From NCBI GenBank assembly GCA_004431415.1, contig QPMI01000615.1, positions 161,542-225,541 on the forward strand: 64,000 nt of DNA. The letters are read 5' to 3'. Below are positions 1 to 64,000 of the stretch, in pieces; position 1 is the first letter of the stretch, and each line of letters starts with the position of its first letter. The notes under the pieces were generated by a model. That model made no database searches and was not told the origin of the DNA. It was given only the letters and a program-made list of their open reading frames with translations. The translations under genes and the position numbers were made by a program. The stretch is from Cyanophora paradoxa CCMP329. Lineage: Eukaryota > Plantae > Glaucophyta.

Positions 1-1196
1 GTGAGTTCGATGCTCACCTTGCGCGTTAGGCTGCGCATGCGCCTTGCTCGCTTCGGAATGGCCATGGCCCCGCGATCCCTGAGGAAGCGCCGGACGGCGT
101 CGCGCTGCTCCTCCAGCGAGCCGGCTCCTGCCACGTACTCCGCCAGCTTCCCCTCCCGCAGGTCCACGAAGAACGTCTCGTTGGCGTAATCTGCGGGACG
201 ATCGATATATATTAATATCAGGATCCCGTCTGTCCGAGAACATCACGCAAAATTACTATTTTCAAGTTCAACAGCTGCCGTGCGCACCCTCACGAGGGAA
301 GTTCAGCTGTGAATCAGGAACACGCTGCTTCATGGGCCAATCAGAGCGCTCGTCCAGCCACTGGCAGGTAATGATTACTCGGTCTCGTGTCCGGACTGCC
401 TCCTGATCACGAGAGAAATTAAAATATTATTGATAAGAACAGGTTCTAGATATGGATCGGAACATGTTGGAACCATCCGTGTTTGTAGATTAGGACACGA
501 GAAGACACGATTGCGCCACTTAAATTCCCCAGAAAATTTTACTTCGGTTTTCAGCCGAACTTGGTAGACACCGTTAGAGCTCGAGCATGGAGGTGGGAGC
601 GAAGAAACAGAACTAGTGATGCTTGAGAGTCCTGATTTCGCGGGTTTCTGGTTGTGGATTGACGAGGTGAAGTGAGTGATTGATCATGAAGAGATTTGCT
701 GATAAGGAATATTTATTGTCAGAGCACCGGTGCAGGGAAAAGTTCGTCCGCGACAAACGCGACAGTACGCCTCACGGCCTCCGTGTGCACACGCTCGTGA
801 CCAGTTGCAGCCAGCTTGCTCGGATCGCGGTTGCCCACCGGCGGCCGCTGCTCCTCGGGCCCCACAGGTGGAAGGGGGGGTCCGTTCTGGCGGACGGAAC
901 GGAGAGCAGAAAAAGTTTTCTGCCTCTGTTCCGGCTGTCGGAACGGCCGATTCCGCTTTCTGACACATGAGCACATCTGCCATAATTTTGTCATCATTCG
1001 CCAGAATTCGTGTCGGAACCAAAATTCCGCCGCAGAAACGCTGCAAAAATGTGTTCTACCACGTCAGAACCGCGGCGGAATCCGAACGGTTCTGACACTT
1101 GTTCGGCCCTGCCCCGCCCCCCCCGCCGCCCCGCCCGCCGCCGCGGCCGGGCCCTGCGCTCAGCTGCATATATATGTACGTGAATATTTACAGCGT

Positions 1197-1500
1197 CAGC
1201 TAGCTACTGCTAGCTGGCTAGCTACTGCTGACTGGCTAGCTAGCTACTGCTAGCTGGCTAGCTAGCACTAGCAGCTGCTGTGCTAGCAGCTGGGCGGGGC
1301 GGGGCGGGGCGGGGCGGGGCGGGGCGGGGCAACCGCGGGGCGGGGCGGGCGGGGCGGGGCGGGGCGGGGCGGGGCGGGGCGGGGCGGGGCGGCCGCGGGC
1401 GGGGCGGGGCGGGGCGGCCGCGGGGCGGGCGGGCGGGGCAGCCGCGGGGCGGGCAGCCGCGGGGCGGGGCGGCCGCGGGGCGGGGCGGCCCGCCCCGGGG
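1197..1500. repeat. (GCTA/GCT)n simple repeat followed by a (GGGGC)n G-rich tract
   Basis: Directly visible: agctagctactgctagctggcta.. then GGGGCGGGGCGGGGC.. at 1291-1500. Confidence 0.9.
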
Positions 1501-3829
1501 AGCAGGCCGGCGCCTGATTGTGCCTGATGGTGGAGTGAGCCTCAGCAAAAACAATCTCAGGGGCGCGCGCGCGCGCAAGGAATCTATAGATCTATCTAGA
1601 CAGCACAGCCTTGCACTGGCAGCGGCACCTGAGAGACGCCGCCAGGGCTGGGGCCCCGCTGTCTAGCTCTCGAGGGCGTCGGGCAGGAGAGAGACTCGCG
1701 AACCTTGCTTGCAGGTGCGAACTTGGCCTCTGACCGTCGCCGACGCTCCCCAGCTCAAGACGTCTGCGCTCGATCGGGTCAGCTCTATTGCATAGAAATA
1801 ATATATATAGGGCGGCTAGAAGACAGCGGGACAAGGCACCAGCGGCGGCACCTGAGGGCCGTCGCCGGGGCTGCAGCCCCGCCATCTAGCTCTAGCGGGC
1901 GTCACTTGGCGTCTAGCTTTAGAGGGGAGGGGGAGGGCGCTGAAGGGCTGCGAGGCGCGCACCAAGCGAAGGGAGGGCCGCCGCAGCTTCACGGCCGCCT
2001 CCGCCGCGCAGGCGCCGTGATTCGGGGCTCCTGCGCTCCCCCCGTCGCGCGGCGCGCGGCGCTGAAGGGCGGCGAGGCGCGCACCAAGCGGGCAAAGGGC
2101 CGCCGTCGCTTCTCGGACGCTTTCGCCGTGCAGGCTCCGCGATCCGGACATCCTGCGCACGCCGCAAGTCAGCTAAGGCGGGGAGAGCAGCGGTGGCAGC
2201 ATGAGAGGGCGGGCTTGAGCGAGGAGTGCGCACCGGTGAAGTAGATCGTGAACGTGAGGCGACGAGCCGCAGCTTCGAGAGACGAGTTAGTACTGAATTG
2301 GGCAGCCAGTAGCCCAGCGCTCGGGCTGCGAGAGGTCGAGGCAAAGCGCGGGGCGTAGCGCCGAGGAGCGAGAAGCTCATAGCAAGCATGAAGAGCGCCG
2401 CGGCTGCTTCCGGGCCGCCTTCACCTGACGAGAAGCCGAGAAGTCTGACGAGCAGCCAAGCGCAAGTCAGCCGGCACAACGATCCAGGCGCAGCGAAGCT
2501 CCAGATCGATGCTTTGACGTTGCAGAAGCGCAACTAGCGTGTTAAAACAACTCTGGGCGCACTGCTTCAGGCCTTAGTGTGGAAGAGCCAAGTGCGTAGG
2601 ATCTTCTGCTGGCTTCCCCGGAGAACAGAACTGGTGCGCAGAACGTGAATGAGAGCTCTCATGCGTACTCTAGACGGAAGGTCTTGCGGCACCGAGGCGT
2701 GCGAACCTGGAGGTCGGTGACCTCGCGGAAACAGCGCCGATCGGAGCGCCCGCCATGCCAACGAGTTGTCTCTACGCTCTAGAGGCCGCGGATAGCCGCT
2801 GATTAGCGCGCGGCGCGCTGGCTCGCTCGCTCGCAGGTGGCAGTTTGCTGCTTCAGTCTTGTACCCCCCAGGGTCCCCATACCCCTGGCCAGCGGTCCGC
2901 AGCGGAAAGCACCCCAGTACTGTACTAGTCTCGCGCTGCCGCGCTGCCGCAGCGTGCTGCCGCACTGCCGCAGCGTGCTGCCGCGCGCGCCGCGGCGCCG
3001 GCCCGGCCGAGGCGACTTTAGCTGCTGGGCTTCCCCGAGGCTCTAGCCGCGTGCAGTCGCATGTTTTCCTTCTTTAGGACGTATGTGCGCCCTCAGGACG
3101 CGCCCCGCTCAGAGCTCCACCCGCGGCACGCGGCGAAGTACGCCTAGGTGCCCTCCGGTTATCACGGCGTACCGCCGCGGCGGTCGGGCCGCAGGCCTTT
3201 CTCAGGCCTCAGACGGAAGGTAAACCCGCACTAGCACCGGTTTTTCACTCAAGCGTAGTGGGCCGGGCCCGCGCGCGCGCGCGGGAGGCCTGCGGCTCGA
3301 GCATGCCCCGCCTGGCTCATGATCAAAGACGCAGTACTCCCAGCGACTTCCCGCTTTGGGATCAAGATGTACGTGGTCTAAATACTTCATTTGTATTCAA
3401 ATACCAAGCTTCGCCGAACGTTCCGGACAATGAGCAGCGCTGATCGATGTTGAAGTAGAATTGATGATGAACTTAGAGAAGTCAGGTCTAGTACTTTGGT
3501 CTAAAGACTCATGATAACGTGCATCGTCCGGAACGTTCGCGCTCGCCGCGAAAATCGGTGCACACACTCTTAAGATATAATTCTTTAATAATCTCACTCA
3601 TTATATCGAAATGAAGCTCTGCTGGCTCGCTCTGTCGTCGCGATCGATCGGCGTGACCATGAACCAAGGGGCCCCGGCGAAGGCGCGGCACCCAGGCGCG
3701 CGGCACAGGCTCTGCTGGGGTCGGGAAAGCGACAAACGAAAGCTATTTGAGTGCTTCAAATGCTATACAAGGCAGCAGGCGCCGGTCGGGCCGGGCCGGC
3801 AGGGGTGGGGCCCCTCAAACGCCCGCCCC

Positions 3830-5262
3830 CTGCCACCCGCCCCTGCCGCCCCTGCGCCGGCGCCCCGCGAGCCGACGGCTGCCCGCGCGCCGGCGCCCCG
3901 CGAGCCGATGGCTGCCCGCCGGCGAGCCCGCCCGCCCGGAGCCGGCGAGCCCGCCGAGCTCCCCCCCTGTCCGGCGAGCCGCGCCACCGCCCGACGCGCC
4001 CCGCCGGGCCGGCCTCTGCCGCGCCGGTCCCCGTCCGGCGAGCCGGCGCCGCGCCGCTGCCCGCCGAGCCTCCGCCCGTCCAATGAGCCACGCCGCCGCC
4101 CGCCGCGCCCCCGCCGGGCCCGTGCGGCGGGTCGCGCCGCCGCCCGCTGCGCACCCGCCGCGCACCCGCCGGGCCCGTCCGGCGAGCCGCGCCGCCGCCC
4201 GCCGCGCCTCCGCCCGCCCGACGAGCCGCGCCGCCGCCCGCCGCGCCCCTGCCGGGCCCCGCCCGACGAGCCGCGCCGCCGCCCGCCGCGCCCCTGCCGG
4301 GCCCGCCCGACGAGCCGCGCTGCTGCCCGCCGCGCCTCCGCCCCGCCCGCGGGCCGACGAGCCACGCCGCCGCCCGCCGCGCCCCGCCGGGCCCCGTCCG
4401 GCGAGCCGCGCCGTCGCCCGCCGCGCCCCTGCCGGGCCCGCCCGACGAGCCGCGCCGCCGCCCGCCGCGCCCCCGCCGGGCCCCGTCCGGCGAGCCGCGC
4501 CGCCGCCCGCCGCGCCCCCGCCGGGCCCCGTCCGGCGAGCCGCGCCGCCGCCCGCCGCGCCCCTGCCGGGCCCGTCCGGCGAGCCGCGCCGCCGCCGCGC
4601 GCCCCCGCCGGGCCCGTCCGGCGAGCCGCGCCGCCGCCCGCCGCGCCCCCGCCGGGCCCCGTCCGGCGAGCCGCGCCGCCGCCCGCCGCGCCCCCGCCGG
4701 GCCCGTCCGGCGAGCCGCGCCGCCGCCCGCCGCGCCCCCGTCGGGCCCCGTCCGGCGAGCCGCGCCGCCGCCCACCGCGCCCCGCCGGGCCCCGTCCGGC
4801 GAGCCGCGCCGCCGCCGCCGCGCCCCCGCCGGGCCCCGTCCGGCGAGCCGCGCCGCCGCCCGCCGCGCCTCCGCCCCGCCCGACGAGCCGCGCCGCCGCC
4901 CGCCGCGCCCCCGTCGGGCCCCGTCTAATCAGCCGCGCCGCCGCCCGCCGCGCACCCGCCGGGCCCGTCCAGTGAGCAACGCCGCCGCCCGCCGCGCCTC
5001 CGCCCCGCCCGACGAGAAGCGCCGCCGCCCGCCGCGCCCCGCCGGGCCCCGTCCGGCGAGCCGCGCCGCCGCCCGCCGCGCCTCCGCCCCGCCCGACGAG
5101 CCGCGCCGCCGCCCGCCGCGCCCCGTCGGGCCCCGTCTAATCAGCCGCGCCGCCGCCCGCCGCGCACCCGCCGGGCCCGTCCAGTGAGCAACGCCGCCGC
5201 CCGCCGCGCCTCCGCCCCGCCCGACGAGAAGCGCCGCCGCCCGCCGCGCCCCCGCCGGGCCC
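3830..5262. repeat. GC-rich minisatellite, ~40-bp unit (CCGTCCGGCGAGCCGCGCCGCCGCCCGCCGCGCCCCCGCCGGGCC-like)
   Basis: Tandem degenerate units are visible. They produce the long P/R/A ORFs in all frames. The same family occurs at 31292-31470, 37870-38275, 42750-43400 and 63841-64000. Confidence 0.9.
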
Positions 5263-8200
5263 CGAAGGCCGAGGGCGGAGGACGGAGGGCGGGGGAGGAG
5301 GTTCTTCCGCCTTATCGGCGATCTGAAAAGGGCGCGTAAGCTGTGGGCGGGGCGCGGCGGGTGAAGGGAAGCACACGCGCTCGCCTCGCGGTCGACGAGG
5401 TGGACGAGGTGCACGTGGACGACGCCGGCGCGGCGGGGAGCTCTCGGCGGGGCGCACGCGTTCCCGGCAGCGACGAGGCGTCTACCGCGACACGATGCGA
5501 GGCGGCCGCAGGTGACGCGCCCGCCAGCCTCGGCCTCGCCGCCGCCCGGCCTGAGGCGAACGACTTGCTAGCTTGCTGCTGGGGCTGAGCATCGGTGTCC
5601 GGTCCGACTTCTTGGCCAGTTCAGGGGGAAGAGGGGGGGAAGATCCCGCCCCCGTACGTGTGCTCGCCAACCATCCTGCAGCATGCACGAGAGCACATCG
5701 TCTCGCGTCGCACCTTAGCATAGACAGCGCGCAAACCTCCAGCATCATCATTTGGAGCCAGCTTGTGCCCCCGGGCGACGCCTGCGAGCGGCGCGGGATC
5801 ACCCTTGCTCGTGGCGCAAGAACGCAGGCCAGTGCACGCGGAACCATCGCGGATCGCTCATAGCTAACGTTTGGAGCGCAGAAGACCGCCGCACCCAGCC
5901 GGCAGGTCGCGGCCTGTCGGTTCTAGGTCGAGCGCGGTGCTAGGGGCTCGCAGCTTCAGCCTATGTACGTCCAGTATGTGCTCACAAGTACAATGAGTGG
6001 TTCCGGAACGTTTGGCGTCGTGTGCCGAGCGCAGATCGCTTAGCTATGGCCCTGCAGCCCTGCATCCCTCATCTAGATCTGCCCGAACTCCCCGGGTCCT
6101 AGCGCGCGGTTCCGGCGGGCAGTTCTGGCGGAGCGAACCGCACTCTTCGGACGCTCTTCCGTCCTGGCACGTCAGAACCTAGATCTCGGATGCCCCGGAA
6201 CAGAAGATTCGGGCACTTAGCTGTGATCTGCCCTAATCGATTTCGGACTGTCCGAAGTTTTCGTTCTGCACGTCGGAACAGAGGCAGAAAACTGATTCTG
6301 CTCTCCGTTCCGTCCGCCAGAACGGACCCCCCCTTCCACCTGTGCCCGTCGAAGAGCTTGCGGTACCACCCCTCCGACGCGTATTCTGGAGGGGACCGGA
6401 GCTTGCATTAGAAACTTGAGACCAATACGTATACTCACTTCAACTTGGGCATTGAATTCAATTTATATAATTATCTATATTATTGATATTCCTCGAGAGG
6501 CGTCTCGGCGTCGATTATTGACAGATCTTGATCTAGATCGATGTTTGTTTATATGTACATGTACATGATTCATGCGCGCGTGTGCACAAATATCACGTGT
6601 ACAGCTGCAGGCTAGGTGCGCATGCTACAGATACAGATGCCGCACCCTCGATAGGAAAGTGGATCTTCATGCCGTAGCGGTTCTCGCCATCGGGGCCGAA
6701 CCACGCCACGCGGCAGCGATCGACAAACCGCAGCGCCTCGTCCACCGACGCGAGCGGTGGAGAGACGACCTGCAGCGTCGCGATCGAAACTTCACTGTGT
6801 GCATATGCATTTGCACGCAGCCGAGTTAAAGCTTTGCACCTTCTCGCTCTCGAGGAAGAAGGCAGCATAGTAGCCGCCATCGAGCTTGAACACGTCCTCC
6901 ACGATCATCTGCACGCAGAAGCGATATCGATGTCAGTGAACTTGCTTCAATTAATGCTCTGCGATACGCAATTGCAAGATATTCCGGATCTCCACCTGGC
7001 CGCTCTTGTGCAGCTCTCTCCAGCGTGTTTTGGTAGCCGCTGCGATGAAGTCAAAAAAAATCGGTTTATGAATGTATAATTAGATCTAGAGACTAGATCT
7101 AGACGTCTTTACCCGCACCTGCCTCGTCGCCATTGTCTGTGCGCTCCTCATCATCTTCTTCGCTTTCACTTTGATTTGACTCTTTCTCCTCGGAATCAGA
7201 CGCGGATTCTTTCTTGATACGTTTACTGTTAGCGTTGGTCGGCGTCGCAATATTAATGACGCTTGCATTCGAATTCTGCTTGTCGCGGTGAAAGAAAAAT
7301 ATACATCAATTGCAAACGAGTGTGCTGGCTATATATCTAGAGTATAATCGCACCGGATCATGATCACGATCGTGAAGCAGGGAGACTCCAGATCCGGGTG
7401 CTGCTGAACTCGAGCTTGGAAGGGCTCGTGGAAGTTCCGTCGACGTCGTCGAGTCGTCTGGCGGGACGGACGCCGACTGCATACATGCACAGGAATCATG
7501 TGCATGATCAGCTCTATCTCATAGTTTTAATAACGGTTCAAATAAGATAAACAACGTTATATTATATTAATTACTAATATATCTTGTCTTAGAAGGTCAA
7601 TGAAAGAGAATTTTGAAATTGCCCACCTTCGTACACGTATTCGCAATGCAGCGGGGTACTACTGGGGGGCAATCGTAACCGCCGTGCTGCTCGAGAAAGG
7701 TGCGCACGCGGTCGCGGTGATCCTCTCGCTGTGCTCCGCACGGGGGAAGCTCGAGCTCGCCGCGCTGCAGGGCGGCGAAGAACTTCTCCCCCTCGTAGTC
7801 TGAGAGTTTAATTGTGAGCGCATGCAATTGCAAGCTCGACCCTGAGGTCTGCAGGATTGCACAGCTCTATAGCTAGAATCGAGCGAGACAAATAGGGCAC
7901 CCGAGCGGGGGCGGTTCAAGATGTCGCCCCGCAGGCGAGGCTCCCATCCGGTCTTCTCGTCAATGAAGTCGCAGATGATTGCGAGGCGGTCCCGAATTCG
8001 AACGGCTTCCTGTATTTGAAAATCAGAAAGATGAAACTCGTTTTTGAGCTCGAATTCAATCTTGCCTCCCTCCTTGGAAGGCAGATCGTCGAGACCTGCG
8101 TGATCGAATGAGAACGAGCAAATTTAAACGATCAATTTGCAATTGCAAGCTCGATGACGTAAAAGTAATTCGTGAATTCAAGAAATTAACCGAATTTAGA

Positions 8201-10410
8201 CGGCTGGCGCACCTCGCGCCCGTGCCAGGTGAATCGTCCTTGCTGTCCTTTTTGGCGATTCACGATCCCGAGCTCCTGACCCGGTCTCCGGTACACGCTT
8301 GAGGCTGCATTTGTCCGCGAGCTGTCTTCTGGCGTCGACGTCGTACTGCATGTGCGCAGGATCGGAGGTTCCGTCGGCTTTTCCAAGCCACGGCCGGATC
8401 CGAATACTGACGTCGAAGTCGACCCGCTGACGTCAGCACTGCAGCTGGCCGAGCCTGCCACCTCAAATTGTGGCGAGGGCATCTACGAGGAAACAGCGTT
8501 ATAATCAGCCGACTCGAGCTCAAGATCCGCAGTCTGCAGCAGGATTTTAAGCGATTGCCCCTCATGATCACAATTGTGCAATATTTATTATATTGGATGC
8601 GCAATTGCAAGGGCAATCATGAGACTTTACGAACCAGGTTAAGAGAGGCGGCATCTGTGGGTTGAGACAAATCTACAGGCGCGGCCGTCCTATAGCTAGG
8701 CTCACCTCCAGATCCAGTGCCAGATTCCATCTGCGACGTGCAGTCACTGCATGAGCCCGCGCTGCTTAATTTACATAATTATATATAATGAAGATGCTCT
8801 TATTGGGGCAGGGTTCGACGCTAGATAAAATATCTGCGGATATCTAGAACTGCGAAAAGGGGGAGGAACCGGGAAGAAGGAGGCCTAGGAGGGGGAAGAG
8901 GGCCGGGGGGGGGGGGGGGGCCGGGGGGTGTTGAGGTGATCACGATATCGATCAGCACGTGGAAACGGCTGTGGCGGTGGCGAATTCGAAGGCCCGGGCA
9001 AGCATATGCATCCGGGATCCGGTCGCGGGGCGCCGGCGCTCATATGCATGCATATGGCCATGGGGCCGGGGCGCTAGTGGCCGCGGGCATGCGCAGCTGC
9101 AGGGCTCCCGCGGCCGGCCACGGGGGCACGTGCACCTATAGCTAGGCCTAGCTTTAATTTAGGCCTGCATACGCAACGCTAGGAGTGGGCGCCCGGCCGC
9201 AGGCAATTGCAAGTTCTAGATCTCGGCGAATCGATATCGCTGCGGCGGCCGCGGGGCCGGGCGCATGCGCACGCGCGCAGATGGACAAATCGCGATCATG
9301 ACCATGATCATGATCGCTTGCAACTAACTAGAGCTATTGTCTGCAGCTGCGTCCGCCCCGGCGGGCACCCGGCCGGCGCCCGGCCCGCGGCCGCGCGCGC
9401 GTATCGATATCGCGCACCTTCGGATTCGCGAAGTGGGTGTACTGTCGAGCGCCTTCAGATCAGTACTCTTGATCTGCGCCGATTGTCATCGTGGGCCGCG
9501 CCATGTGCATGCATATGGGTGCGATATCGATCAGTTTCGATATCGATTCGCACTAGTGTTAGGCGCGCGCGCAGCGGGCGCGCGGTCGCGCGCGCGCATG
9601 ATTGCCGCTTGCGCACCGTGATTGCGGTTGTGGCGTGATTGCCGGGTCTCACGATCGTATCGCCTCCGGTCCGGGGATCCGCCGCGCGCGCGCGCGGGCT
9701 CGATCGGGGACTACAAGTCGCGCGGAACTATCGATCGGGAACTACAGGCCGCGAAACTACAGTCCGATATCGACGATCATGATCGATCGGGGAGAAAGAG
9801 CTGCATGCGCAGCTGCGCGCTGATACGTACGTATACCCCACTGCAACTCCGAAATCCTTGTACCCTTTGGATGCCCTTGCGATCGATTAAATATTTGCAA
9901 TTTTTTTTTTGGTGAATTACCGGCCACAGCCTCTAGTCTACTCCAGCACTGTGGGGGCGTGTACAGGCAAGGTGGGGCATGATCGATCGGAATTATGTGG
10001 AACGGGCGGGATTTGAAGGCGTGATTCTCATCGCAGGGCGATTCGAACACGGAAGGCATGCATCGGAAAGCGTGTATGATAACCACACCGCTATGAGCGG
10101 GGGCAAAATTGCACTCGATTGCACTAAATGAGATGTCGATCTAGACATTATTGTACATGCGGTTCGCGGCGCTAGAGCTAGCGTTAAGCCTTGCCAAGTT
10201 GAATTTCGAAGCGCTAGCCGGCGCCCAACTCTCTCAACACTAGTATTGACACACTGACAGGCCTAGGCCTGTATAGCTAGCTATAGGGCCCCCAAGCGGG
10301 CCGAACTTGAAAAGTCTGATAATGGGTAATTTTAAGGATAAGCTGCAGCCGTCTCCGTACGCGTAGCAAGCCATCTTCGATGGGCAGAAGCAACGCAGCT
10401 CGAGCACTCA

Positions 10411-13400
10411 TCAGTGACTGGACTCGCGCCCGGGGACTCGCGGGCCCTCTGGTTGAGGGACCTTGTGCGCCTCGATTAGTCTCAGGCGGTCTTTGAATCG
10501 GCTCTCGATCTCCTGCGCCTGCTTGTTGGAATCGCCGAGCGCTTCCTTGGCTGCGGCTACCAGCCGCTCGACCTGCGCAGGGTCAAGTCCCAGCCGAGCC
10601 ATCCGTCCCGCCTCAAGGGCCTCAGGGGGCTAGATCTAGGCCCGCCCGGGCTATGGGCGGGGCGGGGCGGCCACCTCGTAGTCGAGGGCTTCGAGGACGA
10701 GCTCGAGGGCGTCCTCCTCGTCCTTGCCGGCGTTCGGTGCCTCCTCTCGCTGGTACTCCAGCAGCTTCTGCCTCAGGGTGCACCCCGGGCGCTTCAGAAG
10801 CATGGGCCCGTTGAGCGCCAGCCGCCGGAGCATGCGGTACCTGCGCGGCCTCGTTCAATTTTCAGTAAACGTTAAAGCTTAAAACATCAGGCGCACGTCG
10901 CGTCCTCAGGGGCCAGGACCAGCTTGTCGGCAAGCCACTCGAGAACCACAGCAGGCCTCCACTGCAGAAACTGCGGCGACAGGTTCAACGAGGGCCGGGG
11001 GGCTCCTGATCAGCGAGGCGAGCCGCGAAGGGTCTGTGTGTGCGGGGACGCACCGAGCCTGGGTCGAGGGCGGAGGGGGCGGCCGCGGGCGCCGCCACGT
11101 CCGCGACCGCTAAGGCTCTGGCCGTCGAAGCGGGGGCAGACTCGAGAGGAGCCGCGGGGGCGGGGGCAGGGGCGGGGAGGGGCGGCGGCGGCGGCGAGGG
11201 CGGGAGCGAGGGCGGGGACGGGAGCGAGGGCGGGGGCGGGGCGGGGGCGGGGCGGGGGCAGGGACGGTGGCGGGGGCGGGGCGGGGGCGGATCCGGAGCC
11301 GGGGGCGGGGCCGGGGGCGGGGGAAGGAGCGGCGGCGGGGGACCCTCCAAGCTCGATATTGGAGGGAGCAGGACCGGCCGCCGCGGCATGGTCAGAAGCG
11401 ACGGTGGCCGAGGCGCCAGGCCTGGCTGCGGGCACCGAAGCAGGCCCAAGAGCAGGAGGCCCAAGTGCAGAAGGCGCAGGAGCCTCCTGATCCTTGGCTG
11501 CTGAGGCTCTGGCCGTCGCTGTGGCTGCGGGCGCTGACGCCGGTCGAGCACTGGGGGCCGGGGCGGGGGCAGAGGCGGGGGCGGAGGCGGCCTGGACGCC
11601 ATCGATACTGTAAGGAGCAGGAGCTTGTGTCGCCTCATGGCGAAAATCCGAAGCGGCCACGGCCACGGGGTCACGACGGGCGGCGGCTGCAGGTGCTGAG
11701 CGGGGCCCAGCTGCCGCTGTCCCAGGAGCAGCCGCAGGCAGCGGGACAGATGCTGGCGCTGCGGGGCGGCCTGGCGGCGCAGCAGAGCCACGGCGGGCCG
11801 GCACGACGGCTACGAAGAGAGCCGGCGGTGCGCTGCACGGGCCTCGCCCCGACGAGGGCCCCGCCGCCGGTGGAGCACGTGCCTTGGCTGCAAGTGCAGA
11901 CGCTGCTGCAGCCGCAGTCGCCGCGGGGCTCGCCGCCGGTGCAGAGGCCGCGGCTTTGCTGGGAAGAGTAGGAGCCGAGGCTTCCCCCACGGCTGGAGCA
12001 GGCTCCGGCGCCGCAGGAGCGGTCGCGTTTGCCGCACTGCCGACGCTGGCGGCTGGACGGAGCGGCGGCTCCACCACTGGCGGAGCGAGCCCAGCGGCCG
12101 CGCCGCGGCGGGACCCGCACTGGCCGGCGGCCGGGGCTGAGGCCGCAGCTCCCGCGGTGGGCCCCGCCGTGCGCCCCTGCAGCTGCCCCCGCCGGCAGCG
12201 CGCAGGGCGGGGGCCGCCCCGGCGTGTGCGGCCGCGGAAGCCGCTGGAGCTGCCCCGGGCGGTGGCTCCGCGGCGGCGGCGGCCGTGCTCGGCGAGCTCG
12301 AGCTCGATGCAGAGGCGGCGGAGGCGGCATGCACCGATCGCGAGGAGGTCCCCGCCACCGGCTCGCCCCCCGCACCAGTTTTCCGCTTCTTCACTGCGGG
12401 CCCCGCCGTGCGGCCCGCCTTGCCGGCTGTGTCGCGCGAGCCGGCGGCTGTGGCAGGGGCCGTCGAGCCACCGCGTGGTCCGTAGGGGCCTTCGAAGTCC
12501 CCCAGCTGTGGCGCGCGCTCGGCGTGTTCGGCAAGGATGACAGCGCTGGCGCGGGAGGCGAATCGAAGGCGCACCCCGAGCTCGTCCGCGATGAACGTGA
12601 GCGTGCGGTCGACGGCGGCCGCGTGGTCCTTGCCCCAGGCGGGGTCGTTGTCGCCCACCGGCGGCCGCTGCCCCTCGGGCCCGGCGAAGAGCTTGCGGTA
12701 CCACCCCTCCGACGTGTATTCTGGATGCAGCTTTCGAGTCAGGGGCTGGCACGCGCCACAGCTCGGCTGCCACAGTGCATCATCTAGAAGGGATTTACCA
12801 GCGAGCGGAAAGTGGGTCTCCATTTTGTGCAGCTTTTTTCCGTTGGGGCCGCACCAGGCGATGCTGCATCGGTCTATGAAACGCAGCGCCTCATCCACCG
12901 AACTCAGCGGCGGGGAGATGCGCTGCGGCGTGTCAGCGGGGATCAGGCATGCATTTGAGCGTCTGCCACAGAAGCCGCACGCCTTCTGCTTCTGGAGCTC
13001 CACGGTTGCTAAATAGTGGTCATCCTCTTTGAACACGGAATTCACGATCATCTGCGCGAAAATATTACGTCAAAAGACATCGAAGGTCAAGGCAATAATA
13101 CAAATGTTTAAGTACTGACATTGCAAGGTTTGCAAAGCTCCTTCCAACGCCTCTGGAAATCTGCTGCAGAAATTCAACGGCAAAAAATGAGGGCATAAAT
13201 TAAACGATGTGGTTTTGTTGTCTTGTGATGCTAATACCTATACGGGGGGTTCTTCCCACCGTAGTCTATCAAAACTAAAGCGCTAGTTTTAAGCCGTTTC
13301 TTCAAGATTGCAATTGGCACCACACGAGTAGCAGCCACACGCACCCGCCTGCTTATAATTAGTGGTTTCGTTGACGCTGCTACTTCCGGTGCCCGTGTCT

Positions 13401-16346
13401 TTGTCGTTGTCTGCAGCTGCAGCTGCAGCTGTATACATTAATATCCCGGTATGTGTATGCATTAATATTTCCCCTCGCGACCGCTCTCGAGAACAATTAA
13501 ACGTGCATGACGCCGCGCGCCGCGGCGCACCCGCTTCAGCGGTGGTGTGCGCGGTACCCGCTTCATCGCTATCGCCGCCCTCGTTTCTTGGTCCCGAGTC
13601 CTCCTCAGCGTCGCCAGCGCCTGTGGACTTCACCCCCCTTCGCTTCTGGGGCTTCTGGGTATCGCCATTGCGCAGGAGAACGTTGTGAGCCTTTCGCGGG
13701 ATGCCCCAGGTCGAATTCAGGGTGGAGCACGAACCGCTGGCCCCCCACCCATTTTGGAGAGAAATTGGCGGACGGCTCGGGAGGCCCATCTTTTATCCCT
13801 GACCCTGGGGACCTGCAGCTTTCCATTGTGTGCGTGCAGCTCTCTGAAGAACTCCTCGTCTTCGTAGTCTGCTCACAATATTAATTGCTTTGAGAGCGCT
13901 GTGAATTCGCGGATGCTTGAAGCGACCGCGAGGCGAAAGCGAACCCGCGATCGGATAGTTCATGTCGCGGCTGGTGAGCTCAGAGGCGCCCCCCTGCTCC
14001 GAGTCGAGCTGCATGCAGACGATGATGAAGCGGTCACGAAGCCGCGCCGCGTCCTTCGTTCCCAGACGTTGTTTGTGAGCCAGAAGCATGGATGCGCGAA
14101 AGGATCGAAGAAACGAATTGACTGTGAAGCACCTCGAGGGAAGCAGAGACGGGGGGCGTCTTGAAATCCATGCCTCTCCAGGCGAAGAAGCCCGGGAGCC
14201 CGTCCTTGTCGATCCGTATCCCCTTGAGGCCGGATGTGTCGGCGGCTGTACCGAAGGGGCGCCGTTATACATAAACAACACGAAATTGAATTTAGAGACG
14301 GGTTCAATTGCAAGGTGTCCGGCTACTGCTGCGTGCATACCTCCTGCGCCACGTGCATCTTCGCGATCTGCCTCGCCCCCGCGGGCATCGGTCTCCTCGA
14401 CTTCCTCCTCTTCTTCTTCCCCTTCCGCGAGCTGTTCCTCCTCCTCTTCCTCCTCCTCGGCGCCGCCGGTCAATTTCCGATCCCGCTTGAGCTTTTTGCG
14501 CTGAAGAAAGGTCTCAAAATGTGCGCATGGCAAAAGGTCCGAGTCCCGGCGTGCACAGCCGCGGCGGGCGCACGACTGCGAGGGTCTGGTAGGCCCCCCG
14601 GTCTTTGAGGAACTGGCGGACCGCAGCGCGGCGGGCTTTATTGGCTGCGTCAGTGCCGGCCGCCCCGAGCTCACGCGCGACGTAGCCCTCCAGCTCGCCC
14701 GCCTGCACGTCGGCGTAGAACTGCTGCTCCGCGTACTCTGGTGCGTTTGCAGCTCGTTACGGTCAGATACACAAATGCGTGTACATGAAAGTACGGGCGC
14801 ATGGCGCACCGGAGCGGGGGAAGTTCAGTTGGGCGTCGGGGATGCGGTCCCGCGGGGGAATGCCGTCGTGCTCGTCCAGCCACTGGCAGCAGATGATCGC
14901 CCGGTCGCGGCAACGGGCCGCTTCCTGAGGTCATGATCATGATCATGGTTAACGTTGTGCACGTGGAAAAGAGGCGCGCGGGCACAACAAGCGCAATCAC
15001 TAGACCGGACCCCGGGCCTCTGAAATGGCGGACCTCAGGATCGCTGGCCCATGCCGTGGAGAAGAACCTGGCGCGCCCGCGCCAGCTGAACTTTCCGAAC
15101 CAGTCGCGCCCGTTGCTGCAGCGGTAGACGCCGTGGAAGCCCGACTCGCCGACTCCGCGACCGTGGCGGCCGCGGGGCCCGTCGTCCCGGTCGACGTCCC
15201 CGCGGTCGGATCCATCCGCCGGATCCGGATCCGAGTCCGAGCTCGAGCTCGAGCTCGAGGGCTCGTCCTCTTCGAGCTCGCCATCGATGTCGTCTTCTTC
15301 ATCCGTGCTTCTATAGCTGGAGGCACGCGCACGCTGGGCGCGAGTGGCAGTGAGATCCTTCAACGCACGGCCCGGGCGGCCATGATCATGACTCGCGATC
15401 GATATCGCTGTGCACCTTGCCATTGCTCGTATTTGCCCGCCGTCGGCGCTTGTACGGACGTCGGCTCGATCTTACGATGACCCCGCGATCCCTGAGGAAG
15501 CGCCGGACGGCATCGCGCTGCTCCTCCAGAGAGCCGGCCCCCTCCGCGTACTCCGCCAGCTTCCCCTCCTGCAGGTCGACGAAGAACACCTCGCCGTCGT
15601 AATCTTTGCGGGGTGAATCAAACGAAAGGGAGTTGATACGAATCGTGCGCGCTGCGTACCTTCGCGGGGGAAGCTGAGCTTGGAATCGGGGATGCGCTTT
15701 CCTGGCCAGTTTGTACTTTGGTCCAGCCACTGGCAGGTGAGAATGAAGCGGTCTCGCGTGCGAAGCGCATCCTGCAAGGGGTTGTAAGCGAAAGGTTGTC
15801 ATTATCAGCAAAACACGCGAATTTGCCTCTCTGTCGTGCACAGTGGGGCAGGTGAACTGCTCTTTGCGCCACGTGAAATAGCCACGGAATCCGCCGTCTG
15901 TGCAAGAGATTCCGGGGGTCGATACCCGTGCACAGCGCTTCGAGTCCTCCAGTTCCTGATCACACGTATAAGATCAGCATGCCATGATCACGATGATCAC
16001 GAGTCCATGACCATCAGCACGACGTATAAAATTAAAATTGGAGGGGGGGGGGGGGGGGGAGGGGAGGGGAGGGAGGGAGGAGTTGGGGGGGAGGGAGGAG
16101 GGGGGGAGGGGAGGGGGGGAGGGGGGGGGGGGGGGCGGGGCGGGGGCGCACCGGCCGCGGTCGGGCTGCACCTGCGCATGCAGCTGCCGGCCTCAAACTC
16201 GCGGAGGGAAGACGTCGGCAGGAACGGTGCGGGACGCTACTCGGTGCTCCCGCGGCCGACAGCGAGCCCCGGGCGGCTGGCTCCGGGTCTAGGGCAGAGC
16301 ATGTATATGCATCCAGATGCGCCTCATCCATGGCCATCGCCAGCAT
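10411..16346 (-). CDS. Multi-exon protein with 4 divergent AP2/ERF-like modules, a long Pro/Ala linker and a C-terminal SAM-like domain (paralog B)
   Basis: Modules: 15950-15430 (GFRGYFTWRK..RE|DALRTRDR..KLSFP); 15140-14560 (FHGVYRCSNGRDWFGKFSWRGR..DPE..ARCRDRAII..AQLNFP); 14260-13700 (GLKGIR..FFAWRG..DAARLRDR..MNYP); 13051-12570 (SSVDEALRFIDRCSIAWCGP..THFP). At ~10970-10680 FLQWRPAVVLEWLADKL|..YRMLRRLALNGPMLLK fits SAM W..V..WL..NG..LL. Both ends approximate. Confidence 0.65.
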
Positions 16347-17364
16347 AGATCAGGCCCTGGCCCGCGCGACCTGAGTCAGTACCAGCGCTGGCGCCCAACG
16401 CCTCTATAGCTAGGCTACGCCTCTGACCAGGCCTTTCTAATAGATATAGGCGCTAGGCTGCGCCGCCGCGCGCTGGCCATATGCATGGCACGTATACGGG
16501 GCACGGACCACGGCGCGGGGGCCGGCCGCCGCATGCGCAGTCGGCGCGAGCCAGCGCGAGCCCGCACCCCGGGGCCGGGGGCCTGGCGCCTGCCAGGCTG
16601 GGCCCGGGAAGTCGATGTCATACCTCGGTGCTGAGCCCCGCGGCGCCGGCCGCGGCCGCGGCCGCGCCGGCGCGCGCCGCGCGGCCCGGCGCCGCCCCGC
16701 GTGTCCCCTCAGGGGCATCAATATGGATCTCTCACCTTCAGCTTGCAGTTGATCCCGCGCGTGGCGCAGCGCCGCGCCGCCAGCTGCAGCACCGGTGCCG
16801 CGGCCGGGGCGTCTCGGCGGACAGGGCCGGCCGCAGGCCGAGTCGGCTCCGTTGCTCACGGCGCCGACCGCTGCCGATCGGCTCGGCCAGCGCTGGTCCA
16901 ATCAGATCGGTGCGACCTTACGCAGAGGCGCGGTTGCGGACCTTGAGCTTGAATGTGCGTTGGCGAGTCAATGCCGACTGCTAGCCTTGATATGTGTCGA
17001 TCGGACGACAGCCTGACCGGCTGGAAGACGTCGACGCGTGGTGGCTTGTGGCTTCGAATCAATGGTGTACCCGGCCGACAACGATCCAGGTCGATCCTGA
17101 TCCCCGCCGATCCAGCCGGCAGCCGGTAGCATTTCTACAGTCTAGCTAACAGAAGCACCAACCTCGCTGTGGCGAATACGTGTGCAGGTTCTTCTCGACA
17201 TTTAGTTGCGCGCCTCCAGTACTAGTGCGACTGGACCGTCAGAACAGGCTCGAACCTCTCCAGCTCCAGTAAGCCTGCCCAGCTGCAGCCCGGACACGGT
17301 GGACACCCCAGATCAGCTCTAGATCTGAGCGTAACCCGCGCCGATCGTTGTCTGGGCGCCCAGC

Positions 17365-19095
17365 ATGTCAGACTCTGAGAGCAGCGGGTCATCGAGTGGC
17401 GTGGACGCGGGGCGCGAGCTCGATGACGGCGAGTACGAGGTGACCGACATGCAGGAGGACACCGACTGGGAGCGCGGCGACGAGACGGAGCTAAAGGTGC
17501 TCGCACGTGAAGGCGCTCGCGCGTGAAGGCGGACCGCTCTAAATCTGCTTTTCTCCTGACGCGAGCGGCGCAGCGGTTCTGGCGCAAGCTGCGCTTCCGG
17601 TCCGAAGGCAAGACGCTGACGATCTTCGCGCCGCCGGCGGGCGCAAGGAAGACGCGGGTGAACGCCGGGGAGGCGGATGATCATGATCTGAAAGATCACG
17701 CGCACGGCTCGTTCGTCCTGCTGAGAACGGACGGCCCGCGGCCGTGGGTCGCCCGCGTCTCGGCGATCATGACTTCAACGAGGCACAAGGAGGGGCGCGG
17801 CAAGTTAAAAAACGACGGCCGCGATCCGGTAAAGATCGGCATCGAATGGTTCTGGTTCCGAGAAGTGCGTTCCCTTGAGCGGACATGGGCGCCGGAGCCG
17901 CATGTGAGCGTCGCCGGGGGCGGCGCAGGATCTGTTCGGCGAAGCGGGCATGAAGCGGGACGGGGTGGATGAGAACAAGGCGTGGACGAACACGCGCGAG
18001 GTGCCGCCGCAGCGGCACGGCCTGCCGAAGTCCCAGGAGCTCTTCTTCGGGCTCGTGCAGCAGCGCTGCGGGGCGGTCGCCCCGTTTGGAGACACGCAGT
18101 CGGCTTTCACCGTGGACGGCCTCGCCACCGTCGTCTCGCCGGACGACTGGCCGCGCGTCGGCGAGCTCGGCGTGCGCCCCCGCGCGGCCGCCGCGCGCGG
18201 CCCTCCGCATCCGCGCCCGCCCCCCCGACGGGCGCCGGCAGGTGGAGAAGGGCAAGGCGTTCTTCTGCTCGCTGGCGGTGGTGCAGCCGGTGCCGGCGAT
18301 CAAGCGGAGCGAGAGGGAGAAGGTGTGGCGCTTCGCGCCGCTCCCCCGAGCTCTCCGGGGCGCCATCCGGCGCGCGGGCGCCCGGCGGCCGCGCGGCGAA
18401 TGAACAAGCGCCGCGCCGGGCGCGGCGGCAGCTCGGCGGCGGCCCCGCGGAGGACAAGGACGATGAGGAGCAGCGCAAGTGCGCCGGCCGCGGCCGCCCG
18501 GCCCCGCCCCGCCCGCCGCGAGCCGGGGCGCCTGAGGAGGCGCGCTGGCGGGCAGGGTAGAGGCGTTCTCGAGGCAGCTCGCGGGGGGCGGTGCGGGGGC
18601 GGCGGTGGTGGCGGCGCTGGAGGCGCTGAGGCAGGGCAGGGCGGGCCGCGGGGCCCCTTCGGGGTGCTCGTGGGCGCCCTGAAGGACGCCGCCGGCGCCG
18701 TCGCCTCGGCGGCGCGCGAGGAGGCGAGCCTGGGGCCCGGCGAGGCCGGCGCCGCGCAGGAGGTGCGCGCCTTCGCCGAGCAGCTGGCGGCGTGCTCGAA
18801 CGCCGAGGTCAGGGGCGGCTTCGCGCTCGTCGCCGCCGGCTGGGCCATCAAGCCCCAGCCGCGCCCGCCGCGCGTCCCGACGCCGGCGGAGCAAAGGGCC
18901 GCCGATTTGATCGCAAAATTGGTCGGGGCTACGCTGGGGGCGGGGGCGGGGCGCGGGGGCGCGCCGGGGAGCTCCGGCTCCTCCTCCGACTCCGACTCGA
19001 GCGCCGGGTCGAGCTCCAGCGCCGCCGGCGCCTCCGCGGCGGACTCCGCCGACGACTCGCCCGCCCCGCCCCCTGCCCGCCGCCCCCGCCGATAG
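17365..19095 (+). CDS. BAH-domain chromatin protein (multi-exon)
   Basis: Spliced: MSDSESS..ELK|RFWRK..GSFVLLRTDGPRPWVARVSAI..IGIEWFWFRE|..QELFF..TVDGLATVV..|..AFFCSL. This follows the BAH pattern (P.VA.I..W(F/Y)..ELF..G...V..FFC). Stop TAG at 19093-19095. Confidence 0.7.
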
Positions 19096-19475
19096 CCCCG
19101 CGCTCCCCGCTACTTCTCTCGTTCCGAATCTTCCGATCCCGCGCTGAAGCTTTTAAGCTATCATAGTATACGTATGGCTGCGCGTATGGTATGTTGGATG
19201 TGAATACATTTTCATCTAAATCTAGATCTGATATTAATCCAAGTACTGCATGCGCAGCTTTAGCTCCAAGCTAAGCAGCCGCAGCCCCCGGCGTGTGTTG
19301 TGCGTGCGCTTCGATCATAGCTTCTGAAATCACGTGCACGAGCACTTGCCGAGTAGGGCTTGTGGCACACCATGCGCGCATGCGAGGTCCCTCTTACTTA
19401 TCTTGGGGGTTCACTGCGGGGGATCCGGATCCGGGGGGGGGGACTGGGGGCGGGAGGGCGCGGGGCGCGTGGGGA

Positions 19476-22400
19476 TTACTTGCGGCCGGCGGGGGCGCGG
19501 CCGGCGGGGCCGGCGCGGCCACCGCGGGGGGCGCCGCGGCCCATGCCGGGGCGGTCCTCGTCGTCGCTGCCGATGTCGCCGTACTGCCACATGTTCGCCT
19601 GCCGGGGCGCCCCCGGGCTCAGGGCGGGGCGGGGGCGGGGCGCGCGAAGGCGGGGGGCGGGGGCGGACGCGGGTGCGCTTGGCCTCGTCCTCCTGCTCGC
19701 GGAGGGCGTCGAGGAGCTCCTTGGGCATGGGGGGCGTCTCCCGCGAGGGCCGCTGCACGCGCGCCAGCCCCTGCCGGATCAGCGTCGCGTTGATGTCGAT
19801 CCCCTGCGCCCCGCCCCGCCCCGCCCGTCAGCGCCGAGGGGGCGGGGGCGGGTGGGGCCGGGGGCGGGGGACCTTGGCCTCGTCGAGGAGGACGGCGTAG
19901 GCGAGGCGCTTGCCCTCGCGGTGCACGACGCGCGCCTTGAGGCGGCGCTCCCACACGAGGCCCTTCAGCACCTCTGCCGCGTCCGCGCCGTAGTCCTCGT
20001 CCACCGCCGGCGCCCGCACCCCCGCCAGCACGCACTCGAACGCTGCCCCCGCGCCCCGTCGCCGGCCTGCCGCGCGGCGCGGCGGGGCGGGGCGGGGCGG
20101 GGCCGCACCCTGCGGGGCGACGGCGGCGAGCTGGGCGTCCAGGGCGCGCACGCGGTCCGCGGGCACGACGTCCGTCTGCGGGCGCGGGGGCGGGCGGCTC
20201 AGCGGGCCGGCCGGCGGGGGCGGGGGCGGGGAGGGGGTCGGGGCGCGCGTTGCCGTAGTCGACGAAGGTGACGCGGTAGCGGCGGGAGTCGCCGTCCTTG
20301 AGGGCCTTGTCGACGCGGGCGCGGTACCACTGGTCGTCCGCGCTGAACTTGGCGGCGACCACCTCACCCTCCCGGAAGGCCGAGGCGGCGTCCAGGGGCG
20401 AGGGCGCCGGGGCCGCCCGCACCGCCAGCGCCGCCAGCTGCTGCTCGATCCACTTGATGGACGAGTCGGCGGGGCGCAGGAAGAGGCGCCCGCCGTCCAC
20501 CACGTCGGCGACCTCCACCTGCAGCTCCTCCGCGGGGCCCGAGCCGTTGCCGGCCGGCTCCTCCGCCGCCGCCGACTCCTCCTCCTGCGGCAGCGTCCAC
20601 AGCTGCCGGCCCCGCGCCGTCGGCACGAGCGGGAGCGCGCGCGCGGCGGGAGGGCGGGGGCACCCGCTTGCGGTCGCGGCGGGCGGCCTCCTGCGCGCGG
20701 GCGAACTCGGAGCGCTCGACGCGGGCGCGGGTGTCGACCTGCGCGGGGCCGGCGGTCAGGCGGGGTGCGCGGGCGCGAACGCGAGGGCAGGGGCGGGGGT
20801 GCGGGCCTTGGCGAGGCCCTCCTCGAGGAGGGCGACGGCGACGTTCTTCTTGGCGACGCTCATGGAGCCGATGAAGGAGCCGAGGCGGTCCTGCCCCTCG
20901 ATCTCGATCTCCGCGTCGTGCTGCATCGCCAGCTGCCGCGAGAACGCCAGCGCCTCGTCCGCGAACGGCTCGCTCTTCGACGACCCGTCCCGGCGCCCGA
21001 CGGCGGGGCAGCGGATGCCCCCGAGGATGAACGAGATGAAGCAGGTCTCGGCCGGGACGTAGAGCTTGAAGCGGTGCCCGTTGGTCACGTACTGCACCAC
21101 GGCGCGCAGCGTGCCCTTGCGCTGCAGGAACGGCAGCATCTGCTTGGCGCGCTCGCGCGACTCGGGGCTGCTCAGGTCGTTCACGTGGTGCGTCGGGGGC
21201 GCCCCGGGCTTGTGCATCCCCTTCTGCGCCCGGATCGCGCTGCGCGGGGGCGTCGGAACGCGGCGCCGGCCTCGCCCCGCCTCGCGCGCTGGCCGCGCAC
21301 TTGTTCTCGGCGGCGAGGAGGGCCTCGTAGTGGACGGAGCGGTCCTCGTCGGTCGGGCGCCGCTTCTGGAGGCGCCCCAGGCCGGCCTCGAGCAGCGCCT
21401 CCCCCACGTTCTTGCCCCCCTCCAGCGTCACCGTCGCGCACGCCAGCTCGATCGGCTGCTCCCGCTCCCCCGACGCCGGGATCGTTCGCATGTACTCCGT
21501 CACCACGTGCACCTTCTTGCCTGCCGCCCCCGCCCCTCGGCCGACGGCGGCGGGGGCGCGGGCGGCCCGGCCGCGGGGGCGCACCGATGAGGGCGGAGCG
21601 GAGGAACTCCTTGGCCTCCCAGCCGTAGGGCTCGTCCTTCATGTCCTTGCGGCCGGTGATGCGCGGGGCGCGGATGTCGGCGAGCGTCACCCGCTTCTCC
21701 GCCGAGCCGTCCAGCACCACGATCGTGTCCCCGCTGGCCACCTCCACCACCTGCCCGCCCCGCTCGCCCACGGGGCCCCGCGGCGCCGCGCGGCGCGGAG
21801 CGGCGCGCCTTGCCCGTGAAGTCGCGGATGGAGGAGGGGACGGCGGCGGCGGCGCCGGCGCCCGGGCGCGGCTGGGGCGCCGACGGCGCGACGAACTCCT
21901 TCCAGAGGCGCAGCTTCTTGTCCTTGGCGCTCCTGCGGCGGCCTCAGCCGGGGCGGCCGGCCGGCCGGCGGGCGGGGCGGGGGCCGCACTTCTCGGCGGC
22001 GCGGAGGGTGTCCACGTTGGGCAGCAGCTTGGCCGACCACTCGACGACCTGCGGGCCGCGCGGCTCGGGGGAGGGCGGGGGGGCGCGGGCGGGGCGCAGG
22101 CGAGGCGGGCCTTGGCGAGGCCGAGGCCGGCGAGCTCCTCGGCGAGGTTGGCGCCCTCGCCGTACTGCAGCGTCCCGAAGAACTTGTTGTTCTTGTCCGC
22201 CCCTGCGCCCCGCCCCCGCCCCCCGTCAGCGGCAGCCGCGGGGCGGCGCGGCGCGGCGGCGGGGCGCGCCGTGGAGGTTGATGCCGACGTCGCGGTGGAG
22301 GACGCGGGCCTCGGTGAAGGCCTGCCGCCGCCCCCTCGGGCCCCGCCCGGGCCGGGGCGGGCGGGGCGCGGGGCGGGGCGGACCTTGGCCTCGTTGGCGA

Positions 22401-23777
22401 AGGGCAGGGCGACGCGGACCTCGCCGGCGCGCCCCGGCTGCTCCGGCGCCAGCTCGGCGCCCTGCGCGGCGGTGAGCGTGCGGGGCGCGGCGGCGCGGGG
22501 AGGGCGCGGGGCGCGCCTCCGTGCCCGGGTCGCCGGGGAGCTTGAAGGTCGGGGCCTGGATGCCGGCCAGGTGGACGGTGACCTGCCCGAGGCCGTGAGG
22601 GGCCGAAGGCGCGGCGGAGAGGGCGCCGGGGGGCGGGCGGGCCATGTGGAAGGAAGGCAGGAGGAGCGCCCGCAGGGTCGAGCCGTCGCGGACCTGCTCG
22701 ATGACCGCTGCGGCGGCGGCGGGCTCGGGGGCGCCCCGAGAAAGGAAAGGAAAGGAGAGGAAAGGAAGGGGGCGGCACCGTGCAGGCGGCGGCCCTTGAG
22801 CTCGTCGAGGAGCGAGTGGGCGTCGTAGTCGTCGTAGTGGACGTCGCGGACGGAGGAGAGCGAGTCGGCGTCCTTGTTCCACAGGCCGCGCTTCTCCTGC
22901 TCCGCCATCTGCTCCGCCTTGACCAGCTCCTCGTAGTCGGGGCTCGCGCTGACCTCCGGGCCCTGCCGCATGCGCTGGACCTTGCACCAGCCGTTCTCGA
23001 CGACCGCCTGGTTGATGTTCTCGCCGCTCTCCGGCGTGATCGTCTGCGCGTTGCCCTCCGGCAGCAGCCAGACGGTCGCGAAGTCGCGCCCGTTGCGCGA
23101 GTAGTCGATGCGGAAGTAGATCGGCTTGCCGATCACCTGCGCGGCGCCGCGCGTCAGACGCGGAGGCATGAGCATCGGAGGAGACCGCGGCCGACCTTGC
23201 GACGGAGGAACTCGCGGCTGGCCCAGGCGTACGGCTGCGAGGACCGGACACGGGGTCGCGTGAGCGCCACCCGCGCGGAGCGCTTGCAGGCGCTAGCGCG
23301 CGAATGACGAGGCACCTCATCACGCCGATCGCGGTTGCCGATGCGAGGGGCCATCAGCGAGGCGAGGTTGATTTGCCTGAATGGAACGCGCCGCGTCACA
23401 GCAGAACGGCAAGCGGGCAGGGTCCCCGCGGTCGAGCCGCCACGCTCGCATTAGCATCGTCAAAGAAGAACCGAACGCACCGCTCGGGAGCCGGGGCGAG
23501 GCCGCTGGCGCCACCGAGACTGTCGAATGGAAAGGAAGACCAGTGTCAGTACGGCGGCGCCGATGGGAGGCCTGCGAGCGCTGCGAACGGTGCACGGGAG
23601 ATGCTCACCCCATGACGAGCATGGTGTCGCCGGAGAGAACGGCCTGCAGTGTGGTCAGCCGCGCGCCTCCAACGTCCGTGTCGTCCCGCGCGGGCGACGC
23701 GACGCCGGACGCTTCTTGTCGGACCCACTCGGACGGGAGCTCACCTTCACGATGCCACGGCCGCGGTTGTTCGCCAT
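19476..23777 (-). CDS. SND1: Tudor staphylococcal nuclease (Tudor-SN/p100), ~22 exons
   Basis: MANNRGRGIVK|AVLSGDTMLVMG..LASLMAPRIG..PYAWASREFLRRK|VIGK. Repeated SN-domain motifs (EVASGDTIVV..ADIRAPR, GHRFKLYVP..LGGIRCP..EPFADEA). Tudor motif VAAKFSADDQWYRARV..FVDYGN. C-terminus MWQYGDI..RK* (TAA at 19478-19476). Confidence 0.95.
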
Positions 23778-23822
23778 CTTGCCCGAACTGAACTGTGGTG
23801 GGGGGGGCTACACGCACAAACC
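23778..23822. promoter_or_regulatory. Minimal interval between the divergent start codons of SND1 and uL1m (putative bidirectional promoter)
   Basis: SND1 ATG at 23777(-) and uL1m ATG at 23823(+) are separated by 45 bp. Confidence 0.55.
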
Positions 23823-25257
23823 ATGCTGCGGCTGGCCTCGGCGGGCCTCAGGGCCGCCGTCGCGCCGGCGGCGCTGCCGCAGTTGGCAAGGGAAGAGGCG
23901 TGCTATGCGCTCTTCGAGGCGCAGCGCGGCCTCGCGACGGCCGCGAAGAAGGTCGGGCCCGCCAGTCCCGCGGCCCATGCTCTGCTGAATACCGCCGCTT
24001 GCCGCCGTGCAGAAGAAGAAGAAGTTCGCCGTCCCGCGGCCCGCGCAGCGGTACGATCTGACGGAGGCCGTGCGGCTCACGAAGGTCCGCCAGGCGGCAC
24101 GGTTGATCGCCTCGCGCCCTGCACTGCCTTCTGATCTCCGTGCAGTGCCTGGCGACCGCGCGATTCGACGAGACGATGAACGTGGCTGTCAACTTGCTGA
24201 TCGACCCCCGCGTCGGCACCAACATTGTGCGCGGCTTCGCCCAGCTGCCCCACGGCACTGGCAAGAAAGTGCGCGTCGCCGTGTTCGCGCGGTGCGCCGC
24301 CCGTCCCGCCCGCCGCCCTCCCGGCGTTCAAGCAGACATCCGACCGCCTCTGGGCGCTGCGCAGCGGCGAGAAGGCGAGCGAGGCCGCAGCGGCGGGCGC
24401 AGACGTCGTCGGCGCCGAGGATCTCGTTGGTGCGCACCGGCCCCTGCGCCGGGCGCGCCAACGGCGTGACGCTGAGCGGCGGGGCGGGGCGCAGCGCAAG
24501 TGAAGGAGGGGAAGATCGAGTTCGACAAGGCGCTGGCGACGCCGGACGTGATGGCCATCGTCGGCCGCGTCGCGCCCGTGCTCGGGCCCCGCGGCCTCAT
24601 GCCCAACCCCAAGATGGGCACCGTGCGCCCCCGGAGCCGGCCGCCCCGGCCCGGCCCCCGCTCAGCCGCCGCGCGGCGCAGGTGACGACGGACATCGCGG
24701 GGGCGGTGCGGGCGGCAAAGGCCGGCAAGGTGGACTTCCGCAACGACAAGGCCGGCATCATCCACGCCGGCCTCGGCAAGGTGCCGAGCCCCCGCGCCCC
24801 CCCGAGCGCCGCGCCCGGGGGCCCCGCCGCTCACGCGGGGGCCGCGCGGCAGGTGAGCTGGCCGGAGGAGAAGCTGGCGGAGAACGTCAAGGAGTTCGTC
24901 GCCGCCCTCCTCCGCGCCCGCCCCGCCGTGCGCCCCGCCCCGCCGCCCCTCGGCAGCCGGCGCGCCTGACCTCGCGCCGGCTCGCGGGGGCAGGCGATCA
25001 CGGGGGAGTACATCGCGAAGGTGACGCTCTCGAGCACGATGGGCGGCGGCGTCTCCGTCGAGCTCGGCTCCATCCACGAGTCCCTCGCCCCCCGCGCCCC
25101 CAAGCGCGCCGCCTCCCCCGCCCCGCCCCGCCGCCCCCGTCGCCGCCCCCGCATGAAGCCCCGCGCCCGTGCTGCGTGCTCGTGCAACCGGACGCGCGTT
25201 CACGCGGAGCGGCCCCTCCTGAGTGCGCGGTCCGGTCCGAGCCTGCCTAGATTTTGA
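23823..25257 (+). CDS. MRPL1: Mitochondrial 50S ribosomal protein L1 (uL1m), multi-exon
   Basis: Bacterial-type L1 motifs [56 protein letters not shown]|[17 protein letters not shown]. The Arg/Ala-rich presequence ending RGLAT suggests mitochondrial targeting. The true stop may be earlier (~25156) if the GC-rich tail has an indel. Confidence 0.9.
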
Positions 25258-26399
25258 TTCTCTAGATCTGGAACTCGCAGGCGCACCTGCGTGCACGCAG
25301 CCCTTCGGGACCTAGGCTTACCGCTTCGAATTCGGGGCCTAGGCCGACCAGGTGTCCACGTCCCCTCGGGCCCAAGCCACAGCTAGCACTCGCTGTCTGC
25401 AGCGCGGCGCCCCGGAGCTGCGCACCCCGCCGCGGCCGGCGCCCTCTCTAGATCTCTAGATCTCGAGCTGTGCGCCCAGAACTAGATCTAGATCTCTGAA
25501 ATCGATTTCGAGCTGTGCGCCCGGAACTCTGCGAAATCGATATCGTATACGTACGCGTGCGCGCGTAAGCTCTAGCTAGCGATCGATCGCCCCCCGGCCC
25601 CGCCCCTCTAGCTATAGCTATAGATCTAGATCTGAATTCGAACACATGTACATATGCATGCGCCTCCCCCCAGCGCCCCCCCCCCCCAAAGAGCGGTGGG
25701 GGGGTACGTGCTGATGCAGAGCGCCGCTTGAGTTTCGAGCCGCGACGTCGACCGACCGTCGGACCTCTTGAGTTTGAGCGCTCGGCGAGAGAGCTGCAGC
25801 GTCGCCGGCGCTGAGTGAAGCAAGAGCCGTCCTGTCAATTGCAAGCGCGCCCGAAGCAATCTCCGGCGCGGGCGATTCTCCGCGCGAGGCGCCGTCAGCG
25901 GTGCATTCTAAAGCGGTTCTGCGCACGTCAAGGTGCGCGGATGCGCGCCGCGCCCGAATGATGTCGGCGTGCGTTTTGACCGCTGCGCATACGCATGATT
26001 ATGCACCTCGTCGTCGATCAGTTCTCGCTGGCATCTCCATCTCTTGCTGCTAAGGCTCCACTCCGGGTCTACTTTCACAACTTTTGCGTGCTCTGACAGG
26101 TGTGTGCGCATGCGGGTCGCGAGTGCGCATGCTGTGCTTAGATCTAGAGCGTGCGAGCTTGAGAACGTTTTAAATCAACCATATGCATGGCCAGTTCTTG
26201 ATCTAGTACTAGTTCTCGTGCTTGCCCGGCACCAATTTGCAAAACCCGAATTCATGGCGCCTCGAGCTCGGCCCGCGGCCGCGCGCGCGCGGCCACGCGC
26301 GCCGACCACGCGCACGTGCACGCGTTTTGAAATTAAACTACGAGCAGATCTAGAAAGAACAAATGAGACGGTCGTTTTCTGGCTCGCGGACGAGCGCAT

Positions 26400-29300
26400 G
26401 CAAGTCCGGTCGCGGATCCGGAGGCCCAGGGCGGTCCGGATCCGGAGCGCCTTCGGGACATCGATCCGCGGCCGGCAGCGCAAACTCTGGACCCGGATCC
26501 GCGCAATCACAAGGCGCCGAAAGCGCGTGCCAGGTTCGTAGGAGCTCGCGATCGGGGCCCCGAATCCGGATCGCCCTAAGCGTGCAATGCAGAATCGCGC
26601 TTCAGGCTCGCCCATGCCCGAGTGCTTGTGCAGCACATGCTACTCCGAGCAGCTCCGGCAACAGGTGCCTAATTCTGGCCAGCTGCAGCTTCCGTTCAAG
26701 TCGCATGTGAAGCCCACAATCGCGCTTCAATTAATGCTGTATGCATTCGAAAGGTGCTCGAAAAGCAGGAAGCCAACCCCAACGCGAAACCTCCATGTCA
26801 GTGCATCGAATGCAACCGGTCTGCTAAATTTAAACATAGTTCATTACGCATGTAACTCATTCATTTTGACCTTGTCTCTAATCTATCGCCCCTATACGTA
26901 GGCCCGATCCTCACCCCTGGGCGTGCAAATATCGGTGTGGATGTCGGCAGTGCGAGGAAGCTCGCTCGCCCACCGCTGGCGCAACGGCCCGGTTCTGCGA
27001 CAGCTTCATTGCTCACCTTGAAGATATACCTATTCCTGGAAGAGGCACCCTGAGCTCTTCCCGTGCCCACTGGGAGGTACGCGCTTCGCATCAAATTCGC
27101 GGGTATACGTAATTTTAATTTCAGGCCCTGAGCGGGGACGGCCGCGGGGTTGCATTTAATTGCGAAACTCGCTTTTTAATCGATATCGCAAAAGACTGTA
27201 TCTGATTGTATCTCCGCAGGGCGAGCTTCGGAAGTGCATTGCTGCTCGGGGGGAGCAGAGCCTCGCGTCGGTCGCGTACGCTCTGCGACTGGCCCAACTT
27301 CTCGCCGTTTTCGACCGCCCCGAGGAATCCTGCGACGTCTACCGGGTGCTCGAACTCCACATTTAAACACAGATAAAAACCCGATTTCAAACAGTGGCTG
27401 ATTGACGTGCGTAGCGCTTTTTGGCACCTCGGCTTCTCGACGAGAGGCGGCGGGATGAACTTCTGGGCGCCGCCTCTCTGAAGATGCTCTCGACGCACGC
27501 GTCCGCCTTCGGCATCGCCGTCGGCATCGGAGGCGACTACGCCTTGTCCAGGACGGCTCTTGTGGTGAGCTTGAGCGCTTGATCGAGAAACTAAACTTCC
27601 CGGGTGTCTATAAGATCGGATCCATGAAATCGATATCCTGAGCTCCGTTAACGTTATAATTACCGACACTGCCCCTGCAGGCTGCTCTTGGCTTCTGGAA
27701 GCGGATCGAGGGGGCCAGCGAGAACAGCCTGCATGTCGCGGACTTGTACTGGATGCTCGCGAAGAGCTGCGTCAAGATCCGCGAGAAAGAAGACGCGCTC
27801 AACTACTTTCTGGTGCGCGTTCCCTTGCCCTGTACATGTGCATCGACCGATATCGGTGGTACCCGTGTGGATGGATGAGGCCCGTGCCGGGCGCAGATGG
27901 CGGCGAAGACGGACCGGGACTCGGGGGACGCGCAGCGGCTGGGGTCCCGCTGCTGCATCCCGAACTCCATCGACCACGTCGTCGAGCTCGTCGAGCTCTA
28001 CATCGCCGCCGGCGGGATCCAGTCTGTGCCCCAGTCTATTCTCCAGGTCCGAGCATTCCTCTAGATTAACATGTACTATTATAAAGTACTAGTCCACATG
28101 AGCGAAAGAACTAAATTTTTTAAAAGCGCTACAAAACTGCATACGTGAATTACGGATCCGGATTATGAATTGCGTATACAGGGCTAGCTGCTTCGAAAAA
28201 TTAAAGAGATGGCGAGAATACGTACGTCGCCTCGCCCGGTTGATATATAACACCGAGCGCCTGCAGCTGAATCTGGAGATGTCGTCGCAAGCCTGTATCA
28301 ACTGCAGGCGCGACCGCGGCGTCCTCGTCGACGCGATGGAGTACCTGGCCCGCAAACGGAGGAGCGCCCAGAGCTCGAAGAAGCAGCGCCGTCGAGGTTC
28401 TTCGGCAGCAGCTAGCGCTGCAGCGGCTGGGCAGGAGCAGCAGCCGGCGCCGCGGCAGCAAGCGGAGCAAACCTCGAATTCAGCGGCGGCGCGCAACAGC
28501 ACTCGCGATCAGCCCTGCCGCTTCTTCGCCCAGGGCAGCTGCCGCGACGGCGACCAGTGCCGGTGCGCCGCCTAACGTCCGTTTAGTTTCGACGTATTTT
28601 TATTCGCATTGTTAACAATGAATGCATGCGCATCCAAACTCAGGTTCAAGCACGAAATCGAACGCGAATTCGAAGAAGTGGATCTCGACGATGTTCGCCA
28701 GGTCCGTATTCCGAAGTTCAAAAAATAATTCAAACGAATATATTGTCAGCCTGGCAGCGCTAGCGTGGCAAGGGCTGGGCCAAGGAAGGTTCATAAAGCT
28801 AAGATTTTCAATAAACATGAAGCCCCCTGGGGGCTTTCCCAAAAACTATACAATGAATTTCAGTTTTATAATTCAAGCTTTGAATTCGTGCCTTTTAATC
28901 ATAAATTAGCTGGATTCCGGATGTACATGTCCCGCATTAATATTGGCTCGCCGTCATGATCATATGCACGCAATGCGCAGGATCCGGACTTGCATGAGAT
29001 ACACTACACGATGCCCACGGGAGAGGTCCTCGTCTTTTGGGGGCGGCCCCGCGGCCTCGGGAACTCGCAGCAGCGTGCGCAGCAGCAGCAGCAGCAGCAG
29101 CAGCGCCGTCCTCCGGAAGCAGATGCAAGGCAAGAGCGGGATCTGCAGCAGGCAGGGCGAGCCCCGACGATGGCGCGCAACAGCACTCGCGATCAGCCCT
29201 GCCGCTTCTTCGCCCAGGGGAGCTGCTTCGCCGGCGACCAGTGCCGGTGCGCCGCCTCCGCTTCCGCTTCGTTTCTCGTTTTGTCGTTATATATATATAT

Positions 29301-29848
29301 CATTGCAGAGTCGTTTGATAATAATATTTAATGAATTGTTTCAGGTTCAAGCACGAATTCGAACGCGATGAGGCGCAGGTGGATTCCGCCGTCGAGGTGC
29401 GTATCCGAGCCGAAACAGATCCAGCTGCAGAGTTTTCCGCAACCTATGCGCGGTTTGCAAGCGCTCAGGCCTAGGCCTGATCATACGTACACGCCCGCAG
29501 GGTCTGGCCGATATGCATTTCGAGACGCAGGTGCCGCTGTGCAAGTTCTTCGCGGCAGGCTTCTGCAAGTGGGGGGGCAACTGCTGGTGCGCATGTCGAC
29601 GTCATCGGAATTTCACATCTAATTTCTTCTCGACGTCCGCCCGCGACGCGCCTAGGCCTGATCATCCGTGCGCGCGCAGGTTCCGCCACGAGGAGCAGGG
29701 CGCCGCCTCGAGCTCAGCGGAGCCGCCTGCGCCCGCCGCCGCCGCCGGCCCGAGCTCGAGCTCTCCCCCGGCCGCCTCGAGCTCGAGCTCGGCCGCCGGC
29801 TCCGGCCGCCCCGCGCCGCAGTCGAGCCGCCGCGCGCCCAAGGCGTGA
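26400..29848 (+). CDS. Multi-exon protein with three CCCH (C-x7-C-x5-C-x3-H) zinc fingers and a helical N-terminal region
   Basis: PCRFFAQGSCRDGDQCR|FKH (28513-28650), PCRFFAQGSCFAGDQCR|FKH (29197-29353), LCKFFAAGFCKWGGNCW|FRH (29536-29689). Stop TGA at 29846-29848. Apparent upstream stops fall inside GT..AG introns. Start uncertain. Confidence 0.75.
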
Positions 29849-31291
29849 GGGGCCTCGAGCCGATCGCCCTCAGGGCCTGCCAGGCTGGCAAAGCTAGCGC
29901 TCTGGGGCCGGCCGGGGGGGCCCATTGCCAGCCGGCCTCGTTCAACGGTTCAAATTCTTATCTCTTCATAGTTGGCAGTTCGTTGTTGAACGCTGTAGGT
30001 CATTTTAGGATTCCCATGGCTTGTTGGCCCTGCGCATGCGCATACGAATGTCAGCGTACGCAAACTACAAATTACTTCTGGAATTCGAATTCTTCGTTGA
30101 ATATTCAATGCTGTAGGTCGATAGCTAAAAATAGCTACTAGGCTAGCCGCTGAGCTGCAGGAGCAATAGGAAAGTTCTCATATGCACCATGATCATTTAA
30201 TTTCGAATCTCTTCGTAAATTCACAGCGCGCGTGTCCTTACCCTGAAGCTTTAATTTTTTGGGGAAGGACCCCCTTCCCCTTCCCCCACTTGGGGGTGTT
30301 CGGGTGCCCACCCTAGGCCAAAATGAAATGTCCCGACCTCCCAAAACCCGGGTTTTCTCGCCGGATCCTAGCAAGGCATGTCCCTAGGAGTCCAAAAACG
30401 TGTACTGGGAGATCCGGGTCCCGTCGGGTCAACCTGGAATGGGCAATAACACATTTTCGGAAAATGCAATCTAGCGCCTCACCAAGTGGCGGTATATCTG
30501 CCGGACCGAGTGCGCCTGAATGCGCCTGATACGCCCAACGATTCATGTCATACATGCCGAGACCGGAGGGGCACAGGGTGGTCCGCTAGGCCGCCTCAAG
30601 TACCTGTTGTACCGGACGCTGAAAAAAAATCGCTCCTGAGAGTTGGAGGCGATATCGTGTTGCAGTACCCGTGCTTTAAGCCGGCAAGCTAGCCGACAGG
30701 CTCGCTAGCTGGCCAACTAGCTGAGCACCGGCTATCGGCTTGTTGGACTTCCGCGCGCGCGTGGCGTCCGTCGACATCGTACCGACCACGGCGAGTGAGC
30801 GCCGAGGTTCTGCTCTGCTGCATCGATCGGATCGCTCGCCCGGGCCGGGCCGCTCGAGCCTCACTCGTGCGCTCGCTCGTGCGCTCGCCGTCGGCGCTTC
30901 CACGCTCCACGCTCCACCGATTCCGGCCGCACCAGGTACGAACTCGTCCACCTCCGGCTGCGCATGCCCGCCGCGCGCGCCGTCCTAGGCCTAGGCCTGA
31001 GCGCCCTCTCACTTCCCGCGAGACACAGCAGCGAGCGTCGCAGCTGGCCATGGGCATCAACATCGCATCTGTTCCATCGGTGCGCATGCTGCACGGCTGT
31101 GCTCGTCGCTTCCTCTGCCGCGGGGGAAGGGTCCGGTTGCAATTGCTCGACTCATGCTTGCCACCCTCAGTCTTGCACCCGCATGCAATCGACCGGGTCG
31201 AACCACAAGCAAGCATCACATCACCTCCAAGACCTCGGCCTCCGCCGCGTACGCGCTAAGCGCCTGCCGCTAGCGCTGCGCCTATAGCTAG

Positions 31292-31470
31292 CCTCCGCCC
31301 GCGCCCGGCCAACGCCGGCGCGGCGGCGCGGCCGCCGGGCTCCTCCCGCTCCTCGGGGGCGGAGGCGCAGCGGGCGGCGGCGCGGCTCGCCGCTCGAGGC
31401 GGAGGCGCGGCGGGCGCGGCGCCGGCGCGGCTCGCCGGGCGGGGCGGAGGCGCGGCGGGCGGCGGCGCAG
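31292..31470. repeat. GC-rich minisatellite, left part of the LTR element's target
   Basis: GGCGGAGGCGCGGCGGGCGGCGGCGCGGCTCG units; the array resumes at 63841. Confidence 0.8.
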
Positions 31471-31768
31471 TGTTGCCGATAGGGTTTCCTAGCCGTTAGT
31501 GCTTTGTTTGCACTTCGTTCGCAGTAGTACCGTGACTTGACCCGCGGCTTCTCGCGATTTCCTGAGTCACTGTACCCCTGTACGAAGATGCGACCCTAGC
31601 TACTTTTTCTGACTCTAGCTTGATACTTTCCGGTAGCCGTGTCCTAGGGTACACAGTAGTCTGTGATTAGCAGCTTTCTCTTGCAACGTGACAGCCTGCT
31701 CGCCTGCTGCTGGTACGCTACGGGAAGGTTGCTAAGGTCTACTGGGACGTATAAAACCTCCTAAAACA
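31471..31768 (+). repeat. 5' LTR (298 bp)
   Basis: TGTTGCCGATAGGG..CCTAAAACA; matches 63550-63840. Confidence 0.95.
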
Positions 31769-32029
31769 TCCTCGCCGGGACCAGCGCACGCCAGCTGACG
31801 GACTTGCTGCGCACGTCCGTTGGCCGCGAGCGTGAACCCGCTGGACTACGAGGAGGCGAACGCTTGACGCTTTCGGAGAGCACCGCTACTGGCGGACGCA
31901 CTCCGCTGACCCGCCTCGCCGCCGACGCTTCCCTTCTCGAAGCTTCGGACGCGCCTCCGCCGCTCACTCGCGCAGTTGGGGAGCAGCCCGCCGTACCGCG
32001 GCATCGGCTAGCTCCCTGGCTCATCGTTC

Positions 32030-34745
32030 GTGCCGCGCGCGCATCGGGGATCGGTTGCGGCGGTCCGACTCGAACGACGGTCACGGGCCAGCTCGCGTAC
32101 CGTACTGCGGTCGCGGCCCGACGGCAACGTCTACGTCGAACGACCGCGTGATGGAGCGCGAAGGCATGACTTCCGGCGAGATGGCCCGACCTTCCCCGGC
32201 CAACTGACAATGCTCAACCGCACGGCCCGAGTCGCAGCGGCGCACGCCGAGGAGATCGCGCGCCGGCGGGTCATGGGCGCGGAGCCGCCGCAGGCGATCA
32301 AGATGGAGGACGGCAAGATGGGCCACACCACCGGGATTCCCGTCTCGCCCAACGGCGTCTTCCAACATCACAACGCCATCCGTTCGGCTACTCGCGGAGA
32401 CAAGAAGTACTCCCTGCTGGACGACGGTTCGCAGGCGGCGTACCACGCCGTCGATTTCGGTGTCCGTTCGCTGCCGGCGGGACTAACGGAAGTCTACCGT
32501 TCGACGGTCGAGTTGCACCGGTCTCTCGTCGAAAACCTCGTCGACGCAGAGAGCGAGCTCACGAAGGCGAAGGCGACACTCGCGACGGCTACGGAGGAGG
32601 CGGCCAAGGAGGCGGCGCAGAAGGCCGTCCAGACGCGACAGGCCGTCGTCGACAAACTCCGGGCTGAGATGCCCTCGGACATTATTCGCGGCGTCCCCTC
32701 GTACATTAAGAGCCTCGTTCGCATGATTGACCCCGCTGAGCGCAAGCGTCTCAAGGAGGAGCTCATCGCGGCGTACGATGGCACTCAACTGGACCGTATT
32801 TTCGCCAACATCTGTGACCTCATCGCGTTCACTGACCTGCCGCGTGACAAGACGGGCCACACTGTGCAGGCGCTGGACGTCTATGACACGCTCGAGCAGC
32901 AGATCACGGAGCGCAAGACGCTACACCACGGCCTGTACTCCGGCCTCCCGTACGAGCAGCAGCGCAAGGCCAATTACGACCTGGCGCTGAATCTACTGCC
33001 GAAGCTGAAGACGATGGCGCAGGACCTGTCGCCGACCGATGGGATGACTCCCAAGGACAAGGAGACCTGGTTTAACCTCTTCTGCACTCGTGCGCAGTCG
33101 CTCATTCGGGAGGCGGGCTTTCTGATTGTGACGACGACTGCTGGGGAGCCCTCGATTCCTACTGGGAATTCGAAGAAGGGCGCCAGCATCAACGCGGCGA
33201 ACGTCGACGGGTACGATTACGACAACGATGGCGACGACGGGTACACGGCGCCGTACAGCGGCACTCCGTACACCCCACCGCCTTCGTCGTCCCCTGCGCC
33301 CTCGGCCCCGCACTCGCAGTTACTCGGCTCTTCGGTCAATCTCGTCCACACGACGCCGTCGACCCCGCCGACAACCAATCCGATCTACCAATCCGCCCTC
33401 CCCGCGCCCAGCAGCCGGCGCCGGGCCACAAGCCCGTCCCCGGCTGCTGCGACTGGCACGCACCGGTGCCCGGGAAGGACTACGGCAATCGCCCGCCCAT
33501 CGGCCGCCCCTACGATTACGCCCGTACGCAGACGGTCACGGCGATCCGTACGAGCCAGGGCTACCCGCGCGACGCGCGCCCGAGGGTGAGGCCCGGCACC
33601 AACGATCACATTTGCACACGTTGTCGGTCGTTGGGAGCCGCGGACATCCATCACTACTCTGACGACTACCACGAGTGTTGCTCTCACCCGTACCGTCGGG
33701 AACTACTCAAATTCGTCAACCAAGGCTGCCAAGACCCCGAGGTCCTGGCTGCGGCCCGCCTCTGCGGCCTCATCCCTGGCGGCCCGCAGGCACCGTCCTA
33801 CAACGCGGTCCCCCCGCCGTCGAACTCTGTACCCGTCGCTCCGGCGCAGCTACAAACCGCCCCTTGCAGGAACTGCGGCGAGCACGGCCACCACGCGTCG
33901 GCGTGCACGAAGCCGGTGCGCTGCTACAACTGCGGAGGGAGGGTCACACGCAGAACCGCTGCCCCAGTGGCAAGCGCCAGCACGACGGCGGTCCCCCACA
34001 CGGTCCGTCCCCGAAGCGTGGCCCCGATGGTGGTGCTGGCGGCGCAGGAGGCGGCGGGCACCGTGGTGGCCATCGCGGCGGTGGCAGGGGCGGCTACCAG
34101 AGCGGCGGTGGAGGCGGCGGCCAAGGCGGGACGGGATCTAACGCCACCCTCCTCGGCAATCCCGCCCCGATGCAGCGCCCGACTGGCCCCGTTGTTGACG
34201 CGCCGTCTTCGCGCCCGACTGGCCCCGTTGTTGACGCGCCGTCTTCGCGCCCGGCTGGCCCCGTCACTGACGCGCTGCCTTCGCGCCCGACTGGCTCCGT
34301 TGCTGACGCGCCGTCTCCGCGCCCGACCGGCCCCATCGCTAACGCGCCGCCCCCGAACCCTCGCCCGACTGACCACGGAGACGCCGTGCAGTCCGGTGGT
34401 CCTGACTCGGGCCGGGAGACTGAGGCTACGACGGACAGCCTGGCCATGGTACCGATCGCTCCGGTGCAAACTGTCCCGATCACGCCGACGCAGCCCTCGG
34501 CATCGGACATCGCGCACTTCGTTCGGGACGTCAACGCCACGACGGCGACGCAGCCGGTAACGTCGGCGGCGGAGAGGACGGCCCCCGTCCCCGTCGCCAT
34601 CCCCGTCGCTGAACCCGCGTCGCCGTCCCCCTCGTCGACTCACGCGACCGGCCCGTCGTCGCCGGCCCCGTCTGACTTGTCGACAGAGATGGAAACGGGA
34701 AGCCGTACTGCGGCCGAGTCCCGTGTTCCAATTCGGTGTGCGCAG
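32030..34745 (+). CDS. gag: Gag-like protein with zinc knuckles (frameshifted in this assembly; cut by the nested element)
   Basis: ORFs 32030-33589, 33466-34560 and 33675-34832 join by single-base shifts. CRNCGEHGHHASAC and CYNCG(G)EGHTQNRC at ~33865-33962, followed by an RGG/Gly-rich tract. Start codon uncertain (ATG at 32210 possible). Confidence 0.8.
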
Positions 34746-34752
34746 CCCCGGC
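34033..34752 (+). repeat. ~720-bp direct duplication, copy 1 (copy 2 at 46633-47347)
   Basis: By eye identical except five single-base deletions in C/G runs in copy 2. Confidence 0.95.
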
Positions 34753-35329
34753 ACTTTTGGCTCACCCACGCATTGCGTCGAAATTTGAGTCATTTTTCGA
34801 CGCAGTGCTCCGAAATTTCACGCAATGCTTGAAAATGCGTCGGGGTTTCAAGCAGCGCTTGAAACCCCACGCAGTGCGACGCAGCTGCCCGAAACTTCGA
34901 AGCACCGCGACTGCGCCAAATTCCCACTGCGTCTGGCTGCGTCGAGCGATGCAGCCTGGCAGCGCTAGCAGGCGTATCCTATAGCTAGTACTAGTAGCTC
35001 GTAACCCATGCGGATTGCGGATTCAATGATTGCAGCGCGCGCGCTCGGGATCCACTGGGGCAGATCCGAGTGCGCGGGCGGATTGCAGCGCGCGCGCGGC
35101 TGTACCAGTACCGCAGTACTAGTATATACGTATACGTACGTGCATGCTTAGTTTGCTCGCGCTTCTGGGCCGCTGGGCCGCGGCCGGGCCACAGCGGCGA
35201 CAGGCCCGTGGCCAGCTATTGTGAATCCGTGGCATGCGCTGTTCATAAAAAGATGATGAACTGGAAGTATACAGGCTGTCCGGGATCCGAAATCTATCCC
35301 ACGCACCAGCCCCTGAAGCCCGAATCCGA

Positions 35330-38300
35330 GCGCTAGCTAGTTGCCGAGAAAACGAAAACTAACTGCAATCAGCTGCCGAACAGCGGGTAGTGCTGCTGTC
35401 CTGCCTGCAGCATCGTCCGCCGGCGGCACAGGCAGAATGCGCCCTCGCCGCACTCGCTGCGGCAAGTCACCGCGCTCGCTGCGCTCAGAATAAGCGGACT
35501 CCTAGCTTAAAGAGAGAAGTGGGAAGCAAGGGGACGTCTGCGCACCGAGGAGAGGGTAGCAGTCCCGCTTCCTCCGCATCCAGCATCCCTTGCCCGTGCC
35601 CGACGTCGAAGGCAGAGCGCTCGCTGCGCACGGAGAGGAATGTCAATCTAATGAAAAGAGAATGCGCGCCGATTAACAGACCGCACCTGCGGCCGAGCGC
35701 CCACACCATGGACTGGAAGAGCGCCTCCTCTGGCCAAAAGGGCGGAGGCGTTGATGGCGCTCGCCGCGCTGCGGCATCACGGTCAGCGCGCGGATCGAAC
35801 GAAGATAAGCGAGTGGTGACCGGCAAACGGACCGCTGTGCACCACAGCAGGGTGAGTGAGCAGCAGGCCGGCTCGCGCCGCGTCCGGGCCGGTCCGGCAT
35901 CCCTCGACCGCGATGCCGAAGCTGCGTTCGGAGCGTCAACCGAAAGAAGAGAAGAATGCGCGCCGGCAAACGACCGCACCTGCCGCACCTGCGCCCCAGC
36001 GGCCGCAAGCACAAGAACTCCGAGGCCGCGGCCGTCCAGAAGCCACGCGTCCGAGAACGGCACCCGCTCCGCTGCGCACGCGGCCGGCGTCACAAAAACA
36101 TCAACGCGAGAGTAGCGGAAACAAGAGCGAGCACCTGGCCTGCGGGAGAAGACGCTAGGCGAACTGGATGGTGGTGCTCTGCTCGCGCGGGCCAGTCACC
36201 CCGTTCCCTGGACCGCCAGCGGAATGAGGGATTGGGGCAAAGGAGATGAAACGAAAAAGCACCTTGCTTCGCATCGGCAGCCGCCTTCTCCTTTTTGCGC
36301 GAGCCGACCAAAAGAAGGAACACTTGGCGGCGGCGGCCGGGCTAAGAATGCAGATCAAGGGCGCTTGAAGAGGCAAGAACGACGCGTACACGAGCGCTCT
36401 TCGCCACGAGCGGGCGCCCGCCGCCCTGGGGCAGCGCTCTGCTTTTGAAATCAGGCCGGCGACAGGCGGGGGACGCGAGAGGATGCAAGTAGGCACCTTC
36501 GAACGTCGTTCGCGCTCGAGGCTCGTCAAGTTCGCGGCAGCTGTGCGGACTCCGTTTGACCTGTTTGAAATTGTGGAGTAAGGGAGACCAGGATGCGCTG
36601 CGGTGGAGAGCCCAGCGCCGACGCACCGAGATTGCATTGCGTCCCGTGCTGGAGGCCGCAGCCAGTTCTTGCCCTGCGTGCTCTTCAAAGTGCAAGGCCG
36701 GAATTCGGGGTACACAGCTGTTGGGCGAAAGCGGCAGCGACACCAACAGCGATATCGATCGAGGATGCTTGAGGACGCCCTTCGGCTCAGCTTTCCGAGG
36801 AAGCCTGAGCGGTCCCATGCTCCTTCGCAGCTCGCTCGGCCGCGGTGCCGAGCACGTTGGCGGAAGCTCGCAGATGCGGCGCGCGGCCCTTTCGTTAGCT
36901 ATAGCTAGGCGCATGTGGCCCGTGTTCTCGCAGCTGCATGTCTATGCCTGGCGTGGCCGTGTTTCCGTGCGGCGCCGCGTTCACGGCCTGCCTTCCTCCC
37001 ACAAACCGACGACGTGCGTCTATGCCGTGCCCTCCGCGTTCCACGCGTGACGTACAGCTCACTCGATTTCGCAGGGATCGCCGGCGGTGAGCCCCGTCGG
37101 CCCAGTTGGTTGGCCCTGCGCCCAAGCCGAGCCAAGGTGCGGCTACCGCCTGGACGGGGTGCGGGATCAGACGGGCTGCATCCCGTTTCTCGCTGTTGAT
37201 CTCTCCTTCGTAGCGGGCGATGGCGTGCCGGCAAGCTGCTGGGCGGCGATCGCGCCCTGCCGAGCGCGTCGCCATCGCCGGGGTGGGCCACCGGACCATA
37301 GCTTTGCGTCAGCGGCGCGCGAACGCATGTCTCACGATTCTTGCTTGCGTTCCAGGCGCTGGATCGCGCGCGCCGTCTCCAGGCTCCGAATTCTGGACCC
37401 CTCTTCCACAGCTTGGTGAGGCTCAGGCCTAGACGAGGTGAGTTGAGCGGTCTGTGTGCGTACGCGTCGCTGACAAGGCGCTCCTGTCGCGCAGGATGAT
37501 CGAGTCCCGGGGCGATGGTCGGAGGGAGCGGAGGGCGGCAGCATGGATTGCACGGCGGGGCGTAGGATCGGCGGGCGGCGGCCCGGGGCGCACGCCTCGC
37601 GCGCCGCCGGCTGCCCGCCCGCCCCGGCCCGCCCCGGCGCCGTCGCTTCGCCCGCCCCGGCGCCTTCGCCCCGCTCCGCCCCGTCGCTTTCGCCCCGCCC
37701 CGCAGAGTCGGTGCGCCGTGCTGAGCGCCCTGCCCGGCACAGCCCGGCCTGCCTGCTGCTGACGCCCTCGCAGCTCTCGAGGATTTTGAATTTTCGGGGC
37801 GTCCCGCTGCCGCGGGAGAGGATCTTCGAGCGCCCCGCCGCCCCCGCCGTCCTCAGGGGACAGCGCCGGGGGTCGCGGAAGCTCAGCAGGCGGCGGCGCG
37901 GCTCACCTGGCGGGGCGGAGGCGCGGCGGGCGGCGGCACGGCTCGCCGGGAGGGCGGCGGCGCGGCGGGCGGCGCGCAGCTCGCCGGGCGGGGCGAGGGT
38001 GCGGCGGGCGGCGGCGAAGCTCGGCGGGCGGGGCGCGGGAGCGGCGGGCGGCGGCGCGGCTCGCCAGGCGGGGCGGAGGCGCGGCGGGCGGCGCCGCGGC
38101 TCGCGGGGCGGGGCGGAGGCGCAGCGTGCTGCGGCCCGGCTCGCCGCACGGGGTGGAGGCGCGGCTGGCGGCGGCGCGGCTCGCCAGGGGGGGCGGAGGC
38201 GCAGCAGGCGGACAGGACGGCAGGCGCGGCGGGCGGCGGCGTGGCTCGCGGGGCGCCGCGGTGGCGCGACGCGGCTTCGATTCGTGATCACTGATCATGA
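35330..38300. repeat. Left arm of a long internal inverted repeat, including a G-rich minisatellite at 37870-38275
   Basis: Reverse complement of ~42715-46030. Shared ORFs lie on opposite strands, e.g. 36090..36323(-) vs 45154..45387(+) and 36342..36914(-) vs 44562..45122(+). Confidence 0.95.
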
Positions 38301-38329
38301 GCGTGATGATCTCTTGTCATTCAATTTAA

Positions 38330-41300
38330 ACAGATCCGAGGCTGCGCTGCCCTGCAACTTGGCACAAATGAAGTGTTGGCAATTGGGGCCCACTATTGCT
38401 TGGCGAGGCACCAGCACCTTTTCAGCGCTTGCCACTATTAAAATCAAATCTAGCGCCTTTGATATAGTCCAGGTACGCTTCTCCAGTCAGTGAAAAGGCC
38501 GGGATCTTTTCCTGGCTTCATGATCAATTCTCATGATCATCATGAACACTGCATGCATGGGTGCTCAGATCCTCACTGCGAGCCAAATTGAAACTCGGGG
38601 CCCATATTGCATACGCCCGCGAGCATGCTGTTGGGGGTTCTCGAGGGCGCTGGATTTGATTATGAAGTCGGTTGAAGACAGATCCGAGGCTGCGCTGCCC
38701 TGCAACTTGGCACAAATGAAGTGTTGGCAATTGGGGCCCACTATTGCTTGGCGAGGCACCAGCACCTATTCAGCGCTTGCCACTATTAAAATCAAATCTA
38801 GCGCCTTTGATATAGTCCAGGTACGCTTCTCCAGTCAGTGAAACGGCCGGGATCTTTTCCTGGCTTCATGATCAATTCTCATGATCATCATGAACACTGC
38901 ATGCATGGGTGCTCAGATCCTCACTGCGAGCCAATTGCAAATTGAAACTCGGGGCCCATATTGCATACGCCCGCGAGCATGCTGTTGGGGGTTCTCGAGG
39001 GCGCTGGATTTGATTATGAAGTCGGTTGAAGACAGATCCGAGGCTGCGCTGCCCTGCAACTTGGCACAAATGAAGTGTTGGCAATTGGGGCCCACTATTG
39101 CTTGGCGAGGCACCAGCACCTTTTCAGCGCTTGCCACTATTAAAATCAAATCTAGCGCCTTTGATATAGTCCAGGTACGCTTCTCCAGTCAGTGAAAAGG
39201 CCGGGATCTTTTCCTGGCTTCATGATCAATTCTCATGATCATCATGAACACTGCATGCATGGGTGCTCAGATCCTCACTGCGAGCCAAATTGAAACTCGG
39301 GGCCCATATTGCATACGCCCGCGAGCATGCTGTTGGGGTTCTCGAGGGCGCTGGATTTGATTATGAAGTTGGTTTAAGACAGATCCGAGGCTGCGCTGCC
39401 CTGCAACTTGGCACAAATGAAGTGTTGGCAATTGGGGCCCACTATTGCTTGGCGAGGCACCAGCACCTTTTCAGCGCTTGCCACTATTAAAATCAAATCT
39501 AGCGCCTTTGATATAGTCCAGGTACGCTTCTCCAGTCAGTGAAAAGGCCGGGATCTTTTCCTGGCTTCATGATCAATTCTCATGATCATCATGAACACTG
39601 CATGCATGGGTGCTCAGATCCTCACTGCGAGCCAAATTGAAACTCGGGGCCCACATTGCATACGCCCGCGAGCATGCTGTTGGGGGTTCTCGAGGGCGCT
39701 GGATTTGATTATGAAGTCGGTTGAAGACAGATCCGAGGCTGCGCTGCCCTGCAACTTGGCACAAATGAAGTGTTGGCAATTGGGGCCCACTATTGCTTGG
39801 CGAGGCACCAGCACCTTTTCAGCGCTTGCCACTATCAAAATCAAATCTAGCGCCTTTGATATAGTCCAGGTACGCTTCTCCAGTCAGTGAAAAGGCCGGG
39901 ATCTTTTCCTGGCTTCATGATCAATTCTCATGATCATCATGAACACTGCATGCATGGGTGCTCAGATCCTCACTGCGAGCCAAATTGAAACTCGGGGCCC
40001 ATATTGCATACGCCCGCGAGCATGCTGTTGGGGGTTCTCGAGGGCGCTGGATTTGATTATGAAGTCGGTTGAAGACAGATCCGAGGCTGCGCTGCCCTGC
40101 AACTTGGCACAAATGAAGTGTTGGCAATTGGGGCCCACTATTGCTTGGCGAGGCACCAGCACCTTTTCAGCGCTTGCCACTATCAAAATCAAATCTAGCG
40201 CCTTTGATATAGTCCAGGTACGCTTCTCCAGTCAGTGAAAAGGCCGGGATCTTTTCCTGGCTTCATGATCAATTCTCATGATCATCATGAACACTGCATG
40301 CATGGGTGCTCAGATCCTCACTGCGAGCCAAATTGAAACTCGGGGCCCATATTGCATACGCCCGCGAGCATGCTGTTGGGGGTTCTCGAGGGCGCTGGAT
40401 TTGATTATGAAGTCGGTTGAAGACAGATCCGAGGCTGCGCTGCCCTGCAACTTGGCACAAATGAAGTGTTGGCAATTGGGGCCCACTATTGCTTGGCGAG
40501 GCACCAGCACCTTTTCAGCGCTTGCCACTATTAAAATCAAATCTAGCGCCTTTGATATAGTCCAGGTACGCTTCTCCAGTCAGTGAAACGGCCGGGATCT
40601 TTTCCTGGCTTCATGATCAATTCTCATGATCATCATGAACACTGCATGCATGGGTGCTCAGATCCTCACCGTGGCACTGCGAGCCAATTGCAAATTGAAA
40701 CTCGGGGCCCACATTGCATACGCCCGCGAGCATGCTGTTGGGGGTTCTCGAGGGCGCTGGATTTGATTATGAAGTCGGTTGAAGACAGATCCGAGGCTGC
40801 GCTGCCCTGCAACTTGGCACAAATGAAGTGTTGGCAATTGGGGCCCACTATTGCTTGGCGAGGCACCAGCACCTTTTCAGCGCTTGCCACTATTAAAATC
40901 AAATCTAGCGCCTTTGATATAGTCCAGGTACGCTTCTCCAGTCAGTGAAAAGGCCGGGATCTTTTCCTGGCTTCATGATCAATTCTCATGATCATCATGA
41001 ACACTGCATGCATGGGTGCTCAGATCCTCACTGCGAGCCAAATTGAAACTCGGGGCCCACATTGCATACGCCCGCGAGCATGCTGTTGGGGTTCTCGAGG
41101 GCGCTGGATTTGATTATGAAGTCGGTTGAAGACAGATCCGAGGCTGCGCTGCCCTGCAACTTGGCACAAATGAAGTGTTGGCAATTGGGGCCCACTATTG
41201 CTTGGCGAGGCACCAGCACCTTTTCAGCGCTTGCCACTATTAAAATCAAATCTAGCGCCTTTGATATAGTCCAGGTACGCTTCTCCAGTCAGTGAAAAGG

Positions 41301-42750
41301 CCGGGATCTTTTCCTGGCTTCATGATCAATTCTCATGATCATCATGAACACTGCATGCATGGGTGCTCAGATCCTCACTGCGAGCCAAATTGAAACTCGG
41401 GGCCCACATTGCATACGCCCGCGAGCATGCTGTTGGGGGTTCTCGAGGGCGCTGGATTTGATTATGAAGTCGGTTGAAGACAGATCCGAGGCTGCGCTGC
41501 CCTGCAACTTGGCACAAATGAAGTGTTGGCAATTGGGCCCACTATTGCTTGGCGAGGCACCAGCACCTTTTCAGCGCTTGCCACTATTAAAATCAAATCT
41601 AGCGCCTTTGATATAGTCCAGGTACGCTTCTCCAGTCAGTGAAAAGGCCGGGATCTTTTCCTGGCTTCATGATCAATTCTCATGATCATCATGAACACTG
41701 CATGCATGGGTGCTCAGATCCTCACTGCGAGCCAAATTGAAACTCGGGGCCCACATTGCATACGCCCGCGAGCATGCTGTTGGGGGTTCTCGAGGGCGCT
41801 GGATTTGATTATGAAGTCGGTTGAAGACAGATCCGAGGCTGCGCTGCCCTGCAACTTGGCACAAATGAAGTGTTGGCAATTGGGGCCCACTATTGCTTGG
41901 CGAGGCACCAGCACCTTTTCAGCGCTTGCCACTATTAAAATCAAATCTAGCGCCTTTGATATAGTCCAGGTACGCTTCTCCAGTCAGTGAAAAGGCCGGG
42001 ATCTTTTCCTGGCTTCATGATCAATTCTCATGATCATCATGAACACTGCATGCATGGGTGCTCAGATCCTCACTGCGAGCCAAATTGAAACTCGGGGCCC
42101 ACATTGCATACGCCCGCGAGCATGCTGTTGGGGGTTCTCGAGGGCGCTGGATTTGATTATGAAGTCGGTTGAAGACAGATCCGAGGCTGCGCTGCCCTGC
42201 AACTTGGCACAAATGAAGTGTTGGCAATTGGGGCCCACTATTGCTTGGCGAGGCACCAGCACCTTTTCAGCGCTTGCCACTATTAAAATCAAATCTAGCG
42301 CCTTTGATATAGTCCAGGTACGCTTCTCCAGTCAGTGAAAAGGCCGGGATCTTTTCCTGGCTTCATGATCAATTCTCATGATCATCATGAACACTGCATG
42401 CATGGGTGCTCAGATCCTCACTGCGAGCCAAATTGAAACTCGGGGCCCATATTGCATACGCCCGCGAGCATGCTGTTGGGGGTTCTCGAGGGCGCTGGAT
42501 TTGATTATGAAGTCGGTTGAAGACAGATCCGAGGCTGCGCTGCCCTGCAACTTGGCACAAATGAAGTGTTGGCAATTGGGGCCCACTATTGCTTGGTGAG
42601 GTACAAGCACCTTTTCAGCGCTTGCCACTATCAAAATCAATTCTAGCGTTTTTGATATAGCCTAGATACGCTTCTCCAGTCAGTGAAAAGGCCGGGATCT
42701 TTGCTGGGCCTCATGATCATGATCAGTGATCATGATCATCATGAGCACTA
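38330..42750. repeat. Tandem array of ~348-bp units (12 full + ~0.6 partial)
   Basis: ACAGATCCGAGG starts at 38330, 38678, 39032, 39379, 39727, 40075, 40423, 40785, 41132, 41480, 41827, 42175 and 42523. Confidence 0.98.
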
Positions 42751-45700
42751 CACCGCCTGGCGACCCGCGCCACCGCCCGCCGCGCCTCCGCTCCGCCCCG
42801 CGAGCCGCGCCGCCACCCCTGAGCCCCGCCCCGTCCGACGAGCCGCGTCGCCGCCCGACGCGTTTCCGCCCCGCCCCGCGAGCCGCGGCGCCGCTCGCCG
42901 CGCCCCCGCCCCGCCCGGCGACCCGCGCCGCCGCCCGCAGCGCCTCCGACCTGCCCGGCGGGCCGCGCCTCCGCCCGCCGCGCCTCCGCCCCGCCCCGCG
43001 AGCCGCGGCGCCGCCCGCCGCGCCTCCGCCCCGCCCCGCGAGCCGCGCCTCCGCCCGCCACGCCTCCGCCCTGCCCGGCGAGCCGCGCCTCCGCTCGCCG
43101 CGCCTCCACCCCGTGCGGCGAGCCGCGCCTCCGCTCGCCGCGCCTCCGCCCCGCCCTGCGAGCCGCGTCTCCGCCCGCCGCGCCCCCGCCCCGCCCGCGA
43201 GCTGCGCCGCCACCCGCTGAGCCCCCGCCCTGCCCGGAAAGCCGAGTCGCTGCCCGACGCGCCTCCGCCCCGTCCGGCGAGCCGCGTCGCCGCCCGCCGA
43301 GCCTCCGTCCCGCCCCGCGAGCTGCGCCGCCGCCCCCCGCGCCCCCGCCCCGCCCAGTGAGCCGCGCCGCCACCCTGCCCGGAGAGCCGCGCTCGCCGCG
43401 TCTCCCACCTGGCCGGAGGGAGCTGTGCCACCACCCGCTGTCTCGCTGAACCCGCCAGGCAAGTTAAGCGGGGGGAGAGAGGGGGGAGGGAGGGAGAGCC
43501 GTGGGCGAGGGGAGGGCATACTCCGAGGGCGCTTCGGCGCGGCGGCGGCAGGGCTCTTGCGGCCGCGGGGTGCACAGGCAGCCGCGAGGGCGGGCGCGGG
43601 GCGCTTGTCGTTGTGCGGCGCGGCGGGGGCGGCGGGGCGCTCGAAGATCCTCTCCCGCGGCAGCGGGACGCCCCGAAAATTCAAAATCCTCGAGAGCTGC
43701 GAGGGCGTCAGCAGCAGGCAGGCCGGGCTGTGCCGGGCAGGGCGCTCGGCACGGCGCACCGTCTCTGCGGGGCGGGGCGAAAGCGACGGGGCGGGGCGGG
43801 GCGACGGCGACGGGCCGGGCGAAGCGACAGCGCCGGGGCGGGCCGGGGAGCCGGCGGGGCTGCACGGGGCTGCACGGGGCGTGCGCCCCGGGCCGCCGCC
43901 CGCCGATCCTACGCCCCGCCGTGCAATCCATGCTGCCGCCCTCCGCTCCCTCCGACCATCGCCCCGGGACTCGATCATCCTGCGCGACAGGAGCGCCTTG
44001 TCAGCGACGCGTACGCACACAGACCGCTCAACTCACCTCGTCTAGGCCTGAGCCTCACCAAGCTGTGGAAGAGGGGTCCAGAATTCGGAGCCTGGAGACG
44101 GCGCGCGCGATCCAGCGCCTGGAACGCAAGCAAGAATCGTGAGACATGCGTTCGCGCGCCGCTGACGCAAAGCTATGGTCCGGTGGCCCACCCCCGGCGA
44201 TGGCGACGCGCTCGGCAGGGCGCGCTCGCCGCCAGCGGCGTGCCGGCACTCCATCGCCCGCTACGAAGGAGAGATCAACAGCGAGAAGCGTGCGGCAGTT
44301 CGCCTGTCCCCCCGTTCCCGGCCAGGCGGCCGCCGCACCTTGGCTCGGCTTGGGCGCAGGGCCAACCAACTGGGCCGACGGGGCTCACCGCCGGCGATCC
44401 CTGCGAAATCGAGTGAGCTGTACGTCACGCGTGGAACGCGGAGGGCACGGCATAGACGCACGTCGTCGGTTTGTGGGAGGAAGGCAGGCCGTGAACGCAG
44501 CGCCGCACGGAAACACGGCCACGCCAGGGCATAGACATGCAGCTGCGAGAACACGGGCCACATGCGCCTAGCTATAGCTAACGAAAGGGCCGCGCGCCGC
44601 ATCTGCGAGCTTCCGCCAACGTGCTCGGCACCGCGGCCGAGCGAGCTGCGAAGGAGCATGGGACCGCTCAGGCTTCCTCGGAAAGCTGAGCCGAAGGGCG
44701 TCCTCAAGCATCCTCGATCGATATCGCTGTTGGTGTCGCTGCCGCTTTCGCCCAACAGCTGTGTACCCCGAAATCCGCGGCCTTGCACTTTGAAGAGCAC
44801 GCAGGGCAAGAACTGGCTGCGGCCTCCAGCACGGGACGCAATGCAATCTCGGTGCGTCGGCGCTGGGCTCTCCACCGCAGCGCATCCTGGTCTCCCTTAC
44901 TCCACAATTTCAAACAGGTCAAACGGAGTCCGCACAGCTGCCGCGAACTTGACGAGCCTCGAGCGCGAACGACGTTCGAAGGTGCCTACTTGCATCCTCT
45001 CGCGTCCCCCGCCTGTCGCCGGCCTGATTTCAAACGCAGAGCGCTGCCCAGGGCGGCGGGCGCCCGCTCGTGGCGAAGAGCGCTCGTGTACGCGTCGTTC
45101 TTGCCTCTTCAAGCGCCCTTGATCTGCATTCTTAGCCCGGCCGCCGCCGCCAAGTGTTCCTTCTTTTGGTCGGCTCGCGCAGAAAGGAGAAGGCGGCTGC
45201 CGATGCGAAGCAAGGTGCTTTTTCGTTTCATCTCCTTTGCCCCAATCCCTCATTCCGCTGGCGGTCCAGGGAACGGGGTGACTGGCCCGCGCGAGCAGAG
45301 CACCACCATCCAGTTCGCCTAGCGTCTTCTCCCGCAGGCCAGGTGCTCGCTCTTGTTTCCGCTACTCTCGCGTTGATGTTTTTGTGACGCCGGCCGCGTG
45401 CGCAGCGGAGCGGGTGCCGTTCTCGGACGCGTGGCTTCTGGACGGCCGTGGCCTCGGAGTTCTTGTGCTTGCGGCCGCTGGGGCGCAGGTGCGGCAGGTG
45501 CGGTCGTTTGCCGGCGCGCATTCTTCTCTTCTTTCGGTTGACGCTCCGAGCTCAGCGAGCGCTGCGCCGTCGCGGCGACCGCGTTCCGGGCGCTCTCAAT
45601 CTCGGTGTGGGCGCTCGGCGACAGGTGCGGTCTGTTTATTGGCGCGCGTTCTCTCTTCTTTTGATTGACATTCCTCTCCGTGCGCAGCGAGCGCTCTGCC

Positions 45701-46030
45701 TTCGACGTCGGGCACGGGCAAGGGATGCTGGAAGCGGGGACGGGCCTCCTGCTCTCTCCTTGCTGCGGTGCGCAGACGTCCCCTTGCTTCCACTTCTCTC
45801 TTTATGCTAGGAGCCCGCTTATCCTGATGCGCGCAGCGCAGCGAGCGCGGCGACGTTCCGCAGCGAGTGCGGCGAGGGCGCATTCTGCCTGGGCCGGAGG
45901 CGGGCTGCTGGCGATCGGCTGGGCATGCGCAGGCGGCGGACGATGCCGCAGGCAGGACAGCAGTACTACCTGCTGTTCGGCAGCTGATTGCAGTTAAAAC
46001 GTTAGTTTTCCTTTTCTCGGCAACTAGCGC
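42715..46030. repeat. Right arm of the long internal inverted repeat, including a C-rich minisatellite at 42750-43400
   Basis: Reverse complement of ~35330-38300. Confidence 0.95.
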
Positions 46031-46632
46031 GGGGGACGACGCCGCTTGCAGGTCATTGCGTATTGTGTAAAGCCCTTACAGCCTAAGTTGCAGGCGGGGC
46101 AGATTGGGGCAGATGAGCTCGAGGGCGCCCGCGCACGATCGGCCACGAGGCCGCTAGCTGTTTCACAGTGTGCGCACATCTACACGAGGGCGCCGCGCGG
46201 GCTCGGGATTGGCCCCACGAGGGCGCTGAGCTGTGTGCGCATGCGCACATGTACTACGGTACGACCTAGGGGCGCCGGCGCCACGCGTACGCGTGCCCCG
46301 TCGAGCTTGACGACCGACTCTCTCTCTCGGCGAGCTCGAGCCGCGTCGAGCTCAGGCCCATAGCAACGAGCTCGACGACCGTCGACCGGTACCGGCCACG
46401 CTGCTGGCTATAGCTACGTATACGCCGGCGCAGTGCGTCCAGCTGCGTCGAGCGGCGCAGTGCGTCAAACTTCGAGTGCGTCGAGCGACGCAGTTTCGTG
46501 AAACTTGGCGCACTGCTTGAAACTGCGTGGAGATTTCGAGCAGTGCTTCATTTCCGACGCAATGCTTGAAATTCCCACGCAATGCTTGAAATTTCCGACG
46601 CAATGCGTGGGTGAGCCAAAAGTGCCGGGGTA

Positions 46633-47347
46633 GTGCTGGCGGCGCAGGAGGCGGCGGGCACCGTGGTGGCCATCGCGGCGGTGGCAGGGGCGGCTACCAG
46701 AGCGGCGGTGGAGGCGGCGGCCAAGGCGGGACGGGATCTAACGCCACCCTCCTCGGCAATCCCGCCCCGATGCAGCGCCCGACTGGCCCCGTTGTTGACG
46801 CGCCGTCTTCGCGCCCGACTGGCCCCGTTGTTGACGCGCCGTCTTCGCGCCCGGCTGGCCCCGTCACTGACGCGCTGCCTTCGCGCCCGACTGGCTCCGT
46901 TGCTGACGCGCCGTCTCCGCGCCCGACCGGCCCATCGCTAACGCGCCGCCCCCGAACCCTCGCCCGACTGACCACGGAGACGCCGTGCAGTCCGGTGGTC
47001 CTGACTCGGGCCGGGAGACTGAGGCTACGACGGACAGCCTGGCCATGGTACCGATCGCTCCGGTGCAAACTGTCCCGATCACGCCGACGCAGCCCTCGCA
47101 TCGGACATCGCGCACTTCGTTCGGGACGTCAACGCCACGACGGCGACGCAGCCGGTAACGTCGGCGGCGGAGAGGACGGCCCCCGTCCCCGTCGCCATCC
47201 CCGTCGCTGAACCCGCGTCGCCGTCCCCTCGTCGACTCACGCGACCGGCCCGTCGTCGCCGGCCCGTCTGACTTGTCGACAGAGATGGAAACGGGAAGCC
47301 GTACTGCGGCCGAGTCCCGTGTTCCAATTCGGTGTGCGCAGCCCGGC
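46633..47347 (+). repeat. ~720-bp direct duplication, copy 2
   Basis: Repeats 34033-34752, then continues into unique retrotransposon sequence. Confidence 0.95.
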
Positions 47348-50300
47348 GGGGCGTCACTGCCGGCAGTATCCGCGACCTCATCAACGCTGGCCTCCGCCGG
47401 CACGACCACACTCGCATGTCCGCCGCCTTGGCTCCCGTCACGTCCAAGAAAACCCCGCTCTTCACTCGAAACTTTGGCCGTATGCACCGCCCGCGCCCGA
47501 ACGCCATCAATCCCGTCGCCCGCGTCGCAGTCACGAGGTCGCTCACCTTCGCGGCCGCCCCCTCGGCGAAGAGCACGAACTCCGACGCTGACTCTGTGCG
47601 GGAGCCGAAGACCCGGACGTACTGCGCCCTGGGGGACCCCGTCACAGAGTCGCCGATGGACACTGCACTCGGCCCGCTAACCTCCAAATCGAGCACCGAC
47701 TCCCCCGCAGCCACCTCGCAGCAGGAGGGGAACGTCTCGAAGGAAGTGGGCGGCCGACCCCGAACTACAAGGCCCGCCCGCCAAGATGCCCGAAATCGAC
47801 TCGCTACCGGCGGTCGAGGGCTGCGAGTCCTTGGTACCCCTTTGCACTGACTGGCTCGACAACGTTGCTTACAACATGCACACTCGCCGTGTTAACAACC
47901 GCATGCACGTCGACGGCATCCAGTGCACTGACTGGCTTCGTGATGGCATCCCTTCGAGCGACCAGCGCCAGATCCACGCGCGTACCATCCTTTACTGCCC
48001 CGCCCTCCAGATGCTCACGACGTACCTCGAGCCGAAGGGCCCCGGTGTCTGCTGGGCTCGCGTCCGCAACGCTATCGATGCGGAAGGCGACTCGGAGGAG
48101 GCGCGCGCGCACCGCTTCCCCAAGCCCCACGACAACATGTACCCCGTCTTCACGCAGGCCTCCAATTACCGTACCGCGGTATTCACGGAGGATGCGCACA
48201 TGCCTCGCCGTCGGACCTGTCTTTCGCCAACGAGACGTGTGCTGACTGCCACCCCCATGTCGTCGGCCGCCAGGAGAATGGTACCCTTGTTGCCCGCCCC
48301 ATTCCCTCGGCACACCGTCGTGACGCGCCCAATGACGGACTTCGTACTGCTCACTCCGCGCTCATCGCTGCGCTTGAAAGCCTCCCTACGTCGCACCCCG
48401 TTCGTGACCCGACCAGGGAGATGGAGTTCTTTGTGATCGCCCGCGACATCTCCGGACACGCGAAGAACGGGCGGTTCCCGATCCCGCCGGCGCTCGACGT
48501 GAACCCCGGCATCCCGTGCGCTGACGGCACTCACGCTCACCACAGCCACCCGCATTGGCACTTGCTGGCGACCCGCCGCTCATCAACCCGAAAGGCCACA
48601 GTGAGCACAAGCGTCTGAATGCGGCCGTCACACGCATCATTGCAGACACGGCCACTGAGGATGACGTGACAACGTTGCGCACGTGGATCGCAATCGCCCG
48701 TGAGACGACGACTATCGCGGCAATTAACACTAACATCTCGAACACCAACGAGCAGCTTCGCCGGCCTACCGGGGCGCTGAGGGCGAGCAGCTGTTACACT
48801 TGGTTGAAATGGCAGCGATGGCCATCACGAACACGGGCGCCCCGCCGCCTCGCACGCGGCAGGCTGCGGCCAACCACGTCACGAGTGTACTGCGTAAGGA
48901 GCTCGAGGCATTCGATGTTGACACTACGGTTCAGGCAATCGTCAACGCTCTGTGCGCCCGTCGTGTCTTCACTTTCACCGACGGCGCCATGGACACAACC
49001 GACGCGCCGCCTGCACCTACGACAACGCTGACGCTCCCAGGAGCTGCTGTCGTCGAGTCCCTCCTGAACCGTGTCAAGACGTCCTTCACCGACGCGCAGA
49101 ACCGCAGCCCAACATTCATGCGCCCCAACCGACGAACGGCCGCTGTCAATTACGTTGAGAGCACACTCCGCACGTACCTCCGTGGCTACGACGTCGAGTC
49201 TACGATCCTACTTCTCGTCTACATTCTCGAGCGCGAGGGTGAGCTACGGTTCGCCTCAGGCCCTGACGCGACTTCGGCAAAGGCTGCTGACGCCTACTCT
49301 CGTTTCGTCGCGGCAAACGCTCCGACCGACCCCGTCGCCGGACCCAGCTCTGTCGCGACGGCAGAGGGCCTCGCCCCTGAGGACAAGACGCCAATCGTCC
49401 CGCCGACCACGCCCACTCCACCCGCGCCCGCCGTACTGCGGCCCAAGGCGTCGGAGGACAGGGCTGACAATGACCCCATCAACCGCAACCGGAAGTTGCG
49501 CGAGATGCTGATGGACATTGCGGAAGACTCGATCACGCTCATCGCTCGTCGCCACCAGGCAGCGGGGAGGTATGAGCGCGAGGGTGGAGACCGCGTCTTC
49601 GCCTCTCGCACGGTCGAGAAGATCATGGTCAGTGTTGGGGGACAGCAAATTCTTCTCTTCCTGTCGCCAGTCGACATGCCTGCACCGTGCCACACGTGCA
49701 GCATCGGCCCGATGGCTCACCCGTCATCGTGAACCACCGGCTCCGTGCATCAGTGATCAGCATTGCGCACCGCTACTACGAGTACATCGACTCGACCACG
49801 GGCAACACGGTGACAATGACTAACGTCGAGCTTCAGGAGCACTGCCGCCTCTGCACAACGCCGCCGTACATGGAGTTCGTCCGCAATTGCCCCGTACCGT
49901 CGCCAACCTCACGCCAGCGCACGCCGTACCCGAGTACTCTGCGACCTGACGATGCACCGGCGGACATCACGCTCGACGCTCTGTACGGAGTGACGATGGA
50001 AATGAAGACGCTCTTCCTGCGGATTATCGGTCTGTTAATGGATATCACCCACAGGGAACGACGTCTTTGACGGGAACGACGACTGGCCTCGGGTCGCTGA
50101 CATCTTCCTTAACGTCGACGTCAGCCCCTTCACCGTCCGCGCCAGCACCTCCGGCCTGGCGTTCGCGACGCGAGTACTGGACCGATAGGCACTCGGCCAA
50201 TCATTCTCGCCCCGGGAGTTGTCAACACCTCTGGGCAGGACACGTCCCGACTCGCGCGAACGACTGTGAACGCGTCGCTTCCCGTCTGCTTGTCGGCACC

Positions 50301-53300
50301 GGCGTTCTACCATGCTCACGCGTTAATGCACCCCGTCGATGAGCCGAACACGCGCCTCGGCCCGACACCAACTGATCTTCCGCCCTACCCGGTGCCTGAG
50401 ACCACGGTCGCTGCAGCTGGGGGAGTGAGCCGCAAGTTGGCGTCGATTTACGTCGCTGCCGTTCTACACGACTGGCCGGCTCGACAGCGGGACAAGATTA
50501 AGCCGCATCTCACTCTCCGAACCAACGACGTCGACATGGAGTACTTGCGACTCGCCGCCGAGAACGCGCGACTTCGGGACCCGACGCAGTTTTCGGCGAG
50601 GTACCTCGAAGTCCACAACGTGTTGACAGACATCCTTCGTCGCCGCACGCCTGGAACGCCGTCCCCGACCACTCCGCCGACAAGCACGCGCAGCTGCTGG
50701 CCGACGAACAGCTCGCACGTGAACTGCAGGCTCGCCTCGACGCCGAAGCTGCCAAGGGAGAGGACCCGGTGCAGGCCGCGGCGCAAGCCCCCTACTTGCA
50801 GGCTGCAATCGGTGGTATTGCTCGTGGCCGCACCATGGACGCCCGTCGCCGTACTGCGGCAGCACAGGCTCCACCGCGCCAATCGGCGAGGCACGGGGGA
50901 ACGGTCAGGGGCCGCGGCCGCGCGCTCCCGATTCATACCAGCCGGCCCCAGACCCCGGGCAACCCTCACTACCACGACGACGACATGACGTGCCCAACGG
51001 CACCGGTGACACCGCCGACCGACGCCCGGAGCCCCCGGCCCCGCGGAACGACCCACCCCCTGCGCCCGAGGTGACGGCCTCGTCGACGGACACTCCGGAC
51101 GCCCAGCCCGTTGCACCCGCGACGACGACTCCGGACGCCCAGCCCGTTGCACCCGTGACGACGACTCCGGTGACCCCGACGCCCGCTCTCGAGACGCCGG
51201 TCTCGTCGACGGCCGCTCGAGATGCTTCGCCCATCGCACCGGCGATGGCGACCTCGCTGACGACCCCGCACAGCGTCCCGTCCCCCACGGCCGTGGCTGC
51301 GGTCTCGACGGCCCCGTCGCCTGCGCCTGAGCTACTGGCCCCGTCCGACGCCCCGCCAGCCCGGCCACGACTGTGACGGCGGCCCCGCCGCAGAGCCCGG
51401 CCCAACCCCCGATGCTGCCGATCCCGTCACTTCACCCGACTACACTGCACCGACCGACGCGTCGATGCCTGACTCGACGACTGCCGACTCGTCGGGCACT
51501 GAGAGGACCGAGGACGTGCCCATGGGCGACCCGCGCGTTTCGAGGGGAATCATCGTCGACACGCCGACCTTGCCGAGCCCTCACGACGACCGTGACAGTC
51601 CTCCTGACACCGACGAAGACACGTCCAGCGACTCGGAGCCCGAGATCAAGGACGTGGCCGCCGACCTTGGACACCGCCACGCCTGGACGATCCTTCGCCT
51701 CAAGCCCGTGGTGCACAACCAGCTGCGTGCGTACCTGGACACGCCGCGACGCTTCATGGTCACAACGACGACGACGGATTGGCGCAAGACCCCTGAGACG
51801 CCGACCCTCTTCGCCGCCAGCGAGCTCACGAGCTGCATGCACCTCGCAGCTGCCCGCAGCAACACGCCTACTGGGCAACCGTTGCTGGGTACTCGCCCGA
51901 GTGACCAGGCTCACTACCTCCTTCAACATCTGACCGAATTCCGCTCCGTCATCCACGTCATCATGCGCCTCGCGCGGGCTCAGCCCTTCGCGCCTGGGGA
52001 GACGGCGACCACGTGGCCTCACCCGAACGACCCGCTCGCCGATGTCCTCGGACGGCCAGAGATGCTGGAGCTGTTTGGTTTGACACCGACAGAGTTCACT
52101 CTTGTACACCAGTCCAAGACTCCAGTCGTACCGTGCATCCTTCAGGTGGCTGTCAACCTTGCCCGCAATCTCCGGACGCTGCACTACGACGTGGAGATGA
52201 CGGAGAGCGATGAACGGTTCTTGAACTTCGACAAGATCACGAACACGGCGACGCGCCTTGCAACAATCAGGCAACTGGTCCAAACTGTCAAGTTCACGGC
52301 CCCGCTCACAGGACCTGACGACATCTATCTGTCTACGCTTCGACACGGTTCACCGCCGCCCGACATCGCCTTGTCGATGCGTTCGACGGCCCTGGCGCGG
52401 GCGTGGGACATCGCTGCATACTTCGACCATTACAAGTGGGACGAGACGCGCGACCGCTACGGGGATAGCCGATTTGCTCACCTCTACGACGTTCGTGACC
52501 CAGCACCGAGCTCCGACCGTCCATGGCCGACGAGTCACGCGCCGTTGCTGTCAATGCTCACCGAGCAAGTCGAGAACGTACTCCGCCTCGTCAACATCAC
52601 AGCCGACGTCGAGGGCCCCGGCAACTTCCTGCGCCGTTACTACACGTCCCGTTTCAACCCGAAATCCGACGCGAACCCGGCTACGAACCAGCGGGCGACC
52701 GCCGAGCTCGCGGAGGAGATCCGGCTGAACAGCCAGTTAGCAGTGGTCGCGGCACGCGATGTCCATCGTCTGCGCACGCCCCCCGTCAGCGAGTCCGACC
52801 TACACCACTGTCTTCGGCACGGACTGTCCCGTCACCGCTCCGGCGTCCTCCCCTCAAATTTCACGAACGTCGTCGCCGCGTCTGTCACGGAGACGACTGC
52901 GCTGGCAAGGCTCGCCGAGCTACATGACACCACCGTTGTCGCGATGTCAATCACTACGTTCATGCACAAGCGTCAACTCGCCAAGAAGGGCAAACCGATC
53001 CGTCTCGAATCGCGACTGCACGCCCCCGTCTTCACCCCGAAGCAGCCCGAGCCAGCTGTCGAGCTCTATTACAACTCTGACCGTTACATAATGGTGCACC
53101 CTGAAGAGGCGGCGCTCCTGGCGTGCAAAACTGCGTGGCGCTCCCATATCCTCCAGCTGACTCTCGAGGCCATGCGTCGCGCGTACAAGCTCGAGACGGA
53201 GTCAAGCACTCGTACTGCGAGCAAGCTTGCTTTCGGCCTCGTCGCTCGACTCGACACTGCACTTAGCAAGGCTACGACCACCCAGCGCTTGGCGGTAACA

Positions 53301-56300
53301 CGGGCCTTCCTCCTGGACGCCGAGCATCGATTGAATCTGTTCTACTGCATGCTTTACCCGCGCTACCGCGATCACCTACTCCCTGTCCTCCCCAGTCCGA
53401 TGGTACCCGTCACCGACCCTCTCGCCGTCCCGGTCCCACGGCCCCTGAGCGCGACGTTGACGAGTACGGATACCTGACACAGTGGACGTCGGACGGCATC
53501 GACATCTTGCCTCGCGTTCCTGACTGGGATTCCCTCGTTGGACTTGTCGACGACATGAGCAAGGACACTTTCTGGAACTCCAACACGTACTTCGGGCTTC
53601 GCGCCCGCGCTATGGTCTACGGAACAGAGCGCAAGCGCCCCCGCGAGAAGCGACCGAATGACGAGAAGTTGCAGAAGAAGGAGCGCAAGGCCGCCCGGCT
53701 CACTCCCGAGGAGGTCGACTCCATCATCTCCAGAATTTTGAGCGAACTCCACACTGTTCCTTTCAAGGAGGTGCTACTCTCGGAGAACGCTGACATTCCT
53801 GACGTCTATTTCTGGGCCTTCCTCAACGAGGAATGGGCGAAGGGCTTCACGGTCGTCGACGGCGCTGGCTACCAGCACGGAGTGTGGCCGGATCTGAGCG
53901 GCGTGATGGTCCGACGGGAACCGCGACCTGATTCGACGGAGAACGAGCGCGACACGTTCTATGCGGGTTTTGGACGGCGCAACAATCACATCAACGGGGA
54001 ATTATTCGCCCAAACGATCAACGACTGGTACCCAATCCGTCTCCACAATCCTCGCCCCCACTCCCGTACGGCATGCGCACATACAGCCCGAGGAGACGCG
54101 AGCTGGAGGTGACTTCCTACCTCTGGATACTGATCCGGGACGGGATACCTCCTATCACATCTTCATGACACCGCTTCTCTTCACGAACACGGACTTCCTG
54201 GCCACAGCGTACTGCAAAACGATCCAGGAACATGGGCGACACGCGCCCCACATCTTCGCCGTCGCGGCTCACATCCTCGGAGGCCAGCCCCGTTCGGACA
54301 GACGGCTGATCTGACCGAGGAGCTCACTGTGGAGGACGGGCACAGACCGGAGGAGCTCCCGGAGCCGCCGCGGTCGAAGAGCTGGAGGGAATCCCGACTC
54401 GGGACCCACCCCAGTTCATCCCGCCACCACGACAAAGAAGTACATGCACGTCCTAGTGAGGTCCACATGCCATACGTGCTACTCGGCGACTCTGGTCTCG
54501 AGGCATTTCTCCGGCGCGTCCCGTACATGCGCCCATTCCTCATGAAGATGCACGTACGCTGGTCGAACTTCTCGCGAGCACTCAGTCGTGTCCTACGCTA
54601 CGGCGTCGGCCCGGCACCTACCCGTACCGCGCCGGTGCTCCCGGCCATGGCGAACTCAGCCAGCACAACCGCGCGGGCCTGCCCTTCCGATCGTTCCTGA
54701 TCACGGCCGCCGACGAGTTCCACCCGGCCAACAAGTATGCCGACTACTTCGACTGCATCTACGACGAGGACAACACGCGCACCTCCGTGACTCCGCTTCA
54801 CGTCAAGATGTCGAACGATGCTTCTACGAGATTGCCATGCCCGACGACCTCAACGCGCCGCCCATGACTCTTACGCCGGCCAATGCTGACCTGTGCGGCC
54901 CTCGAATCGTCCGATTCACGCACGTTGCACCGGCCGGACCCAGCCGCGGTGCCCCCAACACGATCCAGAACCGCTCGCACATCACTATCTTCGACGCGAA
55001 CAACCGGAACACCTGGCAGCAGATCATCGCGGGCACGAGGAAACCCCCAAACGAGGCGGCGGGGCCGCACCCGTGCGGCCCCGACCCCAAGTACTTCCCG
55101 GTGTCCGTCAATGACTACACTGGCCCTGGGGGCGTCGTCGTGTCTCTGCGTCGTCGCGGGCCCACGGGCACCGCGCCTGCAACGCCCCCGTCGTCCACCA
55201 GGTCCTGGGGTTCCCGCTTTCGGTACACACTTGGGTGTACGGAATCGCAGCGTACCTGGCGGCGGCAGTCAAGCTGCACGGTGCCTTGTCGTTCTTCCTC
55301 GAGCCCCTACCGGGGGAACTCGGGAACATCATCATCGACTACGTTCGTAGCCACGAGGATGAGCTGCACTTCCGCTTCACGGCTTCAGGCGAAGTGGCGC
55401 GCAGTGCCAAACTCGACAAATGGTACGAGGTCGAGTACCCTGACTGCGAACGCGTCGACCCGGCACATTTAATCACAGCCTTCGAATCCCTACTGCACAA
55501 GGCAACCAACGACTGGTTGGCGGTCCAGATCAAGCACGAGACACCCCCGGCGGCTCGCGAAGATGTCGACATGGATCGAAACCACTGCTGGCCCGTAGCA
55601 TTCCGACTCCCGGATGGAGTCATCAACGCACTCAACGCCCAAGTCCGGGGCGCTGACTTCGATCCCACGAACGATCCGTCACACCCGCATCGTCCCAGTG
55701 TCTATGACGTCAACGCGAGCGCAGTGCGCAACGCTATTATGGATTTCGAACAGCGATACGCCGACATACACGAGCAATTCCGTCACGCCGAATATGGCAA
55801 CTTCACATTCGATCCATTCTACAATGAATTCGGCGCCGCCATCTTCAGTCGCGAACCGCAGGCGCGGGCGCTACTCCACGGTTGGTTGGAACAATTCGTT
55901 TACAATCACGCCACCGTCGACGCGGCGACGAGGCGGCCCATCACGTTCACTAGCCGCGAAGCCTACCGGGCGGTACAGATCGTCGACGTCCTCCCCTGCG
56001 TCACTCCCTGGGCGATCCGGACAACGACAGCCTCCTTCGTCAGATCCCCACATTTACATTGGTCACGGCCCCACGGCGCGCCCGTCGACCCGTACGAAGG
56101 CCGCACGCGCTTCACTAACATCATGAACTACATCACTACGACGAAGGCAGAGGAGTCGCGCGCGTACATTGGGACCCGCGCCTCGACGGCAAGATCAAGC
56201 TCGTGGGCACGGACGAGTACATTCGTCGGAACCCTGGGATTGCGCGCAAGCCCTTTGTCCGACCCTTCGTCGTCTGGTCGACCGACTTCAAGGATCTGCG

Positions 56301-57600
56301 CACCAACGAGCCGACGGGACTGGCACGCTTCGGTCACATCCAGGGTGTTGTCTTCAAGCCATCTGGCAGTAACAGGCCTCCGCGTCGTAGTCCTACGGGG
56401 ACCGAGACGACGGGAACCTCTGACGGCGACGACTCCAGCTCGGACAGTGGTGGCTCCACCGCCGAGTCCGTAGCTCCATCGGAGACCCCGTCGGCCGGGA
56501 CGCCGAGCCTAGCCTCGCGCGTGCAGTCGTCCGCGTTCGCCCCCCACGGCCTCCTTGGACCGCTCACACGGCAGCACACGTACACGATCGCATACAACGA
56601 CCTCACTAATCCCAGGACGTCGACGGATCTCACGATGGGCTGCTGGCTCCTCTACTCTGGACGGGACCGGACTACGAGCGGATCACGTCCGCGCGACACC
56701 GTGCCTTCGAGGACCCTGAATTCGCTGCCAGTTATCACTTGTACGACTGGTCGCCGCTTCAGCGGTCTCACCAACTCAACGCCCACGCAATCCTGGAGAC
56801 GCTCCACGAGATCGAGAACTTTCGGTGGATTTCACAACCTCTCAGGGCCTGTCAGCCGACCTCGCTTTCACTCGCGCCTTGTTCACTCGGGCGGCCTTCA
56901 TCCTCAATTCAATCGGCCTCGCGGCGTGGGACGTGGTCCTCCACAATGACTTCCGTAGTCATGACGCTCAACGGACACGTTTCTACGAGCGGCACGTACT
57001 CCAACGCGACACGCGCCTCCGCCACGCTTGGCCCCAACTCGTCAAATATCTCCGGGCGTCTCTCTCGCGCCACCGCGAAGCCATCCCGTTCCGATCCCCC
57101 GGAGAGCCTGGCTACCGGCCGGCTGAACGACGGGATGGCGCAGCGGGGACCGAAGTTGACGCGATCAACGAGATTCACTATGGCTGGCCCAGCAACCGCC
57201 ACCTCAACAAGCTCGCAAACGCCGACTGCAAGCCCATCCTTGGCGTCGGATACTTTTCAGCCACAATGCGCAATCACCGGCCCCGCTGCGTCTGTCGGCA
57301 GCTCCCTGCAGGGCACGCCCATTCGCCGCGACGGACGTCCTCATGAACGTGCACAGGCGGACAACCACGCGGAAGCGACTCGCCTCAAGCGGACGGCACC
57401 GCTCCCGCCAGCCAGCGTCATCTCCGGTTCGACACCGTGCACACCGTATGAGCAGAGCTACCTCGCCTCGCTTCGCGTCTGCGCGGCACGCATGTTGGGA
57501 TTTGACGACGTCGAGGACCCCTTGACGTTCCCCTCTTCGGCGACGGCGGCCCGTCAGTACCACACCCATTGCGCGAATGACGGACACGAACCGCACGCTC
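47332..57600 (+). CDS. ~10-kb accessory coding region of unknown function between gag and protease (chain of overlapping + strand ORFs)
   Basis: Globular-looking ORFs abut or overlap by single frameshifts: 47332-47850, 47786-48436, 48800-49732, 49687-50070, 50266-50988, 51465-53477 (670 aa), 53507-54112, 55235-56473 and 56825-57346. No introns or AT-rich gaps are evident. Confidence 0.75.
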
Positions 57601-60600
57601 AGAGAGCGCATCAACGACGGCCGAATCTGCGTCAACTTGCATATCGCCGCTATCGATCACCGACGACAAGTCCTTCAATACCTCCTCACCAAGGCATTGG
57701 TGGATACAGGAGCCGCTGCGGACGTACTCGACGGCAGTATCGCCGACAAACTGCCAGGCCTTCGCTACAGCAACGCTCCGCGCGTGCACCTCACCGGCTT
57801 TGGAACGGACATGACTGCCTATGCGCGCATCGCATTCATTGCAATTAAGGTTGGTCGGTCACAATTCCGCGGAAGGTCCTCGTCGTCGCGCCTGGTCTCA
57901 TGGGCAACACTCCAATGCTACTCGGCCTCACAACGCTGGTGCGCTCAACGCTCACATCGTGCTCGACCCAGCAAATTGGGGAATGACGATCACGTCGCCT
58001 GACTCCTCGGATGGCGAACGATTCCACGTCCCTTTTCGGCTGCGGGCCAGCACGACGGCGGCGTTCTGGTCCGATTGGCGAAGGACATCACTGTACGGCC
58101 GGGTGAATCGCTCGTTCGATGTTACATGCCACAAACGACTTCGAACACGACTCTCGGCGCACCGGAAGTCCTCCTCACTCCGCCACCACTCCTCCTCGAC
58201 GACGACGGCTTCGACGGAGCCGACGAAGTCGAATTCTTGGTGCCATACCAAATTCACCGCAACCCAGCACACGGCACGTTTTTCGTGCAGATCTGCAACC
58301 TCACAGGCGGCCTGTCCGCCTGCGAGCCGGAACTGTGATTGCGGAGACTGAATTCGGGACTTGGCGGAGTCCGAATTCCGTCCACACGAGAATGTCGAGA
58401 CCTACCCCAAGGGTGTTACAGCTCCTGGACACCTCAACAACAACTGACATTCCGATCTCTTCCGTAGCCGCGCAAATCTACGAGAACTTCAAGCCTGTGT
58501 CGTACCCCGACGCTCGCAACCACGGCGCTACATCTCCCGAGCCCGACGCCTCTACCCGGAGGTCTACCACCGACGACCGCCCGAACCCAACTGCAAGGAG
58601 GGCGAGGCGGCGCATGTTGGCTCCGTCGATGCTGCTGCCGACATCCCGCTATCCCACGAGGCCAGCGAGCGTCTCATGTCGTACGTCGCACGTGTCGTCA
58701 CCCCCTTACACTGCTCGAACCGGCGATCACTTCAACGACAAGGAGCTCATGGAGCTGGCCAGTTTCTTCGAGCCTCACTTCGCCCGCTTCGACTCCGAGC
58801 CGATGCTGGTTGGCCCCGCAGTCGGCCCCACGGTGCCCATCGCGTCCGTCAATGCCGACGCTCGAATGGAGCCCCGTCGAGTGACACTGCGCCTCCTACA
58901 AAGCCATCGCCCGAGACCATCAAGGCGATGGTGGACGCCCTGTTGAAACCATCGGAGTCGAACCCCGACGCCCTTCCCGAGGATCGCACTCAACTCCAGA
59001 ACCTTCTCACGCAACGCCAGCACTGCTTCGCCCAGAACATCAATCCACGCGAGCTCCTGAAGTACAAGCACAGCATCCGACTTCTGCCCGGCGTCCCCGC
59101 CAAGCACCTCCCGCTGTACACCGTCCCTCGCCGGCTCTCTCCGCCTGCGGAGAAGGCTGCGAAGGCGGAAATCGAGAAGCTGCTACGCGACGGTCTCATC
59201 GAGCCTTCGCAGCTGGTTTCGGCAGCCCCGTGGTGCTGGCACCGAAGAAGGATGGCACGATGCGATTCTGCGTCGACTACAGAAGCTCAATTCCCTCACG
59301 GAACGCGATGTCTTCCCGTTGCCACGCATTGAGGACCAATTGGAGCGCCTACAGGGTGCGTCCACGTTCTCGACTGGCGACGCAACGTCGGGTTTCTGGC
59401 AGTTGGAACTCGACGAGGAGTCACGTGACCTGACGACATTCATCGTCCCCTGGGGAATGTACAGGTGGAAAGTGACCCCTTTTGGTATCACGAACGGCCC
59501 AGCGGCGTTCTGTCGAGCCGTGACGTCAATTTTGGGCAACCTTTTGTCCACCTGCGTCGTGGCGTACGTCGATGACCTCACGGTCCACTCGCCGAACGTC
59601 AAACAACACCTTCTCGACCTGGAGGCCTTCTTCGCTGCGATCGACCGCGGTAACCTCAAACTCAAGCCCAGCAAATGTCGTTTCATGGTGCGGGAAGTCG
59701 AGCTGCTCGGATTCCGTGTCAGCAGCGACGGCATTCGCATGGACCCCAAGAAGGTTGAGATCATCTCCAAGATCACGGCGAACGAACTCCAGACTGTCGA
59801 GCAACTCCGCAGTTTCCTCGGCCTCACGGGCTTCTACCGGCGCTTCGTACAGAGTTACGCGCGACGGGAACTTTCCCTGCGAGACCTCCTTACGGACGCA
59901 CTACGAGCCGACCGGCTCAACTTGGTGTGGAATGACGAGGCTCTCGCTGCGTTGGACGACCTCAAGAAGGCGATGTGCGAGGACATTGTGCTGATGCTGC
60001 CCGACTTCACGAAGCCGTTCATCATTTACACGGACTGGAGCAAACGGGCCATGGGAGCGGTGCTCATGCAGGAGGACAAGGACGGCCGCGAGCGCCCGAT
60101 CGCATTCATCAGTCGTACTCTGACAAACATGGAGCGCAAGTACCAATCACCAACGGAGGGCGAATGCATTGCGGTACTCTGGGCGGTTAAGGTCTGGCAC
60201 CACTACTTCGTCTGCGGCCACCCGTTCACGATCCGCACGGATCATTCGGCGTTGCAATGGTGAAGACACAGGAGCTGGCGAACAACAAGACGCTTGGGCG
60301 CGCGGCCATCGCCCTCAACCACTACAACTACGTATACACTATCGAGTACCGCAACGGGCGGTCGAACGTCGTTGCGGACTGCTGCTCTCGCCTTGCGGAG
60401 ACGCACGCAGTGTACAAGCCTGGCGGCGCTGACGGCACTGACATCACGACTTCGATACCAGACGGCGCTCACGGGTTCGGTGTGCCCGATGCGGGAGACT
60501 ACGACGATCCACGCGAACTCTACCGCGTCGCCATCCACCGCACCTCCTCGGCCCTGCAACATACTCTGGACGGGCCGGCGTGGATCCCTACTGGGATAGA

Positions 60601-63272
60601 CGCCGCGCCACCACGCGACCCGAGCACCTTGCCCCGGCGCCACCGCGCGAGACCGCGACGACCCTCAGACTTCACGGCGACGTCCAAGGTCGTTGACGCC
60701 CGACACTCAGCGAGTGCGTGACATCGTCGAGAACGGCGGCCTGGAGACGTGGAGTCCCAGATCACGCTGGAACGGCTCCACGAGAACGGCGCCCTCTCTG
60801 CCCCCGACGTCGTACCCATGGAAGTTGACACGCCTGCACCGGCCGCAGCGGCAGACGAGGCGGCGCGACGGCCCCTCCTGCACGGCGACGCCGCGGGTGA
60901 CGAACCTCGAGCATACACTCGACGGCGCGGCCTGGCTACCGGCGAGGGTCGCCGCCGCCGACTTCAAGTTCAAGGACAGGAGAGCTCCGCTGACGGGCTT
61001 CAAGCTCGAGGACGGGAGAGCTCGGCCCGGAGGCCTCGGTCTCAGTCACCGGAAGGAGGGGAGGGGGTACAGACGAGGAGAGCGAGCCGTCGCTACCCCG
61101 TCCATCTTTGCGAGGCTTCGATCGTCAAGCAGCTGACCGCACGCTACGCGACTCTGTGGAACGGGCACGACGCGGCCCTCACGGATGACGGCCAATCTTC
61201 GCAGTCCTCGGCGTCCGACGGAACGTCGAACTCAAGACGGAGCACGGCTTGGAGTGTCCCGCGCCAATACCAGCGACGGCTTGAAAAGGACTACGCTGAC
61301 CGCCTCGCCAGTGATCGCGACAGACGTTCGCGTGCGGCCCGAGATCTGCACGAAGCCTCGCGGGAAAGGACGGCGACGACGCTCGAACGGCGACGCCAAC
61401 TGGCAGAGATGGCCGTACCCCGTCTGAGATCGACGCGCTCGTACCCCTGCCCTCTGTTCGGAACCGAACCCGGAGGAGCGGCGCAGACGGGACAATCCCG
61501 CAAGGCGCTGAACGCCAAGGCATGCCCCGTACCGCGGGTGAAGCCTCCCAAGGGCAAGAATTCACGGCAGTCTCGATATGCCATTGCGCCCCCGTCGCAT
61601 CTCGACGTTGCTGACGAGGAAGAGTACATGCACTTCTGCAGCAAGAACGTGACTCGGTCGTCCGCGACCTGATCCCATTCTAGCAGCGCTATCGCCCGCT
61701 GGACGAAGGTGAAGGCGCCCAGAATGAGCCGACACACGTTCGCTTGCCGCGTGGCACCGTTGTCATGGACACCTGGAGCGAGGGCCCCCGCCCCCTCGTT
61801 GACGTTCCTCCGCCACGACGATCCGTGAACTTGTTTCCGATGGGACCGCGGTCATCATGGCTCAGGCTCGTGACCCTCTTTGCCAGATGGTGTCGCACTT
61901 CTTCGCGAGAAGGAGAACCTGGCGCGCTGTCACTCCCACTACACTGCTGGTGAACGTGACCCGGAGGTGCTTGGGAGCTGCATTCTCTGCAAGTCTGCAC
62001 GCGATCGCTTCGCTCGTGAAGCACTCAGTACACGATCGATGAGCAAGATACCGTACTGCGGTTGCCCTTGCTCCCCACTATGCGGCCTCAGATCGTTGTA
62101 CCCCAGAGTGGCGGGAGAAGATTGTTCACGCTTACCACGATGACTGGGCTCACCGTGGTGCCCCCATTGTTGCTCGGCGCATCGCCTCACGGTTTTGGTG
62201 GCCGGGCATGACGACTGCTGTCCATCGCTACGTGAAGACGTGCCGACACTGTCAGTTTGCCAAGGCTCACAAGAAGCCGAAGTCACAATTCACTGTGATC
62301 GAGTCTGAGCATCCTGGCGACTTGCGTCAAGCCGATCACTTCCTATGGCGCCTCTGAGAACGGTCGACTTCACCGTTTCACACTTGTGCACATTGACGTC
62401 GACGCTTTTACCAAGTACCCTGAGATTTTGATGCTGACGGAGGCTGATGGTCGTGCCTGTGAGTGGCTGCACAAACTGTGTACGCGAATCACGGCCCTTG
62501 CAAGCGGTATCTCACGGATAACGCCAAGGTCTTCACGCCTACTAGTCTCTGGGGCAAATTCTGGACTCGCCAGGGTACTCGGTTGATTTACGCTCCCACG
62601 TCCACCAGTCACGAACGGCGGTGCTGAGCGGCTTGGTGGCATTTACAAGCGCTTGGTGTATGCTCTTTGCGATGAGAACGGGAGGACAATTCCCATTGGC
62701 CTTTCTATCATTATCGCGTGCTCTTCGCTCTCCGGACCACGATTCACGCTGCCACTGGTTTTTCACCCGCCGCTCTGCACTTTGGACGAGAATTGATGTT
62801 GCCTGGCGATCTTCGTCTCGACCTCACCCTGCGCGAACCTCACGAAGATCCCGTTTCTCTCTACGATTACGCTTGTCGGTCGCTCGAGCGCCCGCGACCA
62901 AATCTCTGCCGTCCGAGAACACCGCAAACTTTACAACAAGAAGTTGCTTCGCTATGGCACTGGCCGTGAGCTGCATCGTGTTTTCAAGCCTGGTGACAAA
63001 GTGTTGTGCTGGATTATCAGCGCGAAGACAGTAACGTCAAGCGCACTGGGCCTCGCAATGGTTGGACTGGCCCTTACACTGTCACTGAGGTTCACTCTCA
63101 CGGTCTTTTGTACACTGTCCGAGGCGATGACACTTCACTGGTGTATCGCTCGCGCGAGGTTCTCATGCACGTTGATCTCATGATCGCTTTTCACGAGCGT
63201 TCCTGCCAATGTTCTCGCTCCCCGCAAAGCCGTCGCCCTCGCAAGGCCCCCGTGCCTGTGCGCCGATCATGA
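57577..63272 (+). CDS. pol: Pol: aspartic protease, reverse transcriptase, RNase H and integrase (frameshifted in this assembly)
   Basis: PR ALVDTGAAADVL (~57695). RT PKKDGTMRFCVDYR, DATSGFWQL, TPFGITNGPA, AYVDDL (~59230-59850). RH IIYTDWSKRAMGAVL..PTEGEC..IRTDHSAL..NVVADCCSR. IN HAYHDDWAHRG..FWWPGM..YVKTCRHCQ (~62080-62265), DAFTKY, NGGAER, TGFSPAALHFGR and GPY motif WTGPYTV. Confidence 0.93.
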
Positions 63273-63549
63273 GGTCCCCGTGCCTCCGCCACCTGCGTTG
63301 ATCCCGATTCACTTTCCGATGATGACACGACGGATGACGAGTCTTGAATCACAGCCGTACTGCGGTTTACCGGATTCACTTCCGTTGTCGATGACGTGCC
63401 CTCACTGGGATGTGGCTTGCGAGTTTCGGGAATTCTCTCTTGGCGCTGGGTCAGCGGCTGATCACTGCTGCCTGGTTTGCCTCAACAATGGCAGCTCTAC
63501 ATCTCTTCTGATCCAGCCGCGTGGAAGCGTCTGTGAGGACCTGGAGAGC

Positions 63550-63840
63550 TGTTGCCGATAGGGTTCCTAGCCGTTAGTGCTTTGTTTGCACTTCGTTCGC
63601 AGTAGTACGTGACTTGACCCGCGGCTTCTCGCGATTTCCTGAGTCACTGACCCTGTACGAAGATGCGACCCTAGCTACTTTTCTGACTCTAGCTTGATAC
63701 TTCCGGTAGCCGTGTCCTAGGTACACAGTAGTCTGTGATTAGCAGCTTTCTCTTGCAACGTGACAGCCTGCTCGCCTGCTGCTGGTAACGCTACGGGAAG
63801 GTTGCTAAGGTCTACTGGGACGTATAAAACTCCTAAAACA
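63550..63840 (+). repeat. 3' LTR (291 bp)
   Basis: Differs from the 5' LTR by 8 single-base deletions and 1 insertion; no substitutions seen. Confidence 0.95.
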
Positions 63841-64000
63841 GCAGCTCGCGGGCGGGACGGGAGGCGCTTCGGGCGGCAGCAGGGCTATCCGGGCGGGGCG
63901 GGCGGCGGGCGGCGGCGCGTCTCGACGGGCAGGGCGGAGGCGCGTTCTGCCGCGGGGGCGACGCCGGCGCAGCTCGCAGGGCGGGGCGCCGCGGCGGAGG
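63841..64000. repeat. GC-rich minisatellite, right part of the LTR element's target
   Basis: Continues the G-rich unit seen at 31292-31470. Confidence 0.75.

Follow-up and report, generated by a model that had tools for sequence, protein, structure and literature searches.

What is the symmetrical structure at positions 34746-46630 of this 64,000-nucleotide stretch of Cyanophora paradoxa DNA (hereafter the window): a mobile element that carries a satellite, a centromere-like domain, or an artefact of assembly? A reading made from the sequence alone had proposed a non-autonomous, foldback-like vehicle with satellite cargo, possibly with a centromere-like role. The former proposal is borne out by our analysis, the latter is not. 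The best explanation in full, with a probability of roughly 0.8, is a young family of some 10-14 non-autonomous cut-and-paste transposons with foldback anatomy, of which this element of 11,885 bp is one copy.

Architecture and copy number

The element terminates in CCCCGG..CCGGGG and possesses the perfect pair of 35-bp TIRs noted in the sequence-only reading. The left TIR (34746-34780, forward strand) starts with CCCCGGCAC and contains an ACGCA-T-TGCGT palindrome in its inner half; the right TIR (46596-46630, reverse strand) matches it exactly. Motifs with an ACGCA core, candidate transposase-binding sites, are present nine times on the left (34768-34945, both orientations) and ten times on the right (46434-46608), whereas 215 bp of the window contain 0.4 on average. 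These motifs, the divergent spliced RNAs of the arms and the gypsy host with its flanking direct duplication were absent from the earlier reading. The spacers, first described as short and non-symmetric, are so only in their inner ~380 bp, which show no kinship between left and right (z = 0.4; 0.38); the outer ~180 bp, with the motif arrays, are related in inverted sense (z = 5.0). The left inner spacer (34961-35335), unrelated to the right one, contains many 3-bp mirror scars. An origin of the spacers as decayed arms is ruled out (z = 0.38).

The inverted arms of ~2.5 kb (left 35336-37849, right 43621-46028) are confirmed by comparison with each other, with 98.4% identity in the core (99.6% across 35926-37140) and 93.8% in the outer part. 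Both lack termini of their own, which rules out two independent inverted elements. An exon segment of ~210 bp (35708-35920, reverse strand) is found in the left arm only and is diagnostic for left arms of other copies; a linker of 241 bp (43380-43620) is restricted to the right side and occurs likewise in copies on three other contigs. Next to the arms lie GC minisatellites with a 40-bp unit, the left one at 37864-38276 (forward strand) and the right one, inverted relative to it, at 42753-43379 (reverse strand); they are ~82% alike and 88% GC. The GC minisatellite recurs in a CACAG-ended element with a 3-bp TSD elsewhere in the window (863-6344).

The minisatellites enclose, as first read, a comparatively AT-rich tandem array of a 348-bp unit (38330-42749, forward strand; 12.6 units, CpG o/e 0.65) with 51% GC against 62-67% in the surroundings. 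Full units differ by 0-4 substitutions, the final partial unit stands at 90%, and a 16-bp inverted word at each array edge extends the mirror symmetry that far. The unit has no further copy elsewhere in the 64-kb window and folds little better than shuffled sequences (z = -1.7); an Rfam search of the element gave no match.

Independent short-read contigs cover every module (30 of 30 bins of 42300-47900), none of them being displayed across the whole element. Because all modules are covered, and because contigs specific to the left are separate from those specific to the right, a palindrome artefact, the misassembly for which a check had been proposed, does not explain the arms.

Contig depth (left end 680, right end 859, arm 1585) suggests 10-14 copies, a number for which the single-copy depth is taken from minor contigs (~62) and contig depth does not equal copy number. 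Near-identical arm gene models lie at 11-12 places in the assembly, with both arms at 8. Left- and right-type models are found on 11 contigs, two of which may be redundant, and at 8 places a left and a right model with close gene numbers form a pair; co-occurrence of the arms is thus seen at several loci through gene models. Additional gene models (g6372, g24618, g4861-4864) lie between the arms. The family models are covered to 86-100% by exact 8-residue words from this window, minisatellite included. Right and left arm models are adjacent on tig00000842, where two copies are neighbours on one contig. Neighbours of the other copies differ: some arm models continue into part of a Cys-rich gene, others into part of a tyrosine recombinase or into unknown exons, and among the gene models compared none matches the gypsy described below. 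The dispersal of the foldback class is accordingly present as different flanks and fusions to three unrelated neighbours, seen through gene models and not DNA. The family is young and has about ten or more near-identical copies, and the unit number of its array is apparently variable. The 348-bp satellite is low-copy, with roughly 60-260 units in total: the amplification proposed earlier holds only inside the element, since 10-14 copies would account for about the whole abundance of the unit. TIR scans of public collections of viral and metagenome contigs yielded no match.

A transposase encoded elsewhere would bind the TIRs and the ACGCA-core arrays, and the element would move as one unit, probably into TA, a specificity that rests on one junction and one RNA contig end. 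Its arm may consist of a minisatellite and the decayed remains of a transcription unit with introns; within the element this arm would have been copied in inverted orientation, with gene conversion keeping the two arms alike. The 348-bp array would be cargo, its unit number growing and shrinking by unequal exchange.

Insertion into a gypsy retrotransposon

This copy is nested in the gag of a gypsy retrotransposon, ~1.5 kb from a host gene. The gypsy (31471-63840, forward strand) possesses a gag zinc knuckle, RT/RNase H and a GCAG TSD, and no substitutions separate its LTRs (31471-31768 and 63550-63840, forward strand). A direct repeat of host gypsy (724 bp, 99%) flanks the element as a gag duplication of ~715 bp. 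The left copy (34031-34745, forward strand) ends in AG at the left junction; the native continuation of the right copy (46633-47341, forward strand) is CCCCGGC, the same 7 bases with which the TIR starts. Within 19.8 kb of gypsy this 7-mer is found 7 times, or 3.5e-4 per site. Directly 3' of the right TIR follows TA (46631-46632, forward strand), where native gypsy, in the left copy and in short-read contigs, has TG; one RNA contig terminates exactly at TIR plus TA (46632), and the right junction has a 3-bp GGT match. The TA TSDs proposed earlier are hinted at on the right side, the left junction being AG. No canonical short TSD is found at this copy, nor any TA-CCC-TA footprint in the window's intergenic DNA. 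Two other interpretations of the flanks are ruled out. The direct repeat is not a pair of LTRs, for it is gag-coding, without TG..CA ends, and the true LTRs begin at 31471 and 63550. A 3-bp TSD of CAG/TAG fails because the left flank CAG and the right flank TAG face TGG at the native site, and because the RNA contig stops 2 bases beyond the TIR rather than 0 or 3.

These junctions may record an aberrant entry: the left end would have joined a non-TA site in gag at which the next 7 bases mimic the TIR, and the right end, keeping TA, would have joined 715 bp upstream, so that the interval was duplicated. If the assembled junctions hold, this copy would be a natural case of end-mimicry insertion with a 715-bp duplication. 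We tentatively put a transposase-started, one-sided event first, at a little under even odds. Aberrant non-TA integrations of Sleeping Beauty (PMC5801840, PMC7987939) share one TA junction and another, non-TA junction at which the displaced sequence equals the transposon end; they were described for an engineered Tc1 element in cell lines, with no flanking duplication reported in the parts consulted. In the present element, by contrast, TA does not belong to the native target, and the outcome is a duplication of 715 bp.

For the insertion step alone, a break or stalled fork in gypsy may instead have switched, driven by microhomology, to a donor element as template (or to an excised circle with a TA junction) and returned 715 bp upstream, a course that we consider possible and somewhat less probable. 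It would use the 7-bp microhomology at the left junction and the 3-bp GGT match at the right, TA, absent from native gypsy, may derive from the donor flank, and the right and left arm models that lie side by side on tig00000842 indicate that tandem donors may exist. However, both junctions lie at exact TIR ends (plus TA), a precision that repair copying does not need, and end mimicry is also documented as a side reaction of transposase.

It is unlikely that the 715-bp duplication is an assembly chimera, produced when the assembler entered the 12-kb repeat from the left flank of one insertion and left it by the right flank of a second; even then, the element family would be real. The assembly was made from PacBio RSII reads with Canu (PMC6704402), short-read contigs insert a C behind 47341, and one-base deletions in the right copy that are absent from short reads point to weak polishing. 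Among the short-read contigs displayed, none spans either junction, and the main gypsy contigs pass both sites without a break, which is expected for a gypsy of ~16 copies and is no proof. Yet a chimera would imply that one gypsy family had been hit twice within 715 bp. The GCAG TSDs of the gypsy match, its LTRs are identical, the minisatellite is the same on either side, and the left-end and right-end contigs are distinct.

Transcription of the arms and chromatin readings

Each arm carries two divergent spliced RNAs, for which one bidirectional promoter per arm may be responsible; the GT..AG joints occur in RNA runs only. The left outward transcript (35372-36780, reverse strand, start approximate), placed by RNA joints and left-specific letters, has introns at 36496-36439, 36262-36208, 36134-36072, 35979-35922, 35686-35624 and 35545-35479, and no stop-free frame above ~190 codons. 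The left inward transcript (36777-38295, forward strand), placed by symmetry with the right arm, extends into the minisatellite (introns 37014-37074, 37137-37213, 37283-37355 and 37438-37494). Its right counterpart (42554-44699, reverse strand by GT..AG, 3' end approximate) has introns at 44461-44401, 44338-44261, 44191-44119 and 44036-43980, and its three middle exons total 213, equal to the unaligned letters of one RNA contig. The right outward transcript (44700-46070, forward strand, ends approximate) has introns at 44982-45039, 45215-45269 and 45343-45405, with joints in RNA runs only. RNA contigs are deep over the arms and shallow over the array interior; the multi-kb read-through hairpin suggested earlier is unsupported, because RNA barely enters the array.

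That the arms encode a small functional protein, a cargo or accessory gene behind the element's success, is quite improbable. In its favour, the arms yield transcripts with canonical introns that are spliced out, and gene models of 160-220 aa occur at many copies, with at least 20 models from the arms in the reference proteome. Against this, gene models of the same arm DNA use differing frames, stops interrupt every frame of the RNA-supported splice form, and a 73% relative mixes frames. Arm ORFs and family models have no significant Pfam match, in agreement with the absence of a transposase noted earlier; the best Atlas scores (0.82 and 0.78) are at chance level, and no homolog outside the family appears in Pfam, Atlas or a search of 1.84 billion proteins. 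In DNA so rich in GC, a brute-force search for splice forms produced long frames without meaning, and the RNA-supported introns were used in its place. The arm models are probably spurious, the outward and inward RNAs are most likely non-coding by-products, and the arms may lend promoters to neighbouring genes.

Very improbable is a mobile chromatin cassette in which the silent, AT-richer core nucleates CENH3 or heterochromatin and the outward promoters of the transcribed arms splice into neighbours. If true, each jump would create a small centromere-like domain and rewire its neighbours. Predicted fusion models at three loci lend some support to the part on promoters; the part on chromatin has none.

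Least probable of all is a centromere-like or heterochromatin-seeding cassette of inverted arms around an AT-richer, CENH3-binding core: its outline, a ~2-kb inverted repeat around a central core, is that of Komagataella phaffii centromeres (PMC5010909), the array is CpG-poorer and AT-richer than its surroundings and little transcribed, and 10-14 is not absurd as a chromosome number, but K. phaffii centromeres lie one per chromosome, with mutually unrelated sequences, a unique 1-kb core and a transcription coldspot, whereas this element belongs to a young, near-identical mobile family with TIRs, transcribed and spliced arms and a tandem-array core, its copies in or beside genes and other transposons (this one inside a retrotransposon) with unrelated neighbours. 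The low-copy satellite, the transcribed arms and the two neighbouring copies on one contig argue against centromeres.

Relatives and significance

As a transposon family, the element has the modular arms with internal tandem repeats and the non-coding middle of the foldback class, and its kb-long inverted repeats, yet internal rather than terminal. Tetris, a foldback of Drosophila virilis (PMC4079207), is likewise non-autonomous, with long modular inverted repeats containing tandem repeats, a non-coding middle, a tie to an emerging satellite and no transposase found. Tetris has ~220-bp repeats inside TIRs that reach the ends, and 8-10-bp TSDs; in the present element the array is the central domain, and 35-bp TIRs, with TA at the right flank, are separated from the arms by ~380 bp of unrelated spacer. 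Both the 8-10-bp TSD of Mutator-type foldbacks (FB, Tetris) and a long TIR continuous to the ends are absent here (inner spacers z = 0.38). Long-TIR copies of Galileo (P superfamily, PMC4168063) share the extension of TIRs by recruited internal sequence and tandem repeats, and some consist only of kb-long inverted repeats; their 7-bp TSD and known P-type transposase copies have no counterpart in this element. Non-autonomous CACTA/CMCT elements with captured satellite arrays (PMC8978399) share short TIRs and, over the next few hundred bases, subterminal motifs in direct and inverted orientation, here 9 and 10 motifs in ~200 bp, and ESTA, of CACTA/CMCT type, has TA TSDs (PMC12730594). Unlike them, this element ends in CCCCGG and not in CAC..GTG (CA..TG), possesses kb-scale internal inverted arms and lacks a 3-bp TSD. 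Compared with the 2-5-bp TSD of CACTA/CMCT and the TA duplication of Tc1/mariner, it has TA at the right junction and AG at the left.

None of these findings overturns current views. It is known that satellite DNA can arise from transposons by way of foldback elements with tandem repeats. To our knowledge, the transposons of this glaucophyte are almost undescribed. Unknown repeats make up 11.5% of the C. paradoxa genome (PMC6704402). A young, low-copy family with an apparently variable unit number is a clean case for watching the route from transposon to satellite.

Architecture of the foldback element

Two exactly matching 35-bp TIRs bound the element (34746-46630), and self-comparison with global alignment bears out the symmetric order of TIR, arm, minisatellite and 348-bp array proposed in the sequence-only reading. 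Its arms (35336-37849 and 43621-46028) share a core identity of 98.4%, rising to 99.6% across 1.2 kb, while their outer parts are 93.8% alike. Inverted GC minisatellites, ~82% alike, flank an array of 12.6 units of 348 bp with 0-4 substitutions between units, the last partial unit being 90% identical. The array has a GC content of 51%, against 67% for the arms and 88% for the minisatellites. The spacers, earlier described as non-symmetric, are unrelated in their inner ~380 bp (z = 0.38), but related between the two ends in their outer ~180 bp (z = 5.0). ACGCA-core motifs, facing both ways, number 9 and 10 in the outer spacers (window mean 0.4 per 215 bp, maximum elsewhere 4). No RNA family or protein family matches were found in the element, consistent with the absence of a transposase noted before.

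The 348-bp unit contains a 24-bp inverted repeat (unit positions 105-128 and 317-339, E 9e-4). The 3-bp mirror scars known from this genome are found in units 2 and 7 of the array (38932, 40667 and 40685). Both units have the same +6 insertion and a common SNP, and only unit 7 has a +8 insertion, which suggests visits by transposons whose traces then spread by copying inside the array.

The element works like Tetris (PMC4079207) and long-TIR Galileo copies (PMC4168063), but it differs from both in TSD and terminal arms. Its ends are built like those of CACTA elements, which capture satellites (PMC8978399), but its termini are not CAC. The analogy to inverted-repeat centromeres is not supported; the element resembles those of K. 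phaffii (PMC5010909) in outline only.

Copies and abundance in the genome

Exons of the arms have matches among the EukProt Augustus models for Cyanophora paradoxa. The PacBio RSII/Canu assembly of this alga comprises 712 contigs, and its genome is probably haploid (PMC6704402). Models g20800-g20803 of tig00021357 match the window at 97-100% of exact 8-residue words, and the window is probably this contig. Models diagnostic for the left arm are present on tig00001027, tig00021045, tig00000842 (twice), tig00000383, tig00021357, tig00021762 and tig00021761, and as an inward model on tig00021358. Right-arm models occur on the same contigs as the left-arm ones with the exception of tig00021761, and furthermore on tig00021326, tig00020780 and tig00020934. 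At eight places, left and right models are only a few gene numbers apart (two of them by accession order only); judged from gene models, the arms co-occur there. On tig00000842, right-arm g4865 is directly followed by left-arm g4866, which makes two copies side by side. On three further contigs, inward models traverse the right-only linker (43380-43620) and the minisatellite and all end at one stop on the edge of the array (exact-word cover 95-100%). At three other loci, predicted models fuse outward arm exons to downstream exons of unrelated neighbours that the flanks in this window lack (in turn a piece of a Cys-rich repeat, a piece of a tyrosine recombinase, and exons of unknown kind), so the copies differ in what lies next to them.

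Contig depths of left end, right end and arm are 680/859/1585 and 784/1037/1994 in two DNA runs, with minor contigs at ~62 and 73. If the depth of the minor contigs stands for one copy, the estimate is 11 left ends, 14 right ends, 25-27 arms and 16-19 copies of the gypsy host. Contig depth as such is not copy number, but the estimate agrees with the 11-12 loci counted from models, among which tig00021358 and tig00021761 may be redundant contigs. The 348-bp unit reaches ~60-260 copies on the same scale, about the load of 10-14 elements and well short of a megabase satellite. The genome also has a more distant relative of the arm (~73%; loose contig ends at 44917 and 45047), pointing to an older sister family.

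Transcription of the arms

GT..AG joints at 45215-45269, 45343-45405 and 44982-45039 are present in two RNA runs and missing from the DNA runs; left-arm-specific spliced letters also occur in the RNA runs. A 724-letter RNA contig aligns at 44699-44461 and 43978-43791, and the 213 letters between match the summed length of three exons (62+69+82) bounded by four GT..AG introns on the strand opposite to the outward joints. Each arm therefore contains two divergent units, one outward and one inward, starting near 36780/44700, their strands being read from splice signals of strandless contigs. Two introns of the outward unit (35642-35702 and 35935-35996) share 79% identity and mark a duplicated exon-intron segment inside the arm.

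The RNA-supported outward splice form has stops in all three frames, and gene models of identical arm DNA use different frames. Searches of Pfam, Atlas and 1.84 billion protein representatives matched arm products only to the family itself and one 73% relative. In our reading, the arm RNAs come from a decayed gene and are non-coding. Most bins of the arms have an RNA depth of 27-166, while the first bin of the array has 5-7 at a DNA depth 5-10 times the arm's, and one RNA contig reaches 200 bases into the last array unit. Because of this low depth, read-through to the far arm, and with it the suggested multi-kb hairpin, is unsupported. C. paradoxa has Dicer, Argonaute and RdRP homologs (PMC3700990), so small RNAs may still occur.

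Nested setting and mode of insertion

The element lies within the gag region of a ~32-kb gypsy (length including the insert) with zinc knuckle and RT/RNase H (Pfam), LTRs without substitutions (31471-31768 and 63550-63840) and a GCAG TSD. Between gag and RT, ~12 kb of frameshift-broken ORFs (47342-59300) have no Pfam hits. The gypsy is itself inserted in a GC minisatellite of the same type as the element's, inside a probable third element (~30287-31470 and 63841-64000), which appears to start near 30287 with CACTTGG and whose minisatellite it splits, a probable triple nest. Another transposase-less element (863-6344; CACAG..CTGTG ends, 84-bp TIR of 93%, 3-bp TSD CCC) carries a 1.2-kb array of this minisatellite with a 44-bp unit. 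The minisatellite, 78-88% alike among three element types in the window, is very high-copy in the DNA runs. An intron-rich host gene (28400-29700) with repeated CCCH-like zinc-finger exons and an 86-bp internal repeat lies ~1.5 kb left of the gypsy.

At the element's junctions in the window there is no short TSD; instead, gypsy DNA 34031-34745 is repeated at 46631-47341, and comparison with short reads shows the one-base gaps of the right copy to be assembly errors. The right junction reads TA; the corresponding bases are TG in the left copy as well as in the main gypsy contig. The left junction reads AG, after which the native gypsy goes on to CCCCGGC, identical to the opening 7 bases of the TIR (short-read contig, C added behind 47341), a motif with a frequency of 3.5e-4 per site in the gypsy. 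One RNA contig stops exactly at TIR+TA (46632), which by k-mer graph logic suggests that several copies share TA and then diverge. Gypsy RNA contigs end at 47331, before GTGTGC (equivalent left-copy site 34735-34736), which is likely a splice donor and lies ten bases away from where the element's left end inserted; gag RNA seems to be spliced.

Sleeping Beauty is reported to insert in a one-sided manner of this kind (PMC5801840, PMC7987939), with TA on one side and, on the other, a non-TA site whose displaced target equals the transposon end. We favour, at a probability of about 0.45, a one-sided insertion started by a transposase and finished by repair. Template-switch copying, for the same junctions and duplicated gag, is a serious if somewhat weaker contender. 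An assembly chimera is improbable. The main gypsy contigs cross both insertion sites uninterrupted, as expected with one interrupted gypsy among ~16; no junction contig is among the short-read matches listed, so the junctions are putative. TA targets are known in Tc1/mariner, ESTA and PHISTA (PMC8969392, PMC12730594). The mobilising enzyme is tentatively Tc1/mariner-like, CMCT being an almost equally likely candidate and any other type less likely.

The proposed non-autonomous satellite-carrying vehicle is supported. Its insertion at this locus is aberrant, judged from the assembled junctions. The element itself is real: a foldback transposon that is young, non-autonomous and present in many copies, with transcribed arms around a low-copy satellite at its centre.

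Follow-up and report, generated by a model that had tools for sequence, protein, structure and literature searches.

The glaucophyte Cyanophora paradoxa carries a Ty3/gypsy LTR retrotransposon of about 19.8 kb, whose first open reading frame (ORF1) encodes Gag, a large region X and a protease in one open frame of about 4,520 aa, tail included. It is a known kind of element, a giant gypsy, with an unrecognised cargo, and its closest counterparts are Burro and Ogre. From its sequence, it is probably a young multi-copy element in which ORF1 combines a likely Gag with orphan X and the protease, pol is likely reached by a -1 frameshift, and X is accessory.

Boundaries, domains and copies of the element

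The element was analysed in a window of 64,000 nucleotides, the whole stretch of DNA under study. Its outer parts and the block nested within it are placed as follows.

31467..31470, no strand: target-site duplication GCAG, left copy; the insertion is in a GC-rich satellite of ~40 bp
31471..31768, + strand: 5' LTR, 298 bp, TG...CA, spanned by one contig of exactly 298 nt
31769..31790, + strand: primer-binding position, whose start is not TGG
32151..34749, + strand: Gag-like start of ORF1, with a helical region, two CCHC knuckles and a Gly-rich then Pro/Thr linker; 3 contig gaps only
34029..34749, + strand: duplicated segment flanking the nested block, copy 1, 721 bp
34750..46628, no strand: nested block with terminal inverted repeats, internal inverted arms and a 348-bp tandem array
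46629..47344, + strand: duplicated segment, copy 2
59000..60300, + strand: reverse transcriptase (RT) and RNase H (Pfam RVT_1, RT_RNaseH)
60300..61800, + strand: low-complexity linker from RNase H to integrase, ~450-500 aa
61800..63348, + strand: integrase (H2C2 finger and core)
63550..63840, + strand: 3' LTR
63841..63844, no strand: target-site duplication GCAG, right copy

The two LTRs end in TG...CA and differ by one substitution and single-base gaps over 299 columns. The 4-bp GCAG duplication that flanks them is within the 4-6 bp expected for Ty3/gypsy. The element spans 32,370 bp of the window, of which 19,775 bp remain when the nested block is taken out together with one of the two duplicate segments (716/721 bp), in agreement with the LTR of ~298 bp and the size of ~19.8 kb given by a sequence-only reading of this DNA. 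Inside the LTR we found no self-complement of at least 7 nt to the primer-binding position, and the window contains no tRNA genes. Only a short purine run lies upstream of the 3' LTR.

The order protease, RT, RNase H, integrase is that of Ty3/gypsy elements. The best of 12 PDB matches of the RT is the Ty3 RT 4OL8 (E 5.5e-42), and its matches outside Cyanophora are gypsy-type Pol proteins (34-44%). LTRs, target-site duplication, domain order, RT type and size thus all identify a giant Ty3/gypsy element, as had been proposed. No chromodomain was matched by Pfam in the window ORFs or in P0133, P0142, P0143 and P0018, and the linker between RNase H and integrase, the place of an archaeal-type RNase H in Ogre/Tat, has no Pfam match. 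The RT tree was a quick version with 77 of 128 proteins, in which long branches meet at the base and no reference lineage is named. No published description of the lineage was found in the openly accessible literature, repeat databases (Repbase, GyDB, Dfam) aside; to this extent the suggestion of a new cargo-carrying lineage is supported in part.

The copies, examined through short-read contigs and public gene models, are young and number roughly 9-15. In run X2, region X is present at 13-15x single-copy depth, and gag and pol at 15x each.

Continuity of ORF1 and the change of frame after the protease

The nested block (34750..46628) is specific to the present copy and is no part of the retrotransposon: where short-read contigs link Gag to X, it is missing. 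Of the duplicated segments, copy 1 is the longer by 5 bases. Together with the contigs and gene model P0122, this confirms that restoring a base at ~47342 joins the Gag frame to X. The window lacks about 100 single bases through assembly losses (104 indel rows when short-read contigs are compared with it, 12 of them listed), hence its many short ORFs. Between the start of Gag and the protease, X included, contig gap counts explain all the changes of frame.

ORF1 starts at the ATG at 32151 or 32210. Its first CCHC knuckle is matched by Pfam zf-CCHC with E 0.0016, below the cut-off, and the second was read by eye; the Gag region matched no capsid family. P0122, from another copy, is identical to the Gag region over 764/764 residues, reads from Gag into X (196/196 identical over the junction), and covers a further 1,015 aa, beginning in the middle of X and ending in the protease, with 1001/1002 identity. 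X itself (47345-57600, + strand) offers about 3,450 codon steps up to the protease motif with zero stops. GC at the three codon positions is 0.58-0.66, 0.39-0.59 and 0.71-0.78 in all seven long pieces of X, as in gag and RT.

The contig-minus-window lengths equal the frame changes required in five intervals: 2 in 47345-47807, 4 in 47808-49948, 5 in 49919-51067, 11 in 51069-54901 and 1 in 54813-55289, about six of these changes being placed from window ORFs rather than from a gene model. The phase given by the contigs was reproduced by a simple codon model in 9 of 12 intervals; natural proteins settled two of the misses, and the remaining one is the frameshift site described below. X sequence is carried by 13 of the 14 contigs with family A gene models, and at least one copy seems to be without ~7 kb of X: a joint between 47804 and 54872 occurs in one RNA-like run, with a 27-nt side, and P0122 makes the same jump. 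For the RNA-like runs X15 and X17 the RNA status is a guess, no listed run is recorded as RNA, and the contigs carry neither level nor strand of transcripts. A spliced host gene is visible in run X17.

These data bear out the presence of ~3,400 codons of uncharacterised protein between Gag and protease and in frame with both. They do not extend to the single Gag-X-Pol ORF of ~6,000 aa that had been envisaged: with the short-read contigs the frame stays open from Gag through X to the protease, but pol lies in the -1 frame after it. The features around this change are listed below.

57600..58036, + strand: aspartic protease (LVDTGA), in the Gag frame
58030..58036, + strand: slippery heptamer, C CCU UUU when read in the protease frame
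58037..58338, + strand: Gag-frame tail of ORF1, ~100 codons to an inferred stop, overlapping the pol frame
58043..58073, + strand: predicted hairpin after a 6-nt spacer, -18.3 kcal/mol
58057..59000, + strand: start of the pol frame, a conserved post-protease domain and linker at the position of the dUTPase-like domain of other gypsy elements

One frame change, between 58036 and 58057, i.e. within 21 nt starting at the heptamer end, is unaccounted for by assembly errors. Over 55557-58994 the contig shows 19 gaps with a net of +17, and natural proteins require 18 losses and 1 extra base, the protease-to-pol change not counted. One -1 change is left over both in this interval and in 54872-60863 (net +18), which come from different runs. 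Beyond the site, two other copies keep the protease frame of the window for 84/84 residues, and the tail of the Gag frame continues in one model each of families B (E 3e-5) and C (E 3e-7), while a family D model ends soon after the same PF dipeptide. The pol-frame domain begins by 58057, as judged from the family E alignment and from family B (52% identity, E 5e-9). In families B and C, too, pol is offset by -1; for families B to F, conservation of the heptamer is judged from the PF dipeptide and from the frames of gene models that contain many false introns.

Programmed -1 signals combine a heptamer of the form X XXY YYZ, to which C CCU UUU conforms, with a stable structure 5-9 nt downstream. 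The hairpin predicted here has a z of -2.76 on 35 nt and ranks 7th of 3,160 windows, and is not significant on windows of 60-101 nt. C_CCU_UUU is the slippery site of West Nile virus (PMC11797035). RT, RNase H and integrase are therefore likely reached by a predicted programmed -1 ribosomal frameshift after the protease, and a product of ~6,200 aa would exist only as a frameshift fusion.

A continuous Gag-X-Pol ORF of ~6,200 aa, with the interruption behind the protease counted among the assembly errors, is very unlikely. The ~100 single-base errors of the window speak for it, and the 12 listed of the 104 indel rows settle the site neither way; yet in two intervals, taken from different runs, a single -1 change is left over once contig phase is accounted for, the window agrees with two other copies at the site, the offset recurs in families B and C, and a canonical heptamer with a predicted hairpin lies precisely there. 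Keeping the two frames, pol could instead be expressed by splicing, as in Ogre, or by transcriptional slippage or internal initiation. Ogre splices a subset of its transcripts from GAG-PROT to RT-RH-INT (PMC6317226), and contigs drop minority RNA forms. Such a route is nevertheless improbable, as the frames overlap with no spacer, an RNA-like contig crosses the site without a skip at a length that agrees with DNA contigs, and the heptamer is in the protease register with the change confined to the 21 nt that follow it.

Conservation of region X and searches for its relatives

In addition to the predicted frameshift, the element is distinguished by X, whose modules are arranged as follows.

47345..50950, + strand: first third, ~1,200 aa, in frame, with Cys/His-rich patches; family scans blank
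50950..51600, + strand: Pro/Thr/Ala linker with a 36-bp repeat
51600..53450, + strand: central module, ~600 aa; 26-30% identity to family C over 52248-53408
53490..56050, + strand: modules common to families B and C from ~54090 on, 22-31% identity
56560..57150, + strand: best-conserved module, a predicted three-helix bundle, 30-39% over three families

X is collinear among families A, B and C at 22-39% identity, and its aromatic motifs are kept over all three; no homologue of the first third was seen in families other than A. The family C RT is not linked to the family C X. Because two further families carry it conserved and in the same order, X is a coding cargo and not a nested element. Among variants of X within the family, 10 of 20 are synonymous, with P ranging from 0.014 to 0.087 by choice of null. 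The slot between knuckle and protease holds unrelated sequence in families E (~800 aa) and D (~2,450 aa). X showed no similarity to the family D insert, its modules none to one another, and the Gag region of family A none to that of family D.

No termini or target-site duplication belonging to X itself were found. It is hardly credible that X is a nested element in its own right, or a neutral filler held open by high GC: GC-rich DNA does hold long shadow ORFs and one copy apparently does without much of X, but X is in frame with Gag and protease, has the depth of gag and pol and a coding-type codon-position GC, and shares its aromatic motifs over three families. Its presence in other copies and its lack of own ends remove two grounds on which the sequence-only reading could have failed.

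With Pfam, run on 44 ORFs of the window and on 15 natural proteins, X had no accepted match; EAD10, DUF4632 and Emfourin fell below threshold and were rejected. X had no match in PHROGs or NCBIfam, none in PDB profile searches with three alignments, and no relatives in viral or metagenome contigs; Rfam gave nothing. A phmmer search of 1.84 billion representatives with the central module returned 5 matches, all from Cyanophora, as were the 5 and 2 matches of word-based homologue searches, the latter restricted to lengths 132-457. One ESM Atlas search gave none, and the best of another, 0.78, is within the chance range.

AlphaFold2 with three-family alignments modelled the last module at pLDDT 46, with only a helical core, and modules 54090-56050, for which the family C sequence was used, at pLDDT 30. 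Foldseek with the last-module model gave no E below 0.001 against BFVD and PDB. A likeness to the CNOT3/Not5 N-terminal bundle (best VIA-align Z 6.8) was rejected as generic, being shared with many unrelated three-helix bundles. The structure and profile checks that had been called for thus yielded no match and low-confidence models, and such blank fold searches do not demonstrate a new fold. As for globular domains separated by Pro/Thr linkers, modules and Pro/Thr/Ser linkers are present; globularity is plausible, one short helical bundle being partly confident.

X could also be a block captured from an unsampled virus or host pathway, enzymatic or acting in cell entry or exit like an Env or movement protein, with the element infectious in glaucophytes. 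X is large, modular and conserved, and Burro has an in-frame Env in the same slot (PMC6431247); weak Atlas leads of the last module (0.76-0.77) point to caulimovirus coat and Retrotrans_gag clusters, in a range that shuffled proteins reach. We consider this origin unlikely. None of 10 proteins tested has a hydrophobic stretch above Kyte-Doolittle 2.0, no weak hydrophobic peak is present in all three families, no Env-like membrane anchor was found, and viral contigs, metagenome contigs, PHROGs and BFVD hold no relatives. The models of X are too poor to rule on an ectodomain.

Proposed expression and comparison with other elements

With a -1 frameshift behind the protease, most ribosomes would make Gag-X-protease, and a minority would slip at C CCU UUU to make a Gag-X-PR-RT-RH-IN protein of ~6,200 aa. 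Because slippage would follow the protease, X and the protease would be made at the level of capsid, far above RT. The protease may then cut X at its Pro/Thr/Ser linkers into several proteins. These products could quite possibly be accessory proteins without enzymatic activity, directed at the host or the particle, although we put this forward tentatively. They might counter silencing, or aid the packaging and routing of an RNA of ~19.5 kb. Host repeats are heavily CpG-methylated (PMC12344493). X appears to lie outside the core copying machinery, as sister families place shorter or unrelated sequence in its slot.

Yeast Ty3 differs in its size of ~5.4 kb, its +1 shift and a protease placed after the shift; it resembles the Cyanophora element in its RT-RNase H, the nearest solved (PDB 4OL8, 7Q5B), in the order PR-RT-RH-IN, in its short LTRs and in two-frame expression by frameshifting, as predicted for the Cyanophora element. 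Viruses of the Rous sarcoma virus type encode the protease at the end of Gag and make it at Gag level. Avian alpharetroviruses such as Rous sarcoma virus use a -1 gag-pol frameshift (PMC5009743), but these vertebrate retroviruses have an envelope and a small Gag and carry no cargo, so that the likeness is an analogy of layout only.

Burro/GYPSM1 of planarians likewise has a CCHC Gag, then an in-frame cargo of thousands of residues, then the protease, and a domain between protease and RT (PMC6431247). Its ORF1 encodes 4,873-5,140 aa, against ~4,520 aa here, and its PR-RT-RH-IN appears to lie in the same ORF as the cargo (PMC6431247), whereas pol of the Cyanophora element is in the -1 frame. The Burro cargo contains MATH, BIR, ankyrin, BCL2, SUMO-like and Env domains (PMC6431247); Pfam found no MATH, BIR, ankyrin, BCL2 or Env domain in the Cyanophora element, where very remote forms are possible. 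Burro exceeds 30 kb, with long LTRs and thousands of copies (PMC6431247), compared with 19.8 kb, 298-bp LTRs and about a dozen copies. About 96% of the internal region of the Cyanophora element is coding, and its total of ~6,200 aa exceeds Burro ORF1. Ogre, of the plant Tat group, is also large, with one ORF for GAG-PROT and another for RT-RH-INT, but owes its size to LTRs of 1.9-6.5 kb and to separate extra ORFs (PMC6317226, PMC6431247). Its ORFs are parted by a spliced region of ~274 bp (PMC6317226, PMC6431247), whereas those of the Cyanophora element overlap by ~100 codons, starting from the slippery heptamer, and its cargo lies within ORF1.

Transcript length, RT processivity and packaging are considered to hold retrotransposons to a size near 10 kb (PMC6431247). 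In the accessible part of the same source, in-frame cargo from Gag to protease is described for planarian Burro only. The Cyanophora element appears to be a further, separate instance from a distant eukaryote; its LTRs are tiny, almost all of it is coding, and its total coding sequence is longer. The position of its frameshift predicts the stoichiometry, with cargo and protease at Gag level and RT and integrase rare. In a more far-reaching and rather unlikely version, this glaucophyte Ty3/gypsy would follow an RNA-virus-like polyprotein strategy, in which moving the -1 frameshift behind the protease sets the cargo at capsid level. Its slot would deliver up to ~3,400 aa of new-fold proteins, serving an enlarged or exported particle or disarming silencing, and would hold undescribed families and functions.

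The lineage seems to have been overlooked so far as fragmentary hypothetical genes. LTRs are given as 1.77% of the genome in the genome paper, and the words gypsy and retrotransposon are absent from its accessible part (PMC6704402). C. paradoxa can be grown axenically (PMC12344493). With three diverged versions of an orphan protein of ~2,000 aa in such an alga, the structure and role of the cargo can therefore be studied directly.

Identity, copies and surroundings of the element

Its termini, domain order and reverse transcriptase (RT) mark this element from the glaucophyte alga Cyanophora paradoxa as a Ty3/gypsy retrotransposon, and a giant one, as the sequence-only reading had proposed. The LTRs begin with TG and end with CA, differ from each other by one substitution and single-base gaps, and are adjoined on both outer sides by GCAG. 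The element measures 19,775 bp when the nested block and one copy of the duplicated segment are left out.

Features of the element (window positions)
31471-31768: 5' LTR, from self-comparison
34029-34749: duplicated segment (721 bp), left of the nested block
34750-46628: nested block, non-coding, with terminal inverted repeats
35336-37849 and 43621-46028: internal inverted arms of the nested block
46629-47344: duplicated segment (716 bp), right of the nested block
63550-63840: 3' LTR, from self-comparison

A Pfam scan of 44 ORFs recovered aspartic protease, RT, RNase H and integrase zinc finger in gypsy order, together with a sub-threshold zinc knuckle, and gave no curated-level match in X, the orphan coding region (47345 to about 57600) between the Gag side and the protease. 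The primer-binding position (31769-31790) begins TCCTCGCC, not TGG, and no complement of it was found in the LTR. RNase H and integrase are set apart by a long linker of low complexity at 60300-61800, and the window copy carries six additional in-frame bases near 60300. In families B and D, two of the other C. paradoxa gypsy families (B-E), this linker is similarly long and unrelated in sequence.

The best relatives of the RT are EukProt proteins of C. paradoxa, the closest being 99-100% identical once the frame errors of the window are allowed for, and 88-89% of X words are present in 14 DNA-type or unlabelled sequencing runs of one organism. Contig depth, which is not a copy number, was 15 (gag), 13-15 (X) and 15 (pol) times single-copy depth in run X2, 14 times for gag in run X4, and 9-11 times in run X1. 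Gene models of family A (the window element and its near-identical copies) lie on 14 contigs, and 13 of these carry X sequence. Depth and gene models together indicate about a dozen near-identical copies, most of them with X, in line with the proposal that X belongs to the element. One contig of run X15, RNA-like by its contigs, joins 47804 to 54872, and P0122, a gene model from another family A copy, makes the identical jump; 7 kb of X may be missing from at least one copy, a possible internal deletion derivative.

The nested block contains an array of 12.6 copies of a 348-bp unit, no transposase was found in it, and its flanks are a direct duplication of about 720 bp of the host element rather than a short TSD. 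A contig of the RNA-like run X17 (34224-35384) leads from the Gag linker into the block at a depth of 95, versus 15 for gag, and skips 70 nt at 34736-34805 with GT...AG ends. This suggests that the left junction is real and that a spliced chimeric transcript is made. The element lies in a GC-rich satellite of about 40 bp (flanks 31300-31470 and 63841-64000), which recurs at 3800-5260, 37860-38270 and 42750-43375; several LTR-flank contigs carry other satellite-like letters, a weak hint of targeted insertion into the satellite. The host genes at 19600-25000 and 28100-28570 are Tudor-SN, which lies on the minus strand and appears spliced in run X17, a gene with a ribosomal L1 domain, and one for a CCCH zinc finger.

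The Gag-X-protease frame and the -1 offset of pol

Assembly errors account for the frameshifts of the window between Gag, X and protease. In four runs, short-read contigs span nearly all of X, and they exceed the window in length by their gap count. At the Gag-X join, the contigs lead from a loose end at 46629 on into Gag, and a contig of 3,136 nt that begins at 34224 extends beyond 34752 to the opening bases of X. P0122 crosses this junction in frame (196/196 identical), which bears out the prediction that the Gag frame runs directly into X, and covers a stretch of 1,015 aa that begins in mid-X and reaches the protease (1001/1002 identity). A codon-model path over 47332-63300 is stop-free at three of five penalties and, with the remaining two, stop-free as far as 61681. 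Path and contigs agree in phase in 9 of 12 intervals, and two of the three misses were resolved by frame-aware alignment with natural proteins, gaps being filled by window ORFs; for successive intervals, this alignment reproduces the numbers from the contigs, 2, 4, 5, 11 and 1. About six frame changes were positioned from ORFs alone. The first frame is Gag-X-protease, and arithmetic on frame and contig counts gives an ORF1 of about 4,520 aa, of which X makes up about 3,430. The single Gag-X-Pol polyprotein first envisaged thus holds as far as the protease, but RT-RNase H-integrase is offset by -1 right after it.

This one frame change is not an assembly error. A run X2 contig over 55557-58994 shows 19 gaps, net +17, with both ends in the same frame. 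Natural proteins require 12 lost bases up to the protease end; beyond it they require six lost bases and one extra base. As these account for all 19 events and the net 17, the protease-to-pol change is left over. The identical single remainder, and no skip, is seen in an RNA-like contig (54872-60863, net +18). The change maps to 58036-58057, with VPF as the last protease residues and a pol-frame domain that aligns with family E from 58057 and is 52% identical to that of family B. Two other copies track the protease frame of the window for 84/84 residues past the site. VPF is kept in family B; family D has IPF, and a family D model stops about 30 residues on. The models of families B and C run on in a Gag-frame tail homologous to that of family A, in which the end of the Gag frame is projected near 58338.

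Positions 58030-58036 read C CCT TTT, a heptamer in phase with the codons of the protease. A predicted hairpin six bases downstream (-18.3 kcal/mol; z -2.76 on 35 nt; two of 200 shuffles as good) ranks 7th of 3,160 windows along the element and has no excess stability on 60-101 nt windows. Pol would be reached by -1 ribosomal frameshifting, yielding a putative fusion of about 6,200 aa. A gag-pol shift usually sits before the protease. According to the available text of the sources, gag-pol shifts of the -1 type occur widely among animal LTR elements (PMC5009743), and C CCT TTT is the slippery sequence of West Nile virus (PMC11797035).

Conservation and possible role of X

Comparison between families shows that X is conserved cargo. 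Its modules occur in families B and C in the same order as in family A; the family B RT is 74-75% identical to that of family A, and the family C RT is not linked to its X. For 52248-53408, which only family C shares, identity is 26-30%; with both families B and C it amounts to 22-31% at about 54090-56050 and to 30-39% at 56560-57150. Codon-position GC of all seven long X pieces resembles that of gag and RT, and a weak signal comes from the 20 within-family variants in X, of which half are synonymous. No match to the first third of X was found in the other families; collection-wide homologue searches were made with later parts of X. A motif at 50694-50750, which we take to resemble a ubiquitin-interacting MIU/UIM helix, has one similar counterpart in family D, none being found in families B or C.

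For X, searches of Pfam, PHROGs, NCBIfam, PDB, ESM Atlas and viral and metagenome contigs gave no match to a sequence family, to a solved structure or to a protein from outside Cyanophora, and no Env-like membrane anchor was found in it. Modelling gave at best a low-confidence bundle of three helices, whose structural matches are generic. The linkers between its modules, anticipated as Pro/Thr-rich, are indeed rich in Pro, Thr and Ser. Lying before the shift, X would be made at Gag amount, and the protease, in the same frame, could cut it. Sister families do with different content. On these grounds of position and layout, we tentatively favour the reading that X comprises non-enzymatic accessory proteins made at capsid level and acting on host or particle. 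The host methylates 32% of CpG, repeats preferentially (available text of PMC12344493), which would provide a motive for counter-silencing by X, and an RNA of about 19.5 kb would provide one for packaging help.

Lineage, cargo slot and related giant elements

In a quick RT-RNase H tree, computed without reference lineages and with long branches meeting at the base, all 38 Cyanophora rows cluster together (SH-aLRT 100), separate from 39 other gypsy-type rows; families A and B are sisters and E comes next. From knuckle to protease, the slot of family A measures about 3,700 aa, counting X together with the linker on the Gag side; in family D (P0142, a model of 4,924 aa) it is about 2,450 aa long and in family E (P0166) about 800 aa. 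The gene-model sizes are minima, since such models may skip sequence. No similarity to X was found in the slots of families D and E. The differing sizes and unrelated content indicate that the slot is expandable and its content family-specific. The C. paradoxa gene models P0142, P0143, P0166 and P0167, of other gypsy families, are 2,536-4,924 aa long, with unrelated inserts before the protease.

As far as the available texts describe them, Burro likewise has in-frame cargo ahead of the protease, but its cargo domains and size are not matched here (layout, domains and size compared; PMC6431247), while the GAG-PROT / RT-RH-INT split recalls Ogre, whose spliced spacer is absent (PMC6317226). We found no description of the Cyanophora lineage in the literature; a Repbase or Dfam entry may exist. 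In the parts available, the C. paradoxa genome paper gives no more on LTRs than their share of the genome, 1.77% (PMC6704402), the EpiLTR preprint does not mention Cyanophora (10.64898/2026.05.21.726589), and an Ectocarpus survey reports LTR elements up to 14.5 kb (PMC12477816). The Cyanophora element is a giant that is nearly all coding, with thousands of residues of conserved orphan protein, and its putative frameshift site offers a sharp, testable expression signal.
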